Source: Bacillus sp. (in: firmicutes) (GTDB lineage: Bacteria > Bacillota > Bacilli > Bacillales > Bacillaceae_J). From it: a stretch of 64,000 nt of DNA. How positions within the stretch are numbered: position 1 is the stretch's first letter; the number at the start of each line of letters is the position of its first letter. The DNA is taken from assembly GCA_012842745.1 (NCBI GenBank), contig DUSF01000004.1, positions 12,818 through 76,817 on the forward strand, read 5' to 3'. Positions 1 through 64,000 of this stretch are shown in pieces. The notes under the pieces are model-generated. The model did no database searches. It was not told the DNA's origin and saw only the letters and a program-made list of their open reading frames with translations. The position numbers and the translations under genes are program-made.

Positions 1-1144
1 GAGTATGAAGTGGTCCAAGAGCATTTTCCGGGTTTACTTCTCTTTCCATTACTGATTCATAGTTTAAGACAGGCATACCATACTTTTCGTCAGAAAAATC
101 TTTGTTTTCAATCGCTTTAAACGCTTTTTCAAATGAAAATACTGTCATTGCTGGTGCTAGTTTACCCGATGCGATAAATCTTGTACCATCTGGTGTTACG
201 TCAACACCGTGCGGAGATTTAGCAACTGGTACTAAGTAAATGCCGCCTTTATGCTTGTCAGGGAAGATTACTTTTTGACCATTTACATCTTCATATTGAC
301 CGTCAGCCACCATTTTCTCCAGCTCTTTCCAGTTAAATAACACGATAAAATCACGGTCTGCTTGAGACGCATTAATTTCCAAAGTAGTTGTTGCTTCCTC
401 AGTGTTATAAGTTGTAATTACACCCCAGCCATGCGAAGGACCTTTACCAGCATCTGATAAGTCATAGCTCCATGGTGGAAGTGCCACTTGCCAAGATACT
501 CCAAGTTTCACATTCTGCTCATCAAATTGAACAGCACTCATAACGCCATAATATTTTTCGCTGTACTCATCTAATGATGCATACTCACTGCCTAATGGCA
601 CTGAGAAACGAGTTGGCAAGAACATGTATTCTGTATTTTCGGTAACGAACGCAGCACAGTGCGGTCCACTCGTATTTGGTACATTAATAATATCTTTTAC
701 TGTAAATGTTTTTAAATCCATGACAGCTGCACGACTATTTGCTACGTCTGTTGCAAACATCCATTTGCCGTCGTATATACCTTTTGTTTCAGAAAATGCT
801 GGGTGATGAAGGTCACCCCATGTATATTCACCCATCAGTTTTTTTGATTCTTCAGACCAGCCGTAACCTGTTGCTGAGTCTTGCGAGAACACTGGTACTG
901 TACGAATATGTCTCATCGATGGAACGCCGTAAATGAACATTTGACCTGAGTGTCCACCAGATGCAAATAAATAGTACTCATCATGTTCCCCAAACGGTAC
1001 ATAAACCTTTTCAGCGTTAGATTTTGTTGTTGAAGATGTATTCGCAACTGACCTTGGTCCAACATCAGTCTGTGCGAAGAAAACAGTTGATGCTAATACA
1101 CCTGCAACTAACCCTGTTATCGCGGGAATAATGCCTTTCTTCAT
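1..1144 (-). CDS. nosZ: Nitrous-oxide reductase NosZ, N-terminal ~381 codons (3' end runs off the window)
   Basis: My own minus-strand translation from ATG 1144-1142 gives MKKGIIPAITGLVAGVLAS...VYVPFGEHDEYYLFASGGHSGQMFIYGVPSMRHIRTVPVF...SPHGVDVTPDG, typical of the NosZ propeller domain. AGGAGG lies 8 nt upstream. The signal peptide has no twin-arginine (Sec/clade II type). It is absent from the ORF track because it is open at the window edge. Confidence 0.9.
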   Translation of the reverse strand, partial: MKKGIIPAITGLVAGVLASTVFFAQTDVGPRSVANTSSTTKSNAEKVYVPFGEHDEYYLFASGGHSGQMFIYGVPSMRHIRTVPVFSQDSATGYGWSEESKKLMGEYTWGDLHHPAFSETKGIYDGKWMFATDVANSRAAVMDLKTFTVKDIINVPNTSGPHCAAFVTENTEYMFLPTRFSVPLGSEYASLDEYSEKYYGVMSAVQFDEQNVKLGVSWQVALPPWSYDLSDAGKGPSHGWGVITTYNTEEATTTLEINASQADRDFIVLFNWKELEKMVADGQYEDVNGQKVIFPDKHKGGIYLVPVAKSPHGVDVTPDGTRFIASGKLAPAMTVFSFEKAFKAIENKDFSDEKYGMPVLNYESVMEREVNPENALGPLHT

Positions 1145-1159
1145 AAAACGCACCTCCTA

Positions 1160-1597
1160 TTATTTTTCATTAGCTATTTTTAATGCTTCGACAATCTTAT
1201 TTATTTCATCATCAGACAATGGGTTGCCGCCAATAACAGATGCCATAACCGCAGAAGTCGGCTCTTTTAAGAACTCAGCAATTGGCTTACCGTGCTTACC
1301 TTCAACATTTTCATATGCATGTGATAAGTCTGGACCTGTTGCACCTCCAGTGACACCTAGCTTTTCTATTGAATGGCAGGCAATACAACCTTTTTGATTA
1401 AATATTTCACCCTCTGGAGATGCTGTTGCTTCTGGTGTAGGTGCTGGCTCTGTCTGATCTGCGCCTTGAGTTCCTTGTGACTGTTCAGTAACCCCAGGTG
1501 ATGCACTATCCTTAGGAGCCTTTGATTGACTAAATAAATAACCACCGCCGAAGCCTACTAATGCGAAAACTAAAAATATGATAATTGCATTTTTCAT
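1160..1597 (-). CDS. Membrane-anchored mono-haem c-type cytochrome, co-transcribed with nosZ (likely electron donor)
   Basis: CIACH haem-binding motif. N-terminal TM helix (AIIIFLVFALVGFGGGYLF) followed by a Pro/Thr/Ala/Glu-rich linker. Start moved to Met7, which has a G-rich SD. Its stop is 15 nt before the nosZ start. Confidence 0.8.
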   Translation of the reverse strand: MKNAIIIFLVFALVGFGGGYLFSQSKAPKDSASPGVTEQSQGTQGADQTEPAPTPEATASPEGEIFNQKGCIACHSIEKLGVTGGATGPDLSHAYENVEGKHGKPIAEFLKEPTSAVMASVIGGNPLSDDEINKIVEALKIANEK

Positions 1598-1664
1598 ACC
1601 GTCCCCCCCCTTCAAGTTTTTTCTTGATTACGACTCTATCTTAATTGTACTTACACTAAAAAAA

Positions 1665-1680
1665 CGTGATTAATATCACA
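1665..1680 (-). promoter_or_regulatory. Crp/Fnr-family box (TGTGA-N6-TCACG) upstream of cytochrome c-nosZ
   Basis: The plus strand reads CGTGATTAATATCACA, 9/10 to the Bacillus Fnr consensus TGTGA-N6-TCACA. The centre at 1672.5 is 32 bp from the centre of a TAAGAT -10 hexamer (rc of 1638-1643), which is class II (-41.5) geometry. Confidence 0.5.
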
Positions 1681-1761
1681 TATTCACCAAAATTTCACAA
1701 TCCTCCTTTATTTTTTCACAATTTCTTCACATTTTTGATAAAAACTTCATAGTTTTTACAC

Positions 1762-1791
1762 AAAAAAACTAGTCCCCATTTGGAAACTAGT
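1762..1791 (-). terminator. Rho-independent terminator after sco
   Basis: The minus strand reads ACTAGTTTCC-AAAT-GGGGACTAGT (10-bp stem including 2 G-U pairs) followed by TTTTTTT. It lies 15 nt downstream of the sco stop. Confidence 0.7.
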
Positions 1792-1805
1792 AAGCAATTT
1801 ATCCA

Positions 1806-2396
1806 TTATTTTGTCAGAGCTTTTAAATCAGCAATAATTTCATCGTACTGAACTTGTAATCCGTTGTAACCTTTGACAATGATGCCATCTTCGTTTATTA
1901 AAAATATTTTTGTATCATGAGTAAATTGATCTGTGCCTGGTTCTGCTTCCGCTAATGTTTTAAAGGATTTAGCAATTCTTTTTATATCTTCTCCCGTATA
2001 TCCCGTGAGAAATTGCCAGTTCGAAAGATCAGCCTCAAATTTACTTGCAAATTCTTTTAACGCTTCTGGTGTATCTCTTTCAGGGTCAACGCTGAATGAG
2101 ACAATGTCAACATCTTTAATCTTTGCCTCAGCCATTTGTCGCTGCAATCTCGCCATATTAGCTGTCATTGGTGGGCAAACGCTATTACAGTTTGTAAAGA
2201 CAAAATTCGCAAGCCAGATTTTGCCTTTCATATCCGAGGGGCCAAATTTTTCATTATCTTGATTTATCGCAGAGAAGTCAGCCATCGGCCAATCATATTT
2301 CGCTTGAAATTTAGGCTGGTTACATGCCGTTACTACTAGTAAAGAAAATACTAATAACAAAATTCCAATCTGAGTGCGCCGCTTATTCAAATTCAT
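1806..2396 (-). CDS. SCO1/SenC-family copper chaperone lipoprotein
   Basis: Lipobox LVVTAC. CNSVCP (CxxxCP) copper site plus the downstream conserved His (FTHDTKIFLI). Thioredoxin-like fold family. Confidence 0.85.
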   Translation of the reverse strand: MNLNKRRTQIGILLLVFSLLVVTACNQPKFQAKYDWPMADFSAINQDNEKFGPSDMKGKIWLANFVFTNCNSVCPPMTANMARLQRQMAEAKIKDVDIVSFSVDPERDTPEALKEFASKFEADLSNWQFLTGYTGEDIKRIAKSFKTLAEAEPGTDQFTHDTKIFLINEDGIIVKGYNGLQVQYDEIIADLKALTK

Positions 2397-2590
2397 CGTA
2401 TTCCCCCAACTTTTATTTTATTTTACTTACGCAATAATACTATCAAAATTTCGGAAAATTTAATAGTCACTCGGACATGTTGGCCTAAAGTTCATTCTAC
2501 CCCGTTACTAAAATACTAATTTTAATTAGAAGCATAGAAAGACTTGCCAGTATATAGTAGAATAACCATATAATCATTTAAAGGGGGGAG

Positions 2591-4177
2591 ATGTCGCAAG
2601 CTATGACAAAAAAAATTATACTATTATTTATCTTAACTCTATTTCTAGTTCCATTACCTACGAATGCTGAGCATGTTTATAACGACGAAGATGGTTATCA
2701 TTATTTCTTTGACAAGTCAAGCGGCTTTTATATCCGCTTGGAAAATCCAAGAGAGAATAACATTAGTACAAATGTCATCGACGAATTAACTTTTACCGTT
2801 CTATGGTATGACAAAAAAAACAGCCAGCCAAACTTTAGAAATAGACGAGTTGCATTTGATTATTTCACACTAAATACAAAAGCAAAGCATTTAAAAATTA
2901 CGAAAGACCGATACGACCATGTTTACACTATTCATTCCTTGGACCTAAATCTTAAAGATACAAAAACAGGCGTCAAAATTCCAATCGAAATTAAAAATGA
3001 TGACCCAAAGGACACTTCCTACAGTAATTATCGAGGGGAAAACGGTAAAATTGATATTGAGTTAAACTATTATAATGTCGACCATTCCCAAGCAAAATAT
3101 TACACTGATTTTAAAGCTGGCACAGACATGAAAATGTTCGAAAATAAATTAATGCTGCGCTTCCCTAAAGGGGCCTATATTTCCGATAGTGTTACAGCTG
3201 CTAGAAGTTCATTTAAATCGGTTTTGCTTGACCAAAGAATTGTCGTCGATGTCAAAGAAAAGCCATATCCCTCAGATGACTATGTATTTTTAAGCCAACA
3301 ATTTATTATTGATGATGCTTCTAGAAGCGCCAATGCTAAGCCTAGTACATGGGGTGATATTACGCTTTCCTATGAGGGGTCCGTACCAAAAGCTATGGAG
3401 GGCTATAACCTTGCAGTGCTAAAAAATTATTACGGCAAGTGGGTTCCAATTGGCGGAGTCGTAAACAGTGCAAATAAAACCGTGACCGCTGTTTTCGATG
3501 ATTTTGGTACATATGCAATCGGCTTAGTCTATAAAGATTATGGAGTTAAGCAGAATTGGGCAAAAAAGGAGATTTTAGGTCTAGCATATAAAGGTGTTAT
3601 TCAACCTGAAATTAACTTCAGGGATTCCATCTTATTATCTAATCTAAATAATCCTATTGATAGATTTACTTATACTGTTATTTTGTCTAAAGCTCTTGGA
3701 TTTCAGCCAATGGACTATACCGGTGTCTTTTCAGATGTAAGTGAACTAGATTACGGGCAAAATGAGTTAGGTTATTTAATGGCAGGTGTCATGAATGGGC
3801 TTGTATTTGGAAAGGAAGCAAACGTTCCTGGGTATACAGTTATGGAGCCTACGAAAACACTAACGCGTGAAGAGGCAGTGACATTTCTTGCAAGGGCGAT
3901 AAACCTAAGTTCAAATCAAGGAAAGGGAAAGACTAAAACAAAAACTACGAAAAATAAAAAAGGTGCTGCCGATTCTAATACTCCTAAAGCTCAGCTCAAA
4001 GGCGTATATAAAGATGCCAACAAAATATCTGATTGGGCCGCAGATGCTGTATTGCAAGCAACTAATGAAAAGTTAGTGGATGTACAAGGAGGATATTTCA
4101 ATCCACAAGCGAAACTAACGAATGCGGAAGCAATGTCGATGGTTTACAAATTAATGGAGGCAAAAAGACTAAAATAG
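2591..4177 (+). CDS. Secreted protein with C-terminal S-layer-homology (SLH) repeats; N-terminal domain unknown
   Basis: Signal peptide (ILLFILTLFLVPLPTNA). Three SLH-like segments in the last ~200 aa (WAKKEILGLAYKGVI; ELGYLMAGVMNGLVFG; SDWAADAVLQATNEKLV). The start is ambiguous between ATG 2591 and ATG 2603. Confidence 0.6.
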   Translation: MSQAMTKKIILLFILTLFLVPLPTNAEHVYNDEDGYHYFFDKSSGFYIRLENPRENNISTNVIDELTFTVLWYDKKNSQPNFRNRRVAFDYFTLNTKAKHLKITKDRYDHVYTIHSLDLNLKDTKTGVKIPIEIKNDDPKDTSYSNYRGENGKIDIELNYYNVDHSQAKYYTDFKAGTDMKMFENKLMLRFPKGAYISDSVTAARSSFKSVLLDQRIVVDVKEKPYPSDDYVFLSQQFIIDDASRSANAKPSTWGDITLSYEGSVPKAMEGYNLAVLKNYYGKWVPIGGVVNSANKTVTAVFDDFGTYAIGLVYKDYGVKQNWAKKEILGLAYKGVIQPEINFRDSILLSNLNNPIDRFTYTVILSKALGFQPMDYTGVFSDVSELDYGQNELGYLMAGVMNGLVFGKEANVPGYTVMEPTKTLTREEAVTFLARAINLSSNQGKGKTKTKTTKNKKGAADSNTPKAQLKGVYKDANKISDWAADAVLQATNEKLVDVQGGYFNPQAKLTNAEAMSMVYKLMEAKRLK

Positions 4178-4261
4178 TAGCTGGAAGGTGAAACTATTTT
4201 ATGTTGTAAATCGTCTATTTAAAAGAAAACTAATCATAACAATAAAGGAGATTGTATTATA

Positions 4262-5335
4262 ATGAAAAACTGGAAAAAACCACTTAGCATTTTATCAACA
4301 ACCGCCCTTTTATCTGGAGTACTATTCACTGCAAGTACTGATGCAGCATCAACTATTAAAAAAGTTGATGCACACTATAAAAATATTAAAATCGTTAATA
4401 ACAGCGAAGAGATTAAAGTTGATCCGCTGACAGAACCGTTTATTTTAAATGGTGTAACGTACATTCCACTTAGAATGATGGGAGAATTGTATAACAAAAA
4501 TGTTCAATGGAATGGCACTACAAATACGGTTACGGTTACAGATAAAGCACCGGCTGTTAACCAAAACCAAGCAACAATCGATGTTCTCAATGCCCAAATT
4601 AGTGTTAAAGATGCACAAATTAAATCTAAAGATACACAAATCGCCCAGCTCCAAGCAGAAATAAATAAATTAAAAGAGGAGCAAAAAAATCAAAAAGATG
4701 AAAAGAATCAGAAAGATAGAAGCTTTAGTGATTTAGAAAGGCAGCTAAACAAAGACTATGATGATTATTATCGTGACCTCAGGAATGTTGACATTACATT
4801 AAGCGGCGATTCGAAAAAAACAACCGTCCGGATTGATGTAAACTCAAGCGACTGGAACAATCTCACTAGCACTAAGAAAAAGGACTTCCTTCAAGACATC
4901 ATTGATGATATTGTAGCTGAATACAAAAATACTACTATTACAGGCACTATAAGAGATACTAGAAATGGGAATCAATTATCTACTTTTGATACTGATTCAA
5001 GAAATAATTTGAGACTTACTGAAGGAAAAAGCCTTTATGATTTAGAAAATCAATTAAATAGAGAGTATCGTAATAATAGGGATGTTTCAAATATTGATAT
5101 TATACTAGATGGCAATAAAGATAGAGTTAAATTAACAATTGAAGTGAACGCTACCGATTGGAGTAAACTAAGTTCTAGGGATAAGTCAAAATTCCTGCAA
5201 GACATAGCAGACGATATTTTTTATGAATATAGAAATGCGCTTATCGATGGTGTGATAGAGGATTACAGCAACGGAAAACGATTAAACACATTTTATGCTG
5301 ATGGCGATGGATCAGGGAAAGCGGTCATCAATTAA
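4262..5335 (+). CDS. Secreted protein: copper-amine-oxidase N-terminal-like domain, coiled coil, duplicated C-terminal module
   Basis: Signal peptide. The segment ILNGVTYIPLRMMGELYNKNVQWNGTTNTVTVT is typical of the Cu_amine_oxidN1 domain. A Q/K/E-rich coiled coil follows, then two ~100-aa paralogous modules. Confidence 0.6.
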   Translation: MKNWKKPLSILSTTALLSGVLFTASTDAASTIKKVDAHYKNIKIVNNSEEIKVDPLTEPFILNGVTYIPLRMMGELYNKNVQWNGTTNTVTVTDKAPAVNQNQATIDVLNAQISVKDAQIKSKDTQIAQLQAEINKLKEEQKNQKDEKNQKDRSFSDLERQLNKDYDDYYRDLRNVDITLSGDSKKTTVRIDVNSSDWNNLTSTKKKDFLQDIIDDIVAEYKNTTITGTIRDTRNGNQLSTFDTDSRNNLRLTEGKSLYDLENQLNREYRNNRDVSNIDIILDGNKDRVKLTIEVNATDWSKLSSRDKSKFLQDIADDIFYEYRNALIDGVIEDYSNGKRLNTFYADGDGSGKAVIN

Positions 5336-5351
5336 TTTCATAGTAAGCAAT

Positions 5352-5389
5352 AAAGGGACTAGTCAAATCATAATGACTGTCCCTTTTTA
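5352..5389. terminator. Bidirectional hairpin terminator between convergent genes
   Basis: AAGGGACtAGTC-loop-GACTgTCCCTT, flanked by an A-run and a T-run. Confidence 0.65.
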
Positions 5390-5393
5390 ATAA

Positions 5394-7091
5394 TTACTTC
5401 GTTTTAAATGTTTTGATGTTTTCTTGCAAATCTTTCGCAAGCTTGCTCAACGTTCCTGTAGCGCTGGAAACTTCTTGAATGGATGCGAGCTGTTCATGAA
5501 TATCCGATTTCATCGCCTCTGTTTCATCTGAAGATGCTTTTGCTTGCTTTGACATTTCATCAACCGCAGCGAAAATTTCTTCCGAGCTTGCTGAGAGTTG
5601 TTCAGACGCAGCAGATACCTCCTGTATCTGTGCAGACACGCTTTGAATGGAGGATACTATTCTTTGGAAGGATGCTACAGCTTGATTCAACACATCTTCA
5701 CCAGTTGAAACTTCTTTGGAAACTTTCCCCATTCCCTCGATACCTTCTTCTGTCTCCTCTTGAATTTCATTTAAGACTCCAACGATTTTAATAGCTGATT
5801 GTTTAGACTCTTCGGCAAGTTTTTTTACTTCTGATGCTACAACAGCAAATCCCTTGCCATGCTCTCCTGCACGAGCCGCTTCAATCGCGGCGTTAAGTGC
5901 CAATAAATTTGTTTGTTCAGAAAGCTCAGTAATCGCACCAATGATCGTGCCTATTTCTTTAGTCCTTGTTCCTAAGTTTTGAACGATACCTGTTAAATTG
6001 TTTACAGATTCGGTAATCGACCTCATTTGGGTAATTGCTTTTTGAATAGCCTGATTTCCTTGGTCAGCCTCTTTTGAAGTATCGGCAGAATTCTCTGAAA
6101 CGATTGATGCTGACTGTGCAATGCGCTGAATACCAACCGCTGCCTCTTCAACAGCTGTCGCTGTTTCTCCAGTTACTTGAGCCGTGCTTGTAGACGATGA
6201 GGCAATATTGTCAACGGATGTCACTAATTCCTCAATGTTCCCTCTTGCTTCCTCCATATTATGAAACAGTTGTGTCGATGAAACCGCCACTTTTTCTGAA
6301 TTTATCCGCACTTGTTCTACTAAATTTTTCAAATTATGCTTCATTGTATTAAAAGAATTTGCTAAATCTCCCACTTCATCTTTTACAGTAATGCGGATAT
6401 CTTCTACCGTTAAATCGCCACTAGCAATTTCACTTACTTTACTAGAAACTAATTTGACAGGTTTGATCACTCTTGATTGTTGGAATATATAAATAACGAT
6501 TGCCAATATAATAATAACAGCAATAATAATATAGGAAGCCATTATGTTTTTTTTGCTATGCCCAATTTGTTGTTCAGTTATTTCATTAAGTTTTTTAGCT
6601 ACATTTTCTTCTAAACTAAAATATTGCTCCTTGATTGCTCTCCATTGAGGGGTTTCCTGTTCCTTTAACAAAATAATCGCTTCATCTATTTTTCCTGATG
6701 CAACAAGTTCAATAACTTGTTTTTGGAGTTCAATATCTTTCCTAGTTTCTACACCGATTGCTTGAATTTCGTCGGCCAATCCATAAGAGAATGCCAAACC
6801 TTCTAACACCTTCATATTATCATTACTATCTTGAATGGCCTTTTCAAAGTTCGTCTTAGCAGTTTCATCATTTGGATTCAAAATTACGTTACGAACAGCT
6901 TGTCCACGCTGCAAACCTAATGCATAAATGATTGTTGTTCGGTTTGAAAAATCAGTATGCTGCTTAGCAAATTTTTCAAGTTCAGTTGATGTATTCAGCA
7001 ATGCTTGAAGTAAAAAAAACGTTGATGCCAATGATACTAGAACAAACAAAACTAAAAACAAACTCAACTTTGTCCCTAATTTAAGATTCAT
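5394..7091 (-). CDS. Methyl-accepting chemotaxis protein (4-helix-bundle sensor, HAMP, signalling domain)
   Basis: Conserved signalling hairpin [38 protein letters not shown]. Two TM helices and a HAMP domain. Start moved to Met25 (MNLKLGTK), which has GGAGG 7 nt upstream. Confidence 0.9.
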
Positions 7092-7342
7092 AAAACTACC
7101 TCCAACGTATTTCCAATATTCATTATATTTTTCAACTATTAAGCAAATGAAACCGCTTGGCACGGTTATCTAATTATACCATTACAGGTAGTACTTTCCA
7201 TACATATAATATTTAAAAATTGAAAAATAAAAAATCGCCTGTATCTTTTTAGATAACAGACGATTTTAAAATACGGGTAAAATTAAGTTTACGCTCCGCA
7301 CATTGACATCACTTTTCATTTTTTCACTCCTTACCGCAATTG

Positions 7343-7486
7343 TTAGTGAACCTCACTTAGCATCTTTTCAATTTGTTCATTTGTTAACCACTCGATAAAT
7401 TGTTTAAAATCAATAATTCTTTCAATTCCATGCTTTTCGCAATTTTTAATATAGTTTGTATATGCCATTTGATACTTATCCATCAT
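7343..7486 (-). CDS. Unlisted 47-aa ORF (MMDKYQMAYTNYIKNCEKHGIERIIDFKQFIEWLTNEQIEKMLSEVH), hypothetical
   Basis: Below the ORF-track size cutoff. AAGGGAG SD lies 5 nt upstream of ATGATG. A hairpin at ~7237-7275 lies downstream. No family recognised. Confidence 0.4.
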   Translation of the reverse strand: MMDKYQMAYTNYIKNCEKHGIERIIDFKQFIEWLTNEQIEKMLSEVH

Positions 7487-7653
7487 ATATCTCCCTTTTC
7501 TGTTTATGTTGTATTATAACAGCGCTTGTTTGTTGTAACTTATTATATAACACAATAAATAAATGGTCAACGATATTTTCCAAATAATTTTGCCATTTTT
7601 ATAATTGATTTTTTATTGTTCATAATAATAGGAATAAGACGAAATATGAAGAG

Positions 7654-8652
7654 GTGTTTAGTTTGCGGAGTCTTTTAGATCAATTTAGGAAAATGCATAT
7701 TGTCATCCGCCTCTTAATGATTATTATCGGCGTTTTCATTGCTTTTGGTAGCGGCATCCACTTTATCGAACCGGAAAGCTTTCCTACTATTTTCGATGGA
7801 GTTTGGTGGGTGATTGTTACTACAGCAACGATTGGTTATGGTGATTTTGTTCCAAAAACCGTTTTGGGCCGAACGTTTGCCATTCTTATAATCTTAATCG
7901 GTGTAGCCTTTGTTACTTATTACATGGCTACTGTTGCTACGACTATTTTCAAAACATTAAATGCCTTACAAGAAGGCAGTGCTACTTATAAAGGAAAGGA
8001 GCATATGATTGTCATCGGTTGGAATGAAAAAGCAAAAAATACAATCCAACATCTTCTGTTAATAAATCCTAATATACATACCGTTTTAATTGATAATTCA
8101 TTAAGTGAGAATCCGTTAGCAAATCGAAATGTCTATTTTGTAAAAGGAAATTCCACAAAAGACGAAACACTAAAACGGGCCAATATTGAAAAGGCTGGAA
8201 CTGTATTAATTACGGCTGACCAGAATTTGAATGAACATGAAGCAGATATGCATTCAATCCTTACATTGCTTGCTGTAAAAGGGCTTAATCCGCTCATCTA
8301 TTGTTTAGTTGAAATATTAACACATGAACAGGTTAATAATGCACAACGGGCAGGGGCTGATGAATTAGTGGAAACATATTTATTATCAAGTAGTATTATG
8401 GTGAACAGCATCCATTCCCATGGATTATCTACACCGATTCAGTCATTATTAAATCTAACAAAAGAAAGACGCATCGCCATGATCACAGCAACAGATGAAC
8501 TTGTGAATCAAACATTCGCCATGGCTGTTGCCTTTTTAATAAAGCAAGGAGTGCTATTAATTGGCATAAAAAAAGGAGAAGAGTTTTTTATATACCCTTC
8601 TCCATCAATCAGAATTGAACAAAAAGATGATTTACTAGTTATCGTTCAATAA
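7654..8652 (+). CDS. yugO: Potassium channel with C-terminal RCK/TrkA-N domain (YugO-like)
   Basis: Selectivity filter TATIGYGD, two TM helices plus a pore helix, and a Rossmann-like [11 protein letters not shown]. It occupies the yugO position next to pgi. The start could be GTG 7654 or TTG 7663. Confidence 0.8.
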
Positions 8653-9993
8653 ACGTTTTTCTAATTCGGCTTTTTCCTTTTCAAAGCCTGGTTTTCCTAA
8701 TAAGGCAAACATATTTTTCTTATACGCTTCTACCCCAGGCTGGTCAAATGGATTGACACCTAACAGATAGCCACTCATCGCACAAGCTTTTTCAAAGAAA
8801 TAAACGAGATAGCCAAATGTAAATGGATTGACTTCCGGAACCGTAATAATTACATTAGGTACATTTCCGTCAGTATGAGCTAATAGTGTTCCTTGGAACG
8901 CTTTTTTATTAACAAAGTCCATCGTTTTTCCAGCTAAATAATTAAGCCCATCTAAATCCTTTTCTTCCTTCTCGATTTCGATTTGATGTTCAGACTTTTC
9001 TATATATAGTACCGTTTCAAATAAATCACGCCGGCCCTCTTGGACATATTGTCCTAATGAATGTAAGTCCGTTGAAAAATTAGCTGAAGCAGGGAAAATT
9101 CCTTTTTGATTTTTTCCTTCACTTTCGCCAAACAATTGCTTCCACCATTCCGCGAAATATTGGAGGCGTGGTTCATAATTAATTAACATTTCAATTGTCT
9201 TTCCTTTACGATATAAAATATTACGAATGGCTGCATATTGATAAGCAGGGTTTTCCGCTAATTCTGATTGACTTAAATCTTCCCTAGCAACGGCCGCCCC
9301 AGCCATCATTTCTTCAATGTTGACCCCACTAACAGCAATTGGCAAAAGTCCTACAGCAGTTAACACGGAATAGCGTCCGCCAATATCGTCTGGTACTACA
9401 AAAGTTTCATAGCCTTCTTCATCAGCTAATGTTTTTAATGCACCCTTTTGTTTATCAGTTGTTGCATAAATCCGTTTCCGTGCTTCTTCTACCCCATATT
9501 TGTCTTCTATATATTTTTTGAAAATTCTAAAGGCAATTGCTGGTTCCGTTGTAGTTCCTGATTTGGAAATGACATTAATGGAAATCTCTTTACCATCTAA
9601 TAGTTCGATTAAGTCATGAACATAGGTTGAGCTAATATGATTTCCAACAAAAAAGATTTGTGGTGTTTGTCGCTTTTCTTGTGGGAGTTCATTGTAAAAT
9701 GAATGACTTAGCATTTCAATCGCGGCTCTTGCCCCTAGGTAAGAGCCGCCAATTCCAATCACTAGTAAAATATCTGTGTCAGCTTTAATTTTTTCTGCCG
9801 CCTTTTTGATGCGTGCAAATTCATCCTGATTGAAGTCCACTGGCAAATCAACCCATCCTAAAAACTCATTGCCTTGTCCCGTTTTTTCATGAATGGAATG
9901 GTGTGCACATTTTACAAAATCTTTTAAATGATCAAGCTCATGTTCACTTAAAAATGCTAAAGCGTTAGAGTAATCAAAATTCATCTTATTCAT
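8635..9993 (-). CDS. pgi: Glucose-6-phosphate isomerase
   Basis: Full-length match by eye to Bacillus Pgi (FDYSNAL...[14 protein letters not shown]...[14 protein letters not shown]...). Start moved to Met7, which has a G-rich SD. Confidence 0.95.
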
Positions 9994-10007
9994 CTCTATA
10001 ACCCCCA

Positions 10008-11171
10008 TCATAACGACATTTTTAAAATTTCAAGTGCATCTTCTCTAGTTAATTTTTTAAAATTGCCAAATTCTCCTCTTGCCATCGCCTTATCTGCCAT
10101 CAATTCAAGTTTTGAGTCATCAATATGATAATAGGCGAGTCTATCAGGCGCACCGATTGAAGTCCAAAAAACACGAAGTCTCTCGATACCTTCAACAGCT
10201 ATTTCACGGTCATCTTTTCCAGTTGGATTAACGTTAAACACGCGGATGGCTAGCTGTTTAAATTTTTTCACATTTTCATCTAATACATGAAGCATCCAGT
10301 TCGGATGGATAATCGCTAAGCCGCCGCCATGCGGTATATCATAAACAGCCGAAACAGCATGTTCAATATTATGTGTTGCCCAATCACCTTGCATCCCCAT
10401 TGCTAAAATTCCATTCAAGGCAATCGTACCTGAGTACAGAATCGTCTCCCGTAATTCATAGTTTTCAAGGTCATTAACGAGCTTAGGTGCAGCTTCCATT
10501 ACTGTTTTTAAAACAGCTTCACACATTCGGTCTTGCAGCGCTGTGTTTGGTGTTCGCGAAAAATATTGTTCAAATACATGTGACATCATATCAACGATTC
10601 CATAAATCGTCTGATTTTTCGGCACTGATATCGTGTATTGCGGATCGAGAATAGAGAATTTAGGAAAAACGAACAGGCTTGACCATCCATATTTTTCATT
10701 CGTTTCCCAATTTGTAATAACAGAGCTTGGGTTCATTTCCGAGCCTGTTGCAGCTAATGTTAAGACAACCCCAAGCGGGAGAGCATCCACAGCAGTTGTT
10801 TTACGGGTAATAATATCCCAAACATCGCCATCATACTTCGCCCCAACGGCGATTGCTTTTGCACAATCAATTACACTGCCGCCGCCAACTGCCAAAATAA
10901 ATTCAATTTTTTCTTTTTTGCATATGTCAATGCCTATATGTACGGTAGATAATCTTGGGTTAGGCTCCACATCAGGAAGTTCATATGTTATTGCGTTAGT
11001 TTCTTTTAATAATTGCGTAATTTTGTCATAAAGGCCACTTCTCTTAATACTTCCCCCACCATATACAAATAATATCTTTGTTCCATACTTAGATATTTCA
11101 TTTTGAAGGTGTTCTATTTGTTCTTTGCCGAAAATTAATTTGGTTGGATTATGAAACATAAAACTTTGCAT
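10008..11171 (-). CDS. yugJ: Iron-containing (group III) alcohol dehydrogenase, YugJ/YugK-like
   Basis: [20 protein letters not shown] and the His-rich metal site ([20 protein letters not shown]). Its stop overlaps the pgi upstream region. The start is uncertain (TTG 11186 or ATG 11171). Confidence 0.85.
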
Positions 11172-11448
11172 ATGAGCGTTCTGCAACTCCTTTCAAGAAA
11201 GTTCAATATGGTAATATTATACGATATTTTCCAGCGTATGTTAAACCTACACTTTAGCATACTTTTACAAATTGGGGAGGATGTGATGACTAATCCCACT
11301 TCTTTTTATATTTAAATCGGTATTTATACCTATCAAAAAACAATTTATTATAAATTTATTATAATATATAGTATTTTTTTAGTACTAATGGTATAGTTTG
11401 GTTAGGAGGGAGTTTCCAATATTACCAATTTGAAGGGGATGGATTCGA

Positions 11449-12057
11449 ATGAAAAAATGTTTACAATCTTTTAAAAAGGGGAAAAAGGGGAATTTTCTAA
11501 TAGCTACTCTTTTACTAGCAATGCTACTTGTTTTTAGTGGCTGTTCAGCGGAAAAGTCAAGCACAGTTTCCGAAAACGGGCCAACCGCAAGTCCAGCACC
11601 AATCAGTACTGATGCAGATAAAACTGAAAGCGTTTTCAGTGATGGGAAGGTGGAGGCTGCTTCTAATGTAGTAACCTATGAAACTCATGTTAAAGATTTA
11701 ATTGCCAGCAACTGTTTAACATGTCATGGTAGCGATTCACCCACAATGGATGAGTTTAATAATGATTCAGATAAATATTCTGCCATGATGAAAGGTCCGC
11801 GTTTTGATAGTTATGAAAATCTATTAGTTGCCGTAAACGGTTCTGAAGCTGGTGCTTTAATGAGAAGGCTTGATGATGGCGCAAATCGTGAGAATGGAGA
11901 GCCAGGAAACATGTATCAAAATCTAGGTAAAACAGATGAAGAAAGACAGCAAAATTTAGAAATGTTAAAACAATGGGTCGGCCATTGGACTTTAAAGCGT
12001 GCCGACGAGTTAACTGATGAAGATCGTGAAAAATTTAAAGTACTGGAAAATAATTAA
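11449..12057 (+). CDS. Lipoprotein with a single CxxCH haem c motif (c-type cytochrome-like)
   Basis: Lipobox LVFSGC. A low-complexity linker, then VKDLIASNCLTCHG. It is not present at this position in the B. subtilis yug block. Confidence 0.55.
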   Translation: MKKCLQSFKKGKKGNFLIATLLLAMLLVFSGCSAEKSSTVSENGPTASPAPISTDADKTESVFSDGKVEAASNVVTYETHVKDLIASNCLTCHGSDSPTMDEFNNDSDKYSAMMKGPRFDSYENLLVAVNGSEAGALMRRLDDGANRENGEPGNMYQNLGKTDEERQQNLEMLKQWVGHWTLKRADELTDEDREKFKVLENN

Positions 12058-12115
12058 AAATGAAAATACTTTAGGATAGGCGCAAAACTTTACTGATACC
12101 ATATAAAACTCTTAT

Positions 12116-12154
12116 AAAAAAAGAAGGCAATGATGTAACGATTGCCTTCTTTTT
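12116..12154. terminator. Bidirectional terminator between convergent genes
   Basis: GAAGGCAAT-9 nt loop-ATTGCCTTC, flanked by A7 and T5. Confidence 0.8.
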
Positions 12155-12162
12155 CCAACCAT

Positions 12163-12585
12163 TTATTTTTTCAATAATTTTTCACGATCAGATGATTGTT
12201 TAATCCAGCCCTCAAGCTTGTCTTTTAAAGTATTAAATCCTGTAGCATTTGCAGCATCAAGCTGCTCTTGACTTTTACTTATTTGCGGATGAGGCTTTCT
12301 TTCCTTTTTCGGGCGAGCCTGTGCTTCAGCTTGTTCAGGCGCTTCCTGTGTAGCTTTAATTGAAAGGCTAATCTTCCCATTTCCCTCATCAACCGATAAA
12401 ACTTTTACCTTCACCTCATCTCCTACAGCTAAATGTTCGCTTACATCCTTCACGTAGCCGTGGGTAATTTCTGAAATATGAACTAAACCTTGTGTGTTTT
12501 CATCAAGAGCAACAAATGCCCCATAAGGTTGAACACCCGTTACTTTTCCGACTAATTCACGACCAACTTCATACTTTTCTGACAT
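12163..12585 (-). CDS. yugI: S1 RNA-binding domain protein (general stress protein 13-like)
   Basis: S1 domain (VGKVTGVQPYGAFVALDENTQGLVHISEITHGYVKDV) plus a basic tail. It occupies the yugI position. Confidence 0.85.
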   Translation of the reverse strand: MSEKYEVGRELVGKVTGVQPYGAFVALDENTQGLVHISEITHGYVKDVSEHLAVGDEVKVKVLSVDEGNGKISLSIKATQEAPEQAEAQARPKKERKPHPQISKSQEQLDAANATGFNTLKDKLEGWIKQSSDREKLLKK

Positions 12586-12721
12586 GGAAACACTCCTAAT
12601 TTATACATTTTTTCTGCGCATTAAACAACTATATCACAATTAGCCTACTTTATCAAAAACAACGCCATCACATCACTATTTTATGCAAATAAATGATTTT
12701 TTATTTAACAAACAAAAGCCC

Positions 12722-12752
12722 AAAAAATAAAGCAGCCCAATGCCTTGGGCTA
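12722..12752 (-). terminator. Rho-independent terminator of the aminotransferase gene
   Basis: The minus strand reads AGCCCAA-GGCA-TTGGGCT followed by a T-rich tract. It overlaps the stop codon. Confidence 0.7.
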
Positions 12753-13934
12753 CTTTTTATACTGTACTTGTAATTTTTCAACAAAACGTTTCATACGTTT
12801 TATAGCTTCTTTAAGTTGTTCCATTGAGGTGGCGTAAGAACAACGAACATGTCCTGCGCCGCTTGCTCCAAAAACATCACCAGGGACAACCGCGACTTTT
12901 TCTTCCATTAATAAATTTTGAGCAAACTCTTCAGAAGTTAAGCCTGTTCTTTTAATGGATGGAAAAGCGTAGAACGCTCCTCCTGGCATGTGGCAGTCAA
13001 GACCAATTTCATTTAATGATTTTACGAAATAATTGCGACGTTGCAGATAGCTCCTTTGCATTGAAGCAACATCATCCATCCCATTCTTCAGTCCTTCAAT
13101 CGCCCCATGTTGGGCCATTGTAGGTGCACACATCATTGTATGTTGGTGGATTTTCAGCATCGCTTGGATAAAAACAGTTGGACCTACTACAAAGCCTAAA
13201 CGCCAGCCAGTCATCGCAAAGCCTTTTGAAAAACCATTAATGACAATTGTTCGCTCACGCATTCCAGAAACGGACGCAAAGCTTGCGTATCCACCTTCAT
13301 AACATAATTCAGCATAAATTTCATCTGAAAAAACAATCAAATCATGTTTCTCAACGATTTCAGCAATTTTCTCCAGCTCTGACCTCACTAACAACGATCC
13401 TGTAGGATTGTTAGGCGAACAAATTAAAATCGCTTTTGTTCTTGGTGTGATCACTTCTTCAATTTGTTCTGGCTGCAGCTTAAACTCATTTTCAGCCGTT
13501 GTCCGAACAGGTACAGGGATTCCACCAGCCAATTCAACAATCGACGCATAGGCAACGAAACAAGGTTCCACAATAATGACTTCATCGCCAGGATTAATAG
13601 TTGCACGAACCGCCAAGTCCAATGCTTGACTTGCCCCAACGGTAACCACTATCTCTTCTTCCGGTGAGTAGCCGACTCCAAAACGACTATTCATATATTT
13701 ACTAATTTCACGGCGCAGCTCGATTAAACCAGCATTTGCCGTATAGGCTGTGTAACCTTGTTCTAATGAAAGGATACTTGCTTCCCTAATTGCCCATGAT
13801 GTAACAAAGTCGGGCTCCCCTACACCTAAAGAAATAACCCCTTCCATTCCAGAAGCCAAATCAAAAAAGCGACGGATTCCAGAAGGCTTAAGGTTAATCA
13901 CCTTATCTGATAAATAACGCTGTTCTTCAATCAT
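12750..13934 (-). CDS. alaT: PLP-dependent aminotransferase class I (AlaT/YugH-like)
   Basis: Motifs SPNNPTG and the PLP-lysine region SFSKGFAMTGWRLG. It is paired with an upstream Lrp-type regulator, as in B. subtilis alaR-alaT. Confidence 0.85.
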   Translation of the reverse strand: MIEEQRYLSDKVINLKPSGIRRFFDLASGMEGVISLGVGEPDFVTSWAIREASILSLEQGYTAYTANAGLIELRREISKYMNSRFGVGYSPEEEIVVTVGASQALDLAVRATINPGDEVIIVEPCFVAYASIVELAGGIPVPVRTTAENEFKLQPEQIEEVITPRTKAILICSPNNPTGSLLVRSELEKIAEIVEKHDLIVFSDEIYAELCYEGGYASFASVSGMRERTIVINGFSKGFAMTGWRLGFVVGPTVFIQAMLKIHQHTMMCAPTMAQHGAIEGLKNGMDDVASMQRSYLQRRNYFVKSLNEIGLDCHMPGGAFYAFPSIKRTGLTSEEFAQNLLMEEKVAVVPGDVFGASGAGHVRCSYATSMEQLKEAIKRMKRFVEKLQVQYKK

Positions 13935-14428
13935 GGTGTCACCACAATCCTGCGGTCTTTTTCATCATTCCCAAAAATTGTGCCGTCATGCTTGTATTTT
14001 TTCATGATGAAATGAGTTGTTGTTGAAACAACTGAATCTAATGCAGAGAGCTTTTCTGAAACGAAACGGGAAACCTCATGCAATGTTTTGCCTTCGATGA
14101 CAACAGATAAATCATAGGCACCAGACATTAAATAGACGGACTGCACTTCCGGGAAACGATAAATTCTTTCGGCAATATCGTCAAAGCCTCGATCCCGCTT
14201 CGGTGTTACTTTTACATCAATCATCGCTGTGACACCTTGGTCACGCGCCTCCACCTTTTGCCAATCTATAACTGTCAAATATTTAAGTATAATTTGGCCG
14301 TTTTCCATTCTTTCAATAATTTCTTCTGTTTCTTTCACAGATAGGTCGACCATCTTCGCAAGATCTTCCATCGCTAAGCGGCCATTCTTTTCAAGAATCT
14401 CTAGAATTTCTACTTCTTTTTGATTCAT
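13931..14428 (-). CDS. alaR: Lrp/AsnC-family transcriptional regulator (AlaR/YugG-like)
   Basis: N-terminal HTH (ILEILEKNGRLAMEDLAKMVDLS) plus an AsnC-type ligand-binding domain. It overlaps the alaT start by 4 nt. Start moved to Met4, which has an AGGGAG SD. Confidence 0.8.
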   Translation of the reverse strand: MNQKEVEILEILEKNGRLAMEDLAKMVDLSVKETEEIIERMENGQIILKYLTVIDWQKVEARDQGVTAMIDVKVTPKRDRGFDDIAERIYRFPEVQSVYLMSGAYDLSVVIEGKTLHEVSRFVSEKLSALDSVVSTTTHFIMKKYKHDGTIFGNDEKDRRIVVTP

Positions 14429-14471
14429 GGGTGACACTCCCTAGATTTATATAGTTTTAAGTCCAATTATA

Positions 14472-15008
14472 TCAAAAACTTGAGAAATTTCTAGTGAATG
14501 CTCCCAATTTGTTAAGCAATAGCTCCTGTTCACCCTTAACTAAATGCTCCTCAACCAATGGAAAAAGTACATTTTCCTCATTACAAATATGTTCAATAAG
14601 CGTTGCACTTGCAATCTCTAAACAGGATAAAAGCGATAATGCTTCGATTGGGGTGAACGGGCCTTCGCGTTTTTGAAACGTCTCGATAAACTGGACAATT
14701 TTATGCTCAACGGTTTTATGCTCATGATCCATTACCATTAAAATGTTGTCATCTTCCTCAACATAATTCTTTATTAATGGAAAAAGAAAGTGTTCTTCTT
14801 TGTATATTTGTATTTTTAATTGAGAAAAAATAATCACAGCACGCTCAAACAACTGAAACCATTTCAAGTCACATTCTTGTTCAAAGGAACTTTGTTGTAA
14901 TTCATGCACTAATTCGGAAATGGCTTGCATTTGTTCCAATAGCATTTGATGTGAATTCTTTAGTTGGTCAAGTGGTTTACATTTAACATTTCCTTTGACA
15001 TCATTCAT
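14472..15008 (-). CDS. Hemerythrin-like (HHE cation-binding) domain protein
   Basis: Two repeats, each with H/E metal-ligand patterns and an LFPL(I/V) motif (EEHFLFPLIKNY...MDHEHKTVEHK...EENVLFPLVEEH). This resembles the RIC/DnrN-type di-iron proteins found in denitrifiers. Confidence 0.5.
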   Translation of the reverse strand: MNDVKGNVKCKPLDQLKNSHQMLLEQMQAISELVHELQQSSFEQECDLKWFQLFERAVIIFSQLKIQIYKEEHFLFPLIKNYVEEDDNILMVMDHEHKTVEHKIVQFIETFQKREGPFTPIEALSLLSCLEIASATLIEHICNEENVLFPLVEEHLVKGEQELLLNKLGAFTRNFSSF

Positions 15009-15070
15009 CTAAACAACAGCTCCTTTTAATATAAGATACTATTAGCATACTCTGAATGGCTGTCCAGCAA

Positions 15071-15086
15071 AATGAACTTTATCACA
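15071..15086 (-). promoter_or_regulatory. Possible degenerate Crp/Fnr-type box upstream of the hemerythrin-like gene
   Basis: The minus strand reads TGTGATAAAGTTCATT (TGTGA-N6-TCAtt). Its centre is 32 bp from the centre of a TATGCT -10 candidate (rc of 15044-15049). Confidence 0.3.
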
Positions 15087-15111
15087 TTTTTCCGCAATAA
15101 ACTTTTTTCTG

Positions 15112-16518
15112 TTACCCCTCAAAAACAGGCAACTTTATAAAAACCGTTGTCCCTTCTCCCACTTCACTTTCAATAATAAAATCTCCTTCATGAAGCTGGA
15201 TAATTTTTTGAACAATTGCGATTCCTAACCCCGTACCACCATATTGACGGGTTCTTGCTTTATCAATTCTAAAAAAGCGCTCGCCAATGCGATACAAATC
15301 CTCTTTCGGTATACCGATGCCATTGTCTTTAATGGCGATTGTACACATATTGCCTTTCGATTTTTCTAAAGAAACACGTATAAATGAGTTTTCAGGTGAA
15401 TAACGGATTGCATTTTCAACAATATTTTGTACAACCTGCTCCATTCGGTCTTGATCCCCCATAATGATAATTTCGGGGTCAAGCTCTTTCTCTAAAACTA
15501 CCTTTTTCTCATGCAAAAATGGATCGAATTTTTCCAGTGCTTCTTCGATTAATTGTGCTAATGCTAGTGGCTGTTTGTCCATTGGCAAAGATTTGCCCTC
15601 CAATTGTGCTAAGTCCAGCAAATCACGGACTAACCGCTGCATTCTACCTGCTTCACGATGAATCAATTGTAAATATTTACCTGCATCTTCCTTTTTTGAT
15701 ACTGTTCCATCTAAAATGGCCTCGCTATAGCCTTTTATATAACTGATTGGCGTCCGTAGCTCATGGGATACATTCCCTAAAAATTCCTTGCGCCGCTCAT
15801 CTTCTTCTTGGATTGCTTGAGACATTTGATTAAAAGCCACACCAAGTCTGCCAATTTCATCATTGGATTGAACATAGACTTTTTCACTGAAATCGCCTTT
15901 TGACATTTTATAAGCAACGCGCTCCATTTCATTTAATGGTGTTGTTAATTTTTTGACGATTTGTTTCCCGACAAGTAGGGCTATTAAGCTTAGGATAAGA
16001 GTAATAATCATAATAATAAGGCTCGCTTCTTCAAACACTTCATTTACTGAAGCTAGTGGTACGTATAAATATAAAATTCCTCTCAGCCGCTTTTCTTCTA
16101 AAAGAGGGACAATGACACCCATTATATTCCGATCAAATTGTTTTTCGTAACCAATTTTTGTAATACTTTCACCATTTATGAGTTGTTCCCGTTCTTCAGC
16201 ACCAATTAATGACTGATGATTTACATCAAACGGTAAACATGCACTTAATTCTTTTGGGTCATTTACGATGAACACTTCAGATTGGGAGATTTTATTATAC
16301 CATTGCACTTTTTCCTGCAATTCGGGTGTTAGCACCCCACCTTTATATTCTTTTGCTAAATTGAAGCCTTCTTTCCTGAGATTTGCTTCGACATCATCGA
16401 CATAAATTTTTTTATACAAATAATGGGTCATTCCGTAGGAAACAGTAATTCCAATTAACATTACAATACTTACGATAATCCATAGCTTTTGTCCTAATGA
16501 TAGCGTGTGTTTTTTCAT
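15112..16518 (-). CDS. Sensor histidine kinase (extracytoplasmic sensor, HAMP, HisKA, HATPase)
   Basis: H-box SHELRTPISYIKGY, N-box NAIRYSP, G1 DNGIGIP, G2 GGTGLGIAIV. Two TM helices bracket a ~130-aa outside loop. Confidence 0.9.
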   Translation of the reverse strand: MKKHTLSLGQKLWIIVSIVMLIGITVSYGMTHYLYKKIYVDDVEANLRKEGFNLAKEYKGGVLTPELQEKVQWYNKISQSEVFIVNDPKELSACLPFDVNHQSLIGAEEREQLINGESITKIGYEKQFDRNIMGVIVPLLEEKRLRGILYLYVPLASVNEVFEEASLIIMIITLILSLIALLVGKQIVKKLTTPLNEMERVAYKMSKGDFSEKVYVQSNDEIGRLGVAFNQMSQAIQEEDERRKEFLGNVSHELRTPISYIKGYSEAILDGTVSKKEDAGKYLQLIHREAGRMQRLVRDLLDLAQLEGKSLPMDKQPLALAQLIEEALEKFDPFLHEKKVVLEKELDPEIIIMGDQDRMEQVVQNIVENAIRYSPENSFIRVSLEKSKGNMCTIAIKDNGIGIPKEDLYRIGERFFRIDKARTRQYGGTGLGIAIVQKIIQLHEGDFIIESEVGEGTTVFIKLPVFEG

Positions 16519-17198
16519 TATAAGACCTCAAATTTATAGCCAATTCCCCAAACCGTTTGAATTAAATTGCCATGTTCTTTAAGCTTTAGGCGCAATGTTT
16601 TAATATGCGTGTCGACTGTTCGTACACCACCAATGTAATCAAAGCCCCAAACATTTTCCAATAATTGTTCGCGACTAAGCGCCTGCCCGTTGTGACGGCA
16701 GAAAAATAGCAACAGTTCATATTCCTTCAATGTTAAGTTAATCAATTCGCCACCAAGATAAACTTGCCTGCCCTTTAGATTTAAAACAATCGGACCGAAT
16801 GCTAATTGTTCCTCATCTTCACGCACGATCGGATTTGCACGCCTTAGGACAGCATCCACTCTCGCAATTAATTCATTTGGACTGAACGGTTTTACAACAT
16901 AATCGTCTGCACCAAGCTTCAAACCATAAACGCGGTCCCATTCATCACCTCTAGCCGTTAAAAAAATAATCGGCACTGATGAATCCTCTCTTACTTTCAT
17001 ACATAATGTAAGCCCATCAACCTTCGGCATCATCACATCGATGATCAGAAGGTCAAAAGAATTAGCTTTTAATAAATCCAAAGCAACTTCTCCATCTTCT
17101 GCTTCAACACAATGGAATCCCTCTTTTTCAAGGTACATACGCACAAGTTGCCTCATATCAGCTTCATCATCAACAATTAGTACTTTTCCTTTGTTCAT
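16518..17198 (-). CDS. OmpR/PhoB-family response regulator
   Basis: Receiver domain (VLIVDDE...LLIIDVMMPKVDG...KPF) plus a winged-helix output (TVDTHIKTLRLKL...TVWGIGYKF). It overlaps the HK start by 1 nt. Confidence 0.9.
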   Translation of the reverse strand: MNKGKVLIVDDEADMRQLVRMYLEKEGFHCVEAEDGEVALDLLKANSFDLLIIDVMMPKVDGLTLCMKVREDSSVPIIFLTARGDEWDRVYGLKLGADDYVVKPFSPNELIARVDAVLRRANPIVREDEEQLAFGPIVLNLKGRQVYLGGELINLTLKEYELLLFFCRHNGQALSREQLLENVWGFDYIGGVRTVDTHIKTLRLKLKEHGNLIQTVWGIGYKFEVL

Positions 17199-17201
17199 TG
17201 C

Positions 17202-18179
17202 TCATACCTCTTTTTTGTACAAAATTTGAAAAGGCCCTTTTCCTGCCTTCATTGAACCAACAATCTTCATACTAATAGGATCAACAACTATAATTTCATT
17301 ACTATCATAGCTTGCACAATAAATTAGATTATTAATAATTGAGATTTCAAATGGATTTGCACCAACTTCTATTGTTGCGACGACTTTCTTTGTATTCATA
17401 TGAATTTTACGTAGTTGATTCGATCCATGACTGACAACGTAAACATAATCCCCATATTTCTCTAAGTCTACTGGCATGATTGGTGCTTTTACCTCTTGTT
17501 TTATTTCACCTGTATCAATTGAATAAATTGTTACTGCATTTTCTGCTTCAAGACCTGGACCATGTCCACCTGTCCAAAGCTCCCCTAACATTTCTATAAG
17601 AACAGCACCAACTGAAGCAGGCTTAGATTGTATTTCTTTTTTCACTTCTAACGTATTACTATTAATAACCGAAATAAGCGGATTATGAAAATTGATAATA
17701 TATAATTCCTCCCGCTGGCTATATTCCAATATTGTCAGCGGACCATCACCAACACGTATTTCCTTTACCATCTTTCCTGCCAATGTTCTTACTTGAATTG
17801 TATCATTTTGTTGATTAGCCAAATAGAGTCTTGAATGATCGTTCGAAATTTGGACATTTACTATACCTTCGCCAGTCTTCCAGCGACCCACCTCTCTTCC
17901 AGTCGTGACATCATACAAGTAGATTCTTTTTAAATGCTTTCCATATAAAAGGATTGTCTTACGATCCGGGAGCAGCGTTGCACCTGTAAAAGTATAAGGC
18001 ATAATCCATTTGGCTACCTCACTTCTAGTTTCTTCTTCATAAAATGATAAACTGTTCTCTAGCAAGTTTACGACAATTACTTGCGAAGTTTTTGAATCTA
18101 TTTTTTCATATTGTTTTAACTGACAGCTTGTCAATAATAACGGGATGACAAAAACGATCATCCAACGTATTTTGCTCAT
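17202..18179 (-). CDS. Beta-propeller lipoprotein (YVTN/YncE-like repeats), first gene of the RR-HK operon
   Basis: Lipobox LLLTSC. Repeated ~40-aa units carry the V..G..P pattern (IRVGDGPLTI, IEVGANPFEI, MKAGKGPFQI). Its stop is 3 nt before the RR start. Confidence 0.65.
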   Translation of the reverse strand: MSKIRWMIVFVIPLLLTSCQLKQYEKIDSKTSQVIVVNLLENSLSFYEEETRSEVAKWIMPYTFTGATLLPDRKTILLYGKHLKRIYLYDVTTGREVGRWKTGEGIVNVQISNDHSRLYLANQQNDTIQVRTLAGKMVKEIRVGDGPLTILEYSQREELYIINFHNPLISVINSNTLEVKKEIQSKPASVGAVLIEMLGELWTGGHGPGLEAENAVTIYSIDTGEIKQEVKAPIMPVDLEKYGDYVYVVSHGSNQLRKIHMNTKKVVATIEVGANPFEISIINNLIYCASYDSNEIIVVDPISMKIVGSMKAGKGPFQILYKKEV

Positions 18180-18373
18180 TTTATTACCCCCGTATTTTGT
18201 TTCTACTCCTAGTATAATAGGTAGGTGTGAAAAAGTAATGAACTCAACTTTTTAAAAAATTTCTTAAAACTTTTCTATTATTATATAGATTCCTCACAAA
18301 TACTTCAAAAATATCTATTATCCTGTAGATGGTCTAAAAAATATTATAGAATTTTTGGAGGTTGAAGTTATTT

Positions 18374-19045
18374 ATGAAAAAACTATTAATGATTTTAATG
18401 GCTGTTGGATTAACCTCAGGCATCCTAGCTGGTTGTGGAACAGGGGCAAAAGAAAGTCAAGGCGGGACTTCTCCTAATAATGAAGCTGAAGTAGAAAATG
18501 GACAAGCGGCGCAAACTGAAAATACAGCAACAGATAATGGAGCAGAAAAGAAAGATATTGCACAAGTTACTGCAACACCTACAGAACCAGGTGAAGGCGA
18601 AACGTGTTCAATGTGTGATATGGAGGTTTATCACCATGACCATGAAATGGGGAAATTCACAGGCCAAGTTGTAACAGCTGATGGCAAACACTTATTTACA
18701 GATGATGTGGGCTGTTTATTGAATCAAGTCCGTATTCTTGAAGAGAAGCCACAAGGCGCTTGGGTTCGTGATTACAATACTTTAGAGTGGGTGCCAGTAG
18801 GTGATGCAACACCAGTAAGAGCAAGCATTGAAACTCCAATGAAAATGGGATTTGCATTATTTGGAACAAAAGAGGCTGCAGACAAATATGTTGCCGAAAA
18901 CCCAATGTTAGCTCCGGTTGTCACTTCAATGGATGATGTTGATAACATTGCTTTAGAACGTCGTAAGGTTAAGTTGGCGAAAATGAAAGAAGCAGAAGAA
19001 AAAGCAAAACCAGCGGAGAATATGGATGAGCATATGAACCACTAA
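18374..19045 (+). CDS. NosL-like copper-binding lipoprotein paralog with long linker and Met/His-rich tail
   Basis: Lipobox ILAGCG. A ~55-aa low-complexity linker, then a NosL-type core (CSMCDMEV...DDVGCLLNQ...WVRDYNTLEWVP) and a C-terminal ENMDEHMNH. Start moved to ATG 18374. Confidence 0.7.
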   Translation: MKKLLMILMAVGLTSGILAGCGTGAKESQGGTSPNNEAEVENGQAAQTENTATDNGAEKKDIAQVTATPTEPGEGETCSMCDMEVYHHDHEMGKFTGQVVTADGKHLFTDDVGCLLNQVRILEEKPQGAWVRDYNTLEWVPVGDATPVRASIETPMKMGFALFGTKEAADKYVAENPMLAPVVTSMDDVDNIALERRKVKLAKMKEAEEKAKPAENMDEHMNH

Positions 19046-19051
19046 AACAAT

Positions 19052-19091
19052 AACACCTTCTCTACATAGCTAGAGAAGGTGTTACCTTTTT
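19052..19091. terminator. Bidirectional terminator between the NosL-like gene and nosF
   Basis: AACACCTTCTCT-8 nt loop-AGAGAAGGTGTT (12-bp stem) followed by a T-rich tract. Confidence 0.8.
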
Positions 19092-19101
19092 AACTGTAAA
19101 A

Positions 19102-19845
19102 CTACGCTGTTTCTTCCGCCTTCACTAACGAAAAAAACACTTCCTCCAATGTCGTTTTAGCGTTACCGTCATCTTTTCCCTTCGTCAACGCTTCTACTGT
19201 ATCGTTGACTAACAACCTACCGCTATTCATAAACGCCACCCTGTCTGCCAGTTCTTCGACATCTGCTAAAATATGTGATGAAAACAAGATTGTTGTCCCT
19301 TTCTGTTTTTCTCCTTTTATAATATTTTTAAATTCCCGTACCCAATATGGATCAAGGCCATTGGTTGGCTCGTCTAAAATAAGCAAAGGAGCTTCAGGCA
19401 GCAAGCTTTGCGCTAAAGCTAATCTTTGCTGCATTCCTTTTGAATAGTTGCGGACTCTTTTATCTTTGTCTTTTGAAAGTCCAACTCTATCGAGCAGTAA
19501 CTCAACTCTAGATTGTGGAACGTTCGATAATTGTGCAAAAAAGCTTAAAACCTCGTACCCGCTTAATACTTTTGGGAATACCATCGCATCAGGCATATAG
19601 GAAAAAAGCGACTTATACATTGCTGCATTTGAGCTCATTGTGATACCTGATAACTTAACCGCTCCAGATGTCGGTTTTATATTGCCAATCATCATTTGGA
19701 TAACCGTACTTTTTCCAGCGCCATTGCCGCCGCAAAGTGCAAAGCATTCACCTTGGTAAATTTCAAAATTAATATGCTCAATCCGGTTAGTAGCATTATA
19801 AATTTTACTTAAGTCTTTGACTTCAACTATTCGCTTACGCTCCAT
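19102..19845 (-). CDS. nosF: ABC transporter ATP-binding protein NosF
   Basis: Walker A GGNGAGKST, signature YSKGMQQR, Walker B LLILDEP. It is the last gene of the nosD-L-Y-F operon and overlaps nosY by 11 nt. Confidence 0.8.
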   Translation of the reverse strand: MERKRIVEVKDLSKIYNATNRIEHINFEIYQGECFALCGGNGAGKSTVIQMMIGNIKPTSGAVKLSGITMSSNAAMYKSLFSYMPDAMVFPKVLSGYEVLSFFAQLSNVPQSRVELLLDRVGLSKDKDKRVRNYSKGMQQRLALAQSLLPEAPLLILDEPTNGLDPYWVREFKNIIKGEKQKGTTILFSSHILADVEELADRVAFMNSGRLLVNDTVEALTKGKDDGNAKTTLEEVFFSLVKAEETA

Positions 19846-20665
19846 GACTAATCCCTCGTTTTAGCATTCTATTTGAAATAAAGATTGGTATGAAAACCCA
19901 CAGAATCGCCGTTATGGCAAAGACAATTTGACCAATATTGCCTTCGCTCCAAACAGTCAAATCATACAAATGTGGTCCAAATATGGAGCCGCTATCCATT
20001 GAAATGATTGTCCAAACACGAACTAATTCGACTGGATTTAGGAGAATCGAAGCTGTGAACATTCCTAGGATTGCTTGTTTGCTTATAACCATTGCCAAGC
20101 CCATAACTATAAATTCATAAAATAAAACTGACACCGCCCACAAAATTAAACTCATACCTAAGGCTTGAAAACGAGTTGCAGACAGTACACCAATTAGCAT
20201 TGCTAAACCGAGAAATAACATCATTAGTAACATTGTAAATCCATAAAATAACAAGAAAAATTGCAACGAAATACTTGCCTTGCTTATAAAAAGAATCAAT
20301 CCTGCTGCACCATAACCGAACGTAACGACAGCAAACAAAGTTAATAATAAGCCAATAAATTTACCTACTAATATTCGGGAAGTCGGTATTGGATACGTAA
20401 ATAACAATGTTAAACTTCCGTCTTCTTTATCACCAGCTATTGATGTGCTGCCAATTAGCAATGTTAAAAGCGGCACTAGAAAGAGCGACAAATTTAATAA
20501 ACTTGCTGCCATTCGGTTAAAGCCATTAAAGCCTGCTTCTTCAGCACTCCCGCCAAACAAAACAATCGTAATCGCTAGCACCGTATATAGAATCGTAAAG
20601 CTGAATACCCATTTGCTTCTGGAAATTACCTTTAATTCCTGTCTAGCTATTAGAAACATTTTCAA
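19835..20665 (-). CDS. nosY: ABC-2-type permease NosY
   Basis: A ~6-TM hydrophobic protein between nosL and nosF, of the typical NosY size. Confidence 0.75.
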   Translation of the reverse strand: MKMFLIARQELKVISRSKWVFSFTILYTVLAITIVLFGGSAEEAGFNGFNRMAASLLNLSLFLVPLLTLLIGSTSIAGDKEDGSLTLLFTYPIPTSRILVGKFIGLLLTLFAVVTFGYGAAGLILFISKASISLQFFLLFYGFTMLLMMLFLGLAMLIGVLSATRFQALGMSLILWAVSVLFYEFIVMGLAMVISKQAILGMFTASILLNPVELVRVWTIISMDSGSIFGPHLYDLTVWSEGNIGQIVFAITAILWVFIPIFISNRMLKRGISHGA

Positions 20666-20682
20666 TTGTCCTTTCTACCTGA

Positions 20683-21156
20683 TTAGTGTGCTTGCATAAC
20701 CCAATCTACTTTTTCCAAGCCATTATAGTCTAGCACCTCACCTTTTCCCTCTTGTTCAATATACTCCTCGGCTTGTTCTTTTGTGGAAAATGAAACTACC
20801 CCATAGGCCATTGGCGTCCAAAATTCTGGATGATAAGCATGATAGGCTTGTTCAAACGGCACCCATTTCATCGTTTCGTAATCTCTTACATATGTTGCGC
20901 CAATATCTTTATTCTTTCCTTCACCTTCTAAATATTTAATCATGCATCCGATATCATCATACATATGAACCGTTCCATCACGTTCAATTAATTGTGTTGC
21001 AAAATCAGTATGGGCAATTGACATATTGCATACTTCACAGGCATCAATGTCTGGATTTACCTCCCTCGGCTCAAAAGCGGTTTTGTTGCCACACGCACTC
21101 ATTATTAAAACAAGTACTACTACTATCATTGAATAGAATCCATTTCGAATTTTCAT
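20683..21156 (-). CDS. nosL: Copper chaperone lipoprotein NosL
   Basis: Lipobox LIMSACG. NosL core CEVCNMSI...DDIGCMIKYL...YVRDYETMKWVP. Its start overlaps the nosD stop (TAATG). Confidence 0.85.
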   Translation of the reverse strand: MKIRNGFYSMIVVVLVLIMSACGNKTAFEPREVNPDIDACEVCNMSIAHTDFATQLIERDGTVHMYDDIGCMIKYLEGEGKNKDIGATYVRDYETMKWVPFEQAYHAYHPEFWTPMAYGVVSFSTKEQAEEYIEQEGKGEVLDYNGLEKVDWVMQAH

Positions 21157-22526
21157 TATGAAACCCTCCCGCGATAAAAAATATAAACTGCTAAACTAAT
21201 CATCATTATTCCAATGAAAGCTGCCAGCCAATTGCGCTGTACGATATGAGCTTCTTGTAAATCAGCTTTATATTGTACCGGTTGCACGTAGGGAAAGCGG
21301 TCCATCCCTTTATCACCAGAAAGGGATGGAAATATCTTTTCAATTGATGACCAAAGTTTAATCGTTGGACTTTCAAAAAAGAATTGTAGTGTTGGGTGTT
21401 CTTCTACTAATTTATCAAACAGCTTTCCTGACTCATAAGGAATATCGCCAATCCCATCTCCATCTAAATCCATCCCGCTATAGTCATCCCAATAGTTACC
21501 TTGGCCATTTAAATCCATTGGCTCTACACTAGTAAAAATTTTCGTTTGAACTATATTTCCGATAAAATTATTGTTGACCATTGTGTTCCGTTCATTTTTA
21601 TCCTTTAAATCTAAGCCGACATAATTACCCGCAAATATATTGCCTTCAATTTTACAATCACGAGCATCTTGTAAGCTTAAACCTGTATTATTAAAAGTCA
21701 CACGATTATTAATTAATTCAATCTTGTCAGAGTCAAAGATAAGTACGCCATGACCACGGTAATCTAAATTTTCGGTAATAGTATTTCCTGTTATTTGAAA
21801 ATCCTCAGCATCCATAATCATGAGACCAGTAATATTTTTCGTTGATACATTCTCGGTCAACAAGCCTTTTTTGGCATACATAACATGGTATCCGTATCTC
21901 GACCCTTCAACATAGTTTTCTTTTAACGTACTATCCTTTGCAAAATCAAAATAAATACCGTCCTGCACTTGTTGAATGTGATTTCCTTGAAGCAAAGTAT
22001 CTTCTGCATAAAATAAATGAACACCATTACCTCTAGCAGAAAAATGTCCATCATAACCGGTAATTTCATTATTTACTAGTCGATTTTGCTGTCCTTTGTG
22101 CACATAAATTCCGTAATGGACTTCTTTAATAATATTGTTTTCGATAAGATTATTGGAGGACTCTACCCATATTCCGGCTATGGTATCATTTTTGCCGCTT
22201 TTTTCAATTATAAAATTGTCAATTGTTACGTTGTCCGCTTTTACTTCAATGACATGACCTTTTCCATCCCCAGCAATAATGGCATCTTCCTCACCTTTTA
22301 ATTGAATCGATTTATCAATAATAAGCTTGCCATTATACTGTCCTTTTTCAACGAAAATGATTGCACCTTCGTCTGCATCATTGATTGCCTCTTGTATACT
22401 TGATCCTGGTTTTACAGTTATTTGTGCTCTTTCCACGTTAGATGTCAGCTTCTCCGCTTTAACATTAGGATTAATTACAATTACAAGTCCAATTATTGAG
22501 AAAAATAATAATACAACTCTTAGCAT
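21156..22526 (-). CDS. nosD: NosD, parallel beta-helix copper-site maturation protein, with C-terminal TM anchor
   Basis: Many N-x-I/V-x-x-N beta-helix repeats (NNIIKE, NNEITG, GNHIQQ, ENYVEG, GNTITEN, NNRVTFN, GNIFAGN, NNNFIGN). It has a signal peptide and a C-terminal helix WLAAFIGIMMISLAVYIFY. Start moved to Met7. Confidence 0.85.
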   Translation of the reverse strand: MLRVVLLFFSIIGLVIVINPNVKAEKLTSNVERAQITVKPGSSIQEAINDADEGAIIFVEKGQYNGKLIIDKSIQLKGEEDAIIAGDGKGHVIEVKADNVTIDNFIIEKSGKNDTIAGIWVESSNNLIENNIIKEVHYGIYVHKGQQNRLVNNEITGYDGHFSARGNGVHLFYAEDTLLQGNHIQQVQDGIYFDFAKDSTLKENYVEGSRYGYHVMYAKKGLLTENVSTKNITGLMIMDAEDFQITGNTITENLDYRGHGVLIFDSDKIELINNRVTFNNTGLSLQDARDCKIEGNIFAGNYVGLDLKDKNERNTMVNNNFIGNIVQTKIFTSVEPMDLNGQGNYWDDYSGMDLDGDGIGDIPYESGKLFDKLVEEHPTLQFFFESPTIKLWSSIEKIFPSLSGDKGMDRFPYVQPVQYKADLQEAHIVQRNWLAAFIGIMMISLAVYIFYRGRVS

Positions 22527-22640
22527 AAATTTTATCACCACCAATCCTCTACTACTTTACATCATATCTAGTAATTGTGAAGAAACAGAAAAGAAAATTT
22601 GAACAAAAAAAGAACTCCCCTACATTGGTTTGTTCTTCTT

Positions 22641-22904
22641 TCATACTGCAAAAGGACCTGCTTCTTTTAACAACAGCATTCTTCTCGCTATTTTCTGGCA
22701 CTCTGTTATCGGAATTGATTTTTCAAAAGAAAATTCATAAATAAACTGAATCCGTTTTGCTAAATATTTATGATCATTTATTTCATGAACGGCTTGAATA
22801 ATATCAATCGCTTCTACATCATAAGCATCTGGTCCGAGACCAAATGGGTCCCAGTTATTAATTACTTCTTTTAATTTTTCATTCAAATTCTTTGACCCTT
22901 CCAT
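22641..22904 (-). CDS. yugE: Small cytosolic protein, DUF1871/YugE-like
   Basis: 87 aa at the yugE position of the conserved block, with WDPFGLGPDAYDVEAIDI. The family assignment is from memory and is moderate. Confidence 0.5.
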   Translation of the reverse strand: MEGSKNLNEKLKEVINNWDPFGLGPDAYDVEAIDIIQAVHEINDHKYLAKRIQFIYEFSFEKSIPITECQKIARRMLLLKEAGPFAV

Positions 22905-23108
22905 TCAAACCACCTTATTTTTTAAAAATAAATTCCGTATTTTTATTTTACGCCCATATTACTGCTTAGACACATTGGTTTTCTTACAGATTTACGACAA
23001 TATTTAGGTGAATTTATGAACTTTTTTGGAACAGCTACAATGATATGTATATTTTTGAACAAAAAAAGAGCAATCATAATAATGAAAGCTCTCTTACAAT
23101 AGAAATCA

Positions 23109-23858
23109 TTATTCCTTCACAATAATCTCGTTAATCATCACTGGTTCAAGCGGTGCATTTGTCGTAGAGTTCACTTTAACACTAGCAATTTCATCCACAA
23201 CATCCATACCTTCGATTACTTGTCCAAAAACTGTATGTTTACCGTCAAGCCAAGGTGTTCCCCCAACTTCTTTGTATTTTTCAATAATACTTTCAGAGAA
23301 ACCAGCTTGTTTCATTCGTTCTATTAATTCATCATCAACAGTGTTCGCTTGAACAATAAAAAATTGGCTCCCATTTGTGTTTGGTCCCCCATTAGCCATT
23401 GATAGAGCACCACGGAAGTTCGCTAATTGTGGTGAAAACTCATCTTCAAAAGATTCTTCCCAAATGCTTTCTCCACCAGTGCCATCTCCATTTGGATCTC
23501 CACCTTGGATCATGAAATCATTGATCACACGGTGAAATATTAAACCGTTGTAATAGCCATTTTTGCTATGGGTAATAAAGTTTTCTACCGCTTTAGGTGC
23601 CTGCTCTGGGAATAATTTAATAACAATATCGCCCATCGTTGTTTTTATTGTTACGACCGGCTCACCTTCGTTGACAGGTTCAAATTGCGGCAAATTCGGA
23701 ATTTCATCTGTTTTTTCATTCGTATTTTCTTCCGTATTCGTTTCATTCATAGCTGCTTTATTGTCAGATGCCGTATTCTTATTTCCTTGGTTGCTGCCAC
23801 ATGCACTAATAATTGCAATCATAACTACTAGCATTGTATAAAATAATACTTTTTTCAT
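23109..23858 (-). CDS. Cyclophilin-type peptidyl-prolyl isomerase lipoprotein
   Basis: Lipobox IISACG and a low-complexity linker. Cyclophilin motifs [15 protein letters not shown] and [19 protein letters not shown]. Confidence 0.9.
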
Positions 23859-23951
23859 TCAATTTCCACCTTTCATTTTTAGTTTCCACTTTCTATATGA
23901 TAAGATTTTAGCATAGGTCTGTCAAAAGTTCTTAGCAAGGAGTGGCACGAA

Positions 23952-24335
23952 ATGTCGGAAAATTATCAAATTGGACAAATTGTATCGGGGATTTATAAAA
24001 CTGGAAAATATATCGGAGAAATTACGGCAATTAAGCCGCAGCACATCACAATTCGAGTAAAAGCTGTCCTGAAGCACCCACTGCAAGGGGATTTACATGC
24101 TCCAAAACAAGCAGATGTTTTGTTTTTTCATGAACGGCGTGCACTAGCATTGAACGAGCAAACGAATATCCCAAAAACACAAGTGAAACCATACACGGAA
24201 CTTGTACCGGATTATTTTGAATCATTACGAAAGGTCGTCAACGAAGAAATAGAGGGGTTGGAAAAAACAAATGATTCTTGGGCTAATGAATCTCTGAAAA
24301 TTTTTAAAAGTCTTGAGAAGGATTACTTTAAATAA
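23952..24335 (+). CDS. kapB: Kinase-associated protein B
   Basis: 127 aa. The N-terminal SH3-like segment GQIVSGIYKTGKYIGEITAIKPQHITIRVKAVLKHPLQGDLH matches KapB. Confidence 0.8.
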   Translation: MSENYQIGQIVSGIYKTGKYIGEITAIKPQHITIRVKAVLKHPLQGDLHAPKQADVLFFHERRALALNEQTNIPKTQVKPYTELVPDYFESLRKVVNEEIEGLEKTNDSWANESLKIFKSLEKDYFK

Positions 24336-24413
24336 CTAGAATAACAAGTAGCTTGCATTCCAAAAATCCCGCAACTATGCATGAACTTGAAATGCAAGTG
24401 CGGGATTTTGAAT

Positions 24414-25541
24414 TTACTTTATAGTAATTGCAACCATCGTTACATCATCATCAAATCGGCCAGCCGTAGTAGTTGTTTTCCTTAACACGGTTTCTAGCAA
24501 TTGAGTGCTATCTAAATCTGTTACGCTGACAACTAACTCCTTCAGCTTTTCAATATTACTAGAAGTATTCAAGCCAAATGAATCTGTTAAACCATCAGTG
24601 TATAGGAAAAGTTGACTCCTTCCTTGAATCGGAATCGTCCCCGTTTCGATGACAAGCTCTGGCAACAAGCCAATCGGTGGACAGCCAACATCTAAATAAT
24701 CCACTTTTCCACCTGCATGAATAAGAAACCCAGGTGGGTGGCCTGCAGATGCATACTCCATGAATTTTTCCTTAACATCAATTAAAATGTAAATGGCAGT
24801 AAAAAAGTAGGAATGTTCCATTTCACTGTTTCGGTACAAGAGCCGCATATGCTCATTTAATTCCATAAACAAATTTTCCGGTTTCATAAGGGTTGTAATA
24901 ATCCCCCGAAGCAATGAGCGAATGGACATACCAACCAAGGACGATGCAACACCATGACCCATAATATCTAACACAATCACACCGTACTTATTTTCATCTA
25001 TCTTATACCAAGCATACATGTCCCCAGCTAATTCAGCACTAGGTAAATATGCTCCATCAATATGAATTGTTTCATTTTTTATCGATTTACTAAGTACACT
25101 TTTTTGTAACTGCCGTGCTAATTCCAAGTCCGATGCTAATTTGCGCTCCGCTTCTTTTATTTTTGTAATATCACTTATAATAGCACAGTAGCTAATAGGC
25201 ATTTCATTTGAATCCTTAATCGTAGCAATCGTAGTTCGCTGGTAGTAGAGGTCACCGTTTTTTCTCCGATTTATAAATTCACCCTGCCACTGTCCACTTT
25301 TTTCAAGTGATTCCCATATTCCTTTATAAAATTCTAACGGATGTTTGCCTGATTTTAAAATTCTTGGGTTATTACCAATCGCTTCCTCAGCTTGATAGCC
25401 AGTAATTTTTTCGAACGACTCATTAACAAGTTGAATCGTTCCACTTAAATCTGTTACAAAAATACCCTCTAGTGAAAATTTAAATACTTTTGCTGCGAGC
25501 TGCTCTTCTACTATCTTCGAGAGACTAGTCATCTTGATCAC
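24414..25541 (-). CDS. PAS-domain PP2C (SpoIIE-type) serine phosphatase, RsbP/RsbU-like
   Basis: N-terminal PAS (GIFVTDLSGTIQLVNESFEKITGY...DITKIKEAE). PP2C motifs AGDMY...VLDIMGHGVASS...LYTDGL...DDVT. It overlaps the upstream STAS gene by 17 nt (8 nt if ATG 25532 is the start). Confidence 0.85.
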   Translation of the reverse strand: MIKMTSLSKIVEEQLAAKVFKFSLEGIFVTDLSGTIQLVNESFEKITGYQAEEAIGNNPRILKSGKHPLEFYKGIWESLEKSGQWQGEFINRRKNGDLYYQRTTIATIKDSNEMPISYCAIISDITKIKEAERKLASDLELARQLQKSVLSKSIKNETIHIDGAYLPSAELAGDMYAWYKIDENKYGVIVLDIMGHGVASSLVGMSIRSLLRGIITTLMKPENLFMELNEHMRLLYRNSEMEHSYFFTAIYILIDVKEKFMEYASAGHPPGFLIHAGGKVDYLDVGCPPIGLLPELVIETGTIPIQGRSQLFLYTDGLTDSFGLNTSSNIEKLKELVVSVTDLDSTQLLETVLRKTTTTAGRFDDDVTMVAITIK

Positions 25542-25869
25542 GCTTCAAGTATCGCAAGCCTTCTTCTTTTGTATCAAAAATTTTAATAAAGGTGCCGAAC
25601 TTGACAATATTAAATATTTCTCTAACAGATTGCTGTGTTGCCACAACAACTAGTTCCTTTTGATTTTTTCTAGCAGTCATTACTGAATCAGCGATTACAC
25701 CTAGTGCCCCACTGTTTAAGTATTGAACTCCTTTTAGATGCAATAATAATCTGCCAGAATCTGAATGAATCAAGTCTTTCATCGCATCTCTAAAGCTAGC
25801 AACGTTTTTTAATGTTACATCCTCCTCCCAATTTAATAGAATTGCTTGTTTACTGGAAGTAAAGATCAT
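25525..25869 (-). CDS. STAS-domain anti-sigma-antagonist-like protein (Ser at the phospho-site)
   Basis: 114 aa. LKGVQYLNSGALGVI aligns with SpoIIAA/RsbV ...MDS(S/T)GLGV. Ser53 falls at the phosphorylatable position. Confidence 0.8.
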   Translation of the reverse strand: MIFTSSKQAILLNWEEDVTLKNVASFRDAMKDLIHSDSGRLLLHLKGVQYLNSGALGVIADSVMTARKNQKELVVVATQQSVREIFNIVKFGTFIKIFDTKEEGLRYLKRDQDD

Positions 25870-26302
25870 AAAAACCCGCCTCCTCTGGCTGTATAAAATT
25901 ATTCATATATTTTTGCATAACTAGTTTAACATACCCACCGTTTTCCTCTAAATGGACATGATCCATCAAATTTACGATTAGTTGTAAACCTCTTCCTCTA
26001 AGACTGTGATTCACCTCATTGGCAAATAAAGAAATATTATACTTTTTCCCTTTATGTTTTGTGAAAATGGTAAGAATGTTCTGTTGACTTTTATCCCAAC
26101 ATGTAAAGAAACCCGATTGATTCGTATGTTGGCAATATTCGTAGGCGTTCATACATGCCTCTTCTGTTACTAAACGTAAAAATAATCTGTCATAATGCAA
26201 AAATCCCATATGAGTAGCAATTTTATCAGTAACATCCATCGCTTGGAAAATATCATCTGCTGTTCTGACTTTCAGGCAATGCTTATCGTCATATAATTTC
26301 AT
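25850..26302 (-). CDS. RsbW/SpoIIAB-like anti-sigma-type serine kinase homolog (ATP-lid motifs look degenerate)
   Basis: 150 aa. N-box-like EEACMNAYEY and G2-like LRGRGLQLI. Where DxGxG (G1) is expected the sequence reads HKGKK. It overlaps the STAS gene by 20 nt. Confidence 0.6.
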   Translation of the reverse strand: MKLYDDKHCLKVRTADDIFQAMDVTDKIATHMGFLHYDRLFLRLVTEEACMNAYEYCQHTNQSGFFTCWDKSQQNILTIFTKHKGKKYNISLFANEVNHSLRGRGLQLIVNLMDHVHLEENGGYVKLVMQKYMNNFIQPEEAGFYDLYFQ

Positions 26303-26428
26303 GATTTTATTCTCCTTACTGAATATTTATTTGTCAACATTCTTAACTATATATTTCAAGGAAGAGACGGAAAACCCTCCCTTCCTCCTTAAATTTCATA
26401 AAAAGGACAAAACTTTTCGAAAATAGTT

Positions 26429-27976
26429 TTACATTTTGAATTTTCCAGCAAGTTGCGCAAGATTTTCGGCCATTTTCGCCAAATCATTAGCTGTTGCTGC
26501 TGTTTGTTGAACTCCAGCTGCTGTTTCCTGGGATACAGCAGCAATGCTTTCAACAGCTTGCAACACCTCACGTGATTGCGCATTTTGCTCCTCACTTGCT
26601 GCGGCGATTTCAGCTATCTTGCCAGCAGCTATTTTTACTAGATTGATAATTTCCTTGAACGCTTCGCCCGCATTCTTAGCTTTTTCATTTCCTACTTGTA
26701 CAGCATCAACTGAGGCATCCGTATTTGCTTGAATGGATTCAATCAATTCAGAAATTTCCTTCGTTGCCTTACTACTTCGCTCTGCTAATTTTCGAACCTC
26801 ATCAGCAACGACAGCAAACCCTTTACCAGCCTCACCTGCACGTGCTGCTTCTATGGCTGCATTTAATGCCAACAAGTTGGTTTGTTCCGCAATATCATCA
26901 ATAACCTCTACAATTTCACCGATTTGAACTGACTTACCTGATAAATCCGAAATTTTATTGCTAATGTCATTCATCCCGCGCAATGTATCCTTAATAACCT
27001 CATTGCCCTTTTCAGCAGATTGGACCATTGTTTCGGATGAGTTGGATGTTTCCTCCGCATTTTTTGCAACGGCAAGAATCGCATTTACCATTTCCTTGAC
27101 CATTTCCGAAGCTACACCAGCATTATTAGCCTGCATTTGGCTACCTGTTGCAATTTGTTCCGTACTAGCAGAAATTTCTTCTGTACTCGCCGCTAAATTA
27201 TTCGCACTTCCTAATACATCTCCGATTAGTCCCCGCAAAGATGATGTCATATCATTAATTGCGACTGCCAACTCACCAACTTCATCCTTTGATTTTATAA
27301 CGACTTTTTCACCTGACAAGTCGCCAGCTGCCACCTTTTTCAAACGATGAACAATTTCTAAAATTGGAGCCGAAATTTTATGAGATAGAATGAACGCAAT
27401 AATTATTCCAATCGCTACAGAAATCACGCTAATAATGATTGTAATGAGGATAATTCTATTACCTGTTTTGACTATTTGATTTTTAAGTGTCTCCATTGCT
27501 TTGACACTATTGGCAACTTCACCTTCAAAATTAGACGTTAATTCATCCGAGAGTACTCTTACATCTACAGCCTTATTTACAGCTGCCTCTGGACTTTCTT
27601 TATATAAGGAAAATAATCCATAAATAGCTTCATCCCATTGAGCGTTTTTCCCAAAAATCGCCTTTTGTGCATCAGTTATATTTAGACTTGCCAGCTTCTC
27701 CTGGGTTCCTTTATTTTGCTGGGTTAATTGATCAAATTGTGTATAATAAGCTTCATCCCCTGTTAATAAATACGCTCGAAGGATTGCTGTCCGGTTTGCG
27801 ATGCTATAATTTAAATCTCTCCAATAAGTAAGCTGCTGCAATTCGTTTCCAAGAACTTCTTCCACTTTATTTTTAAAATTACTTGTTTGGGTATAATTAT
27901 AAATAGACATAATTAATAACAATGTTAGAATAATGGCGAAGCTTCCTAAAATTTTAAATCGTAAACTTCTCATCAT
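26429..27976 (-). CDS. Methyl-accepting chemotaxis protein (4HB sensor, HAMP, signalling domain)
   Basis: [38 protein letters not shown], two TM helices and a HAMP domain ([17 protein letters not shown]...[13 protein letters not shown]). Its start is 16 nt after the cheA stop. Confidence 0.9.
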
Positions 27977-27992
27977 AAGTCCCCCTCATAAT

Positions 27993-30584
27993 TTAATTGA
28001 TTCGTTCATACTTACTTTCTTCCATTACATTTGAAATTGTCTTAAGCTCTGCAACATCCAAAATAAAGTCTAAATCAAGTAAGATCACTAATCGTTCCCC
28101 TAAATTGCTTATACCACGAATAAACTTCTCTGCAATTTGGCTTGTATTGTCATCTGGCGGTGACTCGATTGTATCAGTACCTACCTTTAATACTTGGGTT
28201 ACTTGGTCAACTAATAAACCAATTAATTCATTTCCAAACTCTACAACAATGACCCTTGATTTCCTTGTTAATTCATGGTGATTAATCCCAAACCGTTCTC
28301 GCAAATCCATCACTGGCATTAATTTGCCGCGAAGATTAATCATACCGATTACTGAATATGGTGCATTCATAACTTTCGTTACCATTGGTACAGTGATAAT
28401 ATCCTTAACACGTCCAATTTCAATGCCGTATTCCTCAGAGCCAAGCTTAAATGTGGCTAATTGAATAGTTTCTTCTATCTGTCTCGTTTCCTTATCATCC
28501 ATAGCTTCATTCATTGCATTTTTAGACCCTTCTTCCCGAACAATCGCCCCCGTATCAAGAATTATCGCAACATTTCCATCACCCATAATCGTTGCTCCAG
28601 CAATATATTTCGGCGTTCCGATATATTTACCAAGCGGTTTAATCACAATTTCTTGATTACCTAATGTTTTATCGACTACTAAGCCAACACGCTTATCAGC
28701 AAGCCCTATGACAATGACAAAAATCCGCTTTGGATCGACAAGGTATTCTTCACTAACGCCTAAACGTCTATGCATTCTTACTAATGGGAGCACACGGTCG
28801 CGGACGACACCCACTTCTTGATTTTTTATTGTCTTAATCTCTTTTTTATGAAGGCGGACAATCTCCTGTACATTCACAAGAGGTATTGCAAATTGTTTAT
28901 TTCCTAATCTAACAAGAAGCGAACGGATAATCGCTAATGTTAATGGCAACTTAATTGTAAAAGTTGTGCCCTTGCCAAGCTCTGAGTCAATATTAACAAT
29001 GCCATTTAGTTTTTCGATATGACTGCGGACAATATCCATGCCGACACCGCGACCGGAAAGATCAGTAACCGTTCCTGCTGTTGAAACACCTGATCGGAAT
29101 ATTAAGAAGATTAAGTCTTTATCTGTCATCCGCTCGGCTTCTTCCTCGGTTACAAGCCCTTTTTTAATAGCAGAGGCTTTTATTTTTTTCGGGTCAATAC
29201 CGCCCCCATTGTCTGAGATGGTAATAACAATATGGTTTTCCTCATGTGAAGCTTTTAACAAAACCTGACCTTTCTTTGGCTTCCCAACAGCTTCACGCTC
29301 ATTAGGCCCCTCTATACCATGATCAATCGCATTGCGGAGCAAATGGATAATCGGATCGCCAATTTCCTCAATCAGATTACGGTCAAGCTCCGTTTCTTTT
29401 CCTTCAATGATAAACTCAATTTCCTTGTTCGCCTTTTGCGATAAATCTCTTACCATCCGCGGAAAACGATTAAATAGTTGTTCAATTGGCAGCATCCTTG
29501 TTTTCATCATTCCTTCTTGCAGTTCACTAATAACTTGACCTAGATGGTTGCCAACCTCAACGAACGACTCGACATCTTCATCATTGGCATAGCGATCTTC
29601 AAGACGCTTACGAACTTCTGCTAATCGGGTTTGGTCAATGACAAGTTCCCCAACTAGATTCATTAAATGCTCCAATCTTTCAACATCGACTCGAACAGTT
29701 TGTTTTACTTTCATGTCAACTTTTGGAATGTTAAGAGCGGTTTCTTTTTGCTTAACTTCACTAAACTCCATTTTGCTTCCAGTTGTAAATTTACCTAGAT
29801 TGCTTTTTGTTAGTTTTGTTAAATTGATGGAACGAATATCTGAAATGCTATTAATAATTTGAAAGGCTTCCTGTTCTGTTGCATTAGTGACTAAACAACA
29901 GACTACATTGCCTTCAAATTTAGCATCATCTTCGATGATTTCCTGTGATGGAAAAGTAGCGATAATCTCACCGATTTCTTTTAAATTGTTTTGAATTAAA
30001 AACGCTCTTACAGATTTCAACATCGCATCTTGCCTTAAGCTGACATAAGCTGAAATGACTTGATACCCTGCTTCAAGTGCCTTTTCAACCATCTCTTTTT
30101 GAGTATCATCAAAAATCACTTCGGGATAGACAACATTATCATTTACATTCGAAATTTCTTTTTGTTTAGCGGTTTCCGTTTCCTCAACATTAACGGCTGC
30201 ATCTTTTATTTTTTCTAGCTTTTCAATTAATGGTTTAATCTTAATTTTCTCGATTGTTCTATTCAAAATAGCTTCTTTCATAACTTTAATAAAATCAATC
30301 GCCTCAAAAATCGCGTTAATAATATCTGTATTAACCTTAAGCTGGTGATTGCGAATGAAATCAAAGATGTTTTCGACTTTATGGGTCAGCTCTTTCATTT
30401 TGTCAAAGCCCATTGCTGCTGATGATCCTTTTAATGTATGAGCAGCCCTGAAAATGCGCTGGATTGTATCTTCGTTTTCTCCATCATGTTCTAAATTCAA
30501 TACCTCTTCATCCAATATTTGCAGCTGTTCATCAACCTCATCTAAAAACACACCAAGATAAGCTGATACATCGAATTCACTCAT
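27993..30584 (-). CDS. cheA: CheA histidine kinase with an extra C-terminal CheW-like domain; no receiver domain
   Basis: Hpt FRAAHTLKGSSAAMGF (His49), P3 VRVDVERLEHLMNLVGELVI, N-box HLLRNAIDHGIE, G1 DNGGGID, G2 GRGVGMD and P5. A second CheW-like domain follows (LATFKLGSEEYGIEIGRVKDI...INLRGKLMPVMDLRERFG). Confidence 0.9.
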   Translation of the reverse strand: MSEFDVSAYLGVFLDEVDEQLQILDEEVLNLEHDGENEDTIQRIFRAAHTLKGSSAAMGFDKMKELTHKVENIFDFIRNHQLKVNTDIINAIFEAIDFIKVMKEAILNRTIEKIKIKPLIEKLEKIKDAAVNVEETETAKQKEISNVNDNVVYPEVIFDDTQKEMVEKALEAGYQVISAYVSLRQDAMLKSVRAFLIQNNLKEIGEIIATFPSQEIIEDDAKFEGNVVCCLVTNATEQEAFQIINSISDIRSINLTKLTKSNLGKFTTGSKMEFSEVKQKETALNIPKVDMKVKQTVRVDVERLEHLMNLVGELVIDQTRLAEVRKRLEDRYANDEDVESFVEVGNHLGQVISELQEGMMKTRMLPIEQLFNRFPRMVRDLSQKANKEIEFIIEGKETELDRNLIEEIGDPIIHLLRNAIDHGIEGPNEREAVGKPKKGQVLLKASHEENHIVITISDNGGGIDPKKIKASAIKKGLVTEEEAERMTDKDLIFLIFRSGVSTAGTVTDLSGRGVGMDIVRSHIEKLNGIVNIDSELGKGTTFTIKLPLTLAIIRSLLVRLGNKQFAIPLVNVQEIVRLHKKEIKTIKNQEVGVVRDRVLPLVRMHRRLGVSEEYLVDPKRIFVIVIGLADKRVGLVVDKTLGNQEIVIKPLGKYIGTPKYIAGATIMGDGNVAIILDTGAIVREEGSKNAMNEAMDDKETRQIEETIQLATFKLGSEEYGIEIGRVKDIITVPMVTKVMNAPYSVIGMINLRGKLMPVMDLRERFGINHHELTRKSRVIVVEFGNELIGLLVDQVTQVLKVGTDTIESPPDDNTSQIAEKFIRGISNLGERLVILLDLDFILDVAELKTISNVMEESKYERIN

Positions 30585-31047
30585 CTAAAGCGACCCCCTT
30601 TTCAAATTCAGGGTATAGCACTTTATGTTTATTTAAAATCCCAATTAATTTGTCTCCTACTTTCGCAAAACCTTTAAAGCAATCTTTTTCAATTGAGTTA
30701 AAGATATCAAGAGTTGGTTCTAAATTTGCCTCTTCGACATAGGTAACCATCACTACCTCATCAACAATTAACCCGATATCCTCTCCGTCATTTTCAATAA
30801 TGACAATCCGTGTTTTTTTAGTAAACGGAGCAGGCTTAATATGATATCGCTTGCGAAGATGAACGACAGGAATAATCTTGCCTCGTAAATTAATCATTCC
30901 AGAAATATAATCCTTAATGCCAGGAACTCCCGTAATCGTTTGTACACGAATAATTTCTACTACTTCTTCAATGGCAAGAGCACAAAGCTGATGATTAATA
31001 GAAAAAACAACATATTGACCAGCTTGCGAGCTAACAGCTGTATCCAT
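30577..31047 (-). CDS. cheW: CheW coupling protein
   Basis: 156 aa with YVVFSINHQLCALAIEEVVEI...INLRGKIIPVVHLRKRY. It overlaps the cheA start by 8 nt. Confidence 0.9.
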   Translation of the reverse strand: MDTAVSSQAGQYVVFSINHQLCALAIEEVVEIIRVQTITGVPGIKDYISGMINLRGKIIPVVHLRKRYHIKPAPFTKKTRIVIIENDGEDIGLIVDEVVMVTYVEEANLEPTLDIFNSIEKDCFKGFAKVGDKLIGILNKHKVLYPEFEKGVALDE

Positions 31048-31203
31048 GCTATCACCTCCAAATATAGTTCGCCATTTTTCAACAAAACGCCCTATAATTT
31101 AGTATAAAATGTAAATTCATGCATAACCATTGCCTAGCATTCCTATTTTTATCTGTTTTCTTCACTTATATTTAGCAAAAGTAGGAAGGGTTTCCTATTT
31201 ACA

Positions 31204-31242
31204 ACAAAAATCGACTTCTGCTTAAAATGCCAGAAGTCGATT
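31204..31242 (-). terminator. Rho-independent terminator after the LuxR-type gene
   Basis: The minus strand reads AATCGACTTCTG-10 nt loop-CAGAAGTCGATT (12-bp stem) followed by TTTTTG. Confidence 0.8.
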
Positions 31243-31247
31243 TCATT

Positions 31248-32933
31248 TCAGACTTTATTATTCAATTCATAAAACGCTACAATAATTTGGGTTCGATCAT
31301 GAAATCCCAATTTATTCAAAATATTTGAAATATGGTTTTTGACTGTGTGTGTACTAATATACAATTCACCCCCAATTTCTTTATTGCTCATCCCTTTAAC
31401 AATGAGCTTTACTACATCTAACTCTCTTGCTGTCAAATGATCAACTAACGACTTGGAATGAAACATCTCCTTATTTGGTACTCGTGTGATTATTTTTTTA
31501 TATTGCAATTGTTTATGCCAAGGTTTAAGAGCTATTCCACAAATGACTGCTAAGCTCTTCATATATACTTCTGCTTCCTTAAGATCATTTGGATAGCGCA
31601 AAGAAACGATTATAATTGCAAAAAGCATTTCATCAATATAAATTGGGCATTCAAGAATGACAGTATCATATTTTTCGATTACTCGTGCTCGGTGAAATGC
31701 CCCCATTGATTCTATATTAAAGTATTGATCACGTTGATTATTAGCATGATCGTAGATTGTTTTATCGTCTACCTTTTTCGTTATATTTAAATATTCATAG
31801 TCTCCATATCTTGTAATAATCGTTGTAAAGTGGCTTGGTATAAGGGAATTCGTTATATTAGCAATCATTAATAGCATATCTTGAAGGTTTTCGATTGTTG
31901 TTATCGACTTAAACGTTCCCATCAGTACCGATAATTTCATTAAGTGCAAATCCATATGGGATTCAACTGAAGCTTTTTTTATTCCCAATTCAATGATAGA
32001 TGCTAAAATCTGAATTCTTTTGAGAACGCTTTGGTCTTTATTGCTTTCTGTTGTATTCCCACCAAAAATAAAACCTATCACCTCTTCATTTCTAATAACT
32101 GGATAACAAAAAAAGGAACCTGTTTTAACCCCATTTTTCATTAAAAATGATAATCTTGGATCAAAACCAATTTTACCTAAATACTCAAACCTTCGACTTG
32201 CTGCAATGTCTTCAAAAAATGTTCCGCTAATGACAAAGTTTGATCCGACAATACTTTCCTCATTTGCTCCTATATATGATTTGATTTCAACAGTACCCGC
32301 TATTAACGAAGCAATTCCTACATAATCAAAATGATGCTGTTTTTTCAATATTTCCAGCATTTCATAGTATTGGATGTTTGCTGTTTTTATAGTCTTTACA
32401 ATTTGCTCTAATTCAAGGAAATGTTCATCTTCATATCCGCTTTTTATCAACTCAATACAAACAGTTGCCATCATATACAACTGTTCCTTTTTTTGTTGAA
32501 GTTGACTGTTTGAAAGGATTGGTAGTTGAAATATAGAATCATTTCGCTCGATATTATGTATAGCCGAGCCCATACCCGTTTTTATATAGTCTGAAATGCC
32601 TTCTTCAATATAAGACCAACACCAAATATAGCTTTTTATTTTATCATCGATAATAATAGGCACCAATAAGGCCTTTACGCCATAATGGCTTGGGCATTCT
32701 ATTGGGTTAATGACAACACAAGTAGTGATGGAGTTATATTTGGCAATTATTTTTTTTAATTGATTTAAGAAAGGCAAATCAGCTTGATAAACAAGAAATT
32801 CAACAAATGAAGAAATTCCTGAAATATTTGTTATCGGATTGCCTTCATTGTCTGTCATATAGAGGGTCATCTTCATATTTTCGGCATATATATCTTGAAT
32901 ATTTTGGAGCAGTATTTTCGTATTACTTTTCAT
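31248..32933 (-). CDS. LuxR/GerE-type HTH regulator with ~490-aa N-terminal sensor region and no receiver domain
   Basis: C-terminal LTARELDVVKLIVKGMSNKEIGGELYISTHTVKNHISNILNKLG. The N-terminal region looks like GAF/PocR-type ligand-binding folds, but that assignment is uncertain. Confidence 0.75.
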   Translation of the reverse strand: MKSNTKILLQNIQDIYAENMKMTLYMTDNEGNPITNISGISSFVEFLVYQADLPFLNQLKKIIAKYNSITTCVVINPIECPSHYGVKALLVPIIIDDKIKSYIWCWSYIEEGISDYIKTGMGSAIHNIERNDSIFQLPILSNSQLQQKKEQLYMMATVCIELIKSGYEDEHFLELEQIVKTIKTANIQYYEMLEILKKQHHFDYVGIASLIAGTVEIKSYIGANEESIVGSNFVISGTFFEDIAASRRFEYLGKIGFDPRLSFLMKNGVKTGSFFCYPVIRNEEVIGFIFGGNTTESNKDQSVLKRIQILASIIELGIKKASVESHMDLHLMKLSVLMGTFKSITTIENLQDMLLMIANITNSLIPSHFTTIITRYGDYEYLNITKKVDDKTIYDHANNQRDQYFNIESMGAFHRARVIEKYDTVILECPIYIDEMLFAIIIVSLRYPNDLKEAEVYMKSLAVICGIALKPWHKQLQYKKIITRVPNKEMFHSKSLVDHLTARELDVVKLIVKGMSNKEIGGELYISTHTVKNHISNILNKLGFHDRTQIIVAFYELNNKV

Positions 32934-33120
32934 AATCTTCCCCCCTTTGGCAAAATTGGTAAAACTATATTTATACTACCAAAAATTTTGTTTGGAAAGG
33001 CGATGAAATTATGGAATCACTATGATAATTACAATAGTAAAAGTTAAAACCCTGTACTGCATCCAGAAAATAGAGGCCGACCCTTTTGTTGAGCCTGCCC
33101 CTATTTATTTATTTTTAAGT

Positions 33121-33462
33121 TTATACTACTTTCCTTCTTGTTTTGGCAAATATTTTTTGTACATATTTTTGAGCGTATTGCTCCTTGGAAAACACTTGTA
33201 CAATTGAATCAAACTGAACCATCTCAAATATCTTCTTCATTGATGCTTGATTATTTATAATAACAAGTTCCTTATCCATCCCTTGAGCTTCTTTGGCTGC
33301 TTTTGCAATAATACCTAATGCTTGTTCATTCATATACGATACGTTTTCAAGATTTAGAATGATACCATCTATATTCATTACAAGAAGTTTCTCGATTGAA
33401 GCCTTGAAGTTTTCGATGTTGTCGAGCGTAAGATTATTATTCCATACAAGTGTTTGAATCAA
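33121..33462 (-). CDS. STAS-domain protein with Glu at the phospho-site position
   Basis: 113 aa. LENVSYMNEQALGII aligns with the STAS phospho-loop, and Glu46 replaces the Ser. TTG start with AAGGGAG 8 nt upstream. Confidence 0.75.
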   Translation of the reverse strand: MIQTLVWNNNLTLDNIENFKASIEKLLVMNIDGIILNLENVSYMNEQALGIIAKAAKEAQGMDKELVIINNQASMKKIFEMVQFDSIVQVFSKEQYAQKYVQKIFAKTRRKVV

Positions 33463-33621
33463 CTAAATTACTCCCTTCTGCTGTTACTTGGTACTATACT
33501 AATTATTCATACATTCCTATGTACTGACCACCCCCATCTCGTCGTATTATTCAGACAATAAAAGACAGCATCCTTTTTTTCTGTCGAATAATGTTTTAAA
33601 AGAGCGAACGAGTTAAAGCGC

Positions 33622-33651
33622 TTGTAATTTTTACTAAGATTAAGATATAGT
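33622..33651 (+). promoter_or_regulatory. Candidate sigma-A promoter of the rib operon
   Basis: TTGTAA-18 nt-TATAGT, located ~15 nt upstream of the FMN riboswitch P1. Confidence 0.35.
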
Positions 33652-33664
33652 ATAAGAAACTGAA

Positions 33665-33800
33665 TATGTTTCTTCGGGGTCGGGTGAAATTCCCAATCGG
33701 CGGTGATGTAGTAATGACTAATAAGCCCGCGAGCCTTATATGGCAGGAGCTGGTGTGAATCCAGGGCCGACAGTTATAGTCTGGATGGGAGAAGAAAATG
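33665..33800 (+). promoter_or_regulatory. FMN riboswitch (RFN element)
   Basis: TTCTTCGGGGTCGGGTGAAATTCCCAATCGGCGGT...AGCCCGCGAGC...GGTGTGAATCC...GCCGACAGTTATAGTCTGGATGGGAGAAGA matches the RFN consensus almost position by position. It lies directly upstream of ribD. Confidence 0.95.
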
Positions 33801-33872
33801 CGGTGCAAAAGGTTCAATTTTTTTGAACTTTAATTTTGCTGTTCTTTATTTTGCATTTACATCGTTTCTTTC

Positions 33873-33903
33873 AAGACCCTCGGAATTTTCCTAGGGTCTT
33901 TTA
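33873..33903 (+). terminator. Riboswitch expression-platform terminator
   Basis: AAGACCCT-11 nt loop-AGGGTCTT followed by TTTA, between the aptamer and ribD. Confidence 0.6.
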
Positions 33904-33934
33904 CACGTACTTCTAGATGAAAAAAGGTGATAGG

Positions 33935-35035
33935 ATGACTGACCATGATTATATGAAACTGGCCATTGAACTTGCTGCGAAAACAGAGGGGCAAACAAGC
34001 CCAAATCCAGTCGTTGGTGCTGTTGTAGTAAAAGACAACCAAATTGTTGGAATGGGGGCTCACTTAAAAGCTGGAGAAGCCCATGCTGAGGTTCACGCGA
34101 TTAGGATGGCAGGTGATCAAGCGGCAGGTGCAACGATTTATGTAACATTAGAGCCTTGTAGTCATTTTGGACGAACACCGCCATGCACTGACCTTTTAAT
34201 AAATAGTCAAGTGAGGCGGGTTGTTATCGCCTCAACTGACCCAAATCCACTTGTGGCAGGAAAAGGGATTGAAAAGCTGCGGAATGCTGGAATTGAAGTT
34301 GAAGTGGGGCTTTTACGTGAAGAAGCTGATGCGCTTAATAAAGTTTTCTTTCATTACATAGCAACTGGAATGCCCTTTGTAACTTTAAAATCAGCGACTA
34401 GCCTTGATGGAAAAATTGCTACAGTAGCTGGTGAAAGCAAATGGATTACTAGTGAGGAGTCGCGCTTAGATGTTCATCAATATCGCCATCGCCATGATGG
34501 AATTTTAGTTGGTGTAAATACAGTTTTGAAGGACAATCCTGAGCTAACAACGAGACTGCCTTTAGGCGGTAAAAATCCGATTCGTATCATCCTTGATACG
34601 AATTTACGAACACCTTTAGAGGCTAAAATCGTAAATGATCAATGTGCGCCTACATGGATTATTGTTGGTATACATGCTCCAGACGAAAAAATTATGGCGA
34701 TGAAAGAAAAAAACGTCGATATTATTACAATACCAACTGAAACGCTTGGAATTCGTGATGTTCTTAAAGCATTAGGCGAAAAGGGAATCACCTCTTTATT
34801 TGTTGAAGGCGGGGCCCAAATTAATGGAAGTTTTTTAATGGAAAAAGCTATTAACGAAGTCATTACCTATATAGCTCCGAAAATCATCGGTGGAAGAAGT
34901 GCCCCAACAGCAATTGGCGGTGCAGGCTTTGAAAAAATAAATGAAGTTGTTGGGCTGCGAATTAAATCGGTAGAAAAAATCGGCCCAGATATAAAAATTA
35001 TCGCAGCGTTATCTAGCACTGGATGGGAGGGATAA
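33935..35035 (+). CDS. ribD: Bifunctional riboflavin deaminase/reductase
   Basis: Deaminase zinc motif HAEVHAI...LEPCSHFGRTPPC plus the C-terminal reductase domain. Start moved to Met7. Confidence 0.95.
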   Translation: MTDHDYMKLAIELAAKTEGQTSPNPVVGAVVVKDNQIVGMGAHLKAGEAHAEVHAIRMAGDQAAGATIYVTLEPCSHFGRTPPCTDLLINSQVRRVVIASTDPNPLVAGKGIEKLRNAGIEVEVGLLREEADALNKVFFHYIATGMPFVTLKSATSLDGKIATVAGESKWITSEESRLDVHQYRHRHDGILVGVNTVLKDNPELTTRLPLGGKNPIRIILDTNLRTPLEAKIVNDQCAPTWIIVGIHAPDEKIMAMKEKNVDIITIPTETLGIRDVLKALGEKGITSLFVEGGAQINGSFLMEKAINEVITYIAPKIIGGRSAPTAIGGAGFEKINEVVGLRIKSVEKIGPDIKIIAALSSTGWEG

Positions 35036-35038
35036 AAT

Positions 35039-35689
35039 TTGTTTACAGGCATTGTTGAAGAAAAGGGAACAATAAAAGCAATTACGACATCTGGGGACGC
35101 AATCAAAATGTCAATACATGCTCCGAAGATTTTAGAGGATGTCCATTCAGGTGATAGCATTGCTGTGAACGGTGTTTGTCTTACTGTGACAACATTCGAC
35201 AAAAATACATTTTCTGTCGATATTATGCCAGAAACTGTTAAAGCTACTTCATTACGTAATTTGACTAGTGGTGCAAAGGTCAATCTTGAAAGAGCAATGG
35301 CAGCAAACGGAAGATTTGGCGGCCACTTTGTTACAGGGCATGTCGATGGCATTGGCACGATTATAAAAAAGAATCCGGTAGCTAATGCGGTTTATTATGA
35401 AATTGAAGTAAATGAAGATTTATTGCATTATATGCTGTTGAAAGGCTCAGTTACTGTTGACGGTACAAGCCTAACAATATTCGGCTTAAGCGAAAATTCA
35501 TTTACGATATCACTTATTCCTCACACGCTATCAGAAACGATTCTTGGCGAAAAATCAGCAGGTGATATCGTTAATATAGAATGCGATATGTTAGGAAAAT
35601 ATATTGAAAAATTTTTAACAGGAGACAGGGCAAAGGAAACTAGTAACACGATTACCGAATCCTTTCTAGAAGAGAACGGATTTAAGTAA
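35039..35689 (+). CDS. ribE: Riboflavin synthase alpha chain
   Basis: TTG start giving MFTGIVEEKGTI, and an internal duplicate with GDSIAVNGVCLTV / GSVTVDGTSLTI. Confidence 0.95.
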   Translation: MFTGIVEEKGTIKAITTSGDAIKMSIHAPKILEDVHSGDSIAVNGVCLTVTTFDKNTFSVDIMPETVKATSLRNLTSGAKVNLERAMAANGRFGGHFVTGHVDGIGTIIKKNPVANAVYYEIEVNEDLLHYMLLKGSVTVDGTSLTIFGLSENSFTISLIPHTLSETILGEKSAGDIVNIECDMLGKYIEKFLTGDRAKETSNTITESFLEENGFK

Positions 35690-35707
35690 AATGGGAGGAT
35701 GAAAAAG

Positions 35708-36901
35708 ATGTTTGATCCTATCGAAGAAGCGATATATGAGCTTATGAGAGGAAATATCGTCATTGTATGTGATGATGAAGACCGCGAAAATGAAGGTGAT
35801 TTCGTTGCCTTAGCTTCCAAAACAACGCCAGATGTTATTAACTTCATGATTAAGCATGGACGTGGACTCGTCTGTGCGCCAATTTCCGAAGAAATTGCCC
35901 GAAATCTAAATTTAGTGCCAATGGTAAACCGTAATACAGACCCACATGGAACTGCTTTTACCGTTAGCGTTGACTATAAAACATCAACAACTGGGATTAG
36001 CGCCTTTGAACGAGCAAAAACTGTCCAACAATTAATGAATCCGAATTCAAAAGCAGCTGATTTCAAAAGGCCAGGACATATTTTCCCCTTAGTAGCAAAA
36101 GAAGGTGGCGTTTTAAGAAGAGCTGGTCATACGGAAGCAGCTGTTGACTTAGCAAAGCTTTGTGGCGAAGCTCCTGCTGGGGTAATATGCGAAATTATTA
36201 AGGAAGACGGCACAATGGCTAGGGTGCCTGATTTACGCAAGCTTGCCGATGAATTCGAATTAAAAATGATTACGATTAAAGACTTAATTAAGTATCGCAA
36301 CAGAAAAGAGCGATTGGTTACCCGGGAAATTGAAATTAATTTACCTACCGATTTTGGGGAATTCAAAGCTTATGGCTATTCAAATATTGTCGATTCAAAA
36401 GAGCATATCGCCCTTGTAAAAGGTGAAATAGACGGTGATGAGCCAGTGCTAGTCCGCGTTCACTCTGAATGCTTAACAGGCGATGTCTTCGGCTCACATC
36501 GATGTGACTGCGGGCCACAGCTCCATGCCGCTCTAAAGCAAATTGAAGAAGCAGGAAAAGGTGTTCTTCTTTATATGCGCCAAGAGGGTAGGGGAATAGG
36601 CTTACTAAATAAACTGCGTGCCTATAAATTACAGGAAGAAGGCTATGATACTGTTGAAGCTAATGAAAAGCTTGGGTTCGCACCAGACTTGCGTGACTAC
36701 GGAATTGGCGCGCAAATTTTAAAGGATTTAGGCATCAAAAACATGCTTCTTTTAACAAACAATCCAAGAAAAATTGCTGGCTTAGAAGGATATGATTTAA
36801 AAATTGTCGAGCGTGTGCCTTTGCAAATGCCAGCAAATAAAGATAATGAAAAATACTTAAAAACGAAACATGACAAATTAGGACATATGTTAAATCTTTA
36901 A
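35708..36901 (+). CDS. ribBA: Bifunctional DHBP synthase / GTP cyclohydrolase II
   Basis: [10 protein letters not shown] and [12 protein letters not shown] (RibB half). [22 protein letters not shown] (RibA half). Start moved to Met4 (GGGAGGA SD). Confidence 0.95.
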
Positions 36902-36924
36902 TATCACAAGGAGGTTTCATATTT

Positions 36925-37392
36925 ATGGGGAAAATTTTTGAAGGTAATTTAGTAGGGGCAGGATTAAAAATCGGAATTGTCGTCTCACGTTTCAACGAAT
37001 TCATTACAGGAAAACTATTATCTGGTGCAGAAGATGCCCTAAAAAGACATGGTGTAGAAGAAGATTATGTTGACGTTGCTTGGGTACCAGGTGCATTTGA
37101 ACTGCCGTTTGTTGCAAAAAAAATGGCCGAGTCTGGGAATTATGATGCTGTCATTACATTAGGAACGGTCATTCGCGGTGCAACAACGCATTATGACTAC
37201 GTCTGTAACGAGGCGGCTAAAGGGGTTGCTCAAGCTGGGATGATTTCAGGAGTCCCCGTTATTTTCGGGGTAGTTACAACAGAAAATATTGAGCAAGCAA
37301 TTGAAAGAGCTGGCACAAAAGCTGGCAATAAAGGCTGGGATTCAGCAGTATCAGCGATTGAAATGGCTAATTTAATGAAGAATTTTTCTTAG
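36925..37392 (+). CDS. ribH: 6,7-dimethyl-8-ribityllumazine synthase
   Basis: 155 aa with [10 protein letters not shown]...VPGAFELP...[15 protein letters not shown]. Confidence 0.95.
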
Positions 37393-37404
37393 ATTGATTT
37401 CAAT

Positions 37405-37437
37405 GATGGCGGCAAATTTTGCCGCCATTTCTTTTTT
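37405..37437. terminator. Terminator after ribH (shared with convergent queF)
   Basis: GATGGCGGC-AAATTTT-GCCGCCAT followed by TTCTTTTTTC. Confidence 0.85.
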
Positions 37438-37465
37438 CTATACGACTTTAAATTCCAGTAGCCGA

Positions 37466-37867
37466 TTAAGCTTCCCTTACAGCCGTAGTCTGTAATTCGA
37501 TTCCACCTCTCGCCGTTTGATAAACGGTAACAGCTACCCTTTTTGGATTTATAGCATAGACAACATCATCAGCAATAGTAGCCGCCAATGATTCACAATA
37601 AGCACCGTGATCACGATAAGACCATAAATAAAACTTTAACGATTTCGATTCAATGCACTTTTCATTTGGTACATAAGAAATTTCCACACGACCAAAATCA
37701 GGTTGGCCTGTTTTTGGACAAACAGCTGTAAATTCCAGCGCTCTAAATGTTATTTCCTGGACATTTGGTGCTGGAAATGACTCATTTTTCAAAACCTCAC
37801 GAGCTTCCTCCACACTTGTCGGTCTAGGCATCGGACCAGACCTTGGTAAATAGTAATTCTCTTTCAT
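37466..37867 (-). CDS. queF: NADPH-dependent 7-cyano-7-deazaguanine (preQ0) reductase, short unimodular type
   Basis: Catalytic Cys motif VCPKTGQPDF and QueF motif ESKSLKFYLWSYR. Start moved to Met30 (MKENYY) with AAGGAG 8 nt upstream, because the longer ORF would run through the riboswitch. Confidence 0.85.
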   Translation of the reverse strand: MKENYYLPRSGPMPRPTSVEEAREVLKNESFPAPNVQEITFRALEFTAVCPKTGQPDFGRVEISYVPNEKCIESKSLKFYLWSYRDHGAYCESLAATIADDVVYAINPKRVAVTVYQTARGGIELQTTAVREA

Positions 37868-37873
37868 TTTATT

Positions 37874-37916
37874 TTCACTCCTTAGTTTTTTTAAGCAGGA
37901 TTTTTCGAACTGCTGT
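37874..37916 (-). promoter_or_regulatory. preQ1-I riboswitch (translational; the SD lies in the 3' tail)
   Basis: The minus strand reads AGCAG-UUCGAAAAAUC-CUGCU-UAAAAAAACUAAGGAG: a 5-bp P1, an 11-nt loop starting UUC and ending C, and an A-rich tail ending CUAAGG. This compares with B. subtilis AGAGG-UUCUAGCUACA-CCUCU-AUAAAAAACUAA. An extended -10 TGGTATAAT lies at rc 37941-37949. I could not resolve the P2 pairing by eye. Confidence 0.7.
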
Positions 37917-38155
37917 GAGCTTAAGTACAGCCGACTTTTTATTATACCATACAAGCATATGAAGCAATAAGCGATATATATTTCGAAACATATTTAATAA
38001 AATATATGAAATTTTGTGGAAACCTGTTATAACGCCCTTTATAAATATTTCAAATATAATAATTCACAAAATCGACAAATTCGACAAGCTATTTTTGCTT
38101 TATAATGTACTTAATAGGGTATTTAAAAACAAATACCTAAAAGGGAGAGTGTATC

Positions 38156-38347
38156 ATGACAGTTACTTACACAATAATGATGGTTGCGACATTATTTGCG
38201 CTATTAATTTGCGGATATGCAGCAGGATTTATTTCCGCAAAATTCAGCAAAACAAATGTATTAAATTTTATTCCTGTTTTAATAGCGATATTAATGATCA
38301 ACATCGTTTTTGCACTTGTGGAAATGTCACGGGTCGGCAGGATTTAA
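38156..38347 (+). CDS. 63-aa two-TM membrane protein, hypothetical
   Basis: AAGGGAGAG SD 7 nt upstream, two hydrophobic helices, and a strong terminator downstream. Confidence 0.6.
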   Translation: MTVTYTIMMVATLFALLICGYAAGFISAKFSKTNVLNFIPVLIAILMINIVFALVEMSRVGRI

Positions 38348-38413
38348 CGTGAACATATTAAAACTATTACTAGTTGAAAATGATAAAATGTAATAAACTA
38401 GAGCAAAAAACAT

Positions 38414-38455
38414 AAAAAGCTGTAAGACAAATTTGTCTTACAGCTTTTTTATTTT
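38414..38455. terminator. Bidirectional terminator
   Basis: AAAAGCTGTAAGACAA-AT-TTGTCTTACAGCTTTT (a ~14-bp stem) flanked by A-runs and T-runs. Confidence 0.85.
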
Positions 38456-38479
38456 AGGGCAAGAAAGCTAAAACCTTCT

Positions 38480-39016
38480 TTAATAATATGGTGAAATCAT
38501 TATATAAACAGCTACTCCTGTAAAACTGACATATAACCATAGAGGCATTGTCCAGCGCGCGATTTTTCGATGTTTTTCAATCTGCATATTAAAGCCTCTG
38601 GCAACTGTTACTAAAGCTAACGGAACGATAAGCGCCGAAAACACGATATGGGTTAATAAAATAAAATAATACGCATAACGAATCGTGCCTTCTCCGCCAA
38701 AAGGGGTAGATTCTGCCATTGCATGGTACGCTACGTATGATACTAAAAATAAAGCTGTTGTCGTAAAGGCAGCAAGGATAAATCTTTTATGGAGTTTGAT
38801 ATTTTTCTGTTTAATAGAGACTAAAGCAGCTACTAAAAATACAAATGTGAGACTATTAAAAACAGCATTCAAAAAAGGCAAGATGGTTAAATCCACATCA
38901 CTTAACGTGTTATACTTTGGCATGAAATACAAAATGGCTACAAGGACGTTAATTACAATCGTTAATAAAACAATGATTGGTGTATAATTGCGCTGTTTAG
39001 CTAAATGTTCACTCAT
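38480..39016 (-). CDS. DUF420 membrane protein (YozB/CtaM-like)
   Basis: 178 aa with 4-5 TM helices and the C-terminal HRKIARWTMPLWLYVSFTGVAVY typical of DUF420. Confidence 0.65.
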   Translation of the reverse strand: MSEHLAKQRNYTPIIVLLTIVINVLVAILYFMPKYNTLSDVDLTILPFLNAVFNSLTFVFLVAALVSIKQKNIKLHKRFILAAFTTTALFLVSYVAYHAMAESTPFGGEGTIRYAYYFILLTHIVFSALIVPLALVTVARGFNMQIEKHRKIARWTMPLWLYVSFTGVAVYIMISPYY

Positions 39017-39222
39017 TCACATACGACTCCTTTTTTATATTTATATCTATTATAAAAGCTTCGCGTTATTAAATCCACTTTTTCACTTTTTCATTTTTTC
39101 ATAGTACATTATGACTAGTTTTGTCGAATCTATTACCTAATTTTAGGGAATATGTCATAATAGGGTTACAACGTGTTGTAGCATACTTTTTAATTATTCA
39201 AAATAATAGTGGGGAGAAAAAG

Positions 39223-39408
39223 ATGAATGACAAAACAGGAAAAATTATTTTGTTACTACGACAACGGATTGAAACGAAGAGAAAACAGATGTTTGATTAT
39301 GCTTCGACATACGGAATAAATAGTAGTATCACTATCCAATGCAGCCAAGAGCTCGACATCTTATTAAATCGCTTGAATCGAAAACTATATTATAAAAAAC
39401 CTGCTTGA
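39223..39408 (+). CDS. Spo0E-family aspartyl-phosphate phosphatase
   Basis: 61 aa with the signature SQELDILLN. GGGGAG SD 6 nt upstream of ATG 39223. The longer track ORF has no SD. Confidence 0.75.
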   Translation: MNDKTGKIILLLRQRIETKRKQMFDYASTYGINSSITIQCSQELDILLNRLNRKLYYKKPA

Positions 39409-39420
39409 AGGCCCTAAATA

Positions 39421-39467
39421 AAAAGTGTCCGACATCCCCAAAAATAAAATGCCGGACACTTTTTTTA
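39421..39467. terminator. Bidirectional terminator between the Spo0E-like and Gly/Phe-rich genes
   Basis: GTGTCCG-21 nt loop-CGGACAC flanked by AAAA and TTTTTTT. Confidence 0.65.
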
Positions 39468-39476
39468 TTACATGTC

Positions 39477-39722
39477 CTACCAAAATCCTCCAAATGGGTA
39501 TCCCATCCCAAATGGATAACCAAACCCGCCTGGGAAACCACCTATAAAGGGGCCACCAAAAAACGGCATTCCATATCCGCCGTAAAACGGTCTGCCGAAT
39601 CCTCCAAAAAACGGCCTACCGAATCCTCCAAAACCAAAACCAGGTCTTCCAAATCCACCGAAAAACGGGCGTCCAAATGGCATTCCAAAAAAACGACTAT
39701 CATTTACTAATGGTCCACTCAT
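39477..39722 (-). CDS. 81-aa Gly/Phe/Pro-repeat protein (FGRPFFGG repeats), function unknown
   Basis: GGGGAG SD 8 nt upstream of the ATG, with a terminator directly downstream. By my count it has 28 Gly, 21 Phe and 11 Pro. FGRP occurs four times. The underlying DNA is a tandem repeat. Confidence 0.65.
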   Translation of the reverse strand: MSGPLVNDSRFFGMPFGRPFFGGFGRPGFGFGGFGRPFFGGFGRPFYGGYGMPFFGGPFIGGFPGGFGYPFGMGYPFGGFW

Positions 39723-39900
39723 CTTCCTAACTCCCCTTTTATTTTCTATGTTACACTTTAGTGTATGTCACAAAAAAATAAGCGTTTAGGCATCTAACTA
39801 TTGTTTGGGAATCTTTCTAGAAGTATAAAGTTCATTCGAAAGCACAGAAGGACCAACATGGCTATAAAGAATTTTTCAACTAAATCATATAATTCACTAA

Positions 39901-39930
39901 TAGAGGTGATGGTACTCACCTCTATTTTAT
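39901..39930 (+). terminator. Orphan plus-strand intrinsic terminator upstream of the bioY promoter
   Basis: TAGAGGTGA-TGGTAC-TCACCTCTA (9-bp stem) followed by TTTTAT. No annotated plus-strand gene lies upstream. Confidence 0.6.
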
Positions 39931-39981
39931 GTTAACCGTCAGTAAAAATCAGTTGACAATAAACGTGTGCCATACTATTAT
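39930..39981 (+). promoter_or_regulatory. bioY promoter (TTGACA-17-TATTAT) with an overlapping BirA-type operator
   Basis: TGTTAACC-N14-GTTGACA resembles the Firmicute BirA inverted repeat TGTTAACC...GGTTAACA. The right half-site overlaps the -35 TTGACA (39953-39958). The -10 TATTAT is at 39976-39981. Confidence 0.55.
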
Positions 39982-40010
39982 TTGATTAACAGTTTCAAAG
40001 GGGGATTTGA

Positions 40011-40598
40011 ATGAAACGTTTTAGGACAATTGATTTAACAATGGCAGCAGTATTCGTTGCTTTAATGGCGATTGGCGCTAATTCAACAGCATTTCTTATT
40101 ATTGGTGGTGTTCCGATCACATTGCAGGGATTTTTCGGAATATTGGCTGGGACTATTTTAGGTGCACGAGTTGGCGCACTTTCTATATTAGTTTATGCCC
40201 TCGTAGGGCTTGCAGGTGCACCGGTATTTGCACAATTTACAGGTGGGCCAGCAATTTTAATGAGACCAACATTCGGATTTATTTTATCATTCATCCTAGT
40301 AGCTTATATAGTGGGGCTAATTATTGAAAAATCAAAAAAACCTACAGTGAAAACTTTTATTTTCGCTTCACTTATAGGGATGGCTATCAATTATATTATC
40401 GGTACAAACTGGATGTATTTTGCCTACAAGCTTTGGGCCGAAGCTCCTGAGGGCTTTACTTATAAACTAGCATGGTCCTGGATGTTAATACCGATGCCAA
40501 AGGATATCATTTTATCAATTTTGGCAGGTGCCATTTCGCCACGGATTTACCGTGCCGTCCAAAAATCGAATCCGTTAGTAAAACAAACAATTGCATAA
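40011..40598 (+). CDS. bioY: Biotin transporter S-component BioY
   Basis: 195 aa with ~6 TM helices. The N-terminal TIDLTMAAVFVALMAIGA...VPITLQGFFGILAG is typical of BioY. Confidence 0.9.
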   Translation: MKRFRTIDLTMAAVFVALMAIGANSTAFLIIGGVPITLQGFFGILAGTILGARVGALSILVYALVGLAGAPVFAQFTGGPAILMRPTFGFILSFILVAYIVGLIIEKSKKPTVKTFIFASLIGMAINYIIGTNWMYFAYKLWAEAPEGFTYKLAWSWMLIPMPKDIILSILAGAISPRIYRAVQKSNPLVKQTIA

Positions 40599-40632
40599 GC
40601 TTACGTAGAAGCAGACTTCATCGTACTTAAAT

Positions 40633-40680
40633 GGCTGCCTCGAATAAAAAAGAGTAATACTCCTTTTATTCGAGGCAGCC
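40633..40680. terminator. Bidirectional terminator (17-bp stem)
   Basis: GGCTGCCTCGAATAAAA-14 nt loop-TTTTATTCGAGGCAGCC, between bioY and convergent pepA. Confidence 0.85.
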
Positions 40681-40700
40681 CTCCTTTTGTCACCTACGGA

Positions 40701-42203
40701 TTATTTCTTTTCAGCCATTCTTTCAACCAATGTTGCCAGTGTCCTTACCATCACACCTGTTGCACCTGCAGGTCCGAGCTCATAATCACTTTTTGATGTT
40801 GCTGTACCGGCTATATCTAAATGCACCCATGGAGTTTCTTCGGCAAATTCACCTAAAAAAGCACCTGCCATAATCGCATGAGCTTCACGTCCTGGAGAAT
40901 TGCTTAAATCGGCGATTTTGCTATGATTTCGGACTTTTTCTTTATAAACATCAAAATAAGGCAGAAGCCAGATTGGTTCTCCTGCTTCATATGAAGCTTC
41001 TACTATTTCCTCATAAAATTCTTCATGATTTGTCATCGCCCCTGTCGTTTGCTCCCCTAATGCAACGATCACGCCACCTGTAAGGGTTGCGATATCAATG
41101 ATAAAATTTGCACCCTGATATTTTGCGTATGTTATCGCATCACAAAGAGCTAAACGCCCTTCTGCATCTGTGTTTAGTACTTCGATTGTTTTACCGCTCA
41201 TTGATGTAATGACATCATCTGGCTTGTAAGCAGTACCACTTATGACATTATCTGTCGCTGGAATTACGGCAACAACATTCATATCTGGCTTTAATTCGCC
41301 GATAATTTCCATTGCTCCAAGGACAGCAGCCGCACCACCCATATCCGTTTTCATCCCGACCATGCTTTCACGCGGTTTTAAGCTGTAGCCGCCTGTATCA
41401 TACGTGATTCCTTTCCCGACAAACGCAAGCACATCTTCCCATTTTTCTTTGCCATGATATGTAAGGACAATCATTTTAGGTGGTTCTACTGAACCTTTAT
41501 TAACAGCTAAAATTGCACCCATCCCTAGTTTTTCCATATCAGTTTTCTCAAGCACTTCATAATCCATTCCGTACTTATTGGCTATACTGATTGCAAATTC
41601 TGCTAAATCGGCGGCGGTTAGCAAATTAGGTGGCAGATTGACTAAATTCCGTGCTGTATTTGTCCCTGTTCCATATACATAACCGACGGTTAATGCCGCG
41701 CGAATTTCTTCTTGTTCTTCTCCTGTATAAATATCAATTGATTCGATTCGTTTATCAGGAATATTTGGCTTTTTCTTATAATCGGCAAATTTATAGCTAG
41801 CTAACGCGGCCGCTTCCCCAAGTGCATGAGCTGCCTCCATTCTGTCAATTACATTTGCGATAAATGTATCCAAGGCCACTGCTATGCTTGATAAACGGTC
41901 TTTGTTTATTTGTTTTATAAGACACCCAAACACCTCACGAAGAGATGAAAACCGCAATTCTTGTTCTTTACCGAGACCTACAAAATAAATCTTTTTAAAA
42001 CCTATTTTACCTAGTGTATGTAATTTACATATTTCTTTTCTTTTTCCTTTTAATTCGCCGTCTCGTAATAATTCATAAAGCTGCCCTTCAAAAAGTTCAT
42101 CTAATTCCTTTAAGATCCCCTCGGGCCTCTGTCCTTCAAATAGCCCAATAACTAGGGCCTCTTGCACCACATTTAGCGGTAATTCCTCGATTACATTAAA
42201 CAT
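40701..42203 (-). CDS. pepA: Leucyl aminopeptidase (M17)
   Basis: M17 signature [12 protein letters not shown] and [16 protein letters not shown]. Start moved to Met10 after GGAGGTG. Confidence 0.95.
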
Positions 42204-42345
42204 CATGACACCTCCAATTTTATTATCCAATTGTTAGAAAATAAAAGCAAATTTCCTATTATCCAAAACAATTATGATATAATGAATAAAGAATGCCTTG
42301 GTAGCGGGCAATACTAGTATCTTTTATTTGAAAGGACGATACACA

Positions 42346-42822
42346 ATGGACTTATTTTATAATTTCCCGCTTTGGGCAGCACTCTTTGCTATTTTTTTCG
42401 CACAATTTGTTAAGGTGCCGATTTCATTAATTGCAACAAAGAAAATTGACTGGTCCTTATTAACAAGTACTGGCGGCATGCCAAGCTCCCACTCTGGGGC
42501 CGTGACAGCATTAGCAACAGCAATCGCACTGCAAGAAGGATTAAGCTCCCCTTTATTTGCAGTTTCCTCCATTTTCGGGGTTATTGTTATGTTCGATGCA
42601 ACAGGTATACGTTACCATGCAGGAGAACAAGCAACTGTTCTAAACTGGCTTGTAAATGAATTTCAGAACTTTGTCAAGGAAGCAAAATCATTTCCGAAAA
42701 AAGAGGATTATGAAAGAAGGAAGGAGCTAAAGGAGCTCTTAGGTCATAAACCAATCGAAGTATTTTTCGGGGCACTTACCGGTATTTTATTGACATTGCT
42801 TTTATACTATCTCATTTATTAA
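42346..42822 (+). CDS. yuiD: Divergent PAP2/acid-phosphatase-related membrane protein (YuiD-like, DUF212)
   Basis: GGMPSSHSGAVTALATAI is typical of the family. Start moved to Met17 (AAAGGA SD). Confidence 0.8.
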   Translation: MDLFYNFPLWAALFAIFFAQFVKVPISLIATKKIDWSLLTSTGGMPSSHSGAVTALATAIALQEGLSSPLFAVSSIFGVIVMFDATGIRYHAGEQATVLNWLVNEFQNFVKEAKSFPKKEDYERRKELKELLGHKPIEVFFGALTGILLTLLLYYLIY

Positions 42823-42844
42823 TAGGGATGTTTAAACAACGCAT

Positions 42845-42886
42845 AAAAAGCAGCACAACGTTTGCAAAGACGAAGTGCTGCTCGAT
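42845..42886. terminator. Hairpin terminator between yuiD and yuiC
   Basis: AGCAGCAC-18 nt loop-GTGCTGCT with an upstream A-run (a T-run on the minus strand). Confidence 0.6.
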
Positions 42887-42890
42887 TATT

Positions 42891-43622
42891 TTAACCTTTA
42901 ATAATCTGTTGTCTAAATACTTGCATCGAACGATCTTCATTTAAACGGGCTAATTCTTCTTCAGTAAGGGAACCATCACCTTGTTTAACGACATAAATTT
43001 CAACTTCTTTTTTACCCCAAAGATTATACACATCATCAACCGTTTCATAATAAAGATCAATTTTATGGCCCTTTATTGCAGACCCCTTGTCAGCAACTAC
43101 TCCATAGCCGTAATCAGGAATAAACAGAATCGTGCCAATTGGAAAAACATTTAAATCAGCAGCTACCGTAGAGTATAAGTCACGTTTTACCTTAACACCT
43201 GAATACGTAATCCCATATTCAGGATGGTTTTCATTTTTACCGGTCGATTCGATTCCTGCTGTATAGCCAGTTGCAACTACTTTCCTTGATGGATACTTTG
43301 TCCAATCAAAAGCCTCTTCCAGCCGTTTCGGCATTTCAACTGATTCACTTGAAATAGCTTTCATTTCAGCAACATACCTTGACAAGCCTTTTTTTCCTAA
43401 TCCTACTTTCTTTAGAGAATGATATTTATTTTCATAATAGTTATTTTCAGCAACATTAGTATCACGATCGCCAAATTTACCTTGATACCATGCCCAAATT
43501 GAAAAGTCTTTTGCTTGAACACCTGAAATAGAATGAAAAGTAGTTAATAAAGCCGCAATAAACATCACTGTCATCATCATTCGTTTTAACGCCTTATTCC
43601 AAAATTTCACTATGTTCTTCAC
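42891..43622 (-). CDS. yuiC: 3D-domain (MltA-like) cell-wall protein YuiC-like
   Basis: C-terminal 3D domain ([30 protein letters not shown]) and an N-terminal signal/anchor. The start codon is uncertain. Confidence 0.8.
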
Positions 43623-43690
43623 TCCTCTCTCAAACTATTTATTTCCAAAGTAGAAAATAAATATACAGAAAAGAGTGTAAATTTATGCCA

Positions 43691-43725
43691 AAAAGAAAAA
43701 GACTGACTTAATCTGTCAGTCTTTT
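43691..43725 (-). terminator. Rho-independent terminator after yuiB
   Basis: AAGACTGAC-TTAATCT-GTCAGTCTT with a T-run on the minus strand. Confidence 0.75.
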
Positions 43726-43744
43726 GGCAATACATAGCATGTAG

Positions 43745-44062
43745 TTAAAACATTTGATAACCATTTTTCCGTAAAAATTTAATGACAATTCCAGATAAAA
43801 TAGCTCCAATAAATCCGCTTGTTAAGATAATAAGGTCCGCCCCACCCAAGGCGGCAAAATCGTTTAATAAGGCGTTAAATGAAGCAGCTGGTTCTGTAAA
43901 ATATTTAAAAACACGAACTTTATCAACAATTAAAATAACAACAATTGGATAAACAACGGCCATTACCCATGTTGTTCTTAATAGCATATTTAAAATAAAG
44001 CCAATTCCAAAAAATAATACGATAAATAAAAGAACTGAAACTAAGAGCTGTGGAATACCCAC
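43745..44062 (-). CDS. yuiB: Small 3-TM membrane protein YuiB-like
   Basis: Start moved to GTG 44062, 7 nt after GGAGG, which gives 105 aa (MGIPQLLVSVLLFIVLFF...). Confidence 0.7.
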   Translation of the reverse strand: MGIPQLLVSVLLFIVLFFGIGFILNMLLRTTWVMAVVYPIVVILIVDKVRVFKYFTEPAASFNALLNDFAALGGADLIILTSGFIGAILSGIVIKFLRKNGYQMF

Positions 44063-44129
44063 CTTGACACCTCCCCTACACATCATTGTTAGTTTACTTA
44101 AACAGGGGGAAGTCGTCAATTATTATGTT

Positions 44130-45359
44130 TTAAAATAGTTTAAGCTTTCCTTTTTTTAGAACTAATGATAATCCACCTAACTTCCACAAATAGCGGTTAT
44201 CAATCATCTTTTTCATAAATGCAGCTTGCGCACCATATAATTGGCGTTCGCCAACAACTCCTATCGCATCATCGTCGCCTAGTGAACATACTGTACCTTT
44301 AATATCCGGTGCGAATTTCTTTAACTCACCTTTTCCTCTTACAAGAGTTGCTATATTAGCAGCACATGTTTCAGCCTCTTGTATCGCAATTTGTGCTGTT
44401 GGCGGATATGGGCGGTTTATTTCTTCGTTAATTAATAACGCGCAATCTCCAATGATGAATACATCATCATAGCCTGGTGCTCTTAAATCAGGCTCGACTT
44501 TTACACGGCCACGCATCGCTTCAAATCCTGACTTTTCAATAATAGAGTTTCCACGTACACCTGCCGCCCATACAACGGTAGCGGCTTTAATTTCTTCAAC
44601 ATAATCATCCTTCGCAACGATAATGCCTTCAGGAGTACATTCTTTAATAGCTGTCCCAATTTTGAATTCAATTCCTCTTTGCTCTAAATAATTCATCGCA
44701 TACTCAACTAAAGACTGATTAAAACCAGGCAATGCCGTTGGGGCTGCCTCAACACAAATCACACGTACCTTTTTACGATCTATATCAAATTCCTTGCAAA
44801 GCTCGGGAATTCTATTTGCTAATTCCCCTAGAAATTCTATACCTGTAAAGCCGGCTCCACCGACGACAATTGTTAATAATTCATCACGCTTTTCTTGTTC
44901 ATTATTATACTTAGCAAAGCAGTAATCAATATGCTCACGAATGAGTCTTGAAGAATTAATACTTGCGATTGAAAAAGCATATTCTTTCAAGCCTTTTATT
45001 CCAAACGTCTCTGATTCGAAACCAAGACTAATGACTAAATAATCATAAGTAAGCTCGCCATTTTGCAAAATAACTCTTTTTTCTTGTGGTTTAATTTCAA
45101 CAACTGTATCCTTCACAAACTTCACTTTGCTTTGATTAATAACATCCTTTATAGGGATGCGAATTTTATCATGATGAATTGTTCCTGCTGCACCTTCATG
45201 CAACCATGTTGTTTGATAATGGTAATCATGTTTATTCACAAGTGTAATATTTGCTTCGTTAACACCTACTGTTTTTTGTAGATTGACAGCAGTCATCATG
45301 CCGCCGTATCCTGCTCCTAAGATTAATACTTCTGGTCGTTTCAAACCTATCACATCCAT
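44130..45359 (-). CDS. yumB: Type II NADH dehydrogenase (NDH-2)
   Basis: Two dinucleotide folds, [12 protein letters not shown] and [13 protein letters not shown]. The start is uncertain (Met13 chosen; no strong SD). Confidence 0.85.
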
Positions 45360-45670
45360 CTTTTTCTTTGTTGTTTTATTTTCTGTTATAAGCAAAAATT
45401 TTATAACATGTTACTATTTTCACAAACAAAACCGTGATAACATTTTGTTCACAAAAAATTTGTATTTCTGTAACAAAAAATTAACAATTATATATAGACA
45501 ACATCTTATTCCTTTTTTCGTCATTAATCAACTAGTTTTCCTAATTTTTAAATTTTCTAATTTTTTAATGGTATTAACGTTTGTTGATTTGTCTGAATAT
45601 TAAAGTAATTCACTATGGAGTATGCTAGAATAAAATTTAGTAAAAGATATATATATGGTTGGGGGGATTG

Positions 45671-46669
45671 ATGATGAAAATTGATTCTAAAGTTTATGAT
45701 ATCACAATTATAGGCGGAGGTCCTTGTGGTCTATTCGCAACATTCTATGCTGGCATGAGACAAGCAAGCGTAAAAATAATTGAAAGTCTCCCACAATTAG
45801 GTGGACAATTATCAGCACTCTACCCTGAGAAATATATTTATGATGTTGCTGGGTTTCCAAAAGTGCAAGCTCAACAATTAATTAACAAATTAAAAGAGCA
45901 AATGAGCAAATTTGCACCAACCATTGTGTTAAATCAATCTGTAGAAAAAGTTGAAAAACAAGCAGACAGCACATTTAAACTGACCACTCACTCAGAAGTT
46001 CATTTTACGAAAACGATTATTATAACTGCTGGTAACGGTGCCTTTCAACCACGTCGTCTTGAACTAGCTGAGGCTGAACAATATGAAGGTAAGAATTTAC
46101 ACTATTTCGTTGATGATATGAATAAATTCGCTGGGTTGCGTGTTGTTGTACTTGGCGGTGGTGACTCTGCCGTTGACTGGACAATGATGCTAGAACCAAT
46201 GACGAAGGAAGTTACAATTGCGCACAGGCGTGATAAATTTCGTGCCCATGAGCATAGCGTTGAAAATTTAATGAATTCGAAAGCAAAGGTACTCACTCCA
46301 TACAATCCTGTACGGTTAATTGGCGATGGTGAAAAAATTACGCAAATAGTCTTACAAGAGGCAAAAACAAAGGCAGAAGTTACCATCGATATTGATGCCT
46401 TAATCGTAAACTATGGGTTTGTCTCTTCCTTAGGCCCAATTAAAGATTGGGGGCTTACGATTGACAAAAACGCTATTCTCGTAAATTCCAGAATGGAAAC
46501 TAATATTCCGGGTATTTATGCCGCTGGAGATATTGCAACTTACGACGGAAAAATAAAATTAATTGCAACTGGTTTCGGGGAAGCGCCAACAGCCGTTAAC
46601 GTTGCCAAGGCCTATATTGACCCGAATGCAAAAGTCCAACCATTGCATTCGTCAAGCATGTTCGAGTAA
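45671..46669 (+). CDS. yumC: Ferredoxin-NADP+ reductase, thioredoxin-reductase-like type
   Basis: [26 protein letters not shown] and [11 protein letters not shown]. The start is ATG 45671 or 45674, after a GGGGGGA SD. Confidence 0.9.
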
Positions 46670-46689
46670 AAAGTTTAGTATTTCCTAAG

Positions 46690-46718
46690 AAAAGAGCTAA
46701 GTTGACTTAGCTCTTTTT
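46690..46718. terminator. Bidirectional terminator
   Basis: AGAGCTAA-GTTGAC-TTAGCTCT followed by TTTT. Confidence 0.75.
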
Positions 46719-46734
46719 CCATATGTCACTCGTT

Positions 46735-47091
46735 TTAACATTCTTCCGGTGTACCTGTACGATCGGCTGTTTTAAAGGAGGAACCGCAGCCACAAGATGC
46801 AATTGCATTTGGATTATCAATCGTAAAGCCGCCACCCATCATATTTTGCTTATAATCAATTTTAACCCCATTTAGGATTGGTGCGTCATTGTTATCTACC
46901 AAAACTTTCAAACCATGCTGAGTAAATAGTAAATCTTCATCAGACTTTTCTTCCTCAAATCCCATCCCATATGATAAACCGCTGCAGCCACCACCTTTAA
47001 CGCCGATGCGCAAAAGCAAATTCTCATTGCCTTCCTCTTTCATCATATGGAAAATTTGATTAACAGCCGCTTCTGTTATTATAATATTCAT
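46735..47091 (-). CDS. yutM: HesB/IscA-family Fe-S cluster carrier
   Basis: GGGCSGLSY and the C-terminal SCGCGSSF. Confidence 0.9.
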   Translation of the reverse strand: MNIIITEAAVNQIFHMMKEEGNENLLLRIGVKGGGCSGLSYGMGFEEEKSDEDLLFTQHGLKVLVDNNDAPILNGVKIDYKQNMMGGGFTIDNPNAIASCGCGSSFKTADRTGTPEEC

Positions 47092-47306
47092 ATACTGAAC
47101 CTCCTTCTGATGGATCTCATTTTACATATTGTTATCAGTATACTAATTTTAAATATTTAATACAAAAATGTTGCTTATTATATATTTATTCCAAAAGCGT
47201 ATTATTGTGACCAAGTTGATATTTTCTTTATACATGTCCAAAGCAGTACCTTAATACTACAATTAATGGTACATTATTAGTAATAAATAGGTGGGGGATG
47301 ATACTA

Positions 47307-48059
47307 ATGTCAAATGAGCAATTAACACCCTTATACGATAAAAAAGAAACTTGCCCGTTATGCCAAACCGCTTTTACCTCAAAAAAAATACGCTCGCGTT
47401 TTGTAAAAGTTGATCATACTGATTCCGATTTTTGTCCTTACTACCATGACGAAACGATTAGCCCACTTTTATACTTTGTAAAGGTTTGTCCTTCATGTGG
47501 GTATTCTTATACTGATCAATATCAAACCTATTTCTTTGAGGGTACAAAAGAGGAAATTATTAATTCAGTGTCAATGAAATGGGTTCCACATGACTTTGGC
47601 GGTGAAAGAACGATTCATCAAGCCATTCAAACTTACAAATTAGCATTCTACTGCGCAACATTAAAAAAAGAAAAAGCAATCGTAATCGCTAGCATTTTAC
47701 TGCGTCTTACATGGCTTTATCGGCGAATGGGAAATGAAAAAGAGGAAGAGCGCTTTATGGAATTGACATTAGAGCAATTAAATGGTGCTTATTTAGATGC
47801 ATACTATGGTAATACTGATTTAACAGAAATCCGAGTTTTATATTTAATAGGTGAATTAAATAAAAGGTTAGGTCATTATGACGAAGCGTTAACTCATCTT
47901 GCGAGGGTTGTTGATAAACAAAATACAACACTTGAACGAAAAGTCGTTGATTTAGCTAGACAGCAATGGTTTGCAACAAGAGATATTTTAAAAGAAAAGG
48001 ATGCTGATCAAGCAAATAATTCTGCAGATGAGAATCATACAAATGAAGAGGCGAACTAA
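47307..48059 (+). CDS. DUF2225 zinc-ribbon protein
   Basis: CPLCQ...CPSCGY zinc ribbon plus a helical (TPR-like) C-terminal region. Start moved to Met4 after GGTGGGGGA. Confidence 0.65.
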   Translation: MSNEQLTPLYDKKETCPLCQTAFTSKKIRSRFVKVDHTDSDFCPYYHDETISPLLYFVKVCPSCGYSYTDQYQTYFFEGTKEEIINSVSMKWVPHDFGGERTIHQAIQTYKLAFYCATLKKEKAIVIASILLRLTWLYRRMGNEKEEERFMELTLEQLNGAYLDAYYGNTDLTEIRVLYLIGELNKRLGHYDEALTHLARVVDKQNTTLERKVVDLARQQWFATRDILKEKDADQANNSADENHTNEEAN

Positions 48060-48110
48060 TAAATATAGAATGAATGAACAGTGAGTATTCCCCACTGTTC
48101 GTTCAAAAGT

Positions 48111-48350
48111 TTAAAACATTGGATTTTCATCTAAAAATTTATAGATATTTTCAACTAAAGTATCGGGGGTAGCTCCCGAAACAAATTCTCCATTAACTAA
48201 TGCGAAAAATGTGTTGGCACACTTCCCGCAATAGCCCAGGCAGCCATACTCAATGACATCAAGATTCGGGTCCTTTTCTAGCGTTTCCTTTGCCTTCTGT
48301 GCCCCTTCTGCCAAATTACTTATGCAAAATTCAATAAGTGGGTAAATCAT
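48111..48350 (-). CDS. yuzB: UPF0349/DUF1450 protein YuzB-like
   Basis: 79 aa. IEFCISNL...[14 protein letters not shown]...ALVNGE matches YuzB. Confidence 0.8.
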
Positions 48351-48527
48351 GCCATGACCTCTTTCTGCTTAACTTAGTACATATCCTGACTTTTACATTT
48401 TACTAAATAACGTATGGGAGATAAACTATAAAGCACAACTGGAAAATAATTTGAAACCGAAGTTGTTTGAATAGATTTTTATTTTGCTAACAATTATAAT
48501 AGGTAGGTAAGAAAGGAGAAGATTTTA

Positions 48528-48767
48528 ATGAGTGATAATAATACAATCTTTCAGCAAGTTGAAGAAGTCCTTAACAAGCTCCGCCCTTACTTGCAACGTG
48601 ATGGCGGTGACTGTGAATTAGTAGATGTCGAAGATGGAATTGTTAAATTACGTTTAATGGGTGCTTGCGGTAGCTGTCCAAGTTCTACAATCACTTTAAA
48701 AGCAGGAATTGAACGAGCTTTAGTTGAGGAAGTTCCCGGAATTGTCGAAGTGGAACAAGTATTTTAA
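48528..48767 (+). CDS. yutI: NifU C-terminal-domain-like Fe-S scaffold protein
   Basis: [17 protein letters not shown]...[14 protein letters not shown]. Confidence 0.9.
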
Positions 48768-48800
48768 CTTTATTCACCATAAAAGCAGCCCTCAATGCAC

Positions 48801-49739
48801 TTATTTCATTGAGGGTTGTTTTTCAATATCAACTATACAATTTGTATCTACCGATAAACCTGCTTGATCGACTTGTAAAATTTCGATATCAGCAGCAGGA
48901 AAGCTTTGCTGTAAACGCTTCTGAATCGACTCCCCTTTGCCTTTAGGGGCAAAACAAATAATCGTCGGACCGGCACCACTAAGCGCTACGCCGAAGGCAC
49001 CTAATTCATCTGCTAATGAATAAACCTTTTCTAATTCTGGCACAAGCTCCCCACGGTATGGCTGGTGAAATAAATCTCTTGCCATCATTTTCCCCGCTAA
49101 TTCCCAATTCGATGTTAACAGCGCTGCAACAAGGACATTGCTAATTCCACTAGCGAGCACAGCTTCTTTAAAATCCATTTGTTCTGGAAGAACACTGCGC
49201 GACTTTTTTGTTTCAAGCTCATAAGTTGGAATATAGACAACAATATCAATATCAGGATATCCACCATGGACCATATCTGTTCCATCTTCACGATGGCTAC
49301 CGACGATTAAGCCCCCATATAAAGATGCCGCCACATTATCCAAATGACCTTCTATATTACTTGCTCGTCTTAGTTTCTCATCGTTTGATAAATTTAAATC
49401 AAGGATTTGATTTGCCAGTTCAATTCCGGCAACGATTGCAGCTGCACTGCTGCCAAGCCCCCTTGATAATGGAATGTCGCTCATTACTTCCACTTTATGG
49501 GGCAGCAATTCAAAACCGTAATCTTCGGCAACTGACAAAGCAACCTTATACATTAAATTATCTTTACCAGATGGGAGTCCAACAAGGTCATTGGACCTTG
49601 CTACGAACTCCCATTCATAATGTGGTGTAACATCTAAAACTAAATAACGATTCACTGCCATCCCAACAGAGTCAAAACCCGGCCCTAGATTTGCTGTACT
49701 TCCTGGTGCAGTTATTCTAAAAGCCTTTTTGTTGGTCAT
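48801..49739 (-). CDS. thrB: Homoserine kinase
   Basis: GHMP kinase motif [16 protein letters not shown]. It overlaps thrC by 4 nt. Confidence 0.95.
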
Positions 49740-50800
49740 TGTGTTACCGCCCCTTGGATATGTTCAAAGACAACTTTTTCATCATTTGGCAACACGATTG
49801 GTTTAACTGAAGCAGTATTAACAGCACAATCAGGGTCCTTTAAGCCATTACCTGTTAACACGGCAACGATTTTTGAACCTTTTTGAATTTCGCCGCTTCT
49901 TACTTGTTTAATAACACCGGCAATTGATGCACATGAGCCAGGTTCAGCGAACATGCCTTCCTTTTGAGCAATTAATTGGTATGCTTCTAAAATTTGTTCA
50001 TCTGTTACTTCATCAATTTTACCATTTGATTCCTCTGCTGCAGCAACAGCTGTTTTCCAGCTTGCTGGGTTACCAATGCGAATTGCAGTTGCAATTGTTT
50101 CCGGATTCTCGACAACAGCACCGCGGACAATCGGCGCTGCACCAGCAGCTTGGAAGCCACGCATCACAGGTAGCCTTGTTCCTTTTTTCGCATGGTATTC
50201 ATTAAAACCTTTCCAGTAAGCAGTGATATTACCTGCATTTCCTACAGGGATTGCTAAAATATCTGGTGCATCCCCTAATTGGTCGCAAATTTCAAATGCG
50301 GCTGTTTTTTGACCTTCGATACGATATGGGTTAACAGAGTTAACAAGCGTAATTGGAGCGTATTCAGTGATACTACGCACCATATTTAACGCTTGGTCAA
50401 AGTTTCCTTGAATAGCGTAAATCTCAGCACCATACATAACTGCTTGTGCCAATTTGCCTGCGGCAATTTTGCCATCAGGAATTAAAACGATACAGCGCAT
50501 CCCGCATCTAGCTGCATAAGCGGCAGCGGCAGCAGATGTATTACCAGTAGAAGCGCACATAATCGTCTTGCTTCCTTCTTCTTTCGCTTTTGCAACAGCC
50601 ATCACCATGCCACGATCTTTGAATGAGCCTGTTGGATTAGCACCCTCATATTTTACATAAAGCTCAACACCAAACATTTCTGATAAATTTTCTAAAGGAA
50701 CAAGCGGTGTGTTCCCTTCATTCAAAGTCAACATTGGCGTCTTTTCTGTCACCGGTAAATATTCCTTGTATTGATTAATTAAACCTCTCCACCACATCAT
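49736..50800 (-). CDS. thrC: Threonine synthase
   Basis: PLP-lysine motif [11 protein letters not shown] and N-terminal [19 protein letters not shown]. Confidence 0.95.
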
Positions 50801-52095
50801 AGTACTTCCTCTCCTTCAACTCGGTAGCTACTCTTAACATCATAAACTACATCTAATGTAATAAGTTTTTCCATAATTTCATTATAAGCCTTTTGATTTG
50901 CTTGATGTGTAATGATTACAATTTCTGCTATACCACGCTTCTTTAAAGGTAGCTGCAGAATTTTCTCAAAGCTGATATTATAGCTCGAGAATAGGGCAGT
51001 AATCGTCGCAAATGCACCGGCTTGATCTTTAACATGAATACGCAAGAAATATTTTGACAAGATTTCCTCATCAGATTTCAAGCTCTTTGTATATTGCGGG
51101 GCAACATACTTTCTTCCATTAACAGCTAATCTCATGTTTTTCATCACTTCAACGAGATCGGAAACAACTGATGTTGCCGTTGGTAATTGACCTGCACCAG
51201 GGCCATAAAACATTGTTTCCCCTACGGCTTCACCATAAACATAAACAGCATTGAAAACATCATTTACAGTCGCTAGCGGATGACTATTCGGCAATAATGT
51301 CGGCTGCACACTGACCTCGACTTTATCATTATCACGGCTAGCAATACCAATTAATTTCATTGTGTAACCAAGGCGTTTACTATACTCTAAATCTTCCTCA
51401 TTTATACTTGAGATGCCTGTTACCTTTACATCATCGAGATCAATGAGCATCGAAAAGCCCAGTGTCGCAAGAATCGCCATTTTTCTAGCGGCATCTAAGC
51501 CTTCTACATCTGCGGTCGGATCGGATTCAGCATACCCTAATTGCTGCGCTTCTTTTAGTACTTCTTCATAGGCCCGGCCTTCCTGTGACATTTTTGTAAG
51601 AATATAGTTCGTTGTTCCATTCACAATCCCCATCATTTTTGTAATCCTGTCAGATGCCAAGCCGTCTACTAAGCTACGGATGATTGGAATACCGCCGGCA
51701 ACACTTGCTTCAAAAAACAAATCACAGCCATTATCTGCAGCAATCTGCAAAAGCTCTATCCCATAAACTGCCATTAAGTCTTTGTTAGCAGTCACAACAT
51801 GCTTTTTATTTTGAAGTGCTTTAATCACGTAATTTCTCGTTTCTTCAACTCCACCCATCACCTCAACAACGATGTCGATGTTTGGATTTTCAATCACTTC
51901 ATTTGGGTCTGTCGTTAATTTAGTTGGATCAATTTCGATATCACGCTGTTTATGCAAATCTTTTACAGCAATTTTGGTAATTTCAACCGGACACCCAACT
52001 TGATGCATTAATTTGTCTTGATGACGTTCTACAATTTGAACAACACCGCTGCCAACGGTTCCTAACCCTAATAATCCGATAGAAATTGATTTCAC
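50797..52095 (-). CDS. hom: Homoserine dehydrogenase
   Basis: [12 protein letters not shown] Rossmann fold and a C-terminal ACT domain. Start moved to GTG 52095, after GAGGAAGGGGA. Confidence 0.95.
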
Positions 52096-52288
52096 GATTT
52101 TATTTCCCCTTCCTCTATGTCTACAATTGGAACACACCTGTTTTCACCATATGGACATTATAGATGTTATTCCTTTTCAATACAAGAGATTTTTTTGTTA
52201 ACAGGTACTCGCTTGGATTAAATATAGCTGCCGGATTTTTCGGGACAGAAACGCCAAAGATACCTTTTCTAATAGTAACATAATTCGC

Positions 52289-53293
52289 TTAAAATTTTAC
52301 ACCTTGAAGCCATTCTATTTTAGGAATTTGCTTATTTCTTGTAGATAAACTAATATTTTTAAAAAATGTTCTCAAAAATTGCTCATAACGCTCTGTTTCC
52401 TCGACATAGTGAATAAAGTTTTTTTCATACCATTTTTTTACGTCCTCAGTTGATGCCGTATAATAGCCTTCAATCAATTCAAAGTATGGAACGGGAAATA
52501 ACAATCTGGCAAATAACATTCTCCTACTTGTAGGTGATAATGGCATCCGCTTTTCATAATGATACAAAAAGCTCCTCATTTCCTGTAAATCGAACCCAAC
52601 GGCAAACTTATGTCTAATCCATTCTGCGAGATCACGACTAGGATGATCATAGGTTAATTCAGTTGGAAAAATAACCATATCTGATTCGATTTGCCCCTTA
52701 TATTTCACATGGCAAATCGTCCCTGTTTGCATTTCCTGGCGTTCGTCATCCCATATGCTGTCAGCAACATACTGAATAGCATTTTCGGACAAACCAAGAT
52801 AATAAGGAAACGAGTCGAAAAATAATTTTTCAAAACGGTTGGCTGGGATTTCCCGTACTTTTTGCCCCCACCAATTTTCCAGTTGAGTAAGGCGTGACTC
52901 CCATAAGGATTTCCATAAACCAAGACGTGTTGCTGTTTTCGGAGGATATGGATATAAACGGCCCAATGCATGAAATCTTGCTAACTCCTCGCCATCCGTG
53001 AACATTTTTCTTCTATTTAATCTTGGCATTTTATAAATAACTACTTTTCCGTTATTGATGTTACCAACTAACTCTCCGGTAACAGTTGGCATAAACATTG
53101 CGATTCTATCCTCTTTTTGAAAAAGCAAAAAATCACTTATTTGTTTTATTTCTAGTAATTCCTCTTTTTCCAAGTGGGGTATTGGCACAATAACATACAA
53201 ATCTCCTTTTTCATAAAAGGCATTGTAGTTTCGATAACGAACATATTGATTGCTATTTAAGCGATATTGTTCGAATAAATCCCTTTCCATCAT
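52289..53293 (-). CDS. yutH: CotS-family spore-coat kinase-like protein YutH
   Basis: 334 aa with a kinase-like fold (ICHVKYKG...). It occupies the yutH position next to hom. Confidence 0.7.
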   Translation of the reverse strand: MMERDLFEQYRLNSNQYVRYRNYNAFYEKGDLYVIVPIPHLEKEELLEIKQISDFLLFQKEDRIAMFMPTVTGELVGNINNGKVVIYKMPRLNRRKMFTDGEELARFHALGRLYPYPPKTATRLGLWKSLWESRLTQLENWWGQKVREIPANRFEKLFFDSFPYYLGLSENAIQYVADSIWDDERQEMQTGTICHVKYKGQIESDMVIFPTELTYDHPSRDLAEWIRHKFAVGFDLQEMRSFLYHYEKRMPLSPTSRRMLFARLLFPVPYFELIEGYYTASTEDVKKWYEKNFIHYVEETERYEQFLRTFFKNISLSTRNKQIPKIEWLQGVKF

Positions 53294-53450
53294 GATCTTT
53301 CACTCCTTTTTTCTACATCCTAATTTATATGTATGTATTCAAAGCAAAATCCGAAGTATAAAGTGGAGTTTATTGGAAAAGTTAAGAATAAATTATGAAC
53401 ATAAATTATGCGAAAAACGTATATTATGATAAGAAAAGGTGATAAACGAG

Positions 53451-53951
53451 ATGAAGGATGAAAAGAATATGGACGCTATCGAAAAAAGAGCAAGAGAGCT
53501 ATTAAAAGAACGCGGAGTAAACCTTAGCGATATTGCTGATTTAGTATATTATTTACAGAAGAAATATCATGCGAATTTACAAATTGAGGAATGTTTAGCG
53601 AATGTTGAACGAGTTTTATCAAAACGGGAAGTACAAAACGCTATTATAACAGGAATCGAATTGGATATGTTAGCAGAAAAAAAACTAATTTCCGAGCCAT
53701 TATTAACAATATTATTAAATGATGAAGGCTTGTATGGCGTTGATGAAATCATTGCCCTCTCCATCATAAATGTATATGGCTCAATCGGTTTTACGAACTA
53801 CGGTTACATCGATAAGCAAAAACCGGGAATTTTAGAAAAAATCAACGAGAAGCAGGACGATGTTTGCAATACTTTTTTAGATGATATTGTTGGTGCCATT
53901 GCAGCAGCAGCATCAAGCCGCCTCGCCCATCGAGCTAAAAATGTGGAGTAG
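53451..53951 (+). CDS. yutG: Phosphatidylglycerophosphatase A-family protein (YutG-like)
   Basis: PgpA-like C-terminus (GYIDKQKPGILEK...FLDDIVGAIAAAA). Start moved to ATG 53451, after AAAAGGTGA. Confidence 0.75.
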   Translation: MKDEKNMDAIEKRARELLKERGVNLSDIADLVYYLQKKYHANLQIEECLANVERVLSKREVQNAIITGIELDMLAEKKLISEPLLTILLNDEGLYGVDEIIALSIINVYGSIGFTNYGYIDKQKPGILEKINEKQDDVCNTFLDDIVGAIAAAASSRLAHRAKNVE

Positions 53952-53979
53952 GAAGTTAAATATGGGCAGAAAACCGACT

Positions 53980-54170
53980 AAGACTACCGTAAAGACAGTA
54001 GTTAGTGACCTTTATTGCTTAAATTGTTGGAAAGCGGGCACTAGTGCGGTGTTCTAGTGACCGTAAGTACTCAAAAATTATAAATGCGGTCACTAGCACG
54101 GTATTCTAGTGACCGAAGTTGCCCTTAAATTATTAAAACGGGTACTAGCGCAGTGCTCTAATGACCGAAA
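53980..54170. repeat. Tandem array with a 52-bp period; each unit is an A/T-rich segment plus a 27-bp hairpin (GGTCACTAG-N9-CTAGTGACC)
   Basis: Hairpin left arms start at 54036, 54088 and 54140 (exactly 52 bp apart). The middle copy is a perfect 9-bp stem and the flanking copies are degenerate. A further decayed copy ends at 54010. Confidence 0.8.
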
Positions 54171-54207
54171 CTACCCAAAATGTATAAAACATTGGCGCAT
54201 CGCTCTC

Positions 54208-54978
54208 CTAAATTCTATCCAGCCATTCACTTAAAGAGTCGACTGCATAAGTCGGTTGCTTTTCATAAGTTGTTAATTTTTCCTTTGTTGTTACTCCTGA
54301 ATGAACTAAAAGCGTATCAAGGCCTGCCTGCATTCCAGCCGCAATATCTGTATCATAATTATCACCAATCATTAATGTCTCTTCCTTTTTCGTCCCTAAC
54401 ACTTTTAAGGCTTGATCCATAATGATTGATTCGGGTTTGCCGATAAAAATTGGCTTTACTCCTGTAGAAACTGATATAACGGATGTCAATGCTCCATTGC
54501 CAGGCAGTAGCCCCCTCTCAGTCGGAATCGCTATATCTGCATTTGTCGAAATAAAAGTTGCCCCGCTCCGGATTCCTAAGCAGCCTCTTACTAACTTTTC
54601 ATAGGAAATATCCCTGTCAATTCCAACAACAACATAATCGGGCTTTTCATCAACAATGGTAAGCTCTTTCTCAAGAAGGGCATGACGGAGGCCGTCCTCT
54701 CCAATCATATATATTTTTGTTCCGTTGTTTTGTGCTTTTATGTAATTCGCCGCTGCTTGGCTAGAAGTAAATACTTGTTCTTCTGTTGCCGGTATTTCAA
54801 ACAACTGCAGCTTTTTCGCAATTTGGTCTGGTCGTCTAGATGAGTTATTTGTGACAAATAAATAGGGGATTTGTTTTTCGTGTAAAGCCTTAACAAATTG
54901 AACGGCTTCTTCAATCCGTTCTGTACCGCGATACATCGTTCCGTCTAAATCAATTAAATAAGCATTGTATTTTTTCAC
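54208..54978 (-). CDS. yutF: HAD-IIA phosphatase (NagD/YutF-like)
   Basis: YLIDLDGTMYRG (DxDG nucleophile motif), FVTNNSS and IGDNYDTDI. Confidence 0.9.
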   Translation of the reverse strand: MKKYNAYLIDLDGTMYRGTERIEEAVQFVKALHEKQIPYLFVTNNSSRRPDQIAKKLQLFEIPATEEQVFTSSQAAANYIKAQNNGTKIYMIGEDGLRHALLEKELTIVDEKPDYVVVGIDRDISYEKLVRGCLGIRSGATFISTNADIAIPTERGLLPGNGALTSVISVSTGVKPIFIGKPESIIMDQALKVLGTKKEETLMIGDNYDTDIAAGMQAGLDTLLVHSGVTTKEKLTTYEKQPTYAVDSLSEWLDRI

Positions 54979-54999
54979 AAGTTCACACTCCTCAATATA

Positions 55000-55054
55000 T
55001 AAGAAAGAGCTGTCTTACATGTGTCAATATCAATCATAGACACATAAGACAGCT
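55000..55054 (-). terminator. Terminator after the Cys-rich regulator gene
   Basis: AGCTGTCTTA(CA)TGTGTC-13 nt loop-GACACATAAGACAGCT (16 bp plus a bulge), with a T-rich tail on the minus strand. Confidence 0.65.
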
Positions 55055-55063
55055 TTATTAGGA

Positions 55064-55690
55064 TTACTTCATTATATGATATTGACATGCACCATCGCCA
55101 TCGCTTATGCATGAATGTCTAATAATCTTATCTGTACCAAGAACTTCTTTAAATAATTCAAGTTCCCGGTGACAAGCAGCATTATACTTATTAGCGACAA
55201 GAGAAATTGGGCAATTATGTTCGGAAAGCTGGAAGCTACCATCTTCATTTTTTTCTAAATTTGCCATGTAGCCGTTATCATTTTGAATTTGAACTAGCTG
55301 TTCAAGCCTTTCTTCCAATGGTTTATGATCCAAGCGTTTGATTAGCGCTTCCTTCATACGGTTTTTACGTCTTTCGAACAACTGGTCCACCATTTCTTGG
55401 CCGCTCAATTCTTCAATATCAGCTATAAATTCTAGAATAATATTTTTATAGTTTCGTGGAAATAGTTCTTCCCCGGCTTCAGAAAGCTGATAAATATTTA
55501 AAGGGCGCCCCATCGCTTGTCGAACTAGAATTGTTTCAACATAACGATCTTTTTCCAACGTATTTAAGTGTCTTCGAACAGCCATTTCAGTAATTTGCAA
55601 TTGATTCGCCATTTCCGTCACTGTCATACGTTTGTTCATCTTTAACATTGTTAGAATTTCATCCCTAGTTGAAGATGTATTACTAGCCAT
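55064..55690 (-). CDS. Winged-helix transcriptional regulator with a C-terminal four-Cys cluster (SufR/COG2345-like)
   Basis: N-terminal HTH (RDEILTMLKMNKRMTVTEMANQLQITEMAVRRHLNTLEKD). C-terminal C-x12-C-x20-C-x7-C (HNCPISLVANKYNAACHRE...RHSCISDGDGACQYH). Start moved to Met9. Confidence 0.6.
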   Translation of the reverse strand: MASNTSSTRDEILTMLKMNKRMTVTEMANQLQITEMAVRRHLNTLEKDRYVETILVRQAMGRPLNIYQLSEAGEELFPRNYKNIILEFIADIEELSGQEMVDQLFERRKNRMKEALIKRLDHKPLEERLEQLVQIQNDNGYMANLEKNEDGSFQLSEHNCPISLVANKYNAACHRELELFKEVLGTDKIIRHSCISDGDGACQYHIMK

Positions 55691-55780
55691 TGACATCACC
55701 ACCCTACCCCACACTATAACACAATTTTCGACATTTCTAAAGTTTCATATTTATATATTATCGAATTTTTGTTAACATTT

Positions 55781-56218
55781 TTATCTTTTAAAAGCAGTTA
55801 TTACCCCTAATTCATTTTCCAAGTAGCGACGAACCTTGTCTGGGAAAGCCTTTAACGCTTCTAAATGCTCTTTTAATTCCTGTAAAATTTGTCCATGATC
55901 AATTTCTGTATAATTTTGGACAACTTCCTTACGGAAAGAAATAATTGTTTTAAGCGGAAGCTCATCATTAGCATCAATTACTTTTTCATCTAATAAAATA
56001 TCAATAATGTCTTCGTAACTGCCCGGATCCCTCATAATAAAACCATCAATCAACGAATTTCCGACATCAAGAACTGATTCGATTACAAGGTGAACAACTC
56101 GCTCTAATGCAAGCTTTTCAAGATGGCTCTGCCAGCTAGTTTGTTCATTAACAATTTTAATATTGTTTTCAATTAGTTGTAATAATTGTTCAATTTTATC
56201 ACGATCTACAAAATACAA
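55781..56218 (-). CDS. yutE: DUF86 (HEPN-like) protein YutE-like
   Basis: 145 aa, all-helical, at the yutE position. The expected RNxxxHxY region reads RKEVVQNY. Confidence 0.65.
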   Translation of the reverse strand: MYFVDRDKIEQLLQLIENNIKIVNEQTSWQSHLEKLALERVVHLVIESVLDVGNSLIDGFIMRDPGSYEDIIDILLDEKVIDANDELPLKTIISFRKEVVQNYTEIDHGQILQELKEHLEALKAFPDKVRRYLENELGVITAFKR

Positions 56219-56409
56219 CTGTAATCCACCTCACATTTTTTCTTATATTTATTATGTTCATTTCGCATATATTTATTTTAGCATAGCATCATCCAATTTC
56301 GATAATCTTTTGACAGAAAACCGACATACTAATAATAACAATATAGCATTTTCCACGACAAGATATGGTTCTTGTTGTAAAATAGATTTCGGTAAGCAAA
56401 AGTTCGAGG

Positions 56410-56697
56410 ATGGAGGAGATTATTATCTCAGATTTTTTCTTTCTTTATGATGATATAGTTGAAGCCAAAACGAGATTCATCAGTTTTGTCGGTACGAAGC
56501 AAAGATTTGATTTAGCTATCATTCAAACGGATCGCTATTATGGTAAAAATATTGTTCTTGACACGCAAAGCCATCGCTTTGCGATTATCGGTCATGATGA
56601 TTTGAATGAACCAGGCTATCTTGAAGATATTTATAATTTAGATGAAGAAGATGCGGAAGACCTTCGTCATTTTCTTAGAGGAATTACTTCAATATAA
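56410..56697 (+). CDS. Conserved small acidic cytosolic protein, hypothetical
   Basis: 95 aa with FLYDDIVEAKTRFISFVGTKQRFDLAIIQTDRYYGK. My memory suggests a Bacillus-specific DUF, but I cannot name it reliably. Confidence 0.5.
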   Translation: MEEIIISDFFFLYDDIVEAKTRFISFVGTKQRFDLAIIQTDRYYGKNIVLDTQSHRFAIIGHDDLNEPGYLEDIYNLDEEDAEDLRHFLRGITSI

Positions 56698-56764
56698 ATT
56701 GGATTGACTTTCATTACATGAAACCGCCTTTTATAGTGAATCCTACCTATAGGAGGTGGTTTTT

Positions 56765-57064
56765 TTGGGTTTTTGGAATAAAAGTGGAAAACGTGAGGAA
56801 TATGCGGATTTTGGAAATGTTGAAACAATGCGAAACTTTTTAATTCCTGAGGAATTTCCTGATGGAGCATATGGCTGTTCAATTCGACAAGAGGCACCCG
56901 TGGAACTTAAGAGTACACCGTGGGAAGAAGGACAGCGTAGATACAGTGCTTTCAACTACGAGTTCAAGTCTATGCATCAAGATTTGCCGCGTGAATATCC
57001 TGGTGCACACCCAACGCACGATGACCCTGATACGAATCACGAAATGCCGTATACATCACCGTAG
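56765..57064 (+). CDS. Hypothetical small protein
   Basis: TTG start 8 nt after AGGAGG, 99 aa (MGFWNKSGKREEYADFGN...), with a terminator immediately downstream. Confidence 0.5.
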   Translation: MGFWNKSGKREEYADFGNVETMRNFLIPEEFPDGAYGCSIRQEAPVELKSTPWEEGQRRYSAFNYEFKSMHQDLPREYPGAHPTHDDPDTNHEMPYTSP

Positions 57065-57079
57065 TGTATAAAAAATAAG

Positions 57080-57105
57080 ATTCCACAAACCTCGGTTTGT
57101 GGAAT
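57080..57105. terminator. Bidirectional terminator
   Basis: ATTCCACAAAC-CTCG-GTTTGTGGAAT (11-bp stem). Confidence 0.8.
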
Positions 57106-57111
57106 AAATTA

Positions 57112-57384
57112 CTACCGCTTTACCTTTTTTAAAACAAAATAAGCACAGCCAAAATTGCAATATTCATACAAATATTCTGAAAGTGTACTAATTTTCGTTT
57201 CCGCTGTTGCTTTTTGGTTTGCATCATCAAAAAAACCTTTTAATCTTAGTTGGCTATATCCCCAGTCACCAACAATATAATCATATTTATTTAAAATATC
57301 GCTATACCGTTCTTTAATAGCATCCTCATTAAATCCGTCACGATAGTCTTCTACAACCTCATATTGTATACCGTTTATTATCAT
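57112..57384 (-). CDS. yutD: DUF1027 protein YutD
   Basis: RYSDILNKYDYIVGDWGYSQLRLKGFFDD...EYCNFGCAYFVLKK matches YutD closely. Confidence 0.85.
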   Translation of the reverse strand: MIINGIQYEVVEDYRDGFNEDAIKERYSDILNKYDYIVGDWGYSQLRLKGFFDDANQKATAETKISTLSEYLYEYCNFGCAYFVLKKVKR

Positions 57385-57403
57385 CCTCTCACCTCTTTAC
57401 CGA

Positions 57404-58300
57404 TTATTTTATCATATTGCTTATGTTTTTTGTAGCAGCGTCGACTTGTTCATCTGCATGATACGATGACCGTACAAGGGGTCCTGACTCACAATGCTTA
57501 AAGCCTTTTTCTATAGCAGTTTTTTTAAGTTCAGCAAACTCGTTGGGATGATAATACTTTTCTACAGGCAAATGCTGTCGTGTTGGCTGTAAATATTGGC
57601 CAATTGTTAAAATATCAACGTCATGTGCTCTTAAATCAGCCATTGCTTCGATAATCTCAGCCCTAGTTTCTCCTAGGCCAATCATGATGCTTGACTTTGT
57701 TGGAACCGAAGGCTGAATTTGCTTTGCATTATAAAGAAATTGCAATGAGCGATCATATTTTGCCTTGGACCGAACTCGGTCTGAAAGGCGGCGCACCGTT
57801 TCAATATTATGGTTTAAAATATCAGGCTTCGCTTCCATCAAAACCTTCAAACTGTCTAGATTACCACCTAAATCTGATGGCAGCACCTCAATCGACGTGA
57901 ATGGCGAGCTTTCGCGAACTGCTCTAATTGTTTCAGCAAATATCGTTGCTCCCCCATCAGATAGATCATCACGAGCAACAGCTGTAATGACAACGTGCTT
58001 TAAATTCATCGCTTTGACAGAATCCGCAACCCTTTTTGGCTCCTCTAAGTCCGTTTCGGTTGGAAGACCTGTCTTGACGGCACAGAACCGACAGGCCCGC
58101 GTACATACATCGCCAAGAATCATAAATGTTGCAGTTCGTCTTTCTGCCCAGCATTCATGAATGTTCGGACATTTAGCCTCTTCACAAACAGTATGTAAGT
58201 CTTTCGTACGCATCAGATTTTTTAATTCCGTATAATTTTCATTTGTATTTAACTTTATTTTAAGCCATTCCGGTTTTCTTTTAAAATTTTCAGCCGTCAT
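57404..58300 (-). CDS. lipA: Lipoyl synthase
   Basis: Radical-SAM [10 protein letters not shown] plus the auxiliary cluster [12 protein letters not shown]. Confidence 0.95.
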
Positions 58301-58474
58301 CTTCTCACTCCAACTATTTAAGTAGTCATATTGTGTTCAATGTACCATACTGTGCCTATCATTTCTACCTTTCCATTATTTAACCTATTGTTAACTTTAT
58401 TTCCCAACTATTTATTTTTGATTTCTTAACAAACTAACAATAGGAATTAATTATTGAAAGGGGAATTTGACGTT

Positions 58475-59464
58475 GTGAAACGAACAGTCATTTTTATACT
58501 CTTACTTCTATTTTTTTCGAGTATAGACCCGAACATAACGAGAGCAACTCCAACAACTGAAAATATTTATCAAGAAAGATTGGCCTTATATAAAAAAATA
58601 GAAGCAATCACACAAATATCTTGGTATTATATCGCGGCCATTGATCAATATGAACGAAGTGTACGCCGCGCCCGCCGAGACCTGCCGAAAGAACAAGGAT
58701 TAATAGGAATTTATTTTTCACCACGCCAATGGGTTGGTCCGCTAAATCCAAATCTTGATGAAACGAATGACAATATGATTAAATTTTTTGGAGGTATTGG
58801 CTTAGACGGCAATGATGACGGATTGGCGGATCGCAATAATGATGAGGACGTATTATTTACATTTGCGCACTATATTTCATCCTACGGTTTTGACAAGAAA
58901 CATATTAAAATCGCCCTTTGGGATTATTATCAACGTGATAAAACAGTTGGGATTATTATGAATAATGCTCGACTGTTTGAACAATACGGCTTAAATATTT
59001 CCGAAAAACATGCTTTTCCTATGCCACTTAAATGGAATTATTCCTATCGAAGTACATGGGGAGATCGCCGTGGATGGGGTGGTATTCGTATCCATGAAGG
59101 AACAGATATATTTGCAGGTTATGGGACACCTATTCGTTCAACAAGTTACGGTGTAGTTGAACTGAAAGGATGGAATAAATATGGGGGATGGAGGGTAGGA
59201 ATTCGGGATATTAACAATAATTACCATTACTATGCTCATTTATCTGGTTTTGAGGGAAAACTAAAGCCAGGTCAACTCGTTGAAGCTGGCCAAATCATTG
59301 GATACGCAGGAAGTTCTGGTTACGGCCCACCAGGTACATCGGGTAAATTCCCTCCACATCTTCATTACGGAATATATAAAGACAACGGGATTACCGAATG
59401 GTCTTATGACCCATACCCATCGCTACGCACATGGGAAAGACAAGAACGACAACGGAAAAAATAA
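58475..59464 (+). CDS. lytH: M23-family peptidase (LytH/YunA-like sporulation endopeptidase)
   Basis: M23 motifs HEGTDIF and YAHLSG...HLHYGIY. Start moved to GTG 58475. Confidence 0.8.
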   Translation: MKRTVIFILLLLFFSSIDPNITRATPTTENIYQERLALYKKIEAITQISWYYIAAIDQYERSVRRARRDLPKEQGLIGIYFSPRQWVGPLNPNLDETNDNMIKFFGGIGLDGNDDGLADRNNDEDVLFTFAHYISSYGFDKKHIKIALWDYYQRDKTVGIIMNNARLFEQYGLNISEKHAFPMPLKWNYSYRSTWGDRRGWGGIRIHEGTDIFAGYGTPIRSTSYGVVELKGWNKYGGWRVGIRDINNNYHYYAHLSGFEGKLKPGQLVEAGQIIGYAGSSGYGPPGTSGKFPPHLHYGIYKDNGITEWSYDPYPSLRTWERQERQRKK

Positions 59465-59468
59465 TGAA

Positions 59469-59496
59469 ACGTGGGGACACTAAAACGTCCCCACGT
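59469..59496. terminator. Hairpin between convergent lytH and yunB
   Basis: ACGTGGGGAC-8 nt loop-GTCCCCACGT (10-bp stem). The T-runs are weak on both sides. Confidence 0.5.
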
Positions 59497-59504
59497 CCCC
59501 GTAA

Positions 59505-60260
59505 TTAAGGTAGTGGCACTTCTATTGATGGCTTACCACCTTCCCCACTATTGTAGAAATATGGAACTTCACCTTGAATGTTTCTTATATCAATTGGGAT
59601 ATTAGTTGTAACAGTAATCATCTTAGATTCAAATGGTATAATGACTTTAAGCTTGACCTTCACATGAATAAACAGCTCAATGAGAACATTGTTTATACCA
59701 TGCTCGGTTACTTTTTTTATAACATCAGAATTTACTTCACCAACCATTGAAAAACGAACAGGAATGACTGGTCCTAGGTTTGCCAATAATACATTTCCGC
59801 TTGCCTGACCTAGTGGAATTTCGGCAATAATGCCTTTTCGGTTAGGTGGAACTGTTACTGGTTGTTCCTCTGAAAAATGAGTTGGAGGAACTTCACCTTT
59901 TTCAATCGCATGCAAATAATCTTGGACAGTTTGTGTTGAATCCCATAGAAAATTTCTCATTGCCGCTGTATTCCAACCAATGGTTGAAATTCTGCCATCC
60001 TCTGCTTTTTCAACAATAACTAAATCATCTATTTGTTCATTGTCTTCAGCAATTTTCTTTTTTAATGCTTCATTTATTGCTTGGGTTGCAAATTGTTCTG
60101 CCCTACTTTCAGCTATGCTCATTAAAGTTGGTTGAATACCTTTATTAATAATCCATAAACCTTGGAAGGTAAAAAGTGCAAAAATTATAAAAGTAATAAT
60201 AAACACAGCTTGAAAAGGTAAGGGCCCTTTTCTAGAATAGCGCCGCCTAAATTTAACCAA
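59505..60260 (-). CDS. yunB: Sporulation protein YunB
   Basis: 251 aa with an N-terminal TM anchor. It occupies the yunB position, and the family was recognised by the overall pattern (IPVRFSMVGEVNSDV...). Confidence 0.7.
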   Translation of the reverse strand: MVKFRRRYSRKGPLPFQAVFIITFIIFALFTFQGLWIINKGIQPTLMSIAESRAEQFATQAINEALKKKIAEDNEQIDDLVIVEKAEDGRISTIGWNTAAMRNFLWDSTQTVQDYLHAIEKGEVPPTHFSEEQPVTVPPNRKGIIAEIPLGQASGNVLLANLGPVIPVRFSMVGEVNSDVIKKVTEHGINNVLIELFIHVKVKLKVIIPFESKMITVTTNIPIDIRNIQGEVPYFYNSGEGGKPSIEVPLP

Positions 60261-60293
60261 AAAAAATCCCCCCTTAACAACAATCTATGTTTG

Positions 60294-61409
60294 TTAAGAG
60301 TGGACTATTTCATTTTTCCCTAATAAGGTTGTATCTGTTTCAACGATAAAAATTGTCAATTCTTTCAGCAAATCAATTTCATATGGTTCTTGTAAATACA
60401 TACCATTTTCTTCGATAATTCTAATAATCGGTCTGTCAGTTGAACCAATATTTTGCCTCACAACAATACCCTTTCGTCCATCATTTAAATATACGGTTAA
60501 ACCAATTGGATAAGCGGCAATGGCCTTTCGAAAGGCTTCAACCAAACCGATTTCAAATTGTGAGCCCGCACCCGCATATAAAATTTCCAGACCTTCATTA
60601 GGCAGCATCGCTTTTCGGTAAACTCGATTGGAAGTTACGGCATCATAAACATCTGTAATCGCCAAGATACGGCCGAAATAATGAATATCTTCACCAACTA
60701 ATCCTCTTGGATATCCCTTTCCATTTATCCGTTCATGGTGTTGATAAGCACAGTGAGCTGCTAATAATGGAATTGTAGGTGCATTCCTTAAAAGATTAAA
60801 GCCATCTTCAGAATGTCTTTTCATAACAACGTATTCTTCATCCGTTAATTTTCCGCGCTTAGTTAAAATATCATACGGGACAAGCATTTTACCAACATCG
60901 TGAAGCATCGCTCCTAGCCCAAGTTGCTCTAACTTCCGTTCTGGTAATTTTAGTTGAACACCGAGAGCAAGACTATAGATTGTTACATTTAAAGAATGTG
61001 TAAATATATAATGGTCATAAACAGAAACCTCTGATAATAATGAAATAACATCATTATGGTTTTTTATTTGTTCCAATATATCACGTACGACAAAAGAAAA
61101 CCTTTTACCAAGCTGTTCAACAACAAACACCTTGGATAATGATTTTTCTTTTTGAACAATCTCGAACGTTTGCTCGATTGTTTCAACGGCCTCTTTTCGC
61201 GTTTTTTCCGATATTGGAGACTTAATTTCTACATCCCTTGTAAAAGGGTCATCTACATATACATAGGAAATACCTAAATCTATTAAACGCTTAATCATCC
61301 TTTCAGTAAGCGGTATCCCTTCGCCAATTAAGGCTTGACCCTGACCATTGAAAATAGGTCTACCAAGGGTTACACCTTCTTCCAATGTATTCGTTGAAAT
61401 CAATCTCAT
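60294..61409 (-). CDS. HD-GYP domain protein (putative c-di-GMP phosphodiesterase) with a DUF3391-like N-terminus
   Basis: HDVGK...HHERINGKGYPRGL (HD and GYP motifs). The N-terminal LEEGVTLGRPIFNGQGQALIGEGIPLTERMIKRL is typical of HD-GYP N-domains. Confidence 0.8.
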   Translation of the reverse strand: MRLISTNTLEEGVTLGRPIFNGQGQALIGEGIPLTERMIKRLIDLGISYVYVDDPFTRDVEIKSPISEKTRKEAVETIEQTFEIVQKEKSLSKVFVVEQLGKRFSFVVRDILEQIKNHNDVISLLSEVSVYDHYIFTHSLNVTIYSLALGVQLKLPERKLEQLGLGAMLHDVGKMLVPYDILTKRGKLTDEEYVVMKRHSEDGFNLLRNAPTIPLLAAHCAYQHHERINGKGYPRGLVGEDIHYFGRILAITDVYDAVTSNRVYRKAMLPNEGLEILYAGAGSQFEIGLVEAFRKAIAAYPIGLTVYLNDGRKGIVVRQNIGSTDRPIIRIIEENGMYLQEPYEIDLLKELTIFIVETDTTLLGKNEIVHS

Positions 61410-61526
61410 TTTTTCCTAACCCCTAACTCTGCTTGAGTCTGTATTTTACTATTATTATGATACCAAATAAAATCATAATTTGTAGAATTGCGTCGTATTT
61501 TGTCGAAAATATTTCACATTACTAAA

Positions 61527-61564
61527 TAAAAAAAGCGGCGTTTGCCTATAGACAAATTCCGCTT
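61527..61564 (-). terminator. Rho-independent terminator after yunC
   Basis: The minus strand reads AAGCGG-20 nt-CCGCTT followed by TTTTTTT. Confidence 0.6.
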
Positions 61565-61590
61565 ATTAATATAAACGCTATTTTCACTGT

Positions 61591-61893
61591 TTATAACATT
61601 CTTAACAAAGCATCCTTTCCTTTCATCCCTACCATAATCCCATATTTCTCAGCCTCAATTGTTACTGACTCCAGTGGGGCCTCCAATAACTGATCGATTG
61701 TCCTTACACCAACCGCCCTTCCGGCGATAATTCCTCTATCCTTTAACCGCTCATTTAATAAGGCTACATCTAACGCCCCACACATAATATAACCTTTATC
61801 TGAAGTTACAGCCATAAAATTCGTTTTTGGAAGCGCAACGGTAATCGCTGTAAATTGCTGATTATCTATTTTAATCGGTTCCATTTTAATCAT
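61591..61893 (-). CDS. yunC: DUF1805 protein YunC
   Basis: 100 aa with YIMCGALDVALLNE...IAGRAVGVRTIDQLLEAPL. Confidence 0.8.
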   Translation of the reverse strand: MIKMEPIKIDNQQFTAITVALPKTNFMAVTSDKGYIMCGALDVALLNERLKDRGIIAGRAVGVRTIDQLLEAPLESVTIEAEKYGIMVGMKGKDALLRML

Positions 61894-61962
61894 CCATACT
61901 ACACATCCTTTCTATTATCACTTTATGAAAAATAGAAAAAATCTGTATAGGTGTTTGTCCTA

Positions 61963-62781
61963 TTAAATTTGAACAATTAAACGAATGCCAATGATGATAA
62001 GAATAAACCGCAAAATCTTAACAACAGTATCAGCTTTCATTCGTTGATTAATAATCGAACCTATTTTGGCGCCAATCCATGCCCCCGGTATTAAGGCAAT
62101 CGCAATTATCCAGTCTATATTCCCAAGGTTAAAATGAGTATAGGAGCTAACCGTTGACGATAAAAAAATTAAAAACATAGAGGTAGCTACAGCAATATGG
62201 GGCGGAAATCTAAATAATAACAGCATCGCTGGAACCATTAAGGAGCCGCCGCCAATGCCAAAAATACCTCCTAGAAAACCAACAATAAAAGAAATGAATA
62301 TCGCAAAAAAAATATTAAAACTATATTGATTTGTGTTTCCACGTTCATCTACACTCGTTCGATTGATTCTAAAACGGCTCGTTGACGAGGTTTTTGCCTT
62401 TAATCTCCCTCTAAACATTAATGTTAACGAAATAAATATTATAAAAATACCAAAGTAAAGATTAAACTGTTCAGCATTTAAATATTTGTTCGTCATCGCA
62501 CCTATAATAGCCCCTGGTGCACTACCAATAAAAAACAGCAAACCGCTTACGTAATCAATCTTTTTAAGCTTTATATATGTCAATGTCGAAGATAAGCCGG
62601 TGGCTATGATTACTAACGAAGATGTTCCAACAGCAATTTGCGGCGAAATTTTACCTATCAACACCGTATATGCACTAATGAATAACAATGCAGGTACAGT
62701 AATAATTCCTCCACCAAGTCCAACTAAGCTTCCAATAACACCCGATGACAAGCCAACTATAAACAAAACTACCCATTCCAT
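61963..62781 (-). CDS. yunE: TauE/SafE-family anion exporter (YunE-like)
   Basis: ~8 TM helices with duplicated GxxGGxxG motifs (GSLVGLGGGII; GGIFGIGGGSLMVP). Start moved to Met27 (MEWVVLF). Confidence 0.8.
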   Translation of the reverse strand: MEWVVLFIVGLSSGVIGSLVGLGGGIITVPALLFISAYTVLIGKISPQIAVGTSSLVIIATGLSSTLTYIKLKKIDYVSGLLFFIGSAPGAIIGAMTNKYLNAEQFNLYFGIFIIFISLTLMFRGRLKAKTSSTSRFRINRTSVDERGNTNQYSFNIFFAIFISFIVGFLGGIFGIGGGSLMVPAMLLLFRFPPHIAVATSMFLIFLSSTVSSYTHFNLGNIDWIIAIALIPGAWIGAKIGSIINQRMKADTVVKILRFILIIIGIRLIVQI

Positions 62782-62945
62782 TATTAACTCACTACCTTCT
62801 GTATAGGGTCCGCCCCCTATTAGAAAGACACGACTTGCCGCCCATAACGGCGGAAGCACCTAAAGGTATGACCTAAAGGCCCCCGATGTCCTTTCTTATA
62901 CTGATATCCGACAAAAGTTATATTTTCTTATCAGTATAATAACAA
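62782..62945 (-). promoter_or_regulatory. Candidate promoter (TTGTTA-17-TATAAC) plus a ~130-nt GC-rich structured leader of yunE
   Basis: The leader contains nested inverted repeats: AGAAAGGACAUCG/CGUGUCUUUCU, CCGCC-GUUAUG-GGCGG and AUAGGG/CCCUAU. It also has a duplicated CCUUUAGGU and a 10-bp inverted repeat (TATACTGATA/TATCAGTATA) bracketing the core promoter. I did not recognise a known riboswitch class. Confidence 0.3.
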
Positions 62946-62973
62946 AACTCAGGGCTGTTTATCCAGCCCCGAG
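62941..62973 (-). terminator. Rho-independent terminator after sufB
   Basis: The minus strand reads CTCGGGGCTG-GATAAA-CAGCCCTGAG followed by TTTTGTT. Confidence 0.8.
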
Positions 62974-63000
62974 TCGTATACAAGTAAAATATGTCGAAAT

Positions 63001-64000
63001 TTAGCCGATGGATCCTTCCATCTCGAACTTTATCAATCGATTCATTTCAACCGCATATTCCATTGGAAGTTCACGTGTAAATGGTTCGATAAAGCCCATG
63101 ACAATCATTTCTGTTGCTTCTTGCTCGGAAATACCTCTGCTCATGAGATAGAACAGCTGCTCTTCTGATACTTTTGATACTTTTGCTTCATGCTCTAGTG
63201 AAATATTTTCAGTTAGAATTTCATTGTAAGGGATTGTGTCGGATTTCGATTTATTGTCCATAATTAATGTATCACATTCAACATTTGAACGAGAGCCATC
63301 TGCTTTGCGGCCGAAATGGACAACACCACGGTATGTTACATTTCCACCATGTTTAGAAATTGATTTCGATACAATCGTTGAAGATGTATTGGGCGCTAAA
63401 TGAATCATCTTTGCGCCTGCATCTTGGTGCTGACCTTTACCAGCGATTGCAATTGATAGCGTTAAGCCGCGCGCGCCTTCGCCTTTCAAAATACATGCTG
63501 GATATTTCATCGTTAACTTAGAGCCGATGTTGCCATCAATCCATTCCATTGTGCCATTTTCATCAACCGTTGTCCGCTTCGTAACAAGGTTGAAAACGTT
63601 ATTCGCCCAGTTTTGGATTGTTGTATAACGACAATAAGCATTTTTCCCGACGATAATTTCAACAACGGCACTATGCAATGAATTTGTCGTGTAAACAGGT
63701 GCTGTACAACCTTCAACATAATGGACTGAAGCATCATCATCGACAATGATTAAAGTCCGTTCAAATTGCCCCATGTTCTCAGAGTTAATCCGGAAGTATG
63801 CTTGTAGTGGTGTATCGACCTTCACACCTTTTGGTACATAAATAAAAGAACCACCAGACCATACCGCTGAATTAAGCGCTGCAAATTTATTATCTGCAGG
63901 CGGAACAACCGTGCCAAAATATTTTTTAAAAATTTCTTCATTTTCTCTTAACGCCGAATCTGTATCTTTAAAAACAATTCCTAAATCTTGAAGGTCTTGT
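63001..64000 (-). CDS. sufB: Fe-S cluster assembly protein SufB, C-terminal part (5' end outside the window)
   Basis: ...[42 protein letters not shown]...HYVEGCTAP...[22 protein letters not shown]. The reading frame stays open to the window edge. Confidence 0.95.

Follow-up and report, generated by a model that had tools for sequence, protein, structure and literature searches.

Gene content of the signalling island

The analyzed window, a 64-kb stretch of Bacillus sp. DNA, contains a block of eight signalling genes, all encoded on the minus strand; this co-directional arrangement, described in an earlier note on the sequence, agrees with the ORF coordinates in every case. Pfam searches, proposed in the same note, gave the expected domains in all eight proteins. 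The genes and their terminators are as follows.

33121..33462, minus strand: STAS(Glu), single-domain STAS protein, 113 aa (Pfam STAS, 46 bits)
31248..32933, minus strand: LuxR-type regulator, 561 aa (Pfam GerE, 73.5 bits; PocR, 33.5 bits; weak GAF_2)
31205..31244, minus strand: intrinsic terminator 3' of the LuxR gene (14-bp stem plus UUUUUGUUG; -18.9 kcal/mol, z = -5.1)
30577..31047, minus strand: CheW coupling protein, 156 aa (Pfam CheW, 112 bits)
27993..30584, minus strand: CheA histidine kinase, 863 aa (Pfam Hpt, P2, H-kinase_dim, HATPase_c and two CheW domains)
26429..27976, minus strand: MCP, transmembrane chemoreceptor, 515 aa (Pfam 4HB_MCP, HAMP and MCPsignal)
25850..26302, minus strand: RsbW/SpoIIAB-like GHKL protein, 150 aa (Pfam HATPase_c_2, 36 bits)
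25525..25869, minus strand: STAS(Ser), single-domain STAS protein, 114 aa (Pfam STAS, 47 bits)
24414..25541, minus strand: PAS-PP2C (SpoIIE-type) Ser phosphatase, 375 aa (Pfam SpoIIE, 136 bits; PAS_9, 57 bits)
24355..24412, minus strand: terminator hairpin 3' of the PP2C gene (-24.6 kcal/mol, z = -4.1), followed by a U-run

Recomputation from these coordinates reproduced all junction lengths given earlier: cheW and cheA share 8 nt, 16 nt lie between cheA and mcp and 126 nt between mcp and the RsbW-like gene, and the RsbW-like/STAS and STAS/PP2C overlaps are 20 and 17 nt, respectively. The terminator that had been placed after the LuxR gene was recovered by folding, its stem being followed by a U-run. 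The STAS(Glu) gene forms a separate transcription unit, with a hairpin downstream (z = -3.6); 3' of mcp, a TTGACA-17-GAGAAT site is preceded by no more than a weak hairpin. The hairpin 3' of the PP2C gene is shared with the convergent kapB gene.

Receivers were searched for by comparing every stop-to-stop frame of the window with three CheY/Spo0F queries in phmmer. The sole receiver (16521-17201) is encoded next to its own histidine kinase and is of the OmpR type by Pfam, in agreement with the claim of a single, unrelated receiver in the window. Neither CheY or another receiver nor a sigma factor is encoded within the eight-gene block, as the note had stated. A weak SigB-like match at 13931-14437 was rejected as a sigma factor, the protein being an Lrp/AsnC regulator.

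Domain composition of the encoded proteins

CheA runs P1(Hpt)-P2-P3-P4-P5-P5 and so ends in a second CheW domain. Across 14 homologs, neither His49 nor the N, G1, and G2 boxes vary, and the mean pairwise identity of P2 in the receiver-less clade is 49%, compared with 21-31% for the linkers. As His49, the ATP boxes, and a conserved P2 are all retained, a receiver encoded elsewhere is the simplest and likely phospho-acceptor of this CheA. The MCP consists of a 4HB sensor, HAMP, and a signalling domain of 38 heptads: alignment with E. coli Tsr (36H) gives a symmetric pair of 7-aa insertions and alignment with PcaY a pair of 7-aa gaps, and each arm falls 21 aa short of that in a Parageobacillus receptor assumed to be 44H. 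The array thus looks F5-like by its double-CheW CheA and 38H receptor, with the reservation that a second CheW domain also occurs in some F1 CheAs. Receptors of the 38H and 44H classes have been reported in separate arrays (PMC6759762), and the array of the island is probably separate from the 44H/F1 motility array. In translation, the MCP keeps EE/EQ pairs resembling methylation sites, and the island contains no CheR or CheB gene.

The RsbW-like protein scored 28.5 bits against the NCBIfam RsbW model, whose cut-off is 145 bits. In its AF2 model it resembles B. subtilis RsbW in complex with RsbV (6m37; target-normalised TM-score 0.85), and SiaB was also among the fold matches. All relatives share with it the N-box E..N and the G2 GRGL motif; the G1 Asp is absent, its place being taken by His in the window and, among the relatives, by Gln, Glu, or Thr. 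Kinase activity is doubtful because of the missing Asp, and the protein is possibly a pseudokinase with an atypical ATP site.

The phosphorylation sites of the two STAS proteins were read by alignment to SpoIIAA S58 and RsbV S56, which places Glu in the upstream and Ser in the downstream protein. The upstream site is Glu in the window, in S. azotoformans, and in a metagenome-assembled genome (MAG L012), and Ser in Calidifontibacillus; STAS(Glu) is accordingly a predicted phosphomimetic paralog. The downstream STAS has the motif Y-[LIM]-N-S-x-A-L-G, whose Ser is invariant in all copies aligned from the loci, even where the RsbW-like gene or PP2C is missing; no other accessory gene in the system is conserved as well. 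The phosphatase retains the PP2C motifs GDMYAW, DIMGHG, YTDGL, and DDDVT; its PAS domain is LOV-like, with Pro replacing the photoactive Cys, and has NCBIfam matches to the PAS domains of NifL, YtvA, and DibA. Finally, the LuxR-type protein comprises a PocR/PAS-like domain, two GAF-like domains, and a GerE helix-turn-helix, Pfam detecting no receiver domain in it. Its AF2 model (pLDDT 70) has PAS-GAF-PHY and tandem-GAF modules as best fold matches.

Distribution of the modules in Bacillales

Gene neighborhoods were compared in 65 Bacillales loci with a long CheA (two CheW domains). A co-directional STAS gene was found in 32 of these loci, an RsbW-like gene in 25, a PP2C gene in 22, and a large LuxR gene in 27; the full switch (STAS, RsbW-like protein, and PP2C) is present in 19, and in 17 of these CheY, CheB, and large receiver proteins are all absent. 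Synteny in S. azotoformans is identical to that of the window. Aneurinibacillus keeps the six-gene core in an unrelated genomic context, mcp there lying 10 nt from the RsbW-like gene, and the gene order is LuxR-MCP-CheW-CheA-STAS-RsbWl-PP2C in Paenibacillus and CheW-CheA-MCP-STAS-PP2C-RsbWl in Ureibacillus (RsbWl, RsbW-like). As the orders differ by lineage, the association outlasts rearrangement: che, switch, and LuxR genes are co-conserved over at least three CheA clades. Chance adjacency, for which the earlier note had suggested this comparison, was thus not borne out in the several genera covered, and the neighborhood of che and switch genes is more than coincidental. The note had also named a receiver or sigma factor within the conserved cluster as evidence against its reading; the closest orthologous clusters encode neither, but sister clusters do encode receivers, namely CheB (once also CheY) or REC-GGDEF-EAL proteins.

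The proposed link between the partner switch and the LuxR-type regulator gained support from a che-less operon, LuxR–RsbWl–STAS–PAS-PAS-PP2C, found in 13 loci (Parageobacillus and 12 related ones); in one further locus (L089) the same module has the che triad between the LuxR and RsbW-like genes. Identities of the stand-alone proteins to those of the window (RsbW-like, 50%; STAS, 52%; PP2C, 44%; LuxR, 25%) point to orthology. LuxR homologs flank che and/or switch genes in 27 of the 65 loci, and the che-less modules have them beside the switch in all 13 cases. Since the operon also occurs without che genes, LuxR and the switch form a self-contained core module, into which the cheW-cheA-mcp triad appears to be inserted as a cassette. 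Conversely, LuxR and che genes occur without STAS (L034, L042, L043), and che and switch genes without LuxR (L003, L009, L011). Paralogous cheW-cheA-mcp triads with no switch nearby are found in the same genomes (L008, L059). All three pairwise links are conserved, and, as each pair of modules is found without the third, the coupling is modular rather than obligatory, though absent partners may lie elsewhere in the genomes concerned.

Possible signal flow and relation to known systems

The wiring had been considered undescribed. This holds for a receiver-less, LuxR-linked chemosensory cluster in Bacillales, which was not found in the literature searched; STAS proteins and Ser phosphatases within che clusters are known from F7 stage-1 systems, such as Shewanella Che1–CrsR/CrsA acting on RpoS. 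The F7 stage-1 systems (Shewanella oneidensis Che1 with CrsR/CrsA and its counterparts in Vibrio cholerae and Pseudomonas aeruginosa) resemble the island in that a che cluster also holds a Ser phosphatase, a pair of STAS (anti-sigma antagonist) genes, and a pair of CheW-like elements, and their receptor array is thought to be linked to gene expression via a partner switch. However, they contain CheY, CheR, CheD, and CheB, their phosphatase/anti-sigma protein CrsR has a receiver domain, their receptors are Aer2-like and McpA-like, the F7 class being cognate to 36H receptors, and their target is the sigma factor RpoS. The island has no receiver at all, a PAS-PP2C, a separate RsbW-like protein with an atypical ATP site, a 38H 4HB receptor, a double-CheW CheA, and a LuxR-type regulator instead of a sigma factor. 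The F5 systems (Azospirillum brasilense Che1, Rhodospirillum centenum Che3) share a CheA with an extra CheW domain and 38H receptors, but their genes are ordered A-W…B-R and include cheY, and a C-terminal receiver is present in many of their CheAs, whereas the island has the order W-A-M and no CheY, CheB, or CheR. CheS of Sinorhizobium meliloti and Agrobacterium fabrum is also a single-domain STAS protein from a che operon and binds CheA physically (PMC12654446); it works, however, in a CheY1/CheY2 phosphate-sink chemotaxis pathway, and its operon lacks RsbW-like, PP2C, and LuxR genes.

Among partner switches, P. aeruginosa SiaABCD and HptB–HsbR–HsbA similarly combine GHKL kinase-like, STAS-type, and PP2C proteins with an effector other than a sigma factor. 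Their outputs are diguanylate cyclases, FlgM, or RpoS, the input often passing through a receiver domain, and neither a LuxR-type target nor a receptor-array module has been reported for switches of this type. The B. subtilis RsbU/RsbV/RsbW–sigma-B and SpoIIE/SpoIIAA/SpoIIAB–sigma-F switches share the three folds and the position of the STAS phospho-Ser; unlike them, the island has no sigma factor, its STAS motif is N-S rather than D-S, and its RsbW-like protein lacks the G1 Asp and has an ATP lid shorter by about 10 residues.

We tentatively favor, at somewhat under even odds, a conserved three-module Bacillales signalling unit in which the array feeds a partner switch that acts on the LuxR-type regulator. 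The first module, the PocR-GAF-GAF-HTH regulator with its dedicated RsbW-like/STAS(Ser)/PAS-PP2C switch, would control transcription; the second would be the cheW–cheA(P5-P5)–mcp(38H) cassette, inserted between the LuxR and switch genes; the third, limited to the Schinkia lineage, would be the second STAS paralog in a fixed phosphomimetic (Glu) state. PAS-PP2C and an opposing kinase, nominally the RsbW-like protein, would set the phosphorylation state of STAS(Ser). The unphosphorylated STAS would bind the RsbW-like protein, and through this binding the LuxR-type regulator, in the place of a sigma factor, would be released or altered in activity. Ligand information would pass from the receptor array to the switch, most likely by docking of STAS on CheA, as with CheS in rhizobia, or alternatively via a receiver encoded elsewhere. 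Gene content, intact domains, and the three pairwise links are observed, whereas we infer all protein–protein contacts, which way the signal runs, and what accepts phosphate from CheA. Several points count against the model: LuxR could be a mere local activator of the operon, the intact CheA and P2 argue for a receiver substrate, which is absent from the island, the coupling of the modules is not obligatory, paralogous triads occur with no switch nearby, and, given the non-canonical G1 box, the RsbW-like protein is a doubtful candidate for the STAS kinase.

Somewhat less likely is an auxiliary chemotaxis array, in which CheA would phosphorylate the housekeeping CheY/CheB of the fla/che operon and act on motility rather than transcription, while the LuxR-switch would time expression of the array or simply be co-expressed with it. 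As the LuxR-switch stands alone elsewhere, the che triad could indeed be a co-expressed or regulated cassette; the switch-free paralogous triads, the conserved P2 and intact His49 and ATP site of CheA, the methylation-like pairs of the MCP in an island without CheR/CheB, and the position of LuxR upstream behind its own terminator, like many local regulators, are consistent with it. Moreover, CheY of a sister cluster (L047) matches B. subtilis CheY (E = 7e-47), which suggests that this CheA family is able to use a canonical CheY. However, che and switch genes form a single operon with 3-20 nt gaps in many genomes, as would be expected of a single pathway more than of a regulator with its target. 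Sister clusters (L014, L017, L021, L086) have their own CheR and CheB and generally no CheY, yet keep STAS, RsbW-like, and LuxR genes, which indicates a non-CheY output; other clades of the CheA family use REC-GGDEF-EAL outputs with non-motility functions, and the reported separation of 38H from 44H receptors (PMC6759762) also speaks against this scheme.

Flow in the reverse direction is improbable: here STAS, its phosphostate set by a possibly redox-sensing PAS-PP2C, would bind CheA and tune kinase activity or phosphotransfer, the output being a receiver elsewhere. CheS, a STAS-only protein, does form a complex with CheA and changes CheY handling (PMC12654446), action of a STAS protein on a chemoreceptor has been proposed for Campylobacterota (PMC9239204), and STAS is the accessory gene most closely tied to cheA, lying directly 3' of it in Paenibacillus and in L020; but such flow explains neither the RsbW-like protein nor the RsbWl–STAS–PP2C set kept beside LuxR in the 13 loci without cheA. 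Finally, it is highly improbable that the che genes are mere neighbors of a PP2C/STAS/RsbW-like set controlling sigma-B or another sigma factor elsewhere, since, although the switch proteins share their superfamilies with RsbU, RsbV, and RsbW, che and switch genes are co-conserved in 32 of the 65 loci and in several genera despite changes in order, the RsbW-like protein falls far below the RsbW equivalog cut-off and lacks the G1 Asp, and no sigma factor gene adjoins the switch genes in any locus inspected, SigB-like matches lying several kb off (L011, L019, L079).

If the favored three-module reading is true, the island may give a soil relative of Bacillus a way of coupling chemical sensing to gene regulation that has yet to be characterised.

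Gene order, junctions and surroundings

Eight open reading frames, all on the minus strand, were called at 24414-33462, at the coordinates proposed for them in an earlier note on this sequence, and the domain assignments of all eight proteins were upheld by Pfam and NCBIfam. The features are listed below in order of position.

24414-25541, minus strand: PAS-PP2C phosphatase, SpoIIE domain (Pfam, 136 bits)
25525-25869, minus strand: STAS(Ser), a single-domain STAS protein
minus strand: RsbW-like protein, 150 aa, HATPase_c_2 domain (Pfam, 36.1 bits against a cut-off of 27.4)
26429-27976, minus strand: receptor (MCP), 4HB-HAMP-MCPsignal (Pfam)
minus strand: CheA, 863 aa, with Hpt, P2, dimerisation, HATPase_c and two CheW domains (Pfam), the second CheW domain at residues 709-844
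minus strand: CheW
minus strand: strong intrinsic terminator 3' of the LuxR gene (z = -5.1, loop of more than 8 nt; sequence reading and folding)
minus strand: LuxR-type regulator, 561 aa, PocR and GerE domains (Pfam)
33121-33462, minus strand: STAS(Glu), a second STAS protein

Junction lengths recomputed from these open reading frames reproduced exactly the values read earlier: overlaps of 8 nt (cheW/cheA), 20 nt (RsbW-like/STAS) and 17 nt (STAS/PP2C), and gaps of 16 nt (cheA to mcp) and 126 nt (mcp to the RsbW-like gene). The terminator proposed behind the LuxR gene was likewise confirmed, and folding revealed a hairpin with a U-run 3' of the STAS(Glu) gene and another 3' of the PP2C gene. 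On the 3' side of mcp there is only a weak hairpin, followed by a TTGACA-17-GAGAAT site before the RsbW-like gene.

The upstream boundary of the island is formed by an FMN riboswitch (Rfam RF00050, 109.5 bits; 33666-33800, plus strand) lying 5' of ribD-ribE-ribBA, a divergent operon that begins at 33917. On the other side, nitrous-oxide reductase accessory genes occupy 18362-22544, encoding NosD (21156-22544), a NosL-like protein (18362-19045) and probable ABC components (19102-20665); this set also adjoins the island in Schinkia azotoformans and fits a denitrifying host. The minus-strand genes at 12750-17198, encoding an aminotransferase, an Lrp/AsnC regulator, a hemerythrin-domain protein and an OmpR/HisKA two-component pair, are unrelated to the island. 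The CheA of the window is identical to that of a "Bacillus sp." metagenome-assembled genome (MAG) and shares 78% identity with a CheA of S. azotoformans, where the same eight genes are found in the same context (rib genes on one side; kapB, PPIase and nosD on the other).

Components of the array and of the switch

The requirements of a core signalling unit, namely a receptor, CheW and CheA, are all present (CheW, 112 bits; MCPsignal, 159 bits; Pfam). Across 14 homologs of CheA there is no variation at the phospho-His (H49), N418, D458/G460/G462 or G511-G515, nor in the N, G1 and G2 boxes. Mean pairwise identity within the receiver-less clade is 60% for P1, 49% for P2, 63% for P3, 73% for P4, 63% for the first CheW-like domain (P5a) and 43% for the second (P5b), against 21-31% for the linkers; the conservation of P2 relative to the linkers therefore suggests that this domain still has a partner.

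The receptor carries a symmetric insertion of 7 aa (one heptad) per arm relative to Tsr (36H), is 7 aa (one heptad) per arm shorter than PcaY, and has 21 aa (three heptads) fewer per arm than a 417-aa receptor of Parageobacillus taken as 44H. Judged by these indel counts, it is a 38H receptor. EE/EQ pairs in methylation-like contexts were noticed at residues ~262-275 and ~460-467 of the receptor, in an island without CheR and CheB, which hints at cross-talk with the housekeeping adaptation enzymes.

An extra CheW domain in CheA and 38H receptors are the hallmarks of the F5 class (PMC10782961, PMC10746217), and the island shares both, although its gene order is cheW-cheA-mcp with no CheB, CheR or CheY, whereas F5 clusters have the order A-W…B-R with CheY. 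Two CheW domains also occur in some F1 CheAs, and in comparisons with PDB entries the CheA of the window scored nearly equally against those of T. maritima (348 bits) and E. coli (329 bits). The array may be described as F5-like, by its double CheW and 38H receptor.

The RsbW-like protein has the GHKL fold of the RsbW/SpoIIAB family but an incomplete ATP site (N-box E/N, G1 D-x-G, G2 G-x-G). Its AF2 model (pLDDT 80.5) matched best B. subtilis RsbW in the RsbV/RsbW complex (6m37; target-normalised TM-score 0.85), followed by SpoIIAB, UsfX and SiaB, while its NCBIfam RsbW score (28.5 bits against a cut-off of 145) is below the equivalog level. The N-box E…N and the G2 "GRGL" are invariant. In GHKL proteins the Asp of the G1 box binds adenine; here it is replaced by His, and in relatives by Gln, Glu or Thr, and the lid is shorter by ~10 residues, so that kinase activity of the protein appears doubtful.

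The earlier reading of the two STAS proteins held upon alignment with SpoIIAA S58 and RsbV S56, which placed Glu at the phospho-site of the upstream protein and Ser at that of the downstream one. The Ser is invariant in relatives and is kept even in loci without an RsbW-like gene or PP2C. STAS(Glu), which lacks the phosphorylatable Ser of anti-sigma-factor antagonists, is limited to the Schinkia lineage; in Calidifontibacillus the corresponding copy carries Ser, and a penicillin-binding-protein gene stands in place of the LuxR gene. The translated PP2C contains the motifs GDMY, DIMGHG, YTDG and DDDVT, its metal-binding motifs are intact, and it is predicted to be an enzyme with the features of SpoIIE Ser phosphatases. 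Its PAS domain is LOV-like (NifL, YtvA and DibA matches in NCBIfam); residues ~56-65 read GNNPRILKSG in translation, with Pro at the position of the photoactive Cys, and our guess is that the domain could be a flavin or redox sensor and not a light sensor.

No N-terminal receiver was found in the LuxR-type protein, which sets it apart from LuxR/FixJ/NarL response regulators despite its GerE domain. The AF2 model (pLDDT 70) consists of a PocR/PAS-like domain, two GAF-like domains and a helix-turn-helix, with PAS-GAF-PHY and tandem-GAF modules as the top fold matches; as modelled, the protein is a sensor-rich, one-component-like regulator.

Distribution in Bacillales and the che-less module

A genome scan with one genome per species yielded 80 loci with this CheA family, all of them in Bacillales except one contig recorded as an archaeal MAG. 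The loci were annotated by phmmer with the window proteins, CheY, Spo0F and SigB as queries. Counts were taken over the 65 loci whose CheA carries the extra CheW domain, a STAS gene being counted if co-directional and within 7.5 kb; LuxR conservation was judged from these loci. STAS genes were present in 32 of the 65 loci, RsbW-like genes in 25, PP2C genes in 22 and a large LuxR homolog in 27, the full switch (RsbW-like, STAS and PP2C) being found in 19. Since a Bacillales genome has only a handful of STAS genes, by our estimate, their occurrence beside cheA at this frequency is far above chance.

Gene order varies. The order cheW-cheA-mcp-RsbW-like-STAS-PP2C is found in Schinkia, Brevibacillus, Aneurinibacillus and Pseudobacillus, cheW-cheA-mcp-STAS-PP2C-RsbW-like in Ureibacillus and Lysinibacillus, and LuxR-mcp-cheW-cheA-STAS-RsbW-like-PP2C in Paenibacillus. 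The neighbourhood of the six-gene core in Aneurinibacillus soli is unrelated, and there the RsbW-like gene comes only 10 nt after mcp. The STAS-bearing clusters fall into three separate clades of the CheA neighbour-joining tree. The frequency of STAS, the varied gene orders and the three CheA clades together remove the concern, raised in the earlier note, that the adjacency might be accidental; the genes are linked, and the domains of their products are intact.

Two candidate associations were rejected. First, an RsbW-like–STAS fusion (P0143, L085:10001-10720) was not accepted as a Rosetta-stone protein, because the MAG contig that encodes it also has cheA, mcp and the LuxR gene broken into pieces; it probably arose as a frameshift artefact. 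Second, RND efflux genes (an AcrB-type pump and an HlyD-type adaptor) adjoin che genes in two unrelated genomes, those of A. soli (L003:16994-21401) and S. azotoformans (L008:5350-9740), but the neighbours differ in the Calidifontibacillus oryziterrae locus L059 (molybdopterin oxidoreductase, EAL protein), and the link is probably a coincidence.

The genomes of S. azotoformans and C. oryziterrae carry, besides the island, a second, paralogous triad of cheW, cheA (with double CheW) and mcp (L008 and L059, at ~9970-14670), with no STAS, RsbW-like, PP2C or LuxR gene nearby. The receptor of the window is closer to that of L059 (E = 2e-212) than to that of the orthologous cluster L005 (E = 2e-181).

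A search outward from the RsbW-like protein led to 13 loci, one of them in Parageobacillus thermoglucosidasius. Each contains the module LuxR (PocR…GerE, ~555 aa)–RsbW-like–STAS–PAS-PAS-PP2C, and in none of them were cheA or cheW present within 10 kb of it. Identities to the window proteins are 50% for the RsbW-like protein, 52% for STAS, 44% for PP2C and 25% (full length) for LuxR, by which the proteins are judged orthologous. The locus L089 has the same LuxR–switch module with cheW-cheA-mcp inserted between the LuxR and RsbW-like genes, as in the window. Because the module stands without che genes in 13 loci, the switch and the LuxR regulator are a self-contained unit, and the che triad behaves as a cassette. 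No other finding speaks as strongly as the che-less module for joint action of the sigma-less switch and the LuxR protein. Downstream of che-less modules, at a distance of 1-4 kb, a conserved 417-aa MCP recurs (L084:13381-14634; equivalents in L087 and L091-L100). It was examined as a possible hidden partner; the link is unsupported, as its 21 additional residues per arm relative to the window receptor are read as those of a 44H, housekeeping-class receptor.

Receivers, sigma factors and routes of output

The island encodes no receiver domain, and the 64-kb window has a single one, in the OmpR-type protein at 16518-17198 with its own histidine kinase; in S. azotoformans, no receiver was found within 10 kb on either side of the orthologous island. 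The island thus lacks the receiver-domain output encoded with the kinase that defines a complete chemosensory pathway. Nor was any sigma factor gene found in the window, or a cognate one for the RsbW-like protein in the operon, a weak SigB-like match at 13931-14437 being the Lrp/AsnC regulator. The absence of receivers and sigma factors from the block, as first read from the sequence, was therefore borne out.

Neither CheY nor CheB nor a large receiver protein is encoded in 17 of the 19 full-switch loci. As to whether the conserved cluster encodes a receiver, the closest orthologs are receiver-less, whereas sister clades do carry receivers. In the clade of L014, L017, L021 and L086, a ~1240-aa giant receptor, CheR and CheB are followed by RsbW-like-STAS(-PP2C)-LuxR; a Rossellomorea locus (L047) has an additional canonical-looking CheY and a sensor-less PP2C; Cohnella-type clusters have REC-GGDEF-EAL proteins in place of everything else, and in two Cohnella loci (L052, L061) LuxR is paired with CheA-MCP-CheW-CheY. 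The receiver-less state is real and conserved, and because sister clades have receivers it looks like one variant in a modular family rather than its founding principle. The giant receptors (e.g., L086:4305-8033) have an unusual architecture, in which as many as six stretches match MCPsignal and the coiled coils are long.

For all protein contacts and the direction of flow we infer the following arrangement. The core module would be a LuxR-centred partner switch, in which the PAS-PP2C would control the toggling of STAS on and off the RsbW-like protein, and either the RsbW-like protein or STAS would act on LuxR; the F5-like receptor array would be an added input. Coupling of the array to the switch is most plausibly mediated by STAS binding to CheA, in view of the precedents of CheS and of F7 stage-1/Che1–CrsR/CrsA. 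In S. meliloti the STAS-only protein CheS forms a complex with CheA (PMC12654446). F7 stage-1 che clusters contain STAS gene(s) and a Ser phosphatase (PMC7184735), and in these and in Shewanella Che1–CrsR/CrsA the STAS and Ser phosphatase of the che cluster are linked to RpoS. STAS gene(s) and a Ser phosphatase within a che cluster are thus shared with the island. However, the F7 phosphatase/anti-sigma protein has a receiver, which the PAS-PP2C lacks; F7 clusters have CheY, CheR, CheD and CheB, none of which is encoded in the island; and the F7 receptor is Aer2-like, of the cognate 36H class, while that of the island is a 38H receptor with a 4HB domain.

The main alternative is that the triad forms an auxiliary array signalling to the housekeeping CheY/CheB, while LuxR and the switch would either control its expression or simply be expressed along with it. 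It is favoured by the conserved P2, the methylation-like motifs of the receptor and the switch-less paralogous triads in the same genomes (L008, L059), but it sits poorly with the joining of che and switch genes at the operon level and with the existence of sister clusters in which CheB and CheR are present and CheY is absent; on balance we consider it possible, though somewhat unlikely. Returning to the LuxR-centred switch with the array as input, its output could be fully receiver-free: STAS would replace CheY as the target of the array, being sequestered and released at CheA (P2 or the extra P5) or having its Ser phospho-state set by CheA, the RsbW-like protein would be a pseudokinase "anti-LuxR", and the switch would end on the one-component-like PocR-GAF-GAF-LuxR and not on a sigma factor. 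This detailed scheme is speculative, and we regard it as quite improbable.

The literature already describes che clusters that carry STAS and PP2C genes, the binding of STAS to CheA, and partner switches whose output is not a sigma factor (SiaABCD, HsbR/HsbA), so the earlier impression of an undescribed wiring stands only for the receiver-less, LuxR-linked form of Bacillales: a full-text literature search found neither a che, STAS and LuxR system of Bacillales nor a receiver-less che cluster with a partner switch and a PocR-GAF-LuxR regulator. The known output of chemosensory arrays is via receiver domains, and the classical target of a partner switch is a sigma factor; the island unites an array and a partner switch but has neither of these canonical end-points, and it contains a sensor-rich LuxR regulator in addition. 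It occurs widely among soil Bacillales (Schinkia, Calidifontibacillus, Ureibacillus, Lysinibacillus, Brevibacillus, Aneurinibacillus, Pseudobacillus and Paenibacillus), which offer a natural comparative series with and without the che cassette (Parageobacillus versus L089 and Schinkia) and with and without CheB, CheR and CheY, making the phosphorylation target of CheA and the sequestration target of the RsbW-like protein experimentally tractable. If the array drives the switch, the island would represent, in Gram-positive bacteria, an equivalent of the still poorly understood way in which F7 stage-1/CrsR-CrsA systems connect chemoreception with global gene expression.
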